NCBI GenBank assembly: GCA_003344405.1
Contig: NOWV01000100.1
Span: forward strand, 124,001-188,000
Direction: 5' to 3'
Origin: Trichoplax sp. H2
Lineage: Eukaryota
Length of the DNA: 64,000 bases
A program made the translations under genes and the position numbers. The notes under the pieces were generated by a model that made no database searches, was not told where the DNA came from, and saw nothing but the letters and a program-made list of their open reading frames with translations. Below are positions 1 to 64,000 of this stretch, in pieces. Each line of letters opens with the position of its first letter. Position 1 is the first letter of the stretch.

Positions 1-141
1 GATACAGAATCCAATGCAGTAAAATCTTCAGAATCACATGCAGAATCAGATACAGTAAAGGTATCAGAATCGCCTAGAGAGGATGTTGATGATATTGCCA
101 CAACATCGGATGCTAGTGAGGAACACAAACATTCAGATTAA
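1..141 (+). CDS. 3' end of an unidentified gene; acidic Ser/Glu/Asp-rich C-terminus (partial)
   Basis: Frame 1 is open from base 1 (DTESNAVKSSESHAESDTVKVSESPREDVDDIATTSDASEEHKHSD) to TAA at 139-141. The sequence is purine-rich and coding-like and is followed by AT-rich UTR-like DNA. Confidence 0.6.
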   Translation, partial: DTESNAVKSSESHAESDTVKVSESPREDVDDIATTSDASEEHKHSD

Positions 142-3100
142 ATCTCAATAAATATTGACGACTGTTATGCGCGTAGACGTGAAAATTAATTACTACCATT
201 ATTGAATGTCTATTTAATAACGTACGAATCACTCTCCTAACTTTAATAATGTAAATAAAATTACAATATATCGATTTGCTATCAGTATGTGTGGAATTGA
301 TGAGAATAAGATTGTATATAGTATACATTAAATGTGATCTACTGAACTGTATTTGCAATACAAGAAATTAGCGTCAAGTTCTATCGCAGGTGTTGTATAT
401 GTCATGTCTTGTAACCCATGTCGTAACGTTTATTATTGAGGTATTGATCATAGAAATTTTTGACTATCCTTTTCTACCCAATTTTATTAACACCAAATAG
501 GTTCATGAAAAGGAAAATTACATTCAAATCATGACTTTGTCTACAGACTGTATATACGATAAAGACTCATAATCGTACCTATAACTGACAGGCAGTATAT
601 AATATCGTTAGCATTAGATCACGAAACGTATCTACTAATACTTTAAACTTGGCACTGCTATGACTTTAAACCTGAGCAAAGATCTGTCCCATAGCGCAGT
701 ATAGCAAAACATAATTTGATAGCCTTAAGAATGTTTCTAGCCTTCGTTAATGACCGCTGGAGTTACTAGATGCACCTTAATTAGCTAATTTGAGAAGACC
801 TATCTTCTTAATGTAGTATACGCGCATTCTAAATTAGCACCCTATTATAATTTAGCTGCAAACACAGCTTTACAAAGACAAAAATAAATTTATATGTGGC
901 GCTAAGCAAATCGTAAATATGACGTCAATTAATTGATTTTAAATTTCTCAACACAATTTTAGTCATTTTTCTAAAATCTTACTACCTGCGGCCGTACTTG
1001 TTAGATGCATTACGTAATTGGACAGACTGCCACACTGTTTGCTTCCGCACAAAGAGACTGAACTATTTATATGCATCCTTATTGAGCTATTACCAACACT
1101 ATTGATGCAGTATATTCTCATATCATCTAGTGAGCTAATCTAAAGGATAAGGAAGCTGAATGTCATAAAAGAATGTAAATAAATAGTATTCCTGGGTATA
1201 GTTTTGTTAGATTTTAGACTAGCAACTATGCTTCTACGTGAATATCTCCCTTTACTGATTTTTTTTCAATCCCTTATATACCTTTGCTTATCGGATACGT
1301 AACCAAAACTCGTGCCGTGATGTAGCCGATAAGAATGAATTCAAAGAATCATGCAATTAGATAATAAGGCGCTCTAGTAATAACTCAATATAAATTCGCA
1401 ACAGCTTTTAACTACAAGTGTTCTAAAACTACGAAGGCTAAACCTTCATTGTTATTAATTTACATTTCAATACCTACTACAAGTGTCAAATATACTGTAT
1501 TAGCTATTATAGTCAAAACAGCTTCTTATTGATTGATTGATTCACAGCGCTAAGTCAATATTCTGATTCCGATTCAGTAAACATAGTATCAAATAACCAA
1601 TCACTCGGGAATAAATCTTGAATAGATTATCGTAGTGTCATGAACTCTTGATTTCAAAACTGCATGTAACTTAAACTTACTTAAAATCAACATTTTTCAC
1701 CTGTAAACAATTGATCTAATTTAGTTGGCGATGGTGGAGAATTGTACCTATCGGCCAAACAGTATAAAATACTCGAAAATTCACTTACTTAGTAGAAATT
1801 GCTGTTATAACTTTAGCAGAATCGATAAAAGGATGATGTGGTTGTCCAGTTGTATATAAGTAATCTGATCACATGATTATTTTAATTGTCTATAAAAAAA
1901 TTTAGTGCAATTTTTTCATGTATGAGTAATACTAGCTAAATATATTATTTTTTAGTCTATGATTGTATTGTATCAGTTGCAAGTAAATTGTGAACAACCA
2001 TGAAAGATACTTGTATATCGAGTTACGGTGTAAATCTTATTAACATTTTAATTTGCAATTATTTATTTCTTTATACGCGTATACCATAATATCAAGTTAG
2101 CGATGAATAACTCAAGGAGGACTTATAAATCACCAAAATAATTGCTTTTGATTATCATTAGCTAGCCTGCAACGCTAGTAATCATTTTTCTGGTTTTTAT
2201 CTCAATTTAAAAGGAAAGTAATTGTAGAAGGTAAATAAAAATATCTTTATATGTGCATATGATCAGCAGATAGTGTATAAGCATATTCCGTACGTGTTAA
2301 AATTCTCTTAGACAGCGACTGATCATACAAATTTGAATAGATAGCAAATCTTTGTGTCATATATTTTTTGTTATTATACTTATTGCAACAGGAGAAATTA
2401 CTCTTGGATAGTAACCATCATAGAAGATTTAGAAAATCTTAAAAGCTTATATATCTCACATTATCCTTACTGTATCTAACATAGCAATAACAGAAATTAT
2501 AATTGATCGTTAAAGTTTTAATACCAGCCGGCAAGAAATTTATACAAATTACCTTTGATATCTTTAGAATTGTATGATAAGTTATTCATAAGCGGTAACG
2601 GACTTGAAATTTTTTATAAATAGCAAAATAGTTTAATTATTTCATAATGTTATTCTATCTATCTTTACCATCAATAAGTAACTATTACTATAAGATAATA
2701 TATGATATAATCTATTCGCGTATTTGTATACGCGAATAAACCCCTCTGAGAATCAATCAGAATTAAATAAAATCGCTCTACTTACGATTATGGCAATAAT
2801 ATATCCTTTTATAATTAATTGAATGATAATGGTATACAGTGTGAGTATACAGTCGAAATGATTAATTAATTAACTCATTAATATTCAATCTGTCGCTAGC
2901 CTTAAAATAGGAAAACAATTCTAAAACTACAGTAATCAAAATAACAATAGAACTTAATTTACATAGTAAATGTTAATCTAACCTATCCCACATCATCAAC
3001 AATAGGACTGAATTTGAATGCTTGAAAAGTAACGACAACTAATAAATCTACATAGTGGAAATAATAGTTTCTATTACTTCTTTAATGTTTCCGACAACTA

Positions 3101-5334
3101 CGATTTTGAACAAGATATTGTGGCTATCCACTTCATGTAAATAATCGGACACTATATTGTGCTGTATCTAAGGACAATTGTTAAGGTAGAACTGTTGAAT
3201 TGATTCAATTATCCTTCTCCGTTACTTATTTACTGTCCGGCTATTGCTAGCAGTAGTGAGCAAGGGCGCCGATGGTAACAGCGTGAGAGTCGATTTTCTC
3301 TTATTATTTTGTCGTCAATAAAGTAATAACTTTATCGCTCTTCGATGTATTTCCACCGTATTTGTACGTGAAACTGCAAGTTAGCCCTGGATGACAAGCT
3401 TGAAATGCATCAAGGTAACATACATGTAATACCATAAATGAAATATATTAAAAATAAATAATTTCAAACCTATAAATATACTCTGATTTCCTGATTCTTG
3501 CATGAGGACAGATCGAGTAAATAACGACGATAGTGCATATTTATAGCTTAACTAGAAACTCACTTTAGTCTTGCAGTATCTACAATTTATCGCTAATAAC
3601 ATTACTAAGAATTGGTAACCTGGCGTTGATGTCATACTGAGAGCCTTTAAGTAACATTATAAATTTCTAAATCGCTTTCAAAGGACTCTGTTCATACGAT
3701 TTTAGCCTACAGGCTTATCTCGAGTAATTAGGATCCAGGAATTAATAACCTTCTTCATGATAATATATCGCTAAAATATTAATTAAAGCCAGATATATCG
3801 CCATTAATTACGAATATCACCGATTTATGACAATGTAGCATTAATTCCTCAACAGAATTTGCTCGGAACATAGAGACTTTCCATTTTTATTTAAGGTTTT
3901 TATCACGTCTTTATCGGCGATACGGGATCAATGTTATGAAAAAGCCCTTATTTATAAACTCTACCAATAATTTCTTAATTAATGCTATAAATTGCACTTG
4001 AAGATGACTTGAGAGAGAATGATAATATATTAGCTCTATTAATAGTATGCTTTACAACCTTAAATTTCATAAAATTTAAAATTACCGTTGCCAAACTAAG
4101 ATATTACTGTATAGACGAAAACCTTTAAAAAATGATAATTTCATATTGGTGGTGGAACAAATTAGACATATACCATCTCAGATGAAGCCGAGTCTCATTT
4201 CTAAATTGCTATGGCTACGATAAATTTATCAAATGCTATTAATTCTTGAGTTATTGATAATAAAAATTTATTCTTCAATATATCTCATAATAGAATGGAT
4301 AAATGAGTAAAGGTTGCCGTTATGTATTCTTAGTCAATATGGTACCTATTAGAATCGTTGTCTCACTTTAGGATTGCCTTAATTGAATTCTTCTATATTT
4401 TTATTTAAGTCTACTTAAAATCGTAAAAGTGAAATTTTTTCACTGTTATCCATTCAGATTACCATTCAACTATGTAACTTAATTAGCACTTTTCTTAAAT
4501 TACCAAATATTATTGTGTGGAAACTGAAAATAGTCATCAATTTTTCTACTATTCTATTCTTTGAATAAATTGTAATTTAATATTAATATATTACTACCAA
4601 TCGTAGTAAAGAGTAATAAAAGTACGTTATTATAATTGTATTGAAAAAATTTGTACGTTTTCTAAATTTATTTCATTCCTCTTTCCTTTTCATTTATTTC
4701 AGGTATATAAAATATATTCACATTTATTAATGATGCCGACTTGCTACAGCGTAACGTTTTAGATTTATTCATAGACTAAAAATGATGGAACTAAATAGAT
4801 AGCCGTGATAAGGAATAGTAGCTACAATAACAGCCTTCTATAATTTACTACTGTATATCGCTAATTTATGACTTTCTCGTTACATACAATAATATTATAT
4901 GTCAATTATTCAATTTTTTTATATCTATCATATTTCTTACTAAGTAAATAGCTCGATCAAGAAACTGATTTTATATATTAGCTATCATTGCTATTAAATT
5001 GATTACTAAATAATGATATTTCACTTTATTAATTCGGTAATTCTTGTATAAATTGATAATTTAATAATAATATCATCGATCTTTTCAATTTTTCTTCTCC
5101 TTAAGACGGAAATTGCTCCAATCTTTACCTATTAAAATGTACTGGAAAGAAAGGGCAATAATTCATAATCCGATTACCTTCATGTCAAGCTACATCATCA
5201 GCCTTAAAACTCTCCTTGAAAAAGACTAATAAATTTCAATCTAAAGATTTTCATTAAATAGTCGTTCTCACATAACCTCATAACTAAACTATTTCTAGTT
5301 GTATCGTTTAAAGTACTGAAGTCTTTTCATTAAA

Positions 5335-6411
5335 ATGAACACGTCTTGCAATGATGACAACCTTACGGCACCAATATCTTATGCTGTTACTCTGGGTGTC
5401 GCCTACGGTGTTATATTTGTATTTGCGGTTATAGGTAATCTCAGTTTAGCCATCGGGATTATTCAAAACTGGAGTAAAATGAAAACACTAATGAATGTGT
5501 TAGTGGTCAATTTAGCTATATGCGATTTGGGATTAGCCATTATTGGCATGCCTTTTACTGCAGTTCATGATATTTACTTATACAATCCCCTTGGCGCTGG
5601 ATTCTGTTTTGTATGGTTAATCGCTATGGTTGCATTTTGGTCAGCTAATATGATAACAGTAACGGGAATTGCTATTGAGCGTTTTGTTAAAATTATTCAC
5701 CCGGAAAAAGCCAAGCTACAAGCCAAAGGTGGTATTATCTTGGTAATCATATGTTGGATTATATCATTCGGCATGGCTATTCCATACGCACTTGATATTG
5801 TTAATCATTATGATAATCGCCAAGATCGTATTATATGCTATAATATCCAATCCAATTTGATTGGTCGTCGGGCATTCATCATCTTTGTATTTGTGTTCTT
5901 TTTTATCGTACCCGTTTTGGTCAATATCATGCTCTATTCCATGATTGTCTATTTCATCTATTCTAAAGCAAACGAATTAAGATCTAGAAGTGAGAATCTG
6001 CGCAAAAGAAATAGTAAAGTAGTTACAATGTTAATGATGGTTGTGGCATTATTTATATTATGCTGGTTTCCATTTCATTTATCACAATTATTACTGAAAT
6101 TCGAGCCACAAACTTTGTGCCCATTAAGTGGTCGAATTTTTATTGCCATTTGTAATTGGCTAGCGTTATCTCATTGTATGGTTAACCCTATCATATTTGC
6201 TTCTCGGAGCGAAATTTATGGTAAGGTAATGGCGGGTGTTTGTAAACGTGGAAAGAACCGAATTCATATTTCGCCATCTGTACTCAATACTGATACGCAC
6301 TCTGCTGCTGCTAATAAACAAACCATTAGAAAATATAGCCTTAATGACGATCGAAAAAATCGAATACAACCTGTGAAGTTGCGTCGTTCCGCAACTGTAC
6401 AGAAATTTTAA
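5335..6411 (+). CDS. Rhodopsin-class (class A) GPCR, peptide-receptor-like, intronless CDS
   Basis: 358 aa with seven hydrophobic segments. Motifs: GN (TM1), NLAICD (TM2), IAIERF (TM3), CW (TM4), LCWFPF (TM6), NPIIF (TM7). N-terminal N-glycosylation sequons NTS and NLT. Confidence 0.95.
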   Translation: MNTSCNDDNLTAPISYAVTLGVAYGVIFVFAVIGNLSLAIGIIQNWSKMKTLMNVLVVNLAICDLGLAIIGMPFTAVHDIYLYNPLGAGFCFVWLIAMVAFWSANMITVTGIAIERFVKIIHPEKAKLQAKGGIILVIICWIISFGMAIPYALDIVNHYDNRQDRIICYNIQSNLIGRRAFIIFVFVFFFIVPVLVNIMLYSMIVYFIYSKANELRSRSENLRKRNSKVVTMLMMVVALFILCWFPFHLSQLLLKFEPQTLCPLSGRIFIAICNWLALSHCMVNPIIFASRSEIYGKVMAGVCKRGKNRIHISPSVLNTDTHSAAANKQTIRKYSLNDDRKNRIQPVKLRRSATVQKF

Positions 6412-9041
6412 TCACTGGCTAGACTGATAGCTTATTACTTTTTTTATCGGTATTAAGTACTTCATACAACAATCTGCGCACGGTATTTAGTGTTACTAAA
6501 TTAAAATTTAAGCTTGTTTGAGACAGAATTTAGCTGACTTTTTATTCATTCGCTTTAATTATAATACATTTTAACTAGGCTAGAGGATTACAATTCGTAT
6601 CTGAGTATAGTTTACTTGCTTGATCATCTACTCTTATTCACCTTGAACTAGCAAAGATAATGTAAATAATGATCACCTTATTTGTTATTAAGTAATATAT
6701 AATTATCCTTGACTCATCGTTATATCGATCGATGCATAAAATTGAACCCTTTGCCAATTGGATAGACCTCTCTTTAGAGCAGTCTTTTGTTAAAATGGAG
6801 GTTACCCAAAAATTACTACCGCTATTACAACTGCATATACGTCGAGATTTTTCTCATTGATTAGCACTTCCTGAAGTAGTTAGAAGGAAGCAAAGGTGTA
6901 GAATATGTATACTTACAGCATTGAATTGAATTAATTAGTAAGATTTCTAATTAATTTTGATGGATAGCATAAATATGATCGATGTCATATTTATATATTT
7001 AATTGCAAAATTATACGTTGTGTGGTCCAATATAGGTAAGCAAAGAAGTTTTATGTTGCGATTCTTACAAATCACTTAATTTATCAGTGAGGCAATGTCT
7101 GTTCATGTTTTCTATTTGCAAGATAGATTTGGTAACATTTCCTAGTCTTGATTATTATTTAGTAACCCATAGCCTGTATCATAGCTTTGGGTTATACTGT
7201 CCCTGGGATACTCAAAACTTAAAAATTTTACTATTTTGTAGCTCTTGTATCCGTTACAGATTGAAAACTTATTGATTGCGATATCATACGCAGTATCTGA
7301 ATAATACTTTCTGTTACCAATACTTCCAAATCTGCATATACTGTATAAATTCGTAATTTTTAACAATTTTTTTTGAACTCTATGTTATTTAAATTAAATC
7401 TATGACTTTGTAATTTACTCGATATGTAACTCTAATAAGTTTTTACACTGGTACAATATCCAATAACTTACGATAGCAGATTTTGCTATTCTTACACAAT
7501 GGATATCATGAAATTGCTATTTTGTCAAGAGAACTGTAAATAGCCTTGATTCCTTGCATACATTGTAATTCACTTACGATTAATAGGTAATTTACAATTG
7601 TAATCTCTAACAAACTATAATGAGCTTGAGAAAGTTAATGCGATGTTTTCATTGTGTGCGAGACGATCAAAAGCGCACTTAAGCTACCTGCAATAAACTC
7701 ATCATAAAAAAATAAAGTAAATTCTATTTGCTATTTTATTCTCAAGGCGCATCTTCTCATATACTCTTCTTAGGATATAATCGCTTAAGAAAGTACCGTA
7801 CTATAAGTTAATTTTTAATGCTGATTATACGTTCTGTAATGTTTGTGATTATATTTATTTATAACTGAGTATTTATTTATAAAATACAGTTAAGGTATTA
7901 GGACATGCTTTAGAGCAGTAGTTATAGTCGTATCCAAGACAACAAGAAAACGTATTATTTTTATTTCTCATTTAAACTATAACTATATGCTAGACCTATT
8001 CGTGATCGATATATCGAGAGTGAAATCAGGATAGGCTATACTCCGTGTCAATTTTCTTCTACCAGTTCGATCTTAAAGCCAAAGTAATAATTTTACTTTG
8101 TGATCATCCATAACTGAGAGTCAATTATAGAACCTTCTATGCTAATGGACAAGGAACTGTACAAAATCTACTTCACAAGCGAAAAAGGAAAAGACGTATA
8201 AAATAAAATTAATCATGTAATTAAGCCATGGCAGGGTGTTGGAAAATTTAGACTTTCCACCATACTTTCTTGCCTTGCAGTACAGACGGACGCTAAGCCT
8301 AGATGATATTATTGCTACTCATCCATAAATAAATACTTATTCGTTATACTTTTTGTATACTAAAGTCTACCGTGGAATAAGCATTTGTCGAACTCTATGG
8401 TAGCACTTGGTCCTATACTGCTTTCTATCTGATATTTTCAGTGCCTACTTATTCATCGCCAAAATTTGATATCAAACGTAGTCCAAATTATTTGCATTCT
8501 CCGATATACTATATGTCCGTAAGAATATTGAGTCATAGCTAATGTAATCTACTACAGTTCTTCTTAGTATTGGATACAATGCTGTACGATATTATCAAGA
8601 AGAAGCTATAGCAATTGTACTTATCACCTTGTCTATTGGAGGACTTATGAAAGCCAAGCTAATTCACCTGTAATTGCTCAGGAAAACATCTGAGACTTCG
8701 CCTAAAGTAGTTTTCGAATTGTAGGAAGCTTTCTAACTAATCTCGCTAGCCAAGTATTCCTTTAAATGGATCATGTAGTAGTGGTCAAGTTACTTAAATC
8801 AACACTCTAGTTATTACAAATTTCCGTTCTTTCATGATCAGTAGCTGTTTAAAAATTAAAATTGCTTGAACATCCGTTCATTCATCTGTCATCGATGTAC
8901 CTGTCCTTGCTCAAGCGAGTTGCCTTTATCAGAGGATTGACCAAAATCTATACAAGAACGTTTATGTTGATGAGCCTTGCATCATGTTTAAATACGCATA
9001 GTAGATTAGCAACTAACGTTCGGGAAATATCACATTTAAAC

Positions 9042-11140
9042 ATGTCAGACAATACCGAATCCATCAAACCAGACACTAACGATGATGATATCATCCCTTT
9101 GGATAGTACGATCTTGTCAACAGCTAGTGAACATGGAAGTTCGCAATCGAAGACGAAGCGAATTGATGAAGTTTCACTGTCAACAAATGGTTCGACGATG
9201 TCATCGTTGCCTCTTACCTTCGCCAGCGATGCTCGTAACAGCGAAATTTTAATTACACAAGACCAGTCAAACATGATCGAAACGGTTACAGAGACTGATC
9301 TAAGTTGCCCTGCTGAAGTACCATTCTCGCAAGAATTACTTTACATGGCTGCAGGTAAGTACAGTAATTTTTACAGTTTGTATTTTATCGAGAGTATGAC
9401 GGTCATCCAAGACAGAGGCTGCAATATGGAGTCGCGTTCATGTTCCAAGAATTTTTTTCTAAACTTGCAATATTACATAGTGTCATAAAACAGCTTTCGT
9501 GATCGTTCCTGAACTAAACTATCTACTCTTAAAGGTTCCCCGACTAACTCCGGAGATCCTCAGTAAAGGAAAACTAGCTTATTCCTATACTATAGAAAAC
9601 GAGTCCAACGATAAGTTTAGGTTATTAAATATAATATTTTATTAATAACTATTACAACTTATCATGGAGTATCAAGCCCCGTAATATATAGTAACTTCAT
9701 GTTTCAAGCGTAAGATGATAGCGATATGCACCATTAAGAATGATGTGGTAGATGCCATGGTGGCCATTTGCACTGTAGATTATGTTACAGCATGCATATT
9801 AATAGTTTAGGTGTAAAGGAAACACTCGAACAGATTGATATATTGTATGAATTCTCTGCATGATAGCCGAGTAGTATTGGATGTGTAGTTTGTTACTGCA
9901 TATCAGCCAACTCACTCTGACTAAGAACGCTTCCTTAGCGATAGACAGAGAAGATATTATTTATAGCTGCTTTTATATTTACTTTCATAGCTGGAAATTT
10001 ATTATTTGTTGTCGGCAATACTAGTAAATTGCGATTCTTCTCAAAATATTTATGATCTTACTTACTGTACTTTAACGCATTAGCTTTACATGAGGATCAA
10101 GGCTTGGTGTGCGATGAACCGAATGTGTCAGCAGAACATGGCGACAAGACGTCAAAGAGAAGGAAAAGAAAAAAAGCGAAACGCGAACAACCCAATTACT
10201 TTATTTCTTTAAGACTGTATAATCGTAATATTCGTCAAGAACTCTCCAAAATTCAGGGGGAAATGATAGCTCAGGATGAACGACTAAAGTTCGCTGCTGT
10301 ATCTCCGGCTAAAATTCATATCACCCTTTTTGTAATGGCTTTAAATGCAGACGAAGAAATTACCAAGTTAGTTGTATTACGCGTGGCGATGTCTTAAAAT
10401 TATGATTAGTAATCTGCTAATATCGCTATAGTCGATGATTGATCGGATCAAAGAATTGACCAGTCGATTTTGATAGCGTTCTAGCAGCATTAGTGGCGTA
10501 ATATCTGTGAAAGCGGCATTAGCAATTGTAAAGGAACTTGATCAAAACAATTCTTCTTTTACAGAGCAGAAGTTGCCTTGAAAAGTGTAGAGATAGAATT
10601 GCAGGAATACGTATCACAACGTGAACAATCTTCTTCAATATCAATTGAAGGCATTTCAAATTTCAATCAAGGAGTTGTTTTTGCCCAAGTCAAAGATGAC
10701 GTAGGATTCGACATGCTTAAAACGATTCGAGGTAGATTAACTTTCAAATTTGATATTATTAATACGCACCTGTAAATAGGAGGTTATATTTCGATTTGTG
10801 CAGTTTTCAGGTACACCGCTGTGAATTTCTCCACGAGTTGTAACTCATTCTAATTGTGAAATATCTTTCTATAGCTAAAGTGCATAAACTATTCCTGGAA
10901 AAGAACCTAGCAAATTGTGATAGCAAACCGTTCAAACCCCATGTTACTATCTTCAAATTATCTAAAAATCCCAAGAAACTGAAGAAATTAGGTATAGCTA
11001 AATTAGACCCAAAAACTTACGAAAGCTGGAAAGATCATCATTTCGGAATTGAAAAAATGCGAGGTCTTCAATTATGTTCTATGCTTTTACCACCTGAAAA
11101 TGACGGTTTCTATCGATGTATAAGTACTATTGATTTTTAA
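9042..11140 (+). CDS. AKAP7-like 2H phosphoesterase (AKAP7_NLS / 2',5'-phosphodiesterase-type domain), 4 exons
   Basis: Exons 9042-9354, 10084-10366, 10565-10731 and 10875-11140 join in frame via GT-AG introns (phases 1, 2, 1). The protein has a basic cluster KRRKRKKAKRE followed by QPNYFISL and two HxT motifs (KIHITLF, FKPHVTIFK). The start codon is uncertain because in-frame ATGs lie further upstream. Confidence 0.85.
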
Positions 11141-12667
11141 TCATCCTCCTTTTAATTAGTTCCATATTGGTAATCGTGCACATTTTTAAAGATCTTCCAG
11201 AATAATATTAAGTTCAAGTACAACATGTTAACATACTTATGTTATGTAATGTATATAGCTATTTGGTTATCGCGAACATTACTTTAAAGTCTACCATTTT
11301 ATCGTTGAAATTAATAATAAATTATCGTTACTCTGTACACACTCAGGTACTGCTATATCCAGCCAAGTCGTCAAATACGAGTCTCAAGAGTGCTTTCTTA
11401 TATGATAAAAGTAATTGATAGCATTCATTTTATGCTGTTACCTAATTTAATCCAATACGATTGCAATCAGTCGCATACTTTTCTAATCTGCTTTCACTAA
11501 ATTTGTGAAATCAGTAAGTTTATTGCCCTTAATAATTCACTTAACTGGGAATATACCATCATTATGATATATTTTAAGTTAAGTTAAGGCAATCCATTTC
11601 AGCTACAAGTTGCATATAAAACTATAAAATGTATTATAGACTGATAGAGATACTTCACTTAGGACAAGAGTTTTTCAACTGTTTAATTGTGTGTACTCGG
11701 GTATAAAGTATTTGTATTGTTTTGGTTGAAATCCGTACTAATCTAGCTAGCCCAACATTTAATAATTGCAAGATCCTAAACATTGCAGATAGACTTTAAA
11801 AGAGTAACTCTTGAAAGTATTCCTTTATTCTTAAAATAATTTGCTGTTTGCTAGCATTCAGTATTTCTTGCTTTGCATCCATTACGTATTGTGACAAATG
11901 ATAGTCAATTTCCTTGTTTATCATTTTCTGTCGTATATTACCTTACTGTACGAGAATACCACCATTCCATCATCATGCGCCTTACTAGCAAAGGATACAT
12001 TGCAAACCATAGCATAAAATGATAGTATGACCGAGTAATTAAAATAGTGAGTGTAATACAAACTCTATAAATTGATTTCATATTAGAATGAGAAATTATT
12101 TGAAAAATACGAGTCAAAGAGGAATATTTTATAAATTTTGAAGAAGATTTACGCTACCCGCGACTGTCTATAACAAGCCCTAGATCAAGCAAACGTTGTT
12201 TAAATTTCAACACAGACTTACATCAGGTAGGTTTAGACAAGATCAAATAAATAGTAATATGCTTTAATCAGGTATGCCCTTGTTAATGTAAAAGATAATA
12301 TGAATTACTATAAGGTTCATTTTTGTGATGGTGATTTCTCCACAGTGTAGAAATAATTTAAAAGTAAAGTGTGTAAACGAGAAATTAAATCGTTATGCCT
12401 TCAATTCTACCACAAGCATAGACTAACATACGTATATTCAATATCAGCAGTAGTCCATTTTTTGTCTGCTTTCTACTGGTATTGCATATCAGGTTGTAAA
12501 TTGATTGAATTCAATTAATGCCGAGTATTATCATCCGAAAGTATACTTTTAAAGCGTACACAACATATGCAATGGACATCAATGGCACATTCAAATGAGC
12601 TCAGGTCATACACATATCCAGTTTACTACTCGTATAAAGTAGAATAATGGCATCAATACAGTGTAGG

Positions 12668-13633
12668 CTAAAGCGGAAGATTAGCTCTGGTAAAGGATGC
12701 ATTTGCTAATCTAGCTCGATCGTAGACGAATAATCCAACACAAATAATACATACAGTTATGATAGAAAACCATGACATGGCGTAGCCAAAGATAATCCAA
12801 GCAATCAACGTTGTCATGGATAATTTAATGATCTGAATGAACTGAGTTGATATTCGAGATGATTGAAAGAAAGTGATGAAGTGGAGGAGAATCCAGGCAA
12901 AGATTAATGTTGCATTCAATATTACTAAGACAGTATAAGATAGGCTGATAACACTTGATAACTTCCATACAATATTGTATTCAAAGAGGATACAATAAAC
13001 CAAGACGATGCCACAACTAATACGCGTGGTTGCATGAAGTAAGACCAACGAATCGAGCATGACTTGATGAGCTAAAGCATTCAATAAAATCAAGCCAACA
13101 CTGCTGAAGACCACGTAGAGCGCAGTGAATAGAAAGGATGAAAATGAAATTGTTTCTTGACTAATAAAGCATAAAATGACACCAGCCATAATGATACCAT
13201 AGGCAACGTACATGATCGGACTGATACTAGGTGCTCCTTTAATTTGGCGTAGTAGTATGGTGATCAATGGTATCAATGATGCAAAAGCTTCAATAAATTG
13301 TACATTGGCTACCGACAAGGCCAAATATAAGGTAGCACAAATTTGCGCTTGAACAACAGCATAAGTTAATATCTGATTATTCACCTTCGAAGGCCAATTG
13401 AATTCACTGTCTAAGGATTTACTACTATAAAACTGGCCAAATTTACTATAGCATAGCATCACATAGGAAGCCAAACTTACTACAGTTAGTAATACAAAAG
13501 TATTAAAAAACGGATAGTGATTGGATGTAATATGCATTAGCCATTTACTGGTGTTGATAAATACAACATGGATAAAAACGGATAGCGCCAAGGAGACTTT
13601 GGGGCTGTGCTCTAAAGTAGTTAAGCGTTGCAT
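12668..13633 (-). CDS. SLC35 / triose-phosphate-transporter (DMT superfamily)-like membrane transporter, intronless
   Basis: 321 aa with about 9-10 hydrophobic segments. The N-terminal 'NTSKWLM...YPFFNT' and later 'SLIPLITILL' and 'IIKLSMTTLIAWIIFG' segments resemble SLC35/TPT members. The ATG at 13633 is preceded by an in-frame stop. Confidence 0.75.
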   Translation of the reverse strand: MQRLTTLEHSPKVSLALSVFIHVVFINTSKWLMHITSNHYPFFNTFVLLTVVSLASYVMLCYSKFGQFYSSKSLDSEFNWPSKVNNQILTYAVVQAQICATLYLALSVANVQFIEAFASLIPLITILLRQIKGAPSISPIMYVAYGIIMAGVILCFISQETISFSSFLFTALYVVFSSVGLILLNALAHQVMLDSLVLLHATTRISCGIVLVYCILFEYNIVWKLSSVISLSYTVLVILNATLIFAWILLHFITFFQSSRISTQFIQIIKLSMTTLIAWIIFGYAMSWFSIITVCIICVGLFVYDRARLANASFTRANLPL

Positions 13634-14099
13634 GATGAAGGTTTACAACCGACTGTTGAAGATGGAGAGGAAAAGATTAACAAGACACATAAAGTAATGA
13701 ATCCAACATCCACAAAAAAGATATTGATTTTGAATAAGAAGCAATAATGAATGAATGCTGAAGAGAGAGATTGAAAGTTGGCAATCAAAACAATCAATCC
13801 TTTGATTCTATACCAAGTTGCAACTGTATTGGAATCTATCGACACTGATCACTCCTATCGTTGGATGACTTCAAAAGAATGGCGCAACCTTATCGTCTTT
13901 TAAAAGACAGAGAGCATTGGCTTAAAGTAATCGTTTGCTAGTAGTGGATTTTAGCCAATATTGTTGGAGTGAGTTCTGAGCCAGCACGAAGAGGGGCCAC
14001 AGCAAATCAATCGACTCCAATCAATCAAATCTGTTGCATCGGATCGATGCCACGCAAGACGGAAACAGCAGTGCCACTGCCCATTTTGCTTCCAGCCTC

Positions 14100-15648
14100 A
14101 GTACCGTGCATACTTTACGGTACCGAGTAGTCTGTCTGTCTGTCTGTATGATGGGTCTCACTTCAGCTTCCAGTCGAGTACAGTACATTGTACGCCCAGT
14201 GTACAGTGTACAAAACTTCCAGTCTGTACTGTACGGTAAATCATACAGTACAATGAAAAAATGATGTTGTCCTGGACTAACATTAAATGTTTGTACATTT
14301 AACAAATGTACATTTTGTTGTACAGTACTGTACTAACATCATTTGTCATTGGAGTACTGTACAGGTAAAAGGAAAGAAAATGTTTTAAGGTTCAACTGGC
14401 ACTATGCTAACGTTAATGTCAGTCTATTATGCCAACGATGAGTATCAGACATGAGCCATAGAGCATTGAGCAGGCGTACTACCGGCATGACGTTGACAGT
14501 ACACTCGTGTCAGACTACCTCAAAGCAGTACAATACTGTACCCAGAGTGCAGTGACGTTACTTACTCTACTCTACTATGCCAACGATGAGTATGAGACAT
14601 GGGCCATTGAGCATTGAGCAGGCGTACTACCGGCATGACGGTCACAGTACACTAGTGTCAGACTACCTCAAAGCACTACAATACACAGAGTACAGTACGT
14701 ACTGTACAGTGACGTTACTTACTGTAGTCTACTCTACAGTACTGTACTGTATGCCAACGATGAGTATGAGACATGAGCCATGGAGCATTGAGCAGGCGTA
14801 CTACCGCCATGACGGTCATAGTACACTAGCGTCAGACTACCTCAAAGCAGTACAATACACAGAGTGCAGTGACGTTACTTACTGTACTCTACAGTCTCTA
14901 CTATGCCAACGATGAGTACAGTATGAGGCATGAACATTTGAGCATTGAGCAGGCGTACTACCGGCATGACGTTGACAGTACACTCGTGTCAGACTACCTC
15001 AAAGCAGTACAATACACAGAGTGCAGTGACGTTACTTACTCTACTCTACTGTACTATGCCAACGATGAGTATGAGACATGGGCCATTGAGCATTGAGCAG
15101 GCGTACTACCGGCATGACGGTCACAGTACTGTACACTAGTGTCAGACTACCTCAAAGCACTACAATACACAGAGTACAGTACGTACTGTACAGTGACGTT
15201 ACTTACTGTACAGTACAGTAGTCTACTCTACAGTACTGTAACTGCAGTATGCCAACGATGAGTATGAGACATGAGCCATGGAGCATTGAGCAGGCGTACT
15301 ACCGCCATGACGGTCATAGTACACTAGCGTCAGACTACCTCAAAGCAGTACAATACACAGAGTGCAGTGACGTTACTTACTGTCCTCTACTATGCCAACG
15401 ATGAGTATGAGACATGAGCCATGGAGCATTGAGCAGGCGTACTACCGCCATGACGGTGACAGTACAGTAGGGTCAGACTACTGATCTGTCTCTACTGTAC
15501 GTCTCTACCTCTGCTTTGTTGAACGACATCGAGTCTTGAAGCACTTTGGCCATTGGTGTGCAGCTGCAATCTTCGCCATCGTTAAAGCCTTTTCCACTTA
15601 TTTCCTACTTGATACTGATTTGACGTCGACTATCTTCTGACTATCCCA
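14100..15648. promoter_or_regulatory. Probable bidirectional promoter region for the SLC35-like gene (-) and USO1 (+)
   Basis: Lies between head-to-head start codons at 13633 (-) and 15649 (+). It is more GC-rich than the flanks and dense in TACAGTA/TACTGTA. Transcription start sites cannot be located from sequence alone. Confidence 0.5.
14429..15481. repeat. Minisatellite, 7 units of ~145-195 bp, between the divergent SLC35-like and USO1 genes
   Basis: The anchor ATGCCAACGATGAGTA recurs at 14429, 14577, 14751, 14903, 15056, 15249 and 15392. Shared core: GAGCATTGAGCAGGCGTACTACCG...GTCAGACTACCTCAAAGCA. The last unit is truncated. Confidence 0.97.
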
Positions 15649-18600
15649 ATGAGTTTATTCTCTTTTATCAGTGGCACTAAGCCGGAAAAACAACAGAGTG
15701 CTAAGGAAACGGTAAGAAATCAATTTGCAATTCCAACCTTGGCAAAATCGACTGCATTGCATCCTATCAATGGCACGGTTCCATACTCTCCATCGTGCCT
15801 GCAATCACTGTTTTCCACGCTTGCTGTCATGACAGCAATGCGTGGATCATGCCCATCACAGATTAGACTAGTCCAGCTCAATGACTTGATCAATCTTATG
15901 GCAAGAAAGATACTTTGAATGTTTTACTATAGACACTTACCATGGCACGTCTTGTAGACTATCCTTGATTGCTACAAATGATGGAAAGGGTTGTACTACA
16001 ATTCTCGGATTGTTTTAGCTTGCAATGAGGATAAGGGACATTCCCTGTTGAAAACGTAGTCCATACTGTAGAATAGAGTACCTTCAATCTTACTCCAAGT
16101 GATCATCAAGTCTTTTCGCTTCATAACTAGAAATAAGTGGAGTAACTTCGCATGAAACTAGATTGGAATAGGTTCTATATCATTCATCTATTTTTCTATG
16201 TCTTCAGCCCTGACCAAAATTAGCCTTGTGTTGCAAAAATAGCTTACGCGATCTTACTCCTGGTATACCGTTGATGTAGTAAAAATGAAGCGATTGATTT
16301 CCATCGTACACTATTGACTAACCGCGTATTGGTTCAATGCATTCAACTGTTCCATGGTAGTCCTACTCTTGAATTAATACTTGAATATTGATTTCAATCT
16401 TGTATAAGATGGGTATGTTATGCAGGGTTAATAGCAGTCTTCAACTACAGGGTAGTCATAGATGGATTGCTGCTCATCACTCACTTTACAGTAGGTATGG
16501 CTAAACATGATCAAAATCATAGCAGAAATCTCTATTAGTACTGATTGAAATGTAATCAAACAACCATCTCTAAGTATACTGTAACAGATATCAAGATTAC
16601 TACAAATTAGAACCAATCATTTTAGCGTAGATCCAATTGATTCAATTAAAGCCATAGGTATATATAGCCGTAAAAAAGTATGACATATTTTGACACTAGG
16701 ATCATAGTTCAGCACTATAGGCTCTAGCGGAATGAATTCACAACGTTGTGCATACAACATCATGTATCATTCCATGTGGCCATTGAAGTGTTGCTAGCCT
16801 ATGCTATTGCCTTTTCTTTAAATTTCGTTTACCCGGGCTTATCAAATTGTGATAAAGGAAATACCGTTGGCAACGAGATTGGATAGAAAAGCATGTATAC
16901 TAACTATTCTACGATCATCAACATATTAACTCATTTCGTTTATGTATAGGTTGAAAAGCTTTGCAATCGTGTTAGTACCTCAACATTATTAGAAGACAGA
17001 CGCGATGCACTTAGAGCATTAAAATCCTTGGCTAAGGTAAAATCAATGGTGATGCAATTCAATGTCATAAAATGATAGATACAGGTTATTGACATCATGT
17101 GATAAATTACCATCATTTACTATACGATACGGCATCAGTAATAGGGTAGATGAAATTGATAATACTGAACTTTCTGCTACCCTATCCAGTATTGTAGTGG
17201 CGTATATAAACAGCATAAATTTATAGTGCATTCGAGTAAAATATTCCTATAGCCTTTTGAAAGATTGTAAATAATTAATTATACAATTCTTCACTATACA
17301 AAATGACTAATACTGTATTGTAGTCATGTAATGTTCAACATTACTGCTACAATCTTAATTTGTACTTTTCACATCTGCGACTTTACCGTTACTATAGTAT
17401 AATGTAAGTATATTATGATAGCACATTGCGTGATTGCAATAGAGTAGTAAGCTTAACATATACAATTACGTGTGTGCAGACTTACAGAGACGAAGTTGGT
17501 TCGCAGGGACTACACTTATTCGTCAATGTTTTACAAGTGGACAAGTAAGAATTTCTATTTCTAAATGAATGAATAGTATAGCTCTGTTTTCATCTTGCAC
17601 TACATGTTTATCCCTTGGTAATCTGAGCTACCTTAAATAGTTGACGTATTATTAACAACCATGAAAACTGTCAAGATATTAAAAATTAACTTGACGTTTT
17701 GAATGATCACGGTAGGAGCGACGGCGAAAGCGTTGGCTATGCCTTGGATACATTATACAATTTAATGGCTACCGATATTCCTCCAAGTGGTTAAAAAATT
17801 TCTTTACCTTCACACTACTTCTCAGAGTATCAGTCGTAAATGTAATACTACTTCTACTTCCGTCAAAATTTATTGTCTTTTTTTAAAATAATTTACTGGC
17901 ATAGATCCTTACTATGGACAAACTGTAATGTCTCCGCAAACAGCTGAACTTGGTCGTCATTTTAGCGAAATTTTCCTACAAAATCAGGATAATTTACCCT
18001 TAATCATTAGTTGTTTGGAAGTTAGTGGAACTACAAGTAGAAAATCTTTAAATTTTTACAATAATTTGGTTGATTTAGTATTGATGCGTTAAAATATTTA
18101 CTTTCCTGGTTATTATGATGATTAGGATTTCGACTTTCAAGTACGATGGCCGGCAACTAAACTACTTACGGCACTGTTAATAAATAATGGGTTAGTAATA
18201 TTAAATTTTTCTATATTATTCTATTAGAAAGTCGCACAAACTTGTAAATGTATAATAATGATATAAAATCGCTTTTCAGGCCTCAAATTCAACAAAGTAT
18301 GCTCACTATTCCTATGGGTAAGCATATTAGGCAATGCGATTTAAGGTATTAAATAAATATGAAAATAGTAACATTCATTAAAACGATTACTACCTATAAT
18401 TGTAGCTGTCGCAAGAGTCGTAGACTTATTAAGCGATGAGAGAGAAGTCGTTAGGAATGAGGTAACGTTAGGAATTTTAAATGTAACCTTAACTTATAAT
18501 AAAATAATCTCAATAAATAGAAAAAGGCATATAATACGACTTTAGACACTGACATTGATTTATTCTAGGGATTACTCCTCATGATGCAGCTTACGAAAGC

Positions 18601-21600
18601 TAATAACGCAATACAGGTAATACGATAGTTGATTAACGGTCTTTAACACAACGTAGTGATGACAATTTTTATTTCCCTTGAAATAGAAATTAATTGCATT
18701 TGAAAATGGATTCGATTATATAATTGATATTATTGCAAGGGAAGGTTATAGTGTTGGTGGTACGTACAATATAGTATAAATCATAAATTGTATTATTTCC
18801 ACATCTTATAATTGTCTACCTAGACGAATTTGTTGATTACTTTTTGTCAAATTCACTAAACATTTAATTCAAATTTTCTGTAGGAATCGTTGTTGAAGAT
18901 TGCTTACTCATATTAAGGAATTTATTAAATTCGAATGTTTCCAATCAAAATTTCTTCAGAGAAGGAAGGTATTGCATACATTGGACGGTATACAGTAAAG
19001 TTTACACCTTTTATCCCGCGGCTTTTATAAACTACTGTCATCCTTTTCCTAAATTAGTAACTACTTTTTTTTAGCTATATTCCAAAGCTAGCTGCCTTTT
19101 TTGATTTAAAAGCGGCCAGTGCAGCCAGTAAGGACAAATTCAGTTATCTCTAAACATTTATTGCCATACTTATTTTAGTGTAAATTGTATTTCTTAAAGA
19201 TAATATAGACGACTCGGATACAGATGAATTTGATAGCGCAAAGCAAAAAGCGGCAAACATCATTCATATGTTACAAGTCAGTAATAATTGCCTCCACATT
19301 CTAATTAAAAATTTATTACAACCCAAACTGTGATGAATGATTCATGATGTATGTTTACATCTTTGGATAGATATTGCGTTTGCTGGTCTCACCGGACAAT
19401 TCACAACAATCGTTGGTATTATGTCAGAAAGTAATTTTCCAATGCGGTATGTATGTAGGCCCGCATCCATTAGTGATGAATTATTTCTTCATGACGACAT
19501 TTTTTATTAATCATTTTGACCCTCTCTGCCGTTAGGATTACTCAAAGTATTATGCGAATTATTGTTATCGTCCTCTGTTAGTGAAGACATTGTATTAGAG
19601 GTATTTAGTTTACCTACGGATAAGTTGTTGATTGCTCGAGTTAGATTCTTGTAAGGCACTTAAAAATCTTTATTTATGACATCTAATTAGCTTCTCATTA
19701 CTATTGGCGATACCCTTCGGGGAGCTAACCAAAATCAAGATTACTTCGCAAAATTTTCTTTATCTGCAGATGCTCAAAGGTTCATCTTACTTAATTATTG
19801 GCAGTCTAATTTTGACCAAATAATCTTATACATGTGCTCTATTATTTGTACTAGAACTGCGATAATAGTACTTCTCTTAAACATGGTAACTGATAAAACA
19901 ACTTATCCATTGAAATATGCCTCCTTATACTGTTTCAAGGTAAGCATAAAAAATTTTATGATTTTTTAATTGATTCTAGTAGTTCAAATAGCTTAATTTA
20001 TCTGTAAAGATTTGATAGCTACATAGAAAAATTTAAATTATTCTGCTGTTATTCCCTAGTGCTTTCTATATGGTAATGAGCTAGGCCAAGCGCAACTGGT
20101 AGCTACTCTCTTGCCATCTTCTGTTGAAGGTCTGCCGTATAGTTATCGTTAATAATGTTTACTGAAAAAATAGTAAAACATCGATCTGTATTAAATATGT
20201 ACTATATCCTCTCCTTGTATAGCCGCTTCTATTTCGCCTGGACAGTTAATATGCGCTGGATTGTTTAGGTATCCTAAATTCATATTGAATGTGAAATAAG
20301 TTGATCATCAAAATTTTCTTTTTAAGCCATCTACTGCATGCACTAACTGATAATAATAATACACTACATATTACAACTTTTACTCTAATCTAATATGGGT
20401 ATTAGCCTGGATCAATTTTGTAGCTGGTGTGCAGCTATGGCTATTTCACACATGTTACGACAAAATATCGCTCAAAAAGAACAATTGTTACGTGTTCAAT
20501 TAGCTACTAGAGTAGGTAAGTATATTATCCATTTTTATCCAGTCGTTACAATTATCATGGTAGTGATAGTACGATTTAATTTGTGATGGTATTTGTGTAA
20601 CATGCAAATGTCTTATTGACATAATATTTTGGTAATCTGAAGGTAGCCCAGCAGTATCATTGCTACAACAATGTACAAATATCCTAAGCGAGGTATGATA
20701 CTATAAAAATTGGAGGAACCCTGTTGATGTTAACCTTCATTTAAAATATATTATTTTCATAAATCATATATAGAATACTGGCTCTCCAGTTGGAATTAAC
20801 CACCTAATTCTTTTATGTTCTTGGCTGAATGAATGTCCTACGGCTGTTGCACATCTCGTTAACAACCCTGTCAACATTCCTTTCGTATCCTTATTTCATA
20901 CAAAGTACCGACTTATTTTTGATAGTGATGTTGTAGTCGTATTGATCTTAATACGTAAACTCTAGCTAACTACACAGATAGACAGAGATGCAAACGAACA
21001 TGAGAAGCTTATGCGTGGACTATCAGCACTATTACTTGGTATATGTATGGTATACAATGATGGTGCCGTTGAAGCCTGCAATCGGTTAGAAGTATTGATT
21101 TTCAAAAGGTTCTACTAGGGTGACCAAGTAATTTGTTTTATTTATGTATTTATTATCTTTATATCACATTTAGAAAAGCGCTTCGAAACCTGATAGCAAG
21201 TAGGATAGGTGTTGGAAAATACAGGGATTGCTTGAACCAAATATCAAAGAATGAACAGTTTGTAAAAGCAACTCACAGAATGCAGGTATTGTCACAATCG
21301 ATACGATACCATCACAAATTAAATTGAATTCCAATTTATTAAAATTTGATATATATATATATAAATAGATGCCAAGTGAGCCAGACGATCATTTATTTTT
21401 TGATGAAGAATTTACGATTATGTTTAGAAACGTTGAAGGTGCTAGCATAGACCTTTAGTATATTTTATAATGTAAAACGATTTACCATTAAAAATTGGTA
21501 ACATTTATACTATAATAAATAAATAAAAACTTTTAAGCTGATTTCCATACTCACTTCACTTAGTAATTGTAATGGTACTATTTATCAGGATACATATTAA

Positions 21601-23064
21601 GAATTGCTAGTTCAGATGACACGAAGCCGGAATTGGATAGCAAAAGAGAATCAACAATTGATGAAGAGGCGATTGTGCAACCGTACAAAGACCTTATCAG
21701 AGAACAGGTTACCACGCTTATTTAATGATCTTAAATTACACGATACTACATATCAACTGGTATTTATTTATAGCCATAATGAATGATCTTAATTAGGAAG
21801 TGAATTCTTGTTAACAAATTGTAGGATGAAGAGCTAAGAATTTTGCGTAGACAATGTGAAGCATTTGAAACTAATAAAGATATGGTTTGTTTTATTAGCT
21901 AATAATTATTAACTAACCATCAGGTTATGTATTTCGATAGATTGTTCAGTGAATACTATCAGTAGATAGCCTTATTACCGTTTTACGAAGCGTACTTGAT
22001 AGAATATGACAATTTACTTATTGCTACTTTACCTACTTTCTTACAATAAAATATTATTTCTGCAGCAGTGAACTGTTATGATATACCATACCCATTTTTT
22101 TATAACGATTTCTAAACTTAATAATAGTTTTATTAAATTTAGTTCTTTTAATTTCAGATTGAACAAGAACTGACCAGTGCGTCTCATGAAATATTATCTC
22201 TGCGAGAACAAAATTCGATGTTATTATCTGAGCATAGTTAGTAATTCCATCTGAACTTTGTTTATTTGTCATCAGAAATAAGCCAATTTGTAGTGATTGA
22301 AATCATTACGATGTCTCTAGACAATCATCCAGATGCTTCTGCCAATAGTGCTGCATTTTTTTATCGGAATGATCCTAATAACATTAATCAAGAATTGAAA
22401 GATATGGAAAGGATTAAGGAATCTCAAGCCAAAGAAATTGCTAATTTACAAGTACAGTTGGAGCAAAAAGTTCGTAACTTATGCCGATACCCAATTACAT
22501 TGCATCATTGATACATTTATATACCATAGCCAGTTATAACTGTTATTGCTTCTATATGTTCATATTGATAGACCACAGAATTATCAGAGTGTAAAAGTAT
22601 GATGAAATCAAGAGATGACAAATCTGAAGAGTTGAATGATCAAAAGAAACTGATCAATTCCTTAAACGAACAAATTGGTGAATTAAAGAGCAGCAACGAA
22701 AAACTCCAGAAGAATCTAGCTGAAGAGGTACAATATATTATGAAAATAAACCTGGATTTTCCGTTAGAATCTAATCCTTTGTCGTTATCATTAACAGTTG
22801 AGTGCGGTTAAAGAACCGGAAGGTGTAGATATTTCAAATGTGGAAAAACTGCAGGATAAAATTCTTGAGTTAGATGATGCTTTAGAAACCGAAAGAAGAG
22901 AGAAAGATAGGATTCAGTGTGAATTGGGTAATTTACAGCATGAGCAGGATGATTTGTTACTTTTATTATCTGATCAAGAGAAAAAAATTAAGCAGTTAAA
23001 GAAAGCCATCCTTTCTCTTGGTGGCGATGTTAGCAATGAGGAGGACGATGATTTTGACATGTAA
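15649..23064 (+). CDS. USO1: General vesicular transport factor p115 (USO1), ~31 exons
   Basis: Exons spliced by eye include 15649-15711, 16950-17036 (VEKLCNRVSTSTLLEDRRDALRALKSLAK), 17480-17544, 17716-17789 (SVGYALDTLYNLM), 18126-18190 (DFDFQVRWPATKLL) and 18406-18461 (DLLSDEREVVRNE). Later exons encode KLIAFENGFD, IVVEDCL, NQNFFREG and QKEQLLRVQLAT, then a coiled coil. The final exon 22798-23064 has EQDDLLLLLSDQ and an acidic tail. These segments match my recollection of metazoan p115. Confidence 0.96.
20885..20965 (+). other. U12-type (minor spliceosome) GT-AG intron in USO1
   Basis: The donor is GTATCCTT at 20885. A branch-like TCTTAAT at 20946-20952 lies close to the AG at 20964-20965, with no polypyrimidine tract. 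Splicing gives in-frame ...NIPF|LTTQID... Confidence 0.85.
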
Positions 23065-26000
23065 TACGCTACCACATGCTATTTTGAATCCTGTTTTCAT
23101 TCCTGAATTCAGGATAAGTTATTTTTTATTGCTCGCTAACATTTTCTAGCGATTTGGTTTTTATAATGTATTTAAAGTACATTATTTTCTGATGCAGTGT
23201 TCCATGCATTTCCTTATGATAATAAGAATAGTATCGTAATAGTTTTGACTTAAACAAAATGACCGAGCAGGATTATATCCTGATTGCAAAGTATTTCTTC
23301 TACTATAGACTTCTATTAACAATGATGGTATGCTCCATATTGAATGGATATAAGTACAATTAATGTAGGCAATACCTTATAATAATCAATTTTTATGGAT
23401 AACAGTTATTAAATTTAGCAGGTTAAGCGTATCTATGTCATTAAGTTAACTAGCAATATCTCCAGGAATCCATTGAAAATCGTTTGAAATTGCTACTTTT
23501 AAACCAGATAATATATTCAGATTAAATTCTCGGAATGCAATGAATATGTGCCTTATAAATGGCATCCAAAAATATTAATAATGATAATTATAATCAATAA
23601 ATTATGTGATAAATACGGAATATTTGATCTCTTAGACACAGAAAACTATACCCTTCTAGAATGATAAGGCAGTTAATCCTTGTGATCCATAATATGATAC
23701 TATAATATGATTGGAGCTACGCATACTATTCCGCTTTATTTTTACTAAAGTTTGCACAACCATCGACTCTAACGTTGATAGGTAGAAACTAATCAAAGAT
23801 TTATGAAAAATTGATGTCTGGATGCGACATATATCCGGGCCAAATCTTTTACTCAAATATAGAAAAGGATTTAAGAGTAAATATCTGGATTGGCCATATA
23901 ATAACTTTGATTGCTGATACGGAAAGGTTCATTTTATATGGACAGTGGAATAATTTTAATGCAACAGTTTACTGTGGTTCTAATAACCAACACCATAGAT
24001 CGTGACGGAAGCTATCAAATACGATTTATCCCAATTCGCTCTATCCAGATCCAATAGACCACATCGTCATAATAGTATTTCATTTTTTATCTTCTTTTTA
24101 AAACTTTAATAACACTAGTTCAAGTATTATGTTAGGAGATTGTCAGCACTTCAAGTTGTACTATGGGTAAAAATCTCAAGAAGAATAATACTGAAAGAAG
24201 ATCTCAATAGTTTCTCGTTTAGTAAATATTTAATATACGCGTATTCTCCCGCATCTATATCGTAAATATAGCATTTATAAGGACTAAAATCAGCAATCAC
24301 TAGCCCATATATAGACAAAGTTAGTAATGCAAAAGTTTATTTTATAAATTTATGATCGGGCACTAATGACTCCAGTAATGATATTCTGAAAAATATTGAG
24401 GAAAATATTATCTGTAGCATTTTCTATTTATTATTAAAACGATTAGGATATAGGTTTTCAAGTAGGAAACGGATAAACATGTATAGATTATCCTTTAGTA
24501 ACCTTAATTTTTCAAGACTATATGCTCCATGACAAAACAAGGAATTTATTGTCTAATTTAGCTAATTAAAAGTTGGTAAGCTGCAATCCAAGCAGGGTGC
24601 GCCTTGCTATCAGATATATCTATATACATGATTATCATCCGTATCCTAGAAGAAAGAGTATTTCAAATCGAGCTGCATTTTAGACATAACATTTCAAAAC
24701 TATTGCTCATTGATTTAGAGTTCTCTGAGAAGAAAGATTCGAAATAAATTCATTTTAAATTCATACATCGTGGTTAATATTTAAGCAGCGAAAGAACAAA
24801 AGTGTTATGAAGATTATCAATATCCATTTTTATTTGCAACTAATGAATGAATCATTATTTTCAGGATAACATAAATAAGAAAAGCGCTATTTAATAAAAT
24901 TTGATTAGTTCTCATAACAATATTTGAATAGATTGCAATTAAACACCGAGTGCAAATATTAAAATATTACTTGGGTTGCTTTTAAAGATGCATTGTTCAT
25001 ACAACTGTTTGAGTATCTAAAAGTTTAATTTAGATCCTTGAAAATATCTGGAAAATATGTATCGAACATCATGAATAGAATAATACAGACAGGATGTCAA
25101 AACTGGAATTTCAACTGTTATTAAATTTCCAGGACAATGCGACCGTTGTCACAATTTAAGGTATTTCCGCTAATTGATAAATGTCATTTTCTTCCTCATA
25201 TTAAAGTATAATATTCATCATGAATGAAGGAGAAGTTATTACAGCAGTTACTTTCTGTAATTAATTTACTTTTATTTTGTAGCTACTCTCGATATCTAGC
25301 AGTGCATTACCACCAAGAAGCAATTCAAAGCGATTGCAGAAATTAAAAGAGAAATCATAATAATTAATAATTGCCACATTTTATACTTTTTTGGTCTATG
25401 ATAATCAACCTACTTTTCTATTACAACTATTCTCAAGTATGACTACTAATATCGTAGCCAAAGGGCAATTAATGATAGAGCATGAAATTTAAGAGGAATT
25501 TTTAATACTTTATTTACATTCCTAGAATCAATCATTACTGGTTCTATTATGATAACTTATAGTCAATATCGTCTTTAACGGTCAACTGTATTTCCCTTAT
25601 AGAATAACGAAAAGAAATCATGTACTACGGGTATATTACCATCCTATAGCTAATTTATTCTTCTACTGTAGCTATTCTCAATAACTTCATCTCAATACAG
25701 GAGAAACTATAATATTTTAACTAGAAAATGTAAGAAAGAGACTTTATTTCAGCCAAGTCTATTACTATTCGACTGCTAACTTGCCGCTATATTGTAGCGA
25801 TTTCTCGAAAGTATAATTAGCGTGTAGTCCATATCAGTTCATAAATTTTTAACTTCAGTTTACTATTTTATAACACTTAAACTATTACTGTAGTTGCCTA
25901 TCGAAAGCTGTCCAATTCGCAAAACAAAATTTGGGGACCATTAAAGAAATTTTTCCTTTTGCCTATTATTGTTCTTATGCTCGTAAAGTAAATATAACGT

Positions 26001-29000
26001 GATTCTTTCGAGAAAAATTACGATTACATTACTGTTTGCAGTAAACGATCTCAGCGAAAAATTTCTGGACTGTTATTACATGAAAAAGAAAACATTAAAT
26101 ATGGTCGCTGCTTCTATTAATACTCACTGTACTAATTGACGCCTTTTCTAGGGCTTACCGACACTGTTACTGTGAATCAATTAAATTATAAATGGAAAAT
26201 TACATCCATCTTGACATAAACGATATAAATACGAAAGTTCTTAGTATGTTATCTTGCCAGTCGTATCGTAGTTTGATAATTAATTTGCAATTGTTCTTAA
26301 TAATGCAATTAATCTGCAATTAAAGAAACTCGATGAACCCCTTCCCCTATACAATGTACATAAAAATGAGGGGGTTATGCCGATATCTAAAAGACTTATA
26401 TTTACCTGTTAATGAAAGGGATTAAAAGTGAAAAGGAATTAAATTTAATCGTAAAGCTGTCTGATATAAAATAATCTAAAATCTATATCGGAATTAGGTA
26501 TAAAGCGCTATAGCTTTCAAGAAAACCCTTCGATGATATCAATGCATGCCTTAGAGAAATTAATGTATTCATAATTACTCAGGGAAAACTCATTAACTTT
26601 ACTTTCTCTTATCATCTGACGAACATTTATGACATTAGGCCCCTATAAAAAGTTTTGTTTAACTTAATCGATCAGCAATTCGTATTATCAGAAATTTTTA
26701 ATAATGTCGCTACATTTAACAGGTAGAAATATTCACATTTTGCAAGGAAAAATTCTTTACATTACTTTACTGCAGTAGCCTCGGATAAATATATATTTCA
26801 TTACGAGTTATTGCCGCATTTACTGGAACGATAAAAATTATGATGATTTATGAACAATAAAATTAATTTTTCTTAACGCCTGCCGTAAACGACTAAGCTA
26901 TAACTGCTTTAAGCTCCAACGTTCTACTATCGGAAAATACAAGTTACTGATAGAATATAAATTCAACTCTAATGAAGCCTTCGTTGAAATAAAATTGCAC
27001 GACTTTACTGTAGCTTACTGTAATAGCGTTGTAACGGACAACCAATTTCAGATAATAAATGCTAATTAAAGAAGCCTTTTGGAATCGAAAATCAGGTAAC
27101 GAAATTTGGAAAAATATTTTTGCGTCTGTGTGGCCTTGTTATAGATGAACAAGGCCTGGTGTTTAATTTCTTGTATTAAAAGTCGCATTGATTAACAAAG
27201 CTTATAGTGCAGTAGAGAGAAAATTAAATGGTCTTATTTTAAAACTAATTTTGCTACATCGGCTCTATAGACCAAAAGCAGGGTCTGCACTAAGGTATAT
27301 TATACAGTAGCCGATTAATTGAATACAAGCGCTTTACTTGCAGAAAATAAATATTTCATTGACTAAAACTTTTACAAATGAAGCAAAAACGTTACCGGAA
27401 GATTGAAATTACTAATTTTCCGTGCTATATATTATCGGAGTATGATGAATGAGAATCAGTACTTTAATTGTAAAGCAGGCAAGATTTTAATTGCCTTGTA
27501 GCTTTCAATGCAAATGAAGCAGAAATCACTTTATGAGATTCAAGACTAATTCTCCACTTCAATAATATCGTGATAGAAATATTCTGTTTTAGTTGAAATA
27601 AGTACCATATTTTGCTTTAAGAAATAGTTTTTTATTCTAAATGCTTACAAATACAGCGAAATCATAGTATAAAACTCAAAATGAAATTTCTCTGTCTTAG
27701 CATTGCTTTAGTTACAATAATAAAAAAAGTTTGATGCCTCCTCTTTTAGCGTAAAAAAAGGTTTCTTTTGTTAACCTTAGGCTGTAGAAAATCTGAATAT
27801 CATGGCATTGCAGAGATTCATTTTAGTCTACATTTGCTAACAGCATTTGATGTTCTGGTGATGAGTAAAGAAGAATAGCGTTCTGTAGTTTGAACAACTT
27901 GTATATGAATTTCCTCTGTTATCAATTGAAGAATTACTTTGATACTCTTCTTAATCCATCATAAGATACTCCTGAGGAGATGCGTGGGACATTTTAGAAA
28001 GTTGAAGAAAACTCTTCTTCTTAGCTTAATTATGCTACAGTTCCAATGGCACTTTAAAGATAGTCTCCTCATTTGTTACGACCGCCACTCGCCAAGCAAA
28101 TCTAAACAAGAGGCTAAATTGGCTTGTTTACTCATAAAGAAATAAAACTAAAGTTTATATGCCAGGATCTTCTTACAAGAATAAATTAGCTATCCTGGCT
28201 CAATGAAGATAAAAAGATCCATTTATTAGCCAACGTTATTGTCTCGAAAGATTGGATCAATAATGGCTATAAAGCTGAACAATTAATCGTCCGCTATCAT
28301 ATTTTACAATCGGAACGGATCAATTAATATGAATACAATTTTAACACAGGATAGTTTAAATAATTATTGACATCTAGTTTACAAATTAATTAATCAATAA
28401 AAAATAAAATATGAACAATAATTCATTATTAAAGTTAATAAACGTAATTATTTCAAAGTTATGAACAGACTTTGACTGTAGATATGAAGCAAATCAGAAT
28501 AAACTAACTAGAATAAGAAAGTAACTAACGTTAGACTTTACAATCAAGTTTATTTGATATTGTCTAACATTTGTTGCCATTTGAGTTTCACTGTTAGCGC
28601 CTTCTATCAGCAACAAATTGCGATCATCGATGTATCAACATAGAAGGAAGTGTTTTTTATAGACAATTCTCCCTTTTAAACGCCACTGTGTCTAGCAATC
28701 ATCATCGTCACAATAAAATTCGACGAAAATCCAATTTTTTTAATAGAATCAGTCTGTTTTTTCTCTATTGAATTGTTTTCTCATCCATAGAAACAGAAAG
28801 GCTTATATCATTTATTTCCGTGGCAGATATTATTACCTTGGATTCGAATTATCCTTTTCCAACGGGTAGGATCATAGATCAGTAAATATTACCTGTCAAA
28901 GTTTGTCGATTTCAATTTTCGTCTTACTTTCCCAAACAGAATCCCTACTATTAACATTAAACTCTTAACATTACAATAAGAAAGAGGTAAGAAGAAATTT

Positions 29001-29294
29001 TAAAGTGGAAAAGTGTATCAAGTCAGATCGAAATGAAGCTTTAAGATAAATTTACGCCACTATTAATGAAAGTTTTTTTTCAAGAAAATTCTTCATAAAT
29101 GTTGTTATCCTTTGCAACTTAAAAGAGATACAAAAATTTTATATTGATTAACGAAGGTTAAATAACAGAAGTTACACGAATAACACTGTTGACAACTTGT
29201 ATCATTCTTAATTAGAAAACAATATCATTCAGTTATAAGAATTTCAACGGATATTAACTTCATTTCATAAACAATTAGTAATTCAAGCCGCACC

Positions 29295-30323
29295 ATGCCC
29301 ACGCCGGATGTCAGTTTTAATAACAAATCAATTCAGTCTATGCCAACCATCCCTACATTGGCAGTACAACTTACTGCTTCGATACCATCGGCTATAATCT
29401 TGATTTTTGGAATAACTGGCAATCTAGCTATCATCATAACCATGATTCGATATCACAAAACTAAAAGTAAAGAACGTTTCTTTTGTTTAATTGGCAATCT
29501 AGCAGGATACGACATTTTCATTCTACTCTTTTCAATGACCCTTAAAATGACAAATTACTTTATTACTTGGCCTTTTGGATCATTTCTATGCCATATCTAC
29601 AACGGCTTTCAAAGTTACTTTATGGCTGGCTCTGCTATCACAATGACATTTATGGCACTAGAGCATTACCGTGTTGTAATCAAAGAAGTGAATGCTTATA
29701 GCAAAAGTAGCGGAAAAATTATTATTACCGTAGTGATAGCGCTAACAGCATCTATTTGTGCTTGTCCTAGCATTATCTATTCCAAGTATGTATCTCACTC
29801 AGAATCTTCAGTAAAATGCTTCATTCAATTTTTTCAAGATCTTAACCAAGATAAAATAGTATGGCAAACTTATCGAAATTGTCGTTATGTTATTTTCTAT
29901 CTCTTTCCACTTATTGTTGTTGTAACAACTTATTTTCAAATGTTACTAACATTGAATCGATATTCAAGGACGTCTTTGGCAGAATATCATTTAACGAAGG
30001 TCAAAGAGCAGAAAAATATCATGAAAATGATTTTATATACCAACGTAACATTTGTCATTTGTTGGACACCTTATTTTATGTATGGTTTCATTGTCTATTT
30101 CAATCATACGATTGATGATGGCATACAACTACATCGGCTAATTCGAGTAGCTTGTGAACTAATTGCTTATATCAACAGCGCTATTCATCCATTTATCTAC
30201 GCTAAATATATGCCAATATGTCGACAAGCATTATATCGCCTTTCATGTTTTAGACAATCGCCATCGTCAAATTCAAACTGTGAATCAAGTACTAGTCACC
30301 ATGTTACGGTAACCAGTTGCTGA
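29295..30323 (+). CDS. Rhodopsin-class GPCR, intronless, related to the 48763/53661 pair
   Basis: 342 aa, 7TM. Motifs: GN, NLAGYD, WPFGSFLC, ALEHY (at the DRY position), ICWTPY and HPFIY (at the NPxxY position). The start context is CACC-ATG. Confidence 0.93.
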   Translation: MPTPDVSFNNKSIQSMPTIPTLAVQLTASIPSAIILIFGITGNLAIIITMIRYHKTKSKERFFCLIGNLAGYDIFILLFSMTLKMTNYFITWPFGSFLCHIYNGFQSYFMAGSAITMTFMALEHYRVVIKEVNAYSKSSGKIIITVVIALTASICACPSIIYSKYVSHSESSVKCFIQFFQDLNQDKIVWQTYRNCRYVIFYLFPLIVVVTTYFQMLLTLNRYSRTSLAEYHLTKVKEQKNIMKMILYTNVTFVICWTPYFMYGFIVYFNHTIDDGIQLHRLIRVACELIAYINSAIHPFIYAKYMPICRQALYRLSCFRQSPSSNSNCESSTSHHVTVTSC

Positions 30324-31510
30324 CATGAATTCAATCCCAATCAAAAGCATGCTATTCTGACTATTTTGAGTAGGTTATTATTTTACTAGTACTGAACTTA
30401 GTAGACAATATCCTTATTATTTTATATCAGTTTCCATTAATTCACTATATGTGCTAGGTAATACTAAACGGAACTTTAACTTGAAATAACAATCAGATCT
30501 TACTCTTAGACGTGCATTTGTACAGTACACTTACACAATTTAGCAGATTTTGAAAAATTTATAACCAATAGTTGTCGATTTTTTACTGTCATTATAATAA
30601 ATAAATCAAAAACCGTACTCGATAATAATACACCGTGTTCATTAAAATAATTTGTATTTTAATAACTCCAATGGTTCTTCTGAAACATATGAGATTCAAA
30701 TAAAACTTATTTTAATGACCATAATTCGGACTGGTATTTCTAGTAAACAGACATCATTGTTTTGTATTGATCGACATCGACTATACGAATAGCTTGCATT
30801 TAATGTTTTTGGTGATATTAATAAGCTACCTAATAAACAATCCAGAATACTACCGTCAAAACAGACGGTAACTTACAAAATCAATTAGGTGATCAGCGAA
30901 GAAGTAGCATTTAACGATATCATATCAGATCTCGTTGTAATCAACAGTATTGTCCATATTTAGAAATGTTTAGTACGTGATTAAGAACAAAATTAGAGTT
31001 CTTCAAGTATTAAACAAATCAAATAATAAATATTGTAAATATATATGAATCAAATTTTTAATTTAAGTCATTACTCTATACCTTAGTAATGGCGAAAAAA
31101 TAAATTTAATGCAAACTGTGTAAGCTAAGCAAGATCGTTAAACGAACAACTCATTTTTCTATCAATAGTACGTAGTAAAATAAAATTGACAATTAATAGA
31201 TCATCATCGTAATAATACTGCAATTTTTAAGTAATTAAAATTTAATAAATAGCAGCTATGAAGGCATCATCAGAAAAATGCCGTAAAAGAGCAACAAAGT
31301 TTGATTTCAATTAATATATGCCTTAAAAATAAGGCTGACAATCTAATTAAAATTAATGCAGGCAAATATTAATTATTGATTTAAATTACAGAGCGTTTGT
31401 GTCTTAATAATTTGCAAAATAAAGACTTTAATTATTGAGGCATCAATATCTAAGAGCATTAATATCTACTTAATAACATAGTCCTTTTTCTTCATAGATC
31501 AAAATAACTG

Positions 31511-34339
31511 CTAAAGGATAACAGCCGTATTATCAGGACCGCAAAAAATATCTTGCGCTGCATCTTTCAAAGGCACCTAACATCGTTGGCACGCGTGAAA
31601 TAATTGAAACTTAATCCATGACAATTATCGAAATCATAATTATCATTCACCTATACCTATAGTAATAATGCATTCTAATTTTGTGTCGTCTCCAGTGCAC
31701 TGCACAAGATACAAAACTTACATGACATGGCGCAAAAGCATCTTCGTCGTTACCTATACCAAGTTTACCAAAAGAACCTCTACCCCAAGTATAGACTTTT
31801 CCAGTGTCTAGACATAAAAGATAGGTTTGCCCGTAAATAAAAAGTTATTTGCAACACATTATTACTAAAATGTACCAGATAGTGCAACTGCATGATTTAT
31901 GCTGCATGCAATTTTCTTCACTTTTGCTCCATCTGGAAATCGAATTAACCGCGGTTCACGACAATCCATGATCTCGTTACCAACTCCCAATGCACCAAAT
32001 CCCCACACAAATACATTACCCGTCTCTATCGATGTGAAATGAGTAACAACTTAACATTTGATCATGCAACCTCAGAATTAAAGCTTTAACTCATCTCCCT
32101 TTAAACCCTACCAGTGCATGCTAAACAAAATGAACCTCCAGCTGCTACTTGTACAATCTTCTCCTTTATGCAGTCTAAGCTTATACGTTTGGGAAGACAA
32201 ATCTAAAGTTTATAAATAATTTTAAAGAAGCAAGCGATGAGACAGACTTCAGTTAACATAAGTTTTCATTATCAAGTGCTTGGGTCTGAAGACTCCAAAA
32301 TAGAAAAAAGGCACCTGCTTTGCATCATCATCAAACTGTAGCTGACTATATTCTGTATCACCCCAACCATAGACAGAACCATCATCTATTTCAAAGATAA
32401 CAAGAAAATTACTGGATTGCTATACGCACAATATTGCTTTACATAATCAAAACACTCATATCCCAGACCTGCTAGAGCTAGCACAGTATCAGCTGAAGTA
32501 GCTATATGGACGATTGATTTGTGCTTTAGCTCTCCTTCAACACAGGTAAATTGGTAAATATTTTCATGTTTTCCCAATCCTACGCGATAGAACAAATTCA
32601 TTATACAAGTAAATCTATTAAATTAGAGACGATAGGAATCAACAGCAGGCTACAATTATCCTCTAGCATACTTGCGAAGTGTTAAGTACTTGCCTGATTG
32701 GCCGTCGCTGCTTAAACCACAGGAAAATACCTGGCCATCGGTTGTAACTAATAAACTATGATCCAGTCCACAGCAAATCTGTCAACGATACAAAATTAGT
32801 AAGTATATTGTAAGCGCTTATTATATGAGAACTAAAATGAAAGCATTCAAAATTTCAAATACCTGTTTGAAAGATAAATTGGGTAAAGACTCTAATTGCG
32901 TAAACCTTGTGACCTCTGGCTCATGCGATTTCCTATAGAAAGACGTGACATGCGAGCAATTAAAGAGGAGCTCAATTCCAGCAATGTTTCTCCTTCCATA
33001 ATTGTAAAATTCAGTAATAATTACGGGTATCAGTAAGCAATATTTACTGGTTAATTCCGCATTGACCAAACAAATTGTTACCAGCTGCATAGACTAAAAA
33101 TGCAAAAATACAATGCATTACTAGAAGTTACTACACGATATAATGAAGCAAGTTGCACAATGTACATATAACTTTCCAGAAACACTGTTCACATTAATTA
33201 ACTGGTACAAATACGAAACGGAGAAGTAATGGTGCTTTAGATAGCTCAACATTAGTCACAACAGAGCATTATAAATCGATCTTAAAATAATATTATATCT
33301 AGTCAGAATGGCCTTGCAATCGTTGTCAATATGATTATCAAAAAGCTACATTGGTAGTAGTTGATTGTATTCAATTAAAGTACTACCAATTTGGCTTGTA
33401 TGTTACTAAGCATTACAATAGTAAAGTTAATTTGATACCTTGATTGTTTGTTGTTAAGATTAAAGAATGACTTCTTCCACAAGCAACTTGTTGAATAGGA
33501 AAGTTATGAGGCATTTCGACTGATCTTATACCTGAAATAGAACGAGCGTTAGCGATTATTAATTACCATTATCCATGAACAATTAAATTGGCTATTTCTT
33601 CTGATATCCATTAAACGATCGCTTAATAAAGGATACTAAAACTAGTTTGACAATTAGTGCGCAACCTTCAATACATTCATTTTCAGATGCCGGTAATCCT
33701 AGCTGTGAACGTAAATTTAATCCAGTAACAAGCACATCAGACGTTGCATCTGCCATAATAAGATAGTTATAGCCAATGCCAAGGCTAGTAATCTGTCCGG
33801 TAAGAGAGTGCAATTAGGAACTTTATAAATTAACTCTTATGCAAACAGCATCCAATTTAAACTTATGCGTACAATCAAGCAAACTTGTCACCAATATTGT
33901 AATCTTTTTTTTTTTAATCTATAAGGAAATATCTGTAGAACTAGTGCGACTGACCAATAACGAGAGTCCAACAAGGCATCTTGTTCAATTACTAAATGCT
34001 GAATTTGATGCAATGCCTCAAGCAAACTAATCTCTAGTATTCCATACGTTGTATTTATGTCATTCATTGCAGCTATACCTGTGGTGAGTCCAGAAGCATC
34101 GGTTTAGCAATATACTGTGTACTTAAAGTGCCATCAACCTTTTTTTCTACCAAATTCTGGCCTAAAATACCGCTATCAGCAGCCCCCCAGAGATAAACTC
34201 GACCTGCACGAATGGCTGCTGATGATATTGAACGGTAATTAACAGCAGCTATCCTTGTCGTAGTAGCGCTGCATCGTAATCCTCGTGGACAAAGATGTAA
34301 CACCTTGGTCATTGTAGTTAACTTGTTCCATAGTACCAT
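31511..34339 (-). CDS. RCC1L: RCC1-like protein (RCC1L/WBSCR16-type, probably mitochondrial), 12 exons
   Basis: Exons include 34339-34079, 33792-33666, 33531-33439 (QQVACGRSHSLIL), VYAAGNNLFGQCG, ICCGLDHSLLVTTDGQVFSCGLSSDGQS|GLG, VYGWGDTEYSQL, VFVWGFGALGVG and VYTWGRGSFGKLGIG. The last exon is 31576-31511 (DIFCGPDNTAVIL*). The N-terminus is Arg/Ser/Thr-rich and lacks acidic residues, like a mitochondrial presequence. An alternative ATG lies at 34387. Confidence 0.88.
32580..32693 (-). other. GC-AG intron in RCC1L
   Basis: The minus strand reads CAA TCA G|GCAAGT...CGTAG|GA TTG GGA. Only this donor restores the RCC1 motif DGQSGLG; the nearest GT, 4 nt further on, is in the wrong phase. Confidence 0.85.
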
Positions 34340-34495
34340 CCTAAAGACTTCAAGTTTTGTAATTTTAATGGATAAGCTTAATCGCATGTAGTGATGAAAG
34401 TAATAGCCAATGTTTAACGAGTAGTTACCATAGCGAATAGTTCGACGATGAGCATTTTATTCTTAACCTTAAATCCTTAATTACTCAGCTTCTTT

Positions 34496-34640
34496 AGTAC
34501 GGCTCGGTACGGTACGGTACGGTATTTACTTGGACAGAGTTGGACTCAGTACAGTACTGTACTGTACAGTACAGTGTACAGTATAGTATACAACGTAGAG
34601 TACATAGTACTGTGGTGCTGTACTGTAAGATACAGTACCA
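34496..34640. repeat. Cluster of TA-C(A/T/G)G-TA pentamer units upstream of RCC1L
   Basis: GGTACGGTACGGTACGGTA and CAGTACAGTACTGTACTGTACAGTACAGTGTACAGTA lie within ~150-300 bp of the RCC1L start. Confidence 0.9.
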
Positions 34641-35311
34641 TGTTAGTGATCCGGCTGAGACTAGTGGTCTAAATGGTCTGATGTGGTCCGGTCCGGACCC
34701 GAGTCTGCAGAATGGAATGCAAAGTATCATGGAGTATGTCTGCCTCCAAGTTAAGGCAACAGCTGTCTAACGAAAACATGAATAATATGACCGATCTTGG
34801 TCCTACTGCATGTATTTATACTATAATTAGTAGTAGCAGTCGTTATACCCTAATATAGATTCAATCTAGCTATTCACACATCAAGAACTACTCATGGCAA
34901 TTACCGTGACACTACAATTTTTCTGGAAATACAGTCGTAGAGCAGACTTTTTATCTCTATTCAGTTTGACTAACTTTATTGTGAGTTGTAGCAGTAGAGC
35001 AGAATAAGATATAGTCGATAAATATACTCTACAGAATTGGCGTAACTACTTGAAAGCGATGATACCTAACTTGTTGACAACGTGAAGACTGTTAACAATT
35101 TAACGTAACTTCTACTGTATTTTAAGATCAAAATTAGCTACCATATTGATCATAATCAAAGCATGGGTGTTATACTAACTAAATACTGTATACAGCTTGA
35201 CTGGTATTCTTACGTTGTATAATTCTAAACAGAATGATGTTGCCGAATAGTAATAAATTCTAGCCTGAAGCTACAATAGTTTTACAGTGCACAATCTTGA
35301 ACGAGAGTTCC

Positions 35312-35794
35312 AAGAACTAACCATCATTACAAACTTATACGGGTATATCACCAAACTACAACGACATTGCTACAATAATTATAAAAATTAACTGTTATCA
35401 CCTAACTAAAACAATATTGCTAGATTAATTATAAGGATTAGCTATCATTATATATATCACTAAACGACAACGACATTGCTAGAATAGTGATAAGAATGAA
35501 CCATCATTACATATATATACATGTTACGGATAAACGTACCTACAACGATTTGCTAGCATAATTATAAAAATTAACCATTATTACATACTGTATGTTGCCG
35601 TAACATATATACATATAAAATAATAAGAATGAACCACTATTACACATGCAGTAAATATATATTACCAAACTAAAGTGACATTGCTTGATTAATTATAAGA
35701 ATTAGCCATCATTACATATATATATATGTTATATATCACCAAACTACAACGACATTTGCTAGAATAATTATAAAGATTAACTATCATTTCATAT
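35312..35794. repeat. Degenerate AT-rich minisatellite, ~8 units of ~50-75 bp
   Basis: AAGAATTAACCATCATTACA-like anchors occur near 35312, 35384, 35433, 35492, 35566, 35625, 35697 and 35772. They are interleaved with ACAACGACATTGCTAGAATAATTAT-like blocks. Confidence 0.88.
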
Positions 35795-36839
35795 GTAATT
35801 GGCCATCCAAAAATATCAAAATGATTCTAATCTTTGCTTATCCCCTCTCGGCTGATTTGTCAACTATTATACAATTGCGCGTGTTGAAAAGGTACTCTAA
35901 TTGACAATATTTTAAAATGTTATCGTTGTATAATAGTCGAAGTATCACCCGAGAAGGTACTGTATAATCACATACTTTGCTCTAGATAAATGAATATATA
36001 TGTTACGTATGTTATGTATACATATCCATTTATAATACGTGCATTGTTACTAAGTTTGATTATGGTACAATGACTATACTAACTTCTAAAGCAAATTATA
36101 ATAGCAGCCTAGACAAATAAAAATAGGTAGCATAGATGTACATGAATTGAGTTTATCTTGAAAATATCTACATATGCCTTCTCCATCATCATAACTGCTT
36201 TCCGATGAATATTTTTAGCCGTTAATCACCACGGAAGGACTTAAAATGATGATAATATATCAGTACACAATATTTCTTTTATTGGCAGAATGATCTAATT
36301 CCGATGTCAGCTATGTGGTAGTTACCTATAGTAATTACCGGATTTCAACTAATTCCATCATTGTTTTTGCTATACTACGCGTTCTTACTGAATTGTCACC
36401 TGAATGCCAATATACACCATGCAGTGGGCATGTGATTATTCAAATAATTTGAATAATTTTTATTATTGCGTAAGAGGGAGCCGTTAACCCAATAAAAGAT
36501 GCCATGAATAATTAATTAACTTTGCTAATCAATTGCTTTTTCAACTCCTTGTTACGATAGGCTGTAGTTACAAGTAACGTGAAAGTTATGTGAACTAGCC
36601 AGTTGTAACTTGTAACTGTGCCTAGTAGTAATCGAAATTTTACTTTCTTCGACAAGGCACGAACTTTAAAGGTCATTTTACTACATATAATTCTTTTAAG
36701 ATATTGCTTCAACTATTCAAAACCATCTATAATTATGATAACGTGAAGAAATGAAACAACAATAACGTTGACGTCAATTATTCCCACTGTAATGTGATAG
36801 CTGATATTGCTATCAAAACTTCTACAGACAACGCCAGCA

Positions 36840-39800
36840 ATGAACGTCAAAATCAAAAACAGAAGTCAACATGCGATCGCCAATGAAAATTTTAATAATG
36901 GTAACTACCAAGCTGCACTTACATTGTACATGCAAATACTGGAGGACTGTCGCAAAGTTGATCATCAAATCGACAAGGCAACCCAAGCAGATCTATGTAA
37001 TGCCAACTTAAATGTTGCCAAAGCCCACTGTATGCTTTATCATAGCCAACAAGCAAATCACTTTTGTTGCCAATCACATCAATTAGCTAAGCAATTAACC
37101 GATAATCACTTAATAGTAGCCGAATACCATGATTGCTCTGGTGATATTAAAAGACTGGCTGGTCGATATTGTGAAGCATTGGTAGAATATCAAGAATCGT
37201 TTAGTACTAGAATTAGCGTCAAAGGAGAAGACAATCCGAGTACGGCAAAGTCATTTAACAAAATTGGTAAAATACTTTATTTACAACAAAAATATAATGA
37301 ATCTCTTCACATGCAGCAAAAAGCACGTAATATTTTATTACTACAAGTAGATAACAACAATATTCCAAACATCGATATTGCCGAAGTTTATTCCGATATC
37401 GGAATGGTTTACATGTCACAAGGAAATTTATTAGATGCAAGCATTCTATTTGAGAAATCGTTACTCGTTATTATTAAAATATTAGGAGAGAATAATCTAC
37501 GAGTAGCGGATATATATAATAAACTTGGTTCGGTTTATTTAATGCAAAATCAATTAGAAGAAGCTACAGCTATGTTTAAAAAAGCTTCTAATATAATTAA
37601 TGAGATAATCGGTCTGAATACTTTAGAAGCAGCTACGACTTTTAATAACTTTGCTAGAATTCAACTAGCGCAAGGCAAATACGACGAAGCCGAATTAATG
37701 TGCTCAAAATCTTTGAGTATACAAATAGTACGATTAGGGAATAATCATTTAAAAATCGCAGAAACCTATACAACTCTAAGCCAAGTGTATAAAGGAGTCA
37801 AGAAATACAATGAAGCAATAGATGCCCTACAAAAAGTCATAAACATGCAGCGTATGATATTAGGCGATAGGCACTTGATCATTGCAGAATCTTACTTTAA
37901 TATAGGTGAAATTTACGACTTACAAGCCAGCTATGACGATTCGCTATTATTTTATCAAGTATGTTTAAAAATTCGACTAGAAATTAGTGGGGATATGGAT
38001 GAAAATGTGGCCAAAACCTATCATCGTATCGGATTAGCCCAGTTCTCACTAGGAGAATATAACAATGCTCTAAATCACTATCATCATGGATTACGATGCT
38101 ATCTAGAAATGATTGGATTTCAGAATTTAACTGTAGCTTCATTACTTAATGATCTTGGACTTGCTAATCAAAAGTTAGAAAATTATAACGAAGCAATTAG
38201 CGTTCATTCTCAAGCTATATCCATACAACGGCGATTGCTGGGTCAATGCAATTCATCTTTAGCTTCATCATATAATAGCATTGCAATAGCTTATCAACTG
38301 AATGGCAACTTTAACCAAGCTATATGCATGCTACAGAAAAAATTAAAAATTCAGTTAGTATTACTGGGAAAGAACGATACAAAAATTGCTAATACATACA
38401 GCAATCTCGGATCGTTATATCAACTACAAGGTAAATATGTTGATGCATTAGTTATGTATAAAAAGTGTAAAAAAATTCTACTCAAAGTCTTGGGTAATAA
38501 CAATATAGATTTAGCAGAATCACACCGTAATATAGGATTCATTTACATACTACAAGGTCGATATGACGATGCAATGTCATTACTTAGGCAAAGTTTACAA
38601 ATTTATTATGAAAAACTAGGCCAAAATGATTTAGAAGTAGTTAAAGTGTATGAGAATATCGGATCAATATACAACTGCCAAAGAGATTTCAGTAGCGCAT
38701 TAGGAGCCTACCGGAAATGTTTAGCAATAAAGCTAACGCTGTTAGGAAATAATCATTTTGATTTAGCGGTGACTTATAGCGATATTGCTTCTATTTATTA
38801 TTCAATTGCTCAATTCGATCAAGCTCTAGGTTCTTATGAGAAATGTTTAAAAATTCAAGAAAACCATCTTGGTCTCGATCATTTACAAGTAGCAACAACA
38901 TATTATAATATTGGAAAGATATATTATCTACAAAACAAGCAAGATACCGCTTTAGCTATGTATAACAAGTGTAAAAATATCCAACTGAAAAGTCTTGGCG
39001 AAAAAAATCCTACCATTGCTAAATTATATATCAGCATAGGATTAGTACATGTATCGAAAGAGCAATATGAAGATGCTATGTTGTTATATCAGAAAGGATT
39101 AGCAATTCAAATAAAATATTTGGGTAGTAATAATTCGCAGACTGCATCGACTTTATCAAATATAGCATCAGTCTACAAAGCTCAAAATAAATTTGATGAC
39201 GCTATATCTTTATATAACAATTGTATTTCTATCGAAGAAGAATTATCGGGTGATCATCATGGATGCATGATAATATTATATCAAAATTTGGCCTCAACCT
39301 ATGAATCATGCGATAAATTAGACGATGCAATCAAGGCATATCACAAATGTTTAAATATTCAACAACACCTATTTGGAGAAAATAGTCTCCACGTCGCTTC
39401 CACATTTAATGATATTGCTTCCATTTACGTCAAGCAAAGCAAGCACAACGATGCAGCATTTCAATGTGAAGAAAGTATTAAGATACTTAATAAAGCTCTT
39501 GGAGATAAGAGTCTACTAGTTGTAACTATGTATAATAAATTAGCAAATATTTATGCAGAACAAGGGCACATAGATAAGGCTTTAACCACATTACATCAGA
39601 GTCTGGACATCTTTCTAGCACTTCGAAAAGAAAAAAGCTCCAAAAATGAAACTATTTTATTTCGAGACGCCTTAGAATGCAAACAACAATTTAAATGTTT
39701 TGATCAGATGTCATTATTACAAAAGACCGTCGATATTCAACAGAATTTTTTGGGTGACTACAATTCACTTGTTTCTATGTCAAATCATAACTCTGGAAGC

Positions 39801-40253
39801 ACATACCTAGCAGCAGATAGATTAGATGATGCATTAAAAATTTGCAACAAATGCTTAAAAATTCAACGGCAAATTCTTGATGACAACCATCCCGCTTTAG
39901 CTAAAACCTATTATAAGCTGGGGATAATTTATCTACAACAGGACAATCATAAGGATGCTCTGAGCATGTTTCAGCTATCTATTGATATCCAAAATAGAAA
40001 TGATGACGATAACGATGCTCTGTTAGCCAATTGTTATCAAAGCATTGCTTCGATCTATAAGCTAAGCGGTAATAAAACTTCAGCAATCATGATGTACGAT
40101 AAATGTTTAAACATTCAGAAAACTCTATTTGGAGAAAGTTATCCAAATATTTCCGAAATTTGTCAAGAGCTGAATGAAATCGCTATAACCGACTCGCGTA
40201 AGTTCTACAATATTGAAAAAATAATTAGCCCACAATGTGAATTTTATGTGTAG
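36840..40253 (+). CDS. Large intronless tetratricopeptide-repeat protein (42-aa, kinesin-light-chain/nephrocystin-3-like TPRs)
   Basis: A 3.4-kb ORF with first ATG at 36840. The consensus A.TY.NIG.IY..QG.YD.AL.MY.KCL.IQ...LG.N recurs about every 42 aa, roughly two dozen times. No other domain is recognisable. Confidence 0.95.
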   Translation: MNVKIKNRSQHAIANENFNNGNYQAALTLYMQILEDCRKVDHQIDKATQADLCNANLNVAKAHCMLYHSQQANHFCCQSHQLAKQLTDNHLIVAEYHDCSGDIKRLAGRYCEALVEYQESFSTRISVKGEDNPSTAKSFNKIGKILYLQQKYNESLHMQQKARNILLLQVDNNNIPNIDIAEVYSDIGMVYMSQGNLLDASILFEKSLLVIIKILGENNLRVADIYNKLGSVYLMQNQLEEATAMFKKASNIINEIIGLNTLEAATTFNNFARIQLAQGKYDEAELMCSKSLSIQIVRLGNNHLKIAETYTTLSQVYKGVKKYNEAIDALQKVINMQRMILGDRHLIIAESYFNIGEIYDLQASYDDSLLFYQVCLKIRLEISGDMDENVAKTYHRIGLAQFSLGEYNNALNHYHHGLRCYLEMIGFQNLTVASLLNDLGLANQKLENYNEAISVHSQAISIQRRLLGQCNSSLASSYNSIAIAYQLNGNFNQAICMLQKKLKIQLVLLGKNDTKIANTYSNLGSLYQLQGKYVDALVMYKKCKKILLKVLGNNNIDLAESHRNIGFIYILQGRYDDAMSLLRQSLQIYYEKLGQNDLEVVKVYENIGSIYNCQRDFSSALGAYRKCLAIKLTLLGNNHFDLAVTYSDIASIYYSIAQFDQALGSYEKCLKIQENHLGLDHLQVATTYYNIGKIYYLQNKQDTALAMYNKCKNIQLKSLGEKNPTIAKLYISIGLVHVSKEQYEDAMLLYQKGLAIQIKYLGSNNSQTASTLSNIASVYKAQNKFDDAISLYNNCISIEEELSGDHHGCMIILYQNLASTYESCDKLDDAIKAYHKCLNIQQHLFGENSLHVASTFNDIASIYVKQSKHNDAAFQCEESIKILNKALGDKSLLVVTMYNKLANIYAEQGHIDKALTTLHQSLDIFLALRKEKSSKNETILFRDALECKQQFKCFDQMSLLQKTVDIQQNFLGDYNSLVSMSNHNSGSTYLAADRLDDALKICNKCLKIQRQILDDNHPALAKTYYKLGIIYLQQDNHKDALSMFQLSIDIQNRNDDDNDALLANCYQSIASIYKLSGNKTSAIMMYDKCLNIQKTLFGESYPNISEICQELNEIAITDSRKFYNIEKIISPQCEFYV

Positions 40254-43200
40254 TAATTTGTCTTATATTCTTCAAGTGAATAACGCCTGTAATACTGCAT
40301 ATTTTATCTAGCAAGAAATCAAACTTCTTTATTCAAGAATTGTAGACAAAGCTAAGAAATTAAGACGTACATTCAGGAAAAGTATTCATGTATTTCTTAA
40401 GGTATAACAGGACATTAGCATAATATATTTGAGGTATAAGTATTACTTTATGCACTTACTGAACAACATTCATGAATTACTTGTATATATACAAACGAAA
40501 TAATACATTGTAGCAAGGATAATGCCTATACCAGTGCGTAATTTAATACGGTAGTAAAGTAAATTCAACATTTGATAAATAATAATCAGATAAAGGCATT
40601 TTAACTCGAACAAATACTGTGTGCAGTAACACTTATACAGATAATTTTCTACCGTCAAGAAAAGTTCGTTATGATACCCAATTAGTCTTACGTAACAGAA
40701 TTTGTACCGGAATTTTCAGATTACCGATGATATAAACTATTTTTGGCAAGTTCAAATACATGTATTACTTAATTTCACTAATAGAAACTATATTACAAGA
40801 TCATAGTATCTATTCGGTTGAAATATGAAAAAGGGATACTGTTAAATTTCTTATCCGTAAACTTACATTTATCATCTGCTGTACAATTGTATACTTAGCA
40901 GATAATTTTATTTTTATTTCAGACAAATAATAATTCTATCACGTAATTAAAAAACGATGATAGCATTCATGAAATGATAAATAACTTGATCAACTTCTAC
41001 TAAATTTAATGTAGCATAAGGGTATATATTGTATAAACTTGCATGAATTATGTTATACTTTTATAAATCGTAACTATTTTCATTCTAGAATATCAATTTT
41101 ACTTGAAATTGATTTAAGGTTAAATAGCTAGGTCTACCATGATTTGTATAGATAATTGTATTGCTGGAGCAATAAAATTGCTGTAGATGAATCTGCATGT
41201 TGTATTTAGCTGCAATTAACTGAAAAGCCATTTTTAACGATACTTATTTGTATCACTTATAACATTCAATGTTAATCTCTTGAATAAATGCGCGTATGTC
41301 TTCATAATTTTAACTTGTAGCGATTTATATATTTTTTTCTGGTACTTAGTTCGAATAGCCTTAGATAATTATGTCTAAGATCTTTAGTTTGCTCTAAAAA
41401 ATAATGTCATTACGATCTCACTCCATGATGAATTCCCTGTGCGCACTTATTTCATTTAGCCCGGACTAATTTTAGCTATCAAGTAAAACAGGATCCATTT
41501 TTTATAAGTATTAAATTAGAATCGCAAAATTCAATATGTTACTAGTACAGAAAGAAAAAATAGTATTGAATATGAATTTAGATAAACATACACACTAAGT
41601 AGAGGATATTGCCATAAGATCTCAATTGCTAATTACAACATAGCATGAAAGTCATTTCTTGGGAACAGAGTTAAGTGCGTAATATCGAGCTTTGTAGAAT
41701 AATTTTATGAAGTTGCATTCACAACTACGGTTTCTGTTAAAAGCGATGCAAATTATGTATCAGACTTTCTTATATCAGTTTAAGACGGAAAATACTATGA
41801 ACCTTAATACTTTATACATAAATACATATTTAGCGATTACTTAATTCTAGGTTACAATTTCTCGTACTAGAACTCATGATTAGTAGAATATTTTAGATAT
41901 CCGTATACCCGTATCCGAATGTTCTGCCTAGCGATTCCAGGCTGAAAATTACGATCTTTCAACCCAAGAAATAATAATACGTAGCAACAATAAGTACATA
42001 TCCATAACATATTTTCCTCAAATGATACAGCTATATTGAGATTTTAAGATGAAGTAAAGATAGCAGTGAAAATCCTATCTTTCCGTTTATAAGTTTGTTT
42101 ACGCTCTTTCTTTTATGCGATATAAATATATATTGCAAAAGGAAATTTATAATACACATCCTTTTAGAAAATTAGTATGTTATAGGCTAAATTTATTAAT
42201 GAAGGAGAAATGGTACAAGTAATCTGTTCACCACTTGCATAATATGGGTTTACAATTAATGTCTTATTGACTATGAATTGCACTGGCTGGTGCAATCGGA
42301 AAATATAAAGTTAATCTTAATTTACTATCTAATTTAAGAAACGATACTAAATTCCCATAAAACTACGTACATTCTCATACTGATGATAGACTACGGAATT
42401 TGATGGAACGTTATTCTAATTGTGAGTTATTTCGGCGAGAAAAGTATGAGCAGGATAGCTAAAGTGAACGAAAATCTATAGGTTGTTAAACGTATGTTAA
42501 CAGAATGCAATTTACTTTATATATGCGATAGAACTGTTGAGTTGATTTCAATAACTATCTATAAGTCTATAAGATATTGACTTATTTTCAAAATAGTAAA
42601 TAAAATGGAATAAGATTTAGCTGAATAATTAGAGAGTCTAGACATACTTTGATGTCAGTGTCTAAATAGTTCATTTTTAATTTGCATAAGAAAACAAATC
42701 TTTTAGAAAGCCATTGTCCAAATTTAGTTTATTCCCCTCAAGATAGATATTTTTATCAATATTAAGATTAAAGTGATGTTGATATACGCGTAATATAAAA
42801 ATTTTCTCATCTATCTAGTTATCAGAAAACATTTTCCGAGTATTAATATCATTATCGAATGATATAATTAAAATTCTTTAATATGCGTTGTCATAGATTA
42901 ATTATGTGGGAAGTACAGTAGGTTATCAAAGTACCTTAATTGTCGCCAACAAATTGCCCCTGGAAACATAAAGCCTAACTCTAATTTAGCTTCTAGCTAA
43001 ACTGCTGTATATAATTGTATAATTTTACATCAAGGTCAATTAATTAAGCTAAAATTTTGCCTTACATTTTATCAATATTATAATCTTTAACTTTGTGACG
43101 ATCGTATTGACGTGAAATTCAATTGATTAAGAAATTACCATTCAAGTGGCTTACGATATATAACTGAAGAATAGGATGAAGCAAAATTTTTTATTAGATT

Positions 43201-45477
43201 ATATCAAATTGTGATTTTAGGTTAATAGGATTTATATAACATAAAAATTGAAAATTTTTCATTACTTTTATTAGTAATCATTGAATATATTGCAGAAAAT
43301 TAAGATAGGTCAATATTGCCATCATCTTTCAATATGACACGCAACGGATTAATTGGACATGTGTCTGACAAATAATTACCATAAAAAAGAGCATTTTATC
43401 ATGGAGAATTATATGCAATTTCTTTCGCTAGATGCTTGCTAATTTGATGTTTACTGTTTCATATCATAATCTGTGCAAATTGATGTAAATTTTTTACTGG
43501 GTTTTTTCGATAATTATAGACTATGTATGACATGATAACTTCACATCATTTGGTCTATGAAGTTTATTTTTAAATTAATTTAAAACGAATAGACAGGTAT
43601 AAAATACACGTATAAAAGATTAACAAATAACCTTTACAGGAACTTGGTATTTAAAATTTCATGACAAAGCAAGAAAAGGATTCCTCTTAGTTACATCCAT
43701 ATTAATCATGGCGATTATTTTTCTACGTAATTTCCTGCTCATAAAACATTAACTTTTTCCGTTTTTTCCAAAAAATTATATTCGACATTGTTTATATCAT
43801 TTAGACAACATCGAATTAGTTAATACATTGGGATTCATAATCAAAAATCTAAGTATTAAAGATTTTCAAATAGCGAATTAAGAGGCCTGTTCTTCGCTAC
43901 TGAAATTGTAGTCACAAAAGAGCATTTGAGTAGAACATTTAACTGCATACTTTATGATTACTTAATGATTACGTTATATGTACAGTATTAGTGCTTTCGT
44001 ATATTGATAAGCAGAATTGAAGGAAAGAATTGAAATTTCGTTGTGTTTATGTGAAAGTCCAGGACTGGACTGTACTGAGGGCTATTTTAAGGTATAATTA
44101 TTATCCATAACATTACTTCCTTTCGATTTTATCGATTTAGGTTTGCTTTTGATATCAAAATATTGCGACATACATGAAAAATTTACCAATTCATAATTTG
44201 AATAGGCTTTATGCAGCAAGATTAATACTGTTTACGATCTGATACAATACAAAGAGTATCAAATATCTATTGTTTGCGCGAATTATTCCCTCAAAATAAT
44301 TCCATTATGATATAGAGTATAAAGCGCTGCTATCGCATTAATTGCAATTCATTATGAATTAATATCAATATTCTCAGTGAAATAGTCATGATTTTGACGC
44401 TTATAATACTAGCATCCTAACAATAAAATCAGAATTTCAATGATTTAAGAATAAAGGAAGTAATAATTAAGTAAATTAAATATATTGAATATAAATAGAT
44501 AAAATAAAAAATATTAGAGCTATCTACCGTTTACAAGATAAAAATTTAAGTATTACACTAGTTTACGTGACTAACCGTGTAAATTAATTAAAATACAATT
44601 CGCTTTAGTTTAATTTCGGGATGTCGAAGCCTTCAAAATAAAATTCTAAACTGTTGCTGTTGTAGTTTATGTCACCTAATTACTATAAAATATTATAATA
44701 CAATATTAGAGTTAGCGAATTTATAACGCTATGTTAAGTAGAATAATTTCAAAAACTACAACATTACAATAATCATTCACTTATTTTCTATCTAATATCA
44801 GAGTATCGAATAAATATTTGATTATGCTCTGGAGAACGAATAGTAGATAGCGTACTCACTCATATAAGATTTTGCGGTTAACTGTAAGTGCCGGCACGAT
44901 CAAGCATTGCACTTCTGCAAATACGATGTTCTTAATACTCAGCTAACAATTGCGGACTTCTCTTACAAACACAAACCAATACCCTCTATTTAACGTAACA
45001 GAAACATTAGAGAAGGTAGTCTTAAAAATTTGACCAGATCTAAATCGTTAATAGGTATGTGCCTCATTTTATCGGTACCTTTGGAAATCATCTAACCATC
45101 AGCATTAAATGAATTAAATGTTCAATCCTTATATTCAGTTGTATTTGCTAATCAAAGTATCAGCATATTTTTTAACATGCTATTGAAAAATAGGTTTGGA
45201 TATAATCTTTCGACTTTTCTAGTCTTTGAGAGCAAGGCAGTAATTATATTACTGTAAAAAATTTTCCCTACGCCGATCAGATATCAAATAGTTTACTAAG
45301 GAAACAATGTGAAAATTCTCTTTATTAGCGACCAAGTAATTTAATCCTTAATGTCATTTCAGATTAACTTGCTTTAATGACAGCTAGAAACATCACGATA
45401 TTTGAGTACATTCACAAAATCAATCCATTAATCATAAATAAGTAAACATCTTGCCGACTGTAATGAAATGACAAGTG

Positions 45478-46437
45478 TAGAGATCAAGCTACAAAACTTT
45501 AACAAACTTTGATTTCACTTTCGTTGCACTCCGGTCGACTTAGCAAAACTTTGACACCAAATAAAATTTGAGGAAATAACCGAACAACAATTTATTACAA
45601 AACAAAAATGGAGAGAAGTATAAACCGAACAACCTTACAAATACTTAGCTTTAGGTATTATTATTATAAATGACAGACTTAAAAACTGTCAACGACCAAA
45701 CAACCTTTCAAAAAGAAGAACGTTTTAACTTACGACAATTTGACCCCGAAGGCCTTTTAAATTCAATAAGTTCTTCAAATAAAATCTTCTTCTGCTCTTC
45801 CTCCAAATTTTCTAATTGCATTATCATTTATAGGCTTCGTAGAGCCGTCAGAGGTATTTAAAACTAAACATTTGCTAACCAACCGCTCTTAAGATCCGTT
45901 TTAGAAAACTACTTTGCACCGTTTATCGCCATTTAAGTAAACAAAAATCATTCAAAGTTCAGACACAATTTACCCTACGATTCCCTTACAAAACACTATA
46001 AAACTAACAAGCTAACTATAAAAATACATCAAAACTTCACTTCTAACATAATTTCTATCATTAATACACTATAAAAGTCTAAAAATCAACCTTTAAACAT
46101 CAAGATTTAGTCATAAAAATAACATTCTAACTACTTAACAATCAACACAACCTCTGCCAATTTCCATCTTATTTTCTATTTTTCCTCACTAAATTCTCCT
46201 AATGTGACTTCAAGTCACGTCATAAAATTCCAAAGTTTCAAATTCATAACAAAAAGTCCAAATTTCAAAAATCAACTCTTACGATATTTTTCATAAACTT
46301 AAATCCAAAATTTACAACAGAAAAATTATATGACATAAATTAAAACAGGAAAATTATATCGGACACAAACCCGACCGGTTCCAGAATCCGAAAATTATAT
46401 CGGACATAAATCCGGAAAAATTCGGTTTTTATAAAGA
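45478..46437 (-). mobile_element. Candidate non-autonomous Helitron-like element
   Basis: A compositionally distinct ~960-bp block that is strongly G-poor on +. The minus strand begins a|TCTTTATAAAAACCG. A subterminal direct repeat GAAAATTATATCGGACA occurs at 46349 and 46390. An imperfect stem GAGATCAA...TTGATTTC sits at the other end, which terminates in CTAC rather than the canonical CTRR. Confidence 0.4.
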
Positions 46438-48762
46438 TCACAGTAATCGCTTATCGAAAAAATTTATATGACTATTACGACTACTTTTCTGACATTAGTA
46501 TCGCTTAGTATTCGCGAGTATTGACAGTTGTTTAGCGTCAGATTGTACTGTAACTGTACGATTATAGACTACTGTACATTACAGTACTTTATCGTCATGT
46601 TATAAATCCCCTTTCTCTAAGGATAGGGTTTTGCTACTAAGTCAAATTCCTTTACAATTTGAATAGACGATCAAACGCCCTTTCTTTAGATTAGCCATTT
46701 GCTCTAGGGCTACTTCGATAGTAATCTATATAATACCTTGTAAAATAATGAAGAAGAAAAGATGGCGACATGATGATTTGGCAGGGTAAAACTTTAAGAC
46801 ACTATCACTTTCTAGGTATTTTCTATAGTAAAATAATACTAGTTACATACTAAAAGCTACAAAGGACTCTACTTTTAGTCCTTTACTACACGGCAATTAC
46901 TCAATAAGTTATCTCTCTTTATGTGAGTAACGAAAGCATAATAAAAATATAATAATAAGCTCTAACTTCTATTGAAATTATAGGTATAATAAAACCATAT
47001 TATAGGTCTGGCGTGGATATTAAACGGCTTTATCTAGATTCAATATTGAGTAGTTATATCGATATTTTATAAAGTAATGATCAACCATCACAGTCTGAAA
47101 AACGAAACACCATCAGTTATCTTGTTTTACACAATAGCCCAGATGCATTTTATTTTATGGTAAATAACACGAAGCAGGTTATTGCTTCAAACTTGCTTTT
47201 CAGAATATAGATAATTTAATTATTATTACCTTTAAGGTGAATATGCAGTAAATATATAATTTCAAGCTAAAGTTATCGTCAGGATAACTTTAGGTAATGT
47301 AATTCTAACGCCGATATGAATTCAAATGGGCGTTATGCTTACTGCATGCGTTAACTTAACGTTGCTGATTTTTAAATAATTACCAACCATAGCTCGACTG
47401 GAAAATAGAATAATATTAACAAGATTATTTCTTTGAAACCTTACAAATTATGCGCAAGCTACTTAAACTTGGATATTCATTATTAATAACTTTGTTGTCC
47501 TAAAGAATGTACGAAGGTGAACATAACGTAGTGATAACATTTTATCGCAACTGATATAAGGATCCATTGCAATGTGAATTATTCCATAAGCACTGTAAAT
47601 AATGTCTCAGAATAACACGGATCGAAATTAATATCACAATTAAAAATCGAATAAGTATCATTCATCACAATGAAATATCATAATTAAAAACACATGTTAT
47701 GCACGAGTAATATTAAATATTTAATATTAACACATAAATAGAATTATTTCGGTAAAATGCAATTTAAAAAAATGTAAATGTTAACAGAAGGAAAGTTTCA
47801 TGTACCTATCTATCGTAAGTTTTTCGTTATCAAAATTTGGCAGACATATTATTTTAGGTTATTAGGAAGACCTGATCTTCCAATCGGTAAATCTTTACTT
47901 TATTTCCAATCACATAAGCGTTTATACAACGAATCAGTAGATCTCTTATACCTAGCTGTGTGTTAGCAAATAATAATTATATTTTATTAGTTTGCTCGGT
48001 AAGTATCTGACTGTGTCTACAACAATATTATACTGTAATCAAAACAATCTATTAGTCATAAATATAAGTTGACTATAAGGCTAAAATCATTCGGTAGTCA
48101 CATTTCAATTCTTACTGCACATCTTATTACGAAGCTTAGCAAATTAAGAGTAGTTTTTGTAATTAATTTATTATGAATATTGATATGTAATTAGTATATA
48201 CTTAATATAATAATTTATTGATAGATACTGCATACGATAATATTATCCTTAAAAAGATAAAGTATTCTATCTAGTACGGTACATTGAATTCTACCGGAGA
48301 AAATACTTCGGAATCCAAGGTAATGTTTATTAATGATCTGCCATTTTTAAATCGTACGTATTAATACCAGAGTGGTAGATTTTTAGGTTACTACGGCCTC
48401 ATCCTGGTTAAAATTCGTATCCTTAGATCAGTTATTATGTTACAATGCTGATAAACTCTGCAATTTTGCTGAAATTCTGCTTTATCCTTGATTCTATTTC
48501 TTAATTTTTTTTAAATTAAAAGAATGTTCTAACTCACAGTGAGCAGCACCTACTTAGCGCTAGATATTCAGCTTTCGGACTATTATTTGTTGATTTATTG
48601 TAATATAGATCATAAGCTCAAGCTATCAACTTCCCTGGGGTAAACTACATTGACAAATCTGAACGAAAATTTCCCGCATAGAAAACTTCGCAAATTAGAT
48701 AGTAACAAATCAGTTCCCGTATATAAACGTGTTCAAATTATTCGAAGTTTACGCTATATATT

Positions 48763-49802
48763 ATGTCAGCCAATAATATCCAACTCAGCAATGAAACAAA
48801 CCATCAACTGGTATCGCTATTAGGACTTCGACTTATTGTCGGTATACCTTCAGTTATTATTTTTATCGGTGGTTTGATTGGAAATATATCTACTGTATTT
48901 ACTATCATTCGATACAGAAGAACGACAACCAAAGATCTCATGTTCTACTTAGTTGCTAATTTAGCAATGTATGATATTCTTGTCATGTTATTTGCTTTAC
49001 CAATTACAGTTATCCGAAAATTAGCTTTCACATGGCCGTTTGGAGCTTTCCTGTGTTATACTATAAATGGTTTCCCTCCTTTCTCGGGAATAGGCTCAGT
49101 AGTAACTATGGTTTCTATAGCAATCGATCGCTACTATGTCGTTTTACATGCAGCAAATCCAAATCCGAAAGAGAAGAAAAAGGGGCTAATTCTTTCAGCA
49201 ATATTTATAACAGCGCTAGCCGTTGCTTCACCAGCATTTATATTTTCAAAATATGATGACTCTCAATCAACTCCTTATTGCGATATTGTTTTTTCTACTG
49301 ATTCTGCCGTTCAAATTATCGGATGGCGAATTTATATTACATTATCGAGTATTCTGATTTTATTTCTACCAGTTACGGTCGAATTAATCATATATGTGAA
49401 GATTTTACTGGTTTTACGGCAAAGATCGAAAAATATTACAACCCGATTCAATTATGCATATGTTAAAGCTCATAAGTATACCATCAAATTGATGTTGTTA
49501 ATGACTATTACTTACATTTTTACCCATGCTCCACTATTTATTTGCTATCTTATATATCATTATCAAGGTATATCAACCGAAAATGTTATACTATTTTAAC
49601 TCATATTTGTTATCGCACATTTTTATGTTTTTATTCTAAAAGTTTAATTAACCCTATAATTTACACTGGCTTTATTCCTAAACAAAAAGAGCGACATATT
49701 TATATATTTAGCTTTCAATTTTTAAGGCCTTGTCTGTCGAAGAATTGTAGCTTGAATTTCAAACGAAATGCTGTTGCTCCTAAAACCATCTCGACGACAT
49801 AG
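48763..49802 (+). pseudogene. Class A GPCR pseudogene, paralogue of 53661-54698
   Basis: Aligned to the paralogue, it has CAA->TAA at 49597-49599 and a +2 T insertion at ~49621-49624 (CATTTTTATGT vs CATTTATGT). TM7 (LCFYSKSLINPIIYTGFIP) continues in the shifted frame to TAG at 49802. Confidence 0.85.
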
Positions 49803-50908
49803 CGGCCAAATAAATAACTGTTAAATAATGTTGAAAATACGGTTATTACTTTTTATACCATCTCGCGCTCTTTTAACTTCCATAACAGCAGAATTATTGA
49901 CCAATTACTTTATTTAATCTAGATAAATATCATGATAGTATTTAATTTTTGTTCGAAACCGTGCCCGGGTATTTATCGTGAATCTTTGCCAGCGCGATTT
50001 CGCACGAGTTTTGTTTAACTAAAGCTTGGTTTTTGATTACCCAATGGTCAGCGCTAAGAATAACTCTTTACCAATGATATCATTCTAGAGAGTATTCTCG
50101 ATACTATAACAAGGATGTTCACTGAAGAATTGGAAATGAACTATAAAAATCAAAATCAGTGAGTACTAAGGGCACATATGTTCCTTAGTACACTTAAAGA
50201 AATGGTTGTTATTTTCACTGACGTCAAGTAGAGCACTCGCTACTCATTCCATAAGTGCTGTAGTGATGCATAAGTTTTCAACAAGTGCCAAGAATTTAAA
50301 ATCTAGCTTATAGTTAAACAAATTATACGCATACAAGTGCGGATACTAGTAAATATATACGCGGATATATACATAATACACCTAGTTTGGGCCATATACG
50401 TCACTTATAACGTATCCGGACATGAAATTAGCCTGCTTATCATTCCATAGTTTCCGTACTAAAGAATTATTTGTGAACAACAGTTTATCATTCTAATCAA
50501 TTTTTGGATCATTCACATCCTTTTAAAGCATGGATTACAAGATTGGCCACTGTTGTTCCAGTAAAGTAGTAGAAATTTTATTATAAGAACATATTATCCT
50601 ATAGTACCGTAATTAATCAGTAGAGATTACTTACATCGTGAATTTTTGCTCAGAATCTGCAATGTCCACGAGATAGATACTCTAAACCATCCTGAAGTTG
50701 ATGCTCTGCAATTATTTAAGCTTCTGTAATGTCGGTTTTTGAAACTATAGATATACTTAAAGTAATCAAAATTTGCCAAGTCTTATACCTTTGGTGCACT
50801 AATTGCTAAACTCAATCAGAGGCCATATAATGCGCATACATCCAAATATTGTCATGATAAAGGGAGATCCAAACATTGTTGCAAACCAGTCTATTACTGA
50901 AATTACAT

Positions 50909-51200
50909 TGTGATGGAGGGTTCGATATCTCGGAAGATTGAGATTTAGTTGCCATTTACAATTAGTACAGTACACCAAAAGTTGTATAAAAGTTATACTT
51001 TATTTTAAGCAGTAAAGTAAGTACGGTGAGGTAGTTACGATAGATCAGCGTGAAAGCTGTCGTGAGTAACGTGTGAAGACTAACTAGGAAACTAACGATT
51101 TCTGAGGTGGGAAACGGCGGTATTTATAGTTTTAAAGATAGAGCACATGCAAAGAATAGGATTATAGAATTAGATACAACATATACCATAACAGGTTACA
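50909..51200 (-). mobile_element. Candidate solo LTR
   Basis: The minus strand reads TGTAAC...ATCACA and is flanked by ACAT on both sides (50905-50908, 51201-51204). On the minus strand, TATAAATA (51121-51128) lies upstream of AATAAA (~50998-51004). The right boundary is ambiguous. Confidence 0.35.
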
Positions 51201-53660
51201 ACATAGCTGATGATTATAGCAAACAGCGAGTACTGTAATAACTAAATACAGTAGCCTATATATGAATGTGAAGCAAGCGGATTGTAGATATGTCTAAATA
51301 TAAGAGCAATACAACATGTCTATATTTAAGAGTAGAATATAGTTACAGTATATTCTAAATACACTACATACATAAATACAGCTATTACTCAATTCGTGTA
51401 TAAGGCAATATTATGTCTTTGTAATAAGGTCGACTATATCTTATTCTACTCTACTATTATAACTCACAACAGAATTAGGCAAACTGAATAGAGATAAAAG
51501 TCTGCTTTATCATACAGAAAATTGTGCAACACACGAATCTATTTCTAAGCTCTAATTGACTTTCTAGCCCACCAATGGTTTCCTTACATATGCTTAATTT
51601 TTACATCGATCTTAGTAAAATGTTATTCCTTGTCTTGTCAGAGGGTCTCATATCATGTTAATCTCTTAATTTATATCCCTCATGTAGACAAGATCTTATC
51701 TGTTTCATGAGATTGCTTATGTTTATAATAATTAAATTAAGATGAAGTGAGTAGATGTTATATGGTATGATATCACTTAATATTCCCAGTACACAGATAT
51801 TTACATAGATACATGTAAGAAAATAGTGTTGTATCCAATTTAATAAAATAATTTTATCCTTACAGTTATTCAATTAAGAGAGCATGTGTGTGAGTTTATG
51901 TGTCACTAATGCCGCTATGCCTCTAAATTAACCTGAAAGTAAGCAAGTTTATAATAAAATAATATCATTTTATTGTAATCAAATATGGAAATCAATATCA
52001 TAGCTGATACCATATTTATCAAGTCCTCTGTGAAATTTTGGCAGGATATCAAGCATAACGTCTTAACTATAACAAAATAAAATGAAAAGTAAAAATCGGA
52101 AGATGCATGTCATGTTTTCTATGTCATATGCCATGATTTTTTTTAATAATGCCTGTAACATAACTACGATGATATGCTAATTAAATCTAGAGATCTGCGA
52201 TATTATCTGCTAATTACTATGTCAATCTTCTGATAAATGAGATATATTAAAAATTCAAGTGAAAGGTTCAACAAAGCTCTATAATTGGAATTATTACGAC
52301 TTAAAAAACACAGAACGCTAATAACGCAATGATAATTATACGGTATGTCTATGAACAATTATACTAAAATAAAAGGAGAAACTTTACGAATAAACAGAGT
52401 GCTGAGTATCATTGTAAATTATGCATTGGGAAATTTTAGTTCATTTTATATTATCATAGAATATGACCCAGGTCTCCTTTATTGAAACAATTTAAATTAA
52501 ATTAACATTAAAATAAAAGATGCAGTAGAATATTACTTAAAAGATTTTCGTTCCGAAAAATATATTTTGATCTAGAAGTTTATTAAACTCAGATACCAAA
52601 TAATTATACATCTATTCTTTTATTGATCAAAATTAATATCGATCAGATTGTAAGCTGCTGAAAAAGTAAAAAAACGATAATTTATTTTATTGAAAAGGAA
52701 TAACTGAATTAAAATATCAGGTCGCACTTACAGCACTTACTGTAATTTAAACGAAACTAACAGTTATACCCGCAATATCTATTACCACACACGCCCAGAC
52801 CTATAACCTATTAAATCGATTTACTGTATTTCTGAGACATTCGGATTAAAGTCGTATATAAGGACCCGTTCCTTTAATCTTCTAGAATCAAGATCTAAAT
52901 ATATATTACCCTTATTAACTATCTATTGCATTCCCAACAATAATGCACTCAATTTGCTATCAAAAAATCAATTACTGATATCCATATTTGTAATGTCGCA
53001 TAAGCAACATTGCAAATAACATACCAGGTGTGCAATATCTTAAAATGAAATCACACATCCGATTCAAAAGAAAATGGTCAGTAGCATCAATATTTATAAA
53101 ATTATTAAACAATAATACAAATGATTGATTTGCTTCCGATGAAAATCGTAATTAGTTTCATAAAATTTTCTCCTGCATGGTAGCTGATGCATTATATAGG
53201 CGATCCTTAAAACAACAAAAAGAGCTATAATCTTATTAATTTTTTATTTATGCCTTCATTAGACTGTTTTTATTACAATAAAAATGACTTCAAGATCAAT
53301 AACAATATCTAAGTTACAGTAATCTTTAATTTACCAGTTATTAGATCCAATAAGCATTGTTACTTACTTATAATTTCGTAATACTCATTAACTCAAAATA
53401 TATTTACAGCTGAGAGAAAGAGTATAAATTAGAAAATCATTTGTTGATCAAATCAGTCTACTTCAATTTTAATCTTCAAATAATCTACTGCTGACTCAAT
53501 TATTTTCCCATAGAGTCCTTTAGGCCTAAGCATTCTTGTTTACATCTATTGTGAATATACTTCAAATTTTACAGCACCCAAAGATATCAACTTGAACACT
53601 AAGAGTGTATTGGCACTACTGATAGTGTATGTAACATCAAATTTTTAATTCTTAATCAAC

Positions 53661-54698
53661 ATGTCATCCAACCATATTAGACTCAGCAATGAAACAAACC
53701 ATCAACTGGTATCGCTATTAGGACTTCGACTTATTGTCGGTATACCTTCAGTTATTATTTTTATCGGTGGTTTGATTGGAAATATATCTACTGTATTTAC
53801 TATCATTCGATACAGAAGAACGACAACCAAAGATCTCATGTTCTACTTAGTTGCTAATTTAGCAATGTATGATATTCTTGTCATGTTATTTGCTTTACCG
53901 ATTACAGTTATCCGAAAATTAGCTTTCACATGGCCGTTTGGAGCTTTCCTGTGTTATACTATAAATGGTTTCCCTCCTTTCTCGGGAATAGGCTCAGTAG
54001 TAACTATGGTTTCTATAGTAATCGATCGTTACTATGTCGTTTTACATGCAGCAAATCCAAATCCAAAAGAGAAGCAAAAGGGACTAATTCTTTTAGCTTT
54101 ATTCATAATAGCATTAGCCATTGCTTCACCAGCATTTATATTTTCAAAATATGACGATTCTCAATCAACTCCTTATTGCGACATGGTTTTTTCTACTGAT
54201 CCTGCTATTCAAATTATGTGGAGACGAATTTATGTTACCTTAGTCAGTGTTTTGATTTTATTTCTACCAGTTACGTTCGAAGTAGTCTTATATGTCAAAA
54301 TTTTACTGGTTTTACGACAAAGATTGAAAGGTCCTACAGCTCGATTCAATTATGCATATGTTAAAGCTCACAAGAATACCATCAAATTGATGCTGTTAAT
54401 GACTATATTATACGCAACTACTCATACACCGCTGTTTACTTGCTACCTAGTCTATCGTTATGGAGGTGTAGCGCCCGAAAATGTTTTAGTATTTCAACTT
54501 GTATACATCATCGCGCATTTATGTTTCTATTGCAAAAGTGTCATTAATCCTATAATTTACACTGGCTTTATTCCAGAACATAAGCAGTGGCTACTTTGCA
54601 TAATTAATTTCAAATTTATACGGCCTCGCTTGTCAAGTACAAGTATCTTAAAATTCCGGAAAAATAAATGTACTATTGCTCCAGTATCAGCCTCATGA
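53661..54698 (+). CDS. Rhodopsin-class GPCR, intronless, intact
   Basis: 345 aa, 7TM. Motifs: GN, NLAMYD, WPFGAFLC, IDRY and NPIIY. TM6 has THTP in place of CWxP. Confidence 0.95.
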   Translation: MSSNHIRLSNETNHQLVSLLGLRLIVGIPSVIIFIGGLIGNISTVFTIIRYRRTTTKDLMFYLVANLAMYDILVMLFALPITVIRKLAFTWPFGAFLCYTINGFPPFSGIGSVVTMVSIVIDRYYVVLHAANPNPKEKQKGLILLALFIIALAIASPAFIFSKYDDSQSTPYCDMVFSTDPAIQIMWRRIYVTLVSVLILFLPVTFEVVLYVKILLVLRQRLKGPTARFNYAYVKAHKNTIKLMLLMTILYATTHTPLFTCYLVYRYGGVAPENVLVFQLVYIIAHLCFYCKSVINPIIYTGFIPEHKQWLLCIINFKFIRPRLSSTSILKFRKNKCTIAPVSAS

Positions 54699-56480
54699 TT
54701 TAGTCATGAAATGCTCATCATGGAGCACTACGGGGCTTAACCTTATAAAATGGCTTTTATTGGATATCTTGTATCTCTCTCGATTTTATAATATTCTATT
54801 GGATTGAGAGTAATATCATTCACTAAATATTTCTTCTAAATATTATTATACCGGTGTGACTAGTAAACAATACTATGTAAGACTAGAACAATATATTCAT
54901 TATCTATGATAAAATGAAACATTTTAATCAAAATTTTCATTCAACGTCACTTAAACTTTCTGCTAAGATTCGTGTTAGTACTGAATACTACAAAGTATGG
55001 TTGATACTTAGTTTGTAAAATTAATACTCTATCATTGTAAGCTTATTCTAAATAATAGATTCCATATATCTTGTATTTAGAATCTTGAATATCTCCATAT
55101 AACGTAACTTTTCTTCTCAATAACAAGGCTAAGAAATTTTTTAACTGACTAGTGTTGTGTGCAATACAATTTTACTTGTACAATATCCGTTAGAATGTTA
55201 AATTTTCTAAATGGCTTGACATGATTTGTAACCCTTACCTTATACCGTAAGTATCAAAGCCATAAGTTTACACCTATATTAATACTATGATTAATTCTTC
55301 ACTTCTCTAGAAATAAATTAGCACACCAATAAAGATATCAACACTTACCGTACTACTTGTTTTTTCAGCTCTAGGCAGAATAGTGCAATACTTACGAAAT
55401 ATAAATATTCTCAACTGCTACGATGACTTATTGAATTAGGGTATTAAATCTACCATAGTCATATCCATAGTCGGTATAAGGCAATGGATTTTTCCTCTAA
55501 TATAATAACTCCTCCTTCATTTATTCAGTAAGGTATTATAGATTAAAGTTTTTGAAAGTCGTGTTAGCATATTAAAATTTGGAATAGTCTTAGAATGGCA
55601 ATTCTCTAAATAATGTTTTTACGTATTACTGCACTTATCATTAATTTTTAGATGTAAAGATATAGTATCCATGGCAAAGCATTTATGTTTCAGCATTCTT
55701 ATTCAATATGATTATTCAATAGTTGTAGAAGTAGGATAATTTAGTTGTACTTCTTCACTTTATCATTCCTGTCGTATGAGTTATTTGGTGAAGTCATTAT
55801 CTTCTGTACTTGATGATCGTGTGTGCTTGTTACGGAGACATGCTCCGAAATATTAATTGCTAAGTTAATTAAAATATCTCATTTAAATTATTGTTTGCTC
55901 CAGTAGCTTATTAGATATCAATGTTTATTCATAAGTACTTGTTCAATATTGTTGACATGTCGGAGCTAACACGCTTAGTCTGTAAACGTTAATTAATAAC
56001 ACCTTAAGTGTAAGATTAATTACTTTGCAGAGCCTTGAGGCTCTAGTTGCTATACTAGGATATGTATACTGTACAGTGTAAGCCGCTATTTCAAGAATAT
56101 TCGCAAGTGTACCATCGGCGAGGCTATAAAAAGCGGAGCAATAGCTTAGCTTCTCAGTTCCAGTTAGTCATTTACAGGATCTTTTGACTATCTTTTGACT
56201 ATTATTGCTAAGAATATTCTTACGTTTTTCTTTAGTACATTTTACGACTAAGGTTAACGAAAATAAAGTAAAGTATTTAAACCTATGACTCAATAGTAGT
56301 TTTTTTGTGTAGCTGAGAGTTAGTTCAACTACGATAGGTCCCTAAGTTAGTTGGCAACTAAAGTACTAGTGAAGATAGTGTTTAAGACCCGGTTTCTTGT
56401 TACAAAGAAGTAGATTTGTAACAGTGCTATACTGTGTCGTCCTGGATAGTCCTGTACGTCTCAATATTAAATAGAGCCTA

Positions 56481-57022
56481 ACACCTTAAACTGGTTGCAA
56501 TAGATCACAGTGCTACACGCTATTGAAATACTAGGAATGTTGTCTATTTCAAGCGGTTTCTTCGAGATCAAATTCTCTCGAACACACCACAGGCTTAGAA
56601 AGATATTACTGCAATCCACGAGCTAGTAACTAGAGAGAATAAAATTGATTTACGACACTCGTTTCCTCTATATATGCGGGAAAGTTCGACTAATAAAGGT
56701 GAGATCCAACACTTATACCTTAAACTGATTGCGATGGATCACGCTAGTAAACCCAATTGAAATAGTAAAAACATTGTTCTATCCTAAGTGTTTTTTGTGA
56801 TAAAAATTCTCCTTAATGGGTCAAAACATTAGATTTTACTGCAACATATGAGCTGGCTGTTTGAAAGACCATGAAATCAGTTTCGAAAGAATAAATTGAC
56901 TTCAGACTTTCATGTACTCCATTTTTGAGAAAATTCAACCAATAAAGGTCAGATCTAAATGGTTATACCTTAAACTGATTGCAATAGACCACAGTAGTAG
57001 GCGTAATTAAAACACTAGAAAT
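56481..57022. repeat. Old degenerate tandem repeat, ~2.3 units of ~235-250 bp
   Basis: ACCTTAAACTG(G/A)TTGC(A/G)AT(A/G)GA(T/C)CAC occurs near 56483, 56717 and 56967. AATAAAGGT(G/C)AGATC occurs near 56692 and 56941. Confidence 0.85.
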
Positions 57023-57344
57023 ATAGCAGCATATTAAATTTCCATATATTAATCCAGTTATTCCGGGTCTGAGAGGATGAAAGGGGAAATTAGTAAAATT
57101 AAACATTGAAAATTGAAAGCGCGATACATGAGATACCTGCAATATCTAAATACTAGTTATATCACGTATAATTTGCTGTGTGCAGCTTCACCTTTTTTAG
57201 TGAAAGTAACCTCTTCTCATAATGCAAATTATCAAAAATAATTATAATATCACCAAATTAAAATGTTATGCTAAACTGAGTCAGCATGAAACGCTAACTT
57301 CTATCGTGAATACATTACTGGAACAGCGTAAAAGCTGGATTTAG

Positions 57345-57492
57345 CATTTGCTTAAGAAAAAATAGATAAGAAAAAAATCTCGTTCTTCTTAAATCTCTAC
57401 TCAATATCCATCCATTTGCTTAAGAAAAAATAGATAAGAAAATAAATCTCGTTTTTCTTAAATCTCTACTCAATATCCATGCATTTGCTTAA
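57345..57492. repeat. Recent 68-69 bp tandem duplication
   Basis: CATTTGCTTAAGAAAAAATAGATAAGAAA...CTCAATATCCAT occurs at 57345 and 57413. A third CATTTGCTTAA lies at 57482. Confidence 0.95.
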
Positions 57493-58595
57493 TATGTAGC
57501 CACACTCTATGCGATAAAACAAAACACGCAAACTGGGTGCCATTACACAATAATATTCTATTGAACTCGCGAGCATATATATTTAATGATAAGAAATACA
57601 GACTAGAGTATGCTTAGCAATACATACGAAAATAGTGTGTCCAATAGCATATTTCATCTTATGTTCTGCATGTCTGCATATAGGTTAATATTCCTTGCCT
57701 AATAACGCAAATGACGACTGCCATTTATTAAAATCATTGCAACGGCAAATTTAAAATTTGTAAATACGTATTCATTACTATAATTCAGTCGATTTTTTAT
57801 TTCTTACACAAAATTCATTGCACGCTTGATGATATTCAAAAGTATGTGCAAAAAGAAAATAGTTGTATTTAAATATCTTTCTCGATAATTACTGCAACAT
57901 ATCGTTAGTTAACTAATTCTGAGGCTAACTGTAGATAGAAATGAATATCATATCACTTACTACTATTGTAGTATCAAGAATCAATTACAAACGGTATAAA
58001 AATAAAATTTCAGTTTTACCAGCTATTGAAGTTAGGAAAGTATCATAATCTTATTTCCTTCTTGATACCAAATTACAGTTTTAGATAAAGCTTATCAAAT
58101 TTACCATTTAATGAAATCAGCAAATTAATTCTTGCAAAGAAATAAGTATAATGTTTAATGTTTATTCAGCCTTACTGACCAATGCCAGTATCGATAAGAG
58201 AATATGCGTGCTCTAGAATACCGTAATGTAGTGATTTCAGCTAATTACAGTAGTTTTGTGTAGGCAATACAGTGATAGCATACAGACACTACACATAATG
58301 AGACGGTTTACCGATGTATAATTTCACCGTAATTGATATCATTCTAACCATGTTAAAGTTTTGTTTACTATACCATCCGAAAAGGGCTAACAAGGGTATT
58401 AGGAGTAAAATAGAAAAATAAAAGAAAAAGAATTTTTGAATTGAAATTGTATTCGCTTCGGAAATATTGCATTTAAAATCCTGAAAAGGCATTAATGACT
58501 ATTTTAGGATATAACAATCCTTTTCTGTGTCTTGATCAGGATTATAGCGTATACTATGCAGTTTCTTCCTTGCTACATATCATATTTTGGAAATA

Positions 58596-58831
58596 TAGTA
58601 TTAATTTCAAGATAACGTTATTACAATTTTGACCTTCGACCTGAAAATTTTACTCAGAAAAAGTTTAATCAATAACTTAAAATGATCTAAAACTACCGCA
58701 ACATGTTTATTTACTAGTATTAATTTCAAGATTGCTTTACTATAGTTTCGACCTTCGACCTGAAAATTTTGCTCGGAAAGTTTTCCATCAAAAACTAAAA
58801 AATGGCTTAAAACTACTGCAGCATGTTTTTT
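58596..58831. repeat. Two diverged 119-bp tandem copies containing GACCTTCGACCTGAAAATTTT
   Basis: TAGTATTAATTTCAAGAT occurs at 58596 and 58715. Both copies share GACCTTCGACCTGAAAATTTT and AAAACTAC(C/T)GCA(A/G)CATGTTT. Confidence 0.9.
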
Positions 58832-61800
58832 CAACAGCGCAAAAACAAAAAATATTTACGGCTTGCGTGATCAACTACTAGATCGGAAGATGTTCTGTCG
58901 GAAGTGTCTAAATTTTCGACTTTGGTAGACAGTTTCATCATGACCAATTTGACAAAGGCATAATTTGGCGTGAGCCCAATTCATACCTGAAATGCTGAGA
59001 TAGGAACTGAAACTTTTTGTCTAAATCAATGATGCACATATTGCTCGTACAATAGCTATGGATATCTTTAGGCATTGCGTTACTGAATGGGAATATAATT
59101 TTTCCCAAATTGCAAAGTATTTCATTACAAAATAATCCACCTATGATAATCTTATAATTGAAATTTTCTTCATTCCAATTATCTGCATTGGGTTCATTCC
59201 ATTATCTGCTTGCTTTCAACTAGCCTATTTATTTTGTCGTAGACAATAGCTATAGAGACAACAGTAATAGGCATCAGCATTTTATTAATGGCGATCGAAA
59301 ATTTGTAGTCTGAATAAACGCTGCGGCATTAGTGCTTTGGAAATAGGTTATGCTCTACTACTGATAGAGGTCCAAATTATGCAGATGTAATCATGATAGC
59401 CAATAGATTTTCCCTACCTTATTGATATTGACATCGAACTACTTCATGTCTCAATATTAATAAAATTCTTTAGACCGCGTCATGCTACCACTGATAGTGT
59501 CTTTTGATCTATCTCAGTAGCCTCAAACTCTCTTTAGCAATAATACATAATTTATTATATCTGTAAATATCCATAATTCGAAATTGTTGAATAAAAATTG
59601 TCAGTACCACAAGCTGGTGGTCGAGCCTATTAATACTATAGCTATTTAAAGAAGCAAAAATCAGTAATTGCAGAGAATTAATTATAGTTTGTAAAAGCAA
59701 GGCATTAGCAACTTTATATTTCCAATAATTACTGTTAATTATTAATATTGTCTACAAGGATTTATTGTTCAACTATAATAGTTACTAGATTACTGCAATA
59801 GCTGTCACTTTATCCTGTAGGTCAATACAAGTACGCTTATAACTATTTTGCAGAAAATAATTTAAGCATCATTAATGCTTAATAAAGATCCTTTACTATA
59901 ACGCTGGGCTGATATCGATTTTTTTTCGTAGTCGTTGGCACTAGGCATTTAAATATTAACAATTTACGAGCTGAAGATTGATACAAAATCTACTTTTTTC
60001 ACCAAAAAAAATGTATATAAGATATATATAGCTGGAGTGAATAAATAATCATTTAAATTATTTTATATTTTTTAGACAGTATCCTATCAATGGATAATAT
60101 TAAACTACTAATTGTACGAGCGTACGTGATCTTTAAAAATAATAACAACGACGGCATAGTCTACCGATATTTACCTGTGGTCACGTTTACTATACTCTAT
60201 TTAAAGTTACTTCAAAGAAAAAAATAGATATATAACCGTAGTTGCTTTCGATATGAAACAAAAAGTATGTATCCTAATAATGAACTTCATGCTTTTAAAA
60301 TAGCAATACATAGCTACAAATAGTCGCATGGCTAAATAACAAGCCATCATTCAACTGGTGACCAATAAAATATCAAGAGCTGTAGTATATAAGTGGATTA
60401 GAATAATTCTTTGTATATTAAACAAATGTGGTATCAATACTCAATGACAGCCTCTCTTTCAGTCATTACAAGTAATTTTTTATGTATTTTAGTAATATGA
60501 CACAACAGGCCAATATAATTAATGTATTTAGTAACCAATTTACCGCGTTTATTACTAATATTTAGAAATGGAACGCGAATTGAGTCAGGTTAATGAAAAG
60601 CTACGGCAAAATATCTTCAGTTATATTTATAGAAATAAGAAATATTGCAATAAAACAAAATAAATATCGACGTTTATAAACATGATACAATCATATATAA
60701 GATAAATTTAACGGTATAGAGTACCAATATCATCTTACGCTGGAATAAATGCCGCGACATCATGATTGATTAACTAAGTACGTAAAGCATCTTGAACATA
60801 AATGACTTTAGAAGTTGACCGTTAATATATATATAAAGACTAACACAGTAGAAAGAAACATTATATATCATAACAACCATAAAGTAATATATTTTAGGTG
60901 ATTCTATTTCATTTTACTATATTCACGTAACATTTTCACAGGGAAAATGAGCTTAGACATTAGAACCGTAAATACTTTCTAATTCCAATTTTTGCAAACA
61001 ATATTTTCTCTTTTCCTAATACAGCATAGACAAATGAGATAAGTATCCTTCCCATTACAATTATACTTATTCCATACTAATAAGTAAAGCCCAGGAATAA
61101 ACAATTGATATAGCTAGATGTAGTAACAACAATCAATTTTCGCTCATGCACAATAAGCACAATGCTATAGACAGTCTATAATCAGGCAATACAATACTAA
61201 ATTTAAAAAAATTCCACATTTTCGCTTGGAACAATTGCTATGCACTGTTATAATTTTTATCGCTATTAAAAAAGCCCAGTGACAAACATTCGACGCAGTA
61301 AAAATTTAAGTACAATTACTAGTGTTCGTTCATAGACAATAATATGAAGCTTTCTAAAAGGAATAGGCATTATAGAATACTAAAATAGGAAAATATCTGT
61401 TTTATTTACGAATGTCTTAATCTACTATATTATTTGTAGACACAGTAAGATGCAGTTGCCTTATGAATTAATATAAAGCGTACCGGTACTCTATAATTTA
61501 CTTGCTTAGTACTTGTTATATCACTTTTATTATTTAATATAGTAATTGATTTAATTCTAAGGCATATTCAAATTTATTTAATTGCAATCCTATTTTACGG
61601 TGCTCGAGCCATCATCAAAGAATTTCCATATGTGGGTATACGAACAAGTTATGTGCAATGCATTTATCCAATTCATTATAGTTTATTTTGTAGAATTTGC
61701 AAGGGTATACGGGTCTACGCAAGCTCAAGAAACTACATCCTGCGGAATTTCCGTGAGATCTGTTGGTAATCAATATCCTTATCTGTAAGTAAAATAGTAT

Positions 61801-64000
61801 CTACTCCATCAAGACTCGATATTTCTATCAACTGTGTAAGTAGCCTCTAAACTTTTAACGCTTTAAATTGATAGAATGGATCAATTAACCAAAACAGTAG
61901 TAGAAGTTAAAAACAGCTTTCTAGTAACAGACATTTTTTCTCGCTCTACATATTTTGCATTTATTCATGTCACCTACGTTAATTTTTCCGTAGAAATTGC
62001 ATTTAAAGTCTTACTTTATATTGATTAAGGAACACTGTTAAAATTGATTAAGATTAAAAGTAGTAGTCTTTAGAGCTGGAGTATAATTTTGCACCCGTTC
62101 TCTTGCCATTAATACTGTTACTGGTAAGCGGACATAAAGTAGTTCAAAGTACAAAATGGGTGAAAGCTCTATCTGTAGCATTACGGAATTGGGAAGTTGG
62201 GCGGAACAAATGTTACTTCAGTCATTTAGAGTAAATCTCTTATAATAGGCCTTTAGAAAGTTAAAAAAATCGACGCCATAATTCATTTTAATCATATAAC
62301 GATACTTAGTAACTTGGTTCAATTTGTGCCATAGTTAGCGGTATAACAGTGACCGAATTTAGGAGACTGAATGCATTTAAGTAGTTCATAAACTGTCAAA
62401 GTAGTTAAAAAGTGTCAAATGAACTGTCATGTTTTATTTGGCATCACCACTTACGTATCTATGCAAAGATAATATAACGCTATCACTTCATGTTTTTAAT
62501 CTGGCTTTGCGATAGCTCGCTATACGTTTCTTCTCCCCTCACTGTATATCGTACCATTCTTCTATCCCCACTGAATTGAGAATAGCGTCGCTAGCATTTA
62601 CTAATAAAATATAACTGACAATGTCACCCCTAGTCGTTAATCAATTTCCGGTAGCTATCGTGATTAATTACTTAACATTACAATAAAAGAGTCAATTTTT
62701 GCGTCAATCTAAGCACTCGTATCCTGATATGATTACCCTATCCGATCACCTAATATTGATACTTTTGCCTATTTTAGGATTGACTTCTACAGAACCACAT
62801 CAAGCAGTATAATTAGCGTACCAACTGTCGACTACTGTAACATTTATAGTTGTAGTATTAAAAATGGACAAAATCACACTTAAATCAATGGTAACAACGA
62901 AGTATAAAGCAATTTTTGCTACGTGACTGGATAATTGTATTTCTTTTAGTGCGAACCAATTCAATTCTAAATTGCGTATGCTTAAAATATTTACGCAATT
63001 CTAATCTGTCATACCATTATTTTGTTTTGATTATAAGTCGCCATTTTAACCAGCATTTAAATGAATATGTCCGTGTAAATGGAGGTACGCAATTTTGATC
63101 GATGCTTTTCTCTAGGCGGACATTCTGACATTAGAAAAATGAAAAGAGAAATTTCGACAATAGACCTTGTTCATTATTCTATAAATTGTAGACTAAGGAT
63201 GACTAGTAAATCACCCTATTTATTTTAACCTCCAATCTAGCTCTTTACTAATTATTATGAAATTAACAAGTATCCTTGACATAACCATTCTTGCCACTGC
63301 TCCTTTTCTCTACCGGATCTTCAATACCTATATTACTTAAAATAATACAAGATAGCCTGTAAGCTATATGATAAAACTGAAAGCCTTTGATATACTTTGA
63401 AAAAAGGCTACCAACGAGTGTTTGATTTATGGTTCGTCCGGTAAGTTATATTTCCATAACATGAGAATACTAGAAGCCAGCAACCCAGTAAGATATCCAA
63501 AACTTTGGGATAGCTGAAATATTAAATTAAAATAGTTACTCACCAACTATTATATAAAATGAGACAATGGCTTACTTAAAATGAGATAATAGGTCACGAT
63601 AATCACGATATAAATAAATAGATATCACTTTGACATCGCCCATCTGTCAATACTACCCATCTCGTATATGCTAAATAGTGCAGAATATATCAAAGTATGT
63701 AATTGTTCTTGATATTGAAGGATATAAATAATTTATCACCGCTTTTATATTGATGTATGCGTCAATAAATAATCTATCACTGCAATCAATAAAGTAGATT
63801 TTCTAATTATTCCATATTACTATAAAAATCGAATAATGAAATATGTCACGCATAAAGGCTTGCTGGTCTGAATGTTATATTATCCTTTTACAGGTTATAA
63901 GACAATTTAATGTCAGTGAAATGGTTGTTTGACGCTACTATTGAACTATGACGATGTAATATTTCCTTCCTATAAATATAGGCTAATATTATGATTAATT

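What the first reader, a model, noticed from the sequence alone, without database searches (positions are those of the whole stretch)
14429..15481. Minisatellite units differ by 5-bp TA->TA-CAG-TA / TA-CTG-TA insertions matching Tc1/mariner excision footprints
Seen in sequence: sister units supply the empty sites. gagTAtgag becomes gagTACAGTAtgag (14917-14923). caaTAc becomes caaTACTGTAc (14534-14540). ctcTActatgcc becomes ctcTACTGTActatgcc (15047-15053). cagTAcactag becomes cagTACTGTAcactag (15127-15133). ctgTAgtct becomes ctgTACAGTACAGTAgtct (15209-15220). A stacked TA-CAG-TA-CG-TA-CTG-TA lies at 14691-14706. Most of the length variation between units is of this type. Established: Tc1/mariner elements with CAG...CTG termini (e.g. 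Sleeping Beauty) insert at TA and leave TACAGTA or TACTGTA on excision, the two forms coming from repair of the central mismatch. Inference: this array records many independent, often nested, insertion-excision events. Cut-and-paste transposition would then be a major local mutational process even though no element remains here.
Basis: partly seen in the sequence, partly recalled or inferred. Interest (0 to 1): 0.8.

Follow-up and report, generated by a model that had tools for sequence, protein, structure and literature searches.

The report
Transposon scars behind Trichoplax's commonest repeat
The five-letter insertions in this repeat array look like scars left when a jumping gene cuts itself out, and a small jumping-gene family with the matching ends sits among such scars elsewhere in this tiny sea animal (Trichoplax), which suggests its commonest unexplained short repeat is a pile of excision scars.

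Summary
Observation confirmed. All six sites are as written. The genome is a placozoan (Trichoplax) and the motif is its published, unexplained ACAGT microsatellite. In about 680 kb of this genome, 5-bp indels between paralogous copies outnumber 3-, 4- and 6-bp ones (39 vs 9, 9, 5). Of the 39, 24 are TA to TA-CWG-TA (4.7% expected), and 18 are not duplications. Fillers between scars match the published Sleeping Beauty footprint set. The main addition is a candidate culprit: a MITE family of about 20 copies with TA|CAG...CTG|TA ends. It has one clean empty site, young copies, links to broken rosa-like DD43D transposases, and 55 scars per kb beside its ends against 2.4 beside a random TA. Extrapolated: roughly 190,000 scars, about one per 75 substitutions. 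Not shown: an intact transposase, or a site caught both filled and excised. Slippage also contributes. This scan noted the footprint idea before on other DNA of this genome; none of the notes shown named an element.

The parts
14428..15480 (.). Non-coding minisatellite, 7 units of 90-193 bp in (ABC)(ABC)C' order; single copy in the assembly
14534..14540 (+). TA-CTG-TA gain in unit 1; two mismatches from either neighbouring pentamer (best non-templated example in the array)
14691..14706 (+). Stack TA-CAG-TA-CG-TA-CTG-TA in unit 2, copied in unit 5 (15175-15190); predates the trimer duplication
14917..14923 (+). TA-CAG-TA gain in unit 4 (one mismatch from a duplication)
15047..15053 (+). TA-CTG-TA gain in unit 4 (one mismatch from a duplication)
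15127..15133 (+). TA-CTG-TA gain in unit 5, next to an older CAG unit
15209..15220 (+). Two CAG units gained in unit 5 after a CTG unit; the second may be a slippage copy of the first
14179..14361 (.). Six further TACWGTA sites in the single-copy flank: the hotspot extends beyond the array
12668..13642 (-). 324-aa hydrophobic open frame whose 5' end lies about 0.8 kb from the array; no Pfam or NCBIfam match. The array is probably in its upstream region (inference)
34547..34637 (.). Second scar cluster in the window with mixed CAG/CTG units and a CAGTG filler
46570..46576 (.). Scar absent from a paralogous copy on another contig (L018)

Best explanation
The 5-bp gains are excision footprints of a Tc1/mariner-superfamily transposon with CAG...CTG ends. 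Steps: (1) an element inserts at TA and duplicates it (shown for the MITE family at one clean empty site). (2) It excises and leaves two 3-nt CAG overhangs, which end-joining repairs to TA-CAG-TA or TA-CTG-TA, less often to C, G, CG, CA, TG, nothing, CAGTG or CACTG (chemistry known from Sleeping Beauty; inferred here from the filler spectrum). (3) Each scar adds a TA next to G or C, a context that is enriched at scars, and elements re-insert locally, so scars stack into hotspots (inferred). (4) Slippage amplifies some stacks (shown as a modest excess of like neighbours). The likely mobile elements are a family of about 20 short long-TIR MITEs and related solo ends, derived from rosa-like DD43D elements. 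The array is a hotspot whose duplicated units preserve the before-and-after states. The published ACAGT microsatellite of Trichoplax is the sum of these scars.
For: Paralog indels: 5-bp class 39 vs 9, 9 and 5 for 3, 4 and 6 bp; 24 of 39 are TA to TA-CWG-TA against 4.7% chance; 6 of 8 in loci taken at arbitrary positions. Twelve of 24 rows (11 events) are 2 or more mismatches from any neighbour, and 6 rows have no CAG or CTG within 20 bases. Two are polarised as gains against 4 other copies of a dispersed repeat. Chains are mixed: 129 of 170 chains of 3 or more units. Fillers between canonical units: none 56; C or G 29 of 39; CG, CA or TG 48 of 63; CAGTG or CACTG 71 of 111, against 4 for the slippage products CACAG/CTGTG. 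The short ones match the footprints listed in 10.1101/659086. Element: perfect TIR found by scan; 9 two-ended copies of 132-198 bp; 21 of 28 ends read TA|CAG and 4 TA|CTG (p = 0.0009); clean TA duplication at L142; median end identity 98.7% and 95.6%. A diverged sister lineage aligns TA|CAG in the same column in 3 of 4 copies. All 26 ends have a scar within 100 bp: 54.6 per kb vs 18.7 beside a random scar and 2.4 beside a random TA. One TIR abuts a transposase remnant, and a sister-type TIR lies about 1 kb downstream of another. Scars are 5.6-fold rarer in long open frames while reversed-word controls are not consistently so. Two independent rate estimates agree: 0.0139 and 0.0133 per substitution.
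Against: No intact transposase: the 11 matches to the rosa-like protein include a frameshifted copy, copies with stops and fragments, and the Tc1-type gene has an in-frame stop. None lies between paired TIRs. No unambiguous filled-versus-excised pair: of 5 flank pairs aligned, 1 is clean, 1 has CTG at the left end (L083), 1 has an extra CAG unit that slippage could also give (L085 vs L060), and 2 are uninformative. No MITE end is in the window. Like neighbours are 59.5%, 6 of 24 indels are exact duplications and 6 more are one mismatch away. The short non-canonical fillers are not enriched genome-wide, only between canonical units; C, G and CG could also come from deletions, and CA/TG vs CT/AG is only 16 vs 6 (p = 0.052). 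Most loci in the indel table were chosen because they hold clusters, and the arbitrary subset is small (8 five-base indels). A TA-seeking MITE could be a passenger in clusters made by something else.
Confidence: 0.8

Rival explanations
1. Transposase-written scars without full jumps: transposase bound at one TIR end, or at scar stacks that mimic the end (TA+CAGTA is also the target plus the first five TIR bases), cuts and rejoins nearby TAs, adding CWG-TA in place.
For: Scar density beside ends is three times that beside an average scar; 14 of 21 canonical ends directly abut another unit; many copies are solo ends; about 190,000 scars face a few dozen ends.
Against: 190 of 468 scars are more than 50 bp from any other; the array has no TIR nearby; ordinary jump rates suffice if activity was long-lived (inference, see full report).
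Confidence: 0.08
2. A slippage microsatellite plus template switching or hairpin repair at the palindromes GTAC and CAGTACTG, with no transposon involved; the MITE merely lands in TA-rich clusters.
For: Like neighbours 434 of 730; 6 exact and 6 near duplications among 24; CAGTG, CACTG, CG and CATG can all be drawn as centre deletions of the palindrome TACAGTACTGTA (reasoning); G before and C after the scar are enriched.
Against: Cannot write CAG or CTG at TA sites with no template within 20 bases (6 rows); 129 of 170 chains are mixed; does not predict an element with CAG ends and TA duplication.
Confidence: 0.08
3. ACAGT is a selected transcription-factor site that accumulates in promoters (proposal of PMC2871265), or is inserted by a repair polymerase copying abundant repeats into breaks.
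For: The paper reports 54% within 1 kb upstream of genes; dense bins are richer in G+C, 0.371 vs 0.32.
Against: Selection does not explain arrival as an exact 5-bp TA-anchored step, including inside dispersed repeats and TIRs; copying into breaks would not fix length and register. The paper gives no null expectation for a gene-dense genome in the parts I read. Later use as a binding site is not excluded.
Confidence: 0.04

Closest known systems
Canonical and non-canonical excision footprints of Sleeping Beauty (10.1101/659086; passages read)
   Same: TACAGTA and TACTGTA dominate; TATA, TACTA, TAGTA, TACATA, TATGTA and TACGTA are the commonest short fillers between scars here.
   Different: Natural and genome-wide (about 2 per kb), nested in stacks; adds CAGTG/CACTG, which is not in that list; the linked transposases are rosa-like DD43D, not DD34E Tc1.
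(ACAGT)n microsatellite of Trichoplax adhaerens (PMC2871265; parts 1-3 of 4 read and supplements searched)
   Same: Same motif. Same genus: a 159-nt supplement sequence equals the L091 remnant by eye, and a protein hit is named from Trichoplax.
   Different: The paper proposes a binding site and calls the elements inactive; the word footprint has 0 hits in its supplements. [quoted passage not shown]
   Same: D-terminated triad with the WPxRSPDLTPLD motif; homologs carry DUF4817 and one is named DD41D; long imperfect TIRs; MITEs made by internal deletion.
   Different: Spacing is 43, not 41; TIR homology about 190-200 bp against 28-32 bp (rosa) or about 460 bp (LTIR); no complete element found.

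Membership tests
Tc1/mariner excision footprint (Sleeping Beauty type) | Empty TA becomes TA + 3 terminal bases + TA | tested here: met
   24 of 39 five-base indels, chance 4.7%
Tc1/mariner excision footprint (Sleeping Beauty type) | Inserted bases independent of local template | tested here: met
   12 of 24 rows are 2 or more mismatches from neighbours; 6 rows have no CAG/CTG within 20 bases
Tc1/mariner excision footprint (Sleeping Beauty type) | Either middle base at each event | tested here: met
   129 of 170 chains mixed, 143 expected if fully independent; switches 296 of 730
Tc1/mariner excision footprint (Sleeping Beauty type) | Minor footprints made of pieces of both ends | tested here: inconclusive
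   Dominant among fillers between canonical units, but short ones not enriched genome-wide and partly explicable as deletions
Tc1/mariner excision footprint (Sleeping Beauty type) | An element with CAG...CTG ends that duplicates TA exists in the genome | tested here: met
   21 of 28 ends TA|CAG; clean empty site L142; L083 deviates at one end
Tc1/mariner excision footprint (Sleeping Beauty type) | Footprint left at a site known to have held the element | tested here: inconclusive
   L085 vs L060 has an extra CAG unit at the site, but slippage could give it
Tc1/mariner excision footprint (Sleeping Beauty type) | Functional transposase source | tested here: not met
   All rosa-like and Tc1-type copies examined are broken or lack catalytic residues; the searches score only the best candidates and one haploid assembly
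rosa DD41D / LTIR group | DD41D or DD40D triad | tested here: not met
   43 residues in L040, 41 in the DD41D-named control
rosa DD41D / LTIR group | Transposase between paired TIRs | tested here: not met
   Only one-sided links
rosa DD41D / LTIR group | Monophyly with rosa/LTIR transposases | not tested
   Only homolog names and domains seen
Slippage microsatellite | Length changes are copies of the adjacent unit | tested here: not met
   6 of 24 exact copies
Slippage microsatellite | Tracts uniform in orientation | tested here: not met
   41 of 170 chains of 3 or more are pure; a partial excess of like neighbours remains

The most novel reading that the evidence does not exclude
Trichoplax, thought to have almost no active transposons, carries a long-lived, promoter-focused mutator. 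A few dozen CAG-ended MITEs hop locally without multiplying, driven in trans by a TIR-less, possibly host-kept DD43D transposase. Each scar makes a better target, so about 200,000 scars have become the genome's dominant simple repeat, at roughly one insertion per 75 substitutions and near one per substitution in hotspots such as this array.
Probability: 0.5. Interest if true: 0.87.

Novelty: new variant of a known kind. Interest (0 to 1): 0.74.

Why it matters
It would explain a published puzzle, namely why a pentamer is the commonest microsatellite of a placozoan, and give a new route to microsatellite birth: stacked excision scars. It would also show that counting elements (0.13% of the genome in PMC2871265) can miss the mutational work of cut-and-paste transposons by orders of magnitude. 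The scars form a datable map of past insertion sites. The element ends found here turn the idea into a direct test.

Tried and rejected
Public contigs of 4 runs laid on L028: the indel table was swamped by paralogous repeats and allele letters were not shown. Among 32 listed pieces, 10 had more than one gap letter and 6 of these were multiples of 5; the runs share events, so this is a weak hint only. Scan of metagenome contigs for the array unit: 0 matches. TIR search round the Tc1-type gene and the four other DDE loci: none. Three pogo-like open frames were not linked to CAG ends. Four dispersed repeat families had no CAG-ended TIRs. A 5-kb element spanning two TIR pieces on C574 was considered; no further transposase sequence lies between them. 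'CAG equals CTG' (222 vs 246) was rejected as a test because the two are reverse complements. Telomerase-like addition was rejected by reasoning: chains switch orientation. CpG ratio gave no promoter signal (rho -0.14). Papers listed and 59 other than the three named were seen as listings only.

Full report
Observation. The six sites are in the sequence as written. The array spans 14428-15480 in seven units arranged (ABC)(ABC)C'. The three youngest pairs differ by 8 substitutions, 5 indel events that hold 6 TA-CWG units, and 3 other indels of 1, 3 and 9 bp. The array is single-copy; its other genome matches are short and fall on its scar-rich parts. The case had to be made genome-wide.

Organism and prior work. 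The genome is 94.9 Mb. A 159-nt stretch equals, by eye, a sequence in the supplement of PMC2871265 on Trichoplax adhaerens, and a protein hit is named from Trichoplax. That paper (parts 1-3 of 4 read) reports ACAGT as 78% of pentanucleotide repeats, 0.13% transposon content, no active element and one MITE family of about 20 copies, and proposes a binding-site role. Searches pairing the motif or placozoans with footprints found no paper that proposes a footprint origin. The library lacks most subscription journals and Repbase, and supplement cells were cut at 400 letters.

Genome-wide abundance. In 21 stretches of 10 kb taken at arbitrary positions, TACWGTA occurs 468 times against 95 expected; it is the top TA-nnn-TA word by far, and 190 of 468 are isolated. 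Against a reversed-word control (51), the excess extrapolates to about 188,000 (bootstrap 119,000-267,000). Density is 0.38 per kb in long open frames and 2.14 outside, as expected for frameshifting insertions.

Indel spectrum. From 69 sequences (682 kb, about two thirds chosen for clusters), 128 paralogous alignments gave indels with at least 8 of 10 matching bases on both flanks; indels failing that filter were dropped. Lengths 3, 4, 5 and 6 number 9, 9, 39 and 5. Twenty-four of 39 five-base indels are TA to TA-CWG-TA, where 4.7% of random 5-base deletions would look so; in arbitrary loci it is 6 of 8. By distance from the neighbouring pentamer they split into 6 exact, 6 with one mismatch and 12 with two or three; two of the 12 rows are one event in sister units. 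Two sit in one copy of a dispersed repeat and are missing from four other copies, so they are gains.

Order and fillers. Neighbouring units are alike in 434 of 730 cases, and 129 of 170 longer chains are mixed against 143 if independent. Orientation is therefore mostly chosen afresh, with some slippage. Between canonical units the fillers are none, C or G, CG, CA or TG, and CAGTG or CACTG. The short ones are the minor Sleeping Beauty footprints listed in 10.1101/659086 (passages). CAGTG/CACTG (71) far exceeds the dinucleotide-slip products CACAG/CTGTG (4); it fits two CAG overhangs joined with a one-base overlap (inference). Deletion at the centre of the palindrome TACAGTACTGTA would give some of the same words, so this line is supportive, not decisive.

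The element. A scan for TA|CAG...CTG|TA found one perfect inverted repeat (L025). Genome searches gave 46 matches from 24 candidates and 32 pattern hits against 1 for the control. There are 9 two-ended copies of 132-198 bp and about a dozen solo ends. Of 28 distinct ends, 21 read TA|CAG before the conserved TATGTC, 4 have CTG, and 3 are other. Three of the deviant ends read as a scar inside the TIR's own TA. End identity has a median of 98.7% and 95.6%. Five copies had paralogous flanks. L142 shows a clean insertion with TA duplication. L083 shows TA duplication with CTG at the left end. L085 vs L060 shows an extra CAG unit where the element is missing, which is suggestive but ambiguous. Two were uninformative. 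A diverged sister lineage of solo ends (15 pattern hits, 0 control) shares the TIR interior and has TA|CAG in the same alignment column in 3 of 4 copies, so CAG is the true terminus. All 26 ends tested (the copy that led to the discovery left out) have a scar within 100 bp, at 54.6 per kb; the figure is 18.7 beside a random scar and 2.4 beside a random TA.

The transposase. One TIR directly abuts a remnant with the WPARSPDL motif. A sister-type TIR lies about 1 kb downstream of a near-complete copy with one stop. A third copy is frameshifted. Homologs carry DUF4817 and one is named DD41D; the spacing here is 43. An unrelated Tc1-type gene with a probable intron and a stop has no TIRs. No intact enzyme was found among 11 matches. 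The searches score only top candidates in one haploid assembly, so the source is open.

Do the numbers work? Scars per substitution are 7 per 528 in arbitrary pairs, 20 per 989 in selected pairs, and 6 per 8 in the array. If a perfect 7-mer lasts until one of its bases mutates, 188,000 scars imply 0.0139 per substitution, close to the 0.0133 observed. With an assumed mutation rate of 5e-9 per base per generation, 20-30 elements would each need about 2-3e-4 jumps per generation, which is within the range I recall for active elements (assumption and recall, not tested). Fillers show 51 one-mismatch to 343 perfect units, about 5% decay per base, older than the youngest MITEs. Activity was therefore long-lived or passed through successive subfamilies (inference).

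Verdict. Shown: exact non-templated TA-CWG gains, mixed stacks, and a young CAG-ended TA-duplicating family in the densest stacks. Inferred: that excision writes the scars, local re-insertion, and the enzyme. Earlier notes of this scan raised the footprint idea on other pieces, and several said that no element was found; a word search showed no note on this MITE among 8 of 81 listed. I reached my reading before seeing them.

Noticed in passing
G000 arbitrary samples (L042-L081 subset): TACGCGTA is 8-fold enriched (36 vs 4.4) and absent from long open frames: a promoter word or a second footprint class.
   Followed up: no
L018:4573-5739 (-): Single Tc1-type transposase gene (HTH_Tnp_Tc3_2 plus DDE_3) with a probable intron, one in-frame stop and no TIRs.
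   Followed up: partly
L040:954-1998 (+): rosa-like DD43D transposase, frameshifted by a 7-base duplication in G000 but in frame at that junction in the T. adhaerens supplement row; no TIRs; candidate trans-acting or host-kept source.
   Followed up: partly
L141 (369-aa frame), L019:4096-5181, L015-L017: Long open Tc1-like and pogo-like frames without TIRs; the first two appear to lack catalytic residues: possible domesticated genes.
   Followed up: no
L161, L164, L165, L167, L147:470-700: Sister lineage of solo long-TIR ends starting TA|CAGTG or TA|CAGGG; about 15 copies, none paired. Its CAGTG start equals the commonest 5-base filler.
   Followed up: partly
window 36801-40253 (+): 1150-aa single-frame protein with TPR-like 42-residue repeats (label recalled); no scar inside.
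   Followed up: no
window 48727-49780 and 53649-54698; 5320-6411; 29271-30323: Four single-exon GPCR-like frames (label recalled), two of them a recent tandem duplicate, one truncated.
   Followed up: no
window 45464-46891: Dispersed repeat shared with L018 and L059, no CAG-ended TIR seen; carries one scar difference.
   Followed up: partly
window 35312-35798, 56479-57024, 57345-57492, 58596-58859: A+T-rich minisatellites with almost no scars, unlike the G+C-richer array studied.
   Followed up: no
L057:6621-7193, L080, L020, L021, L029, L047, L081: Dispersed repeat of about 570 bp in at least 7 places, origin unknown.
   Followed up: partly
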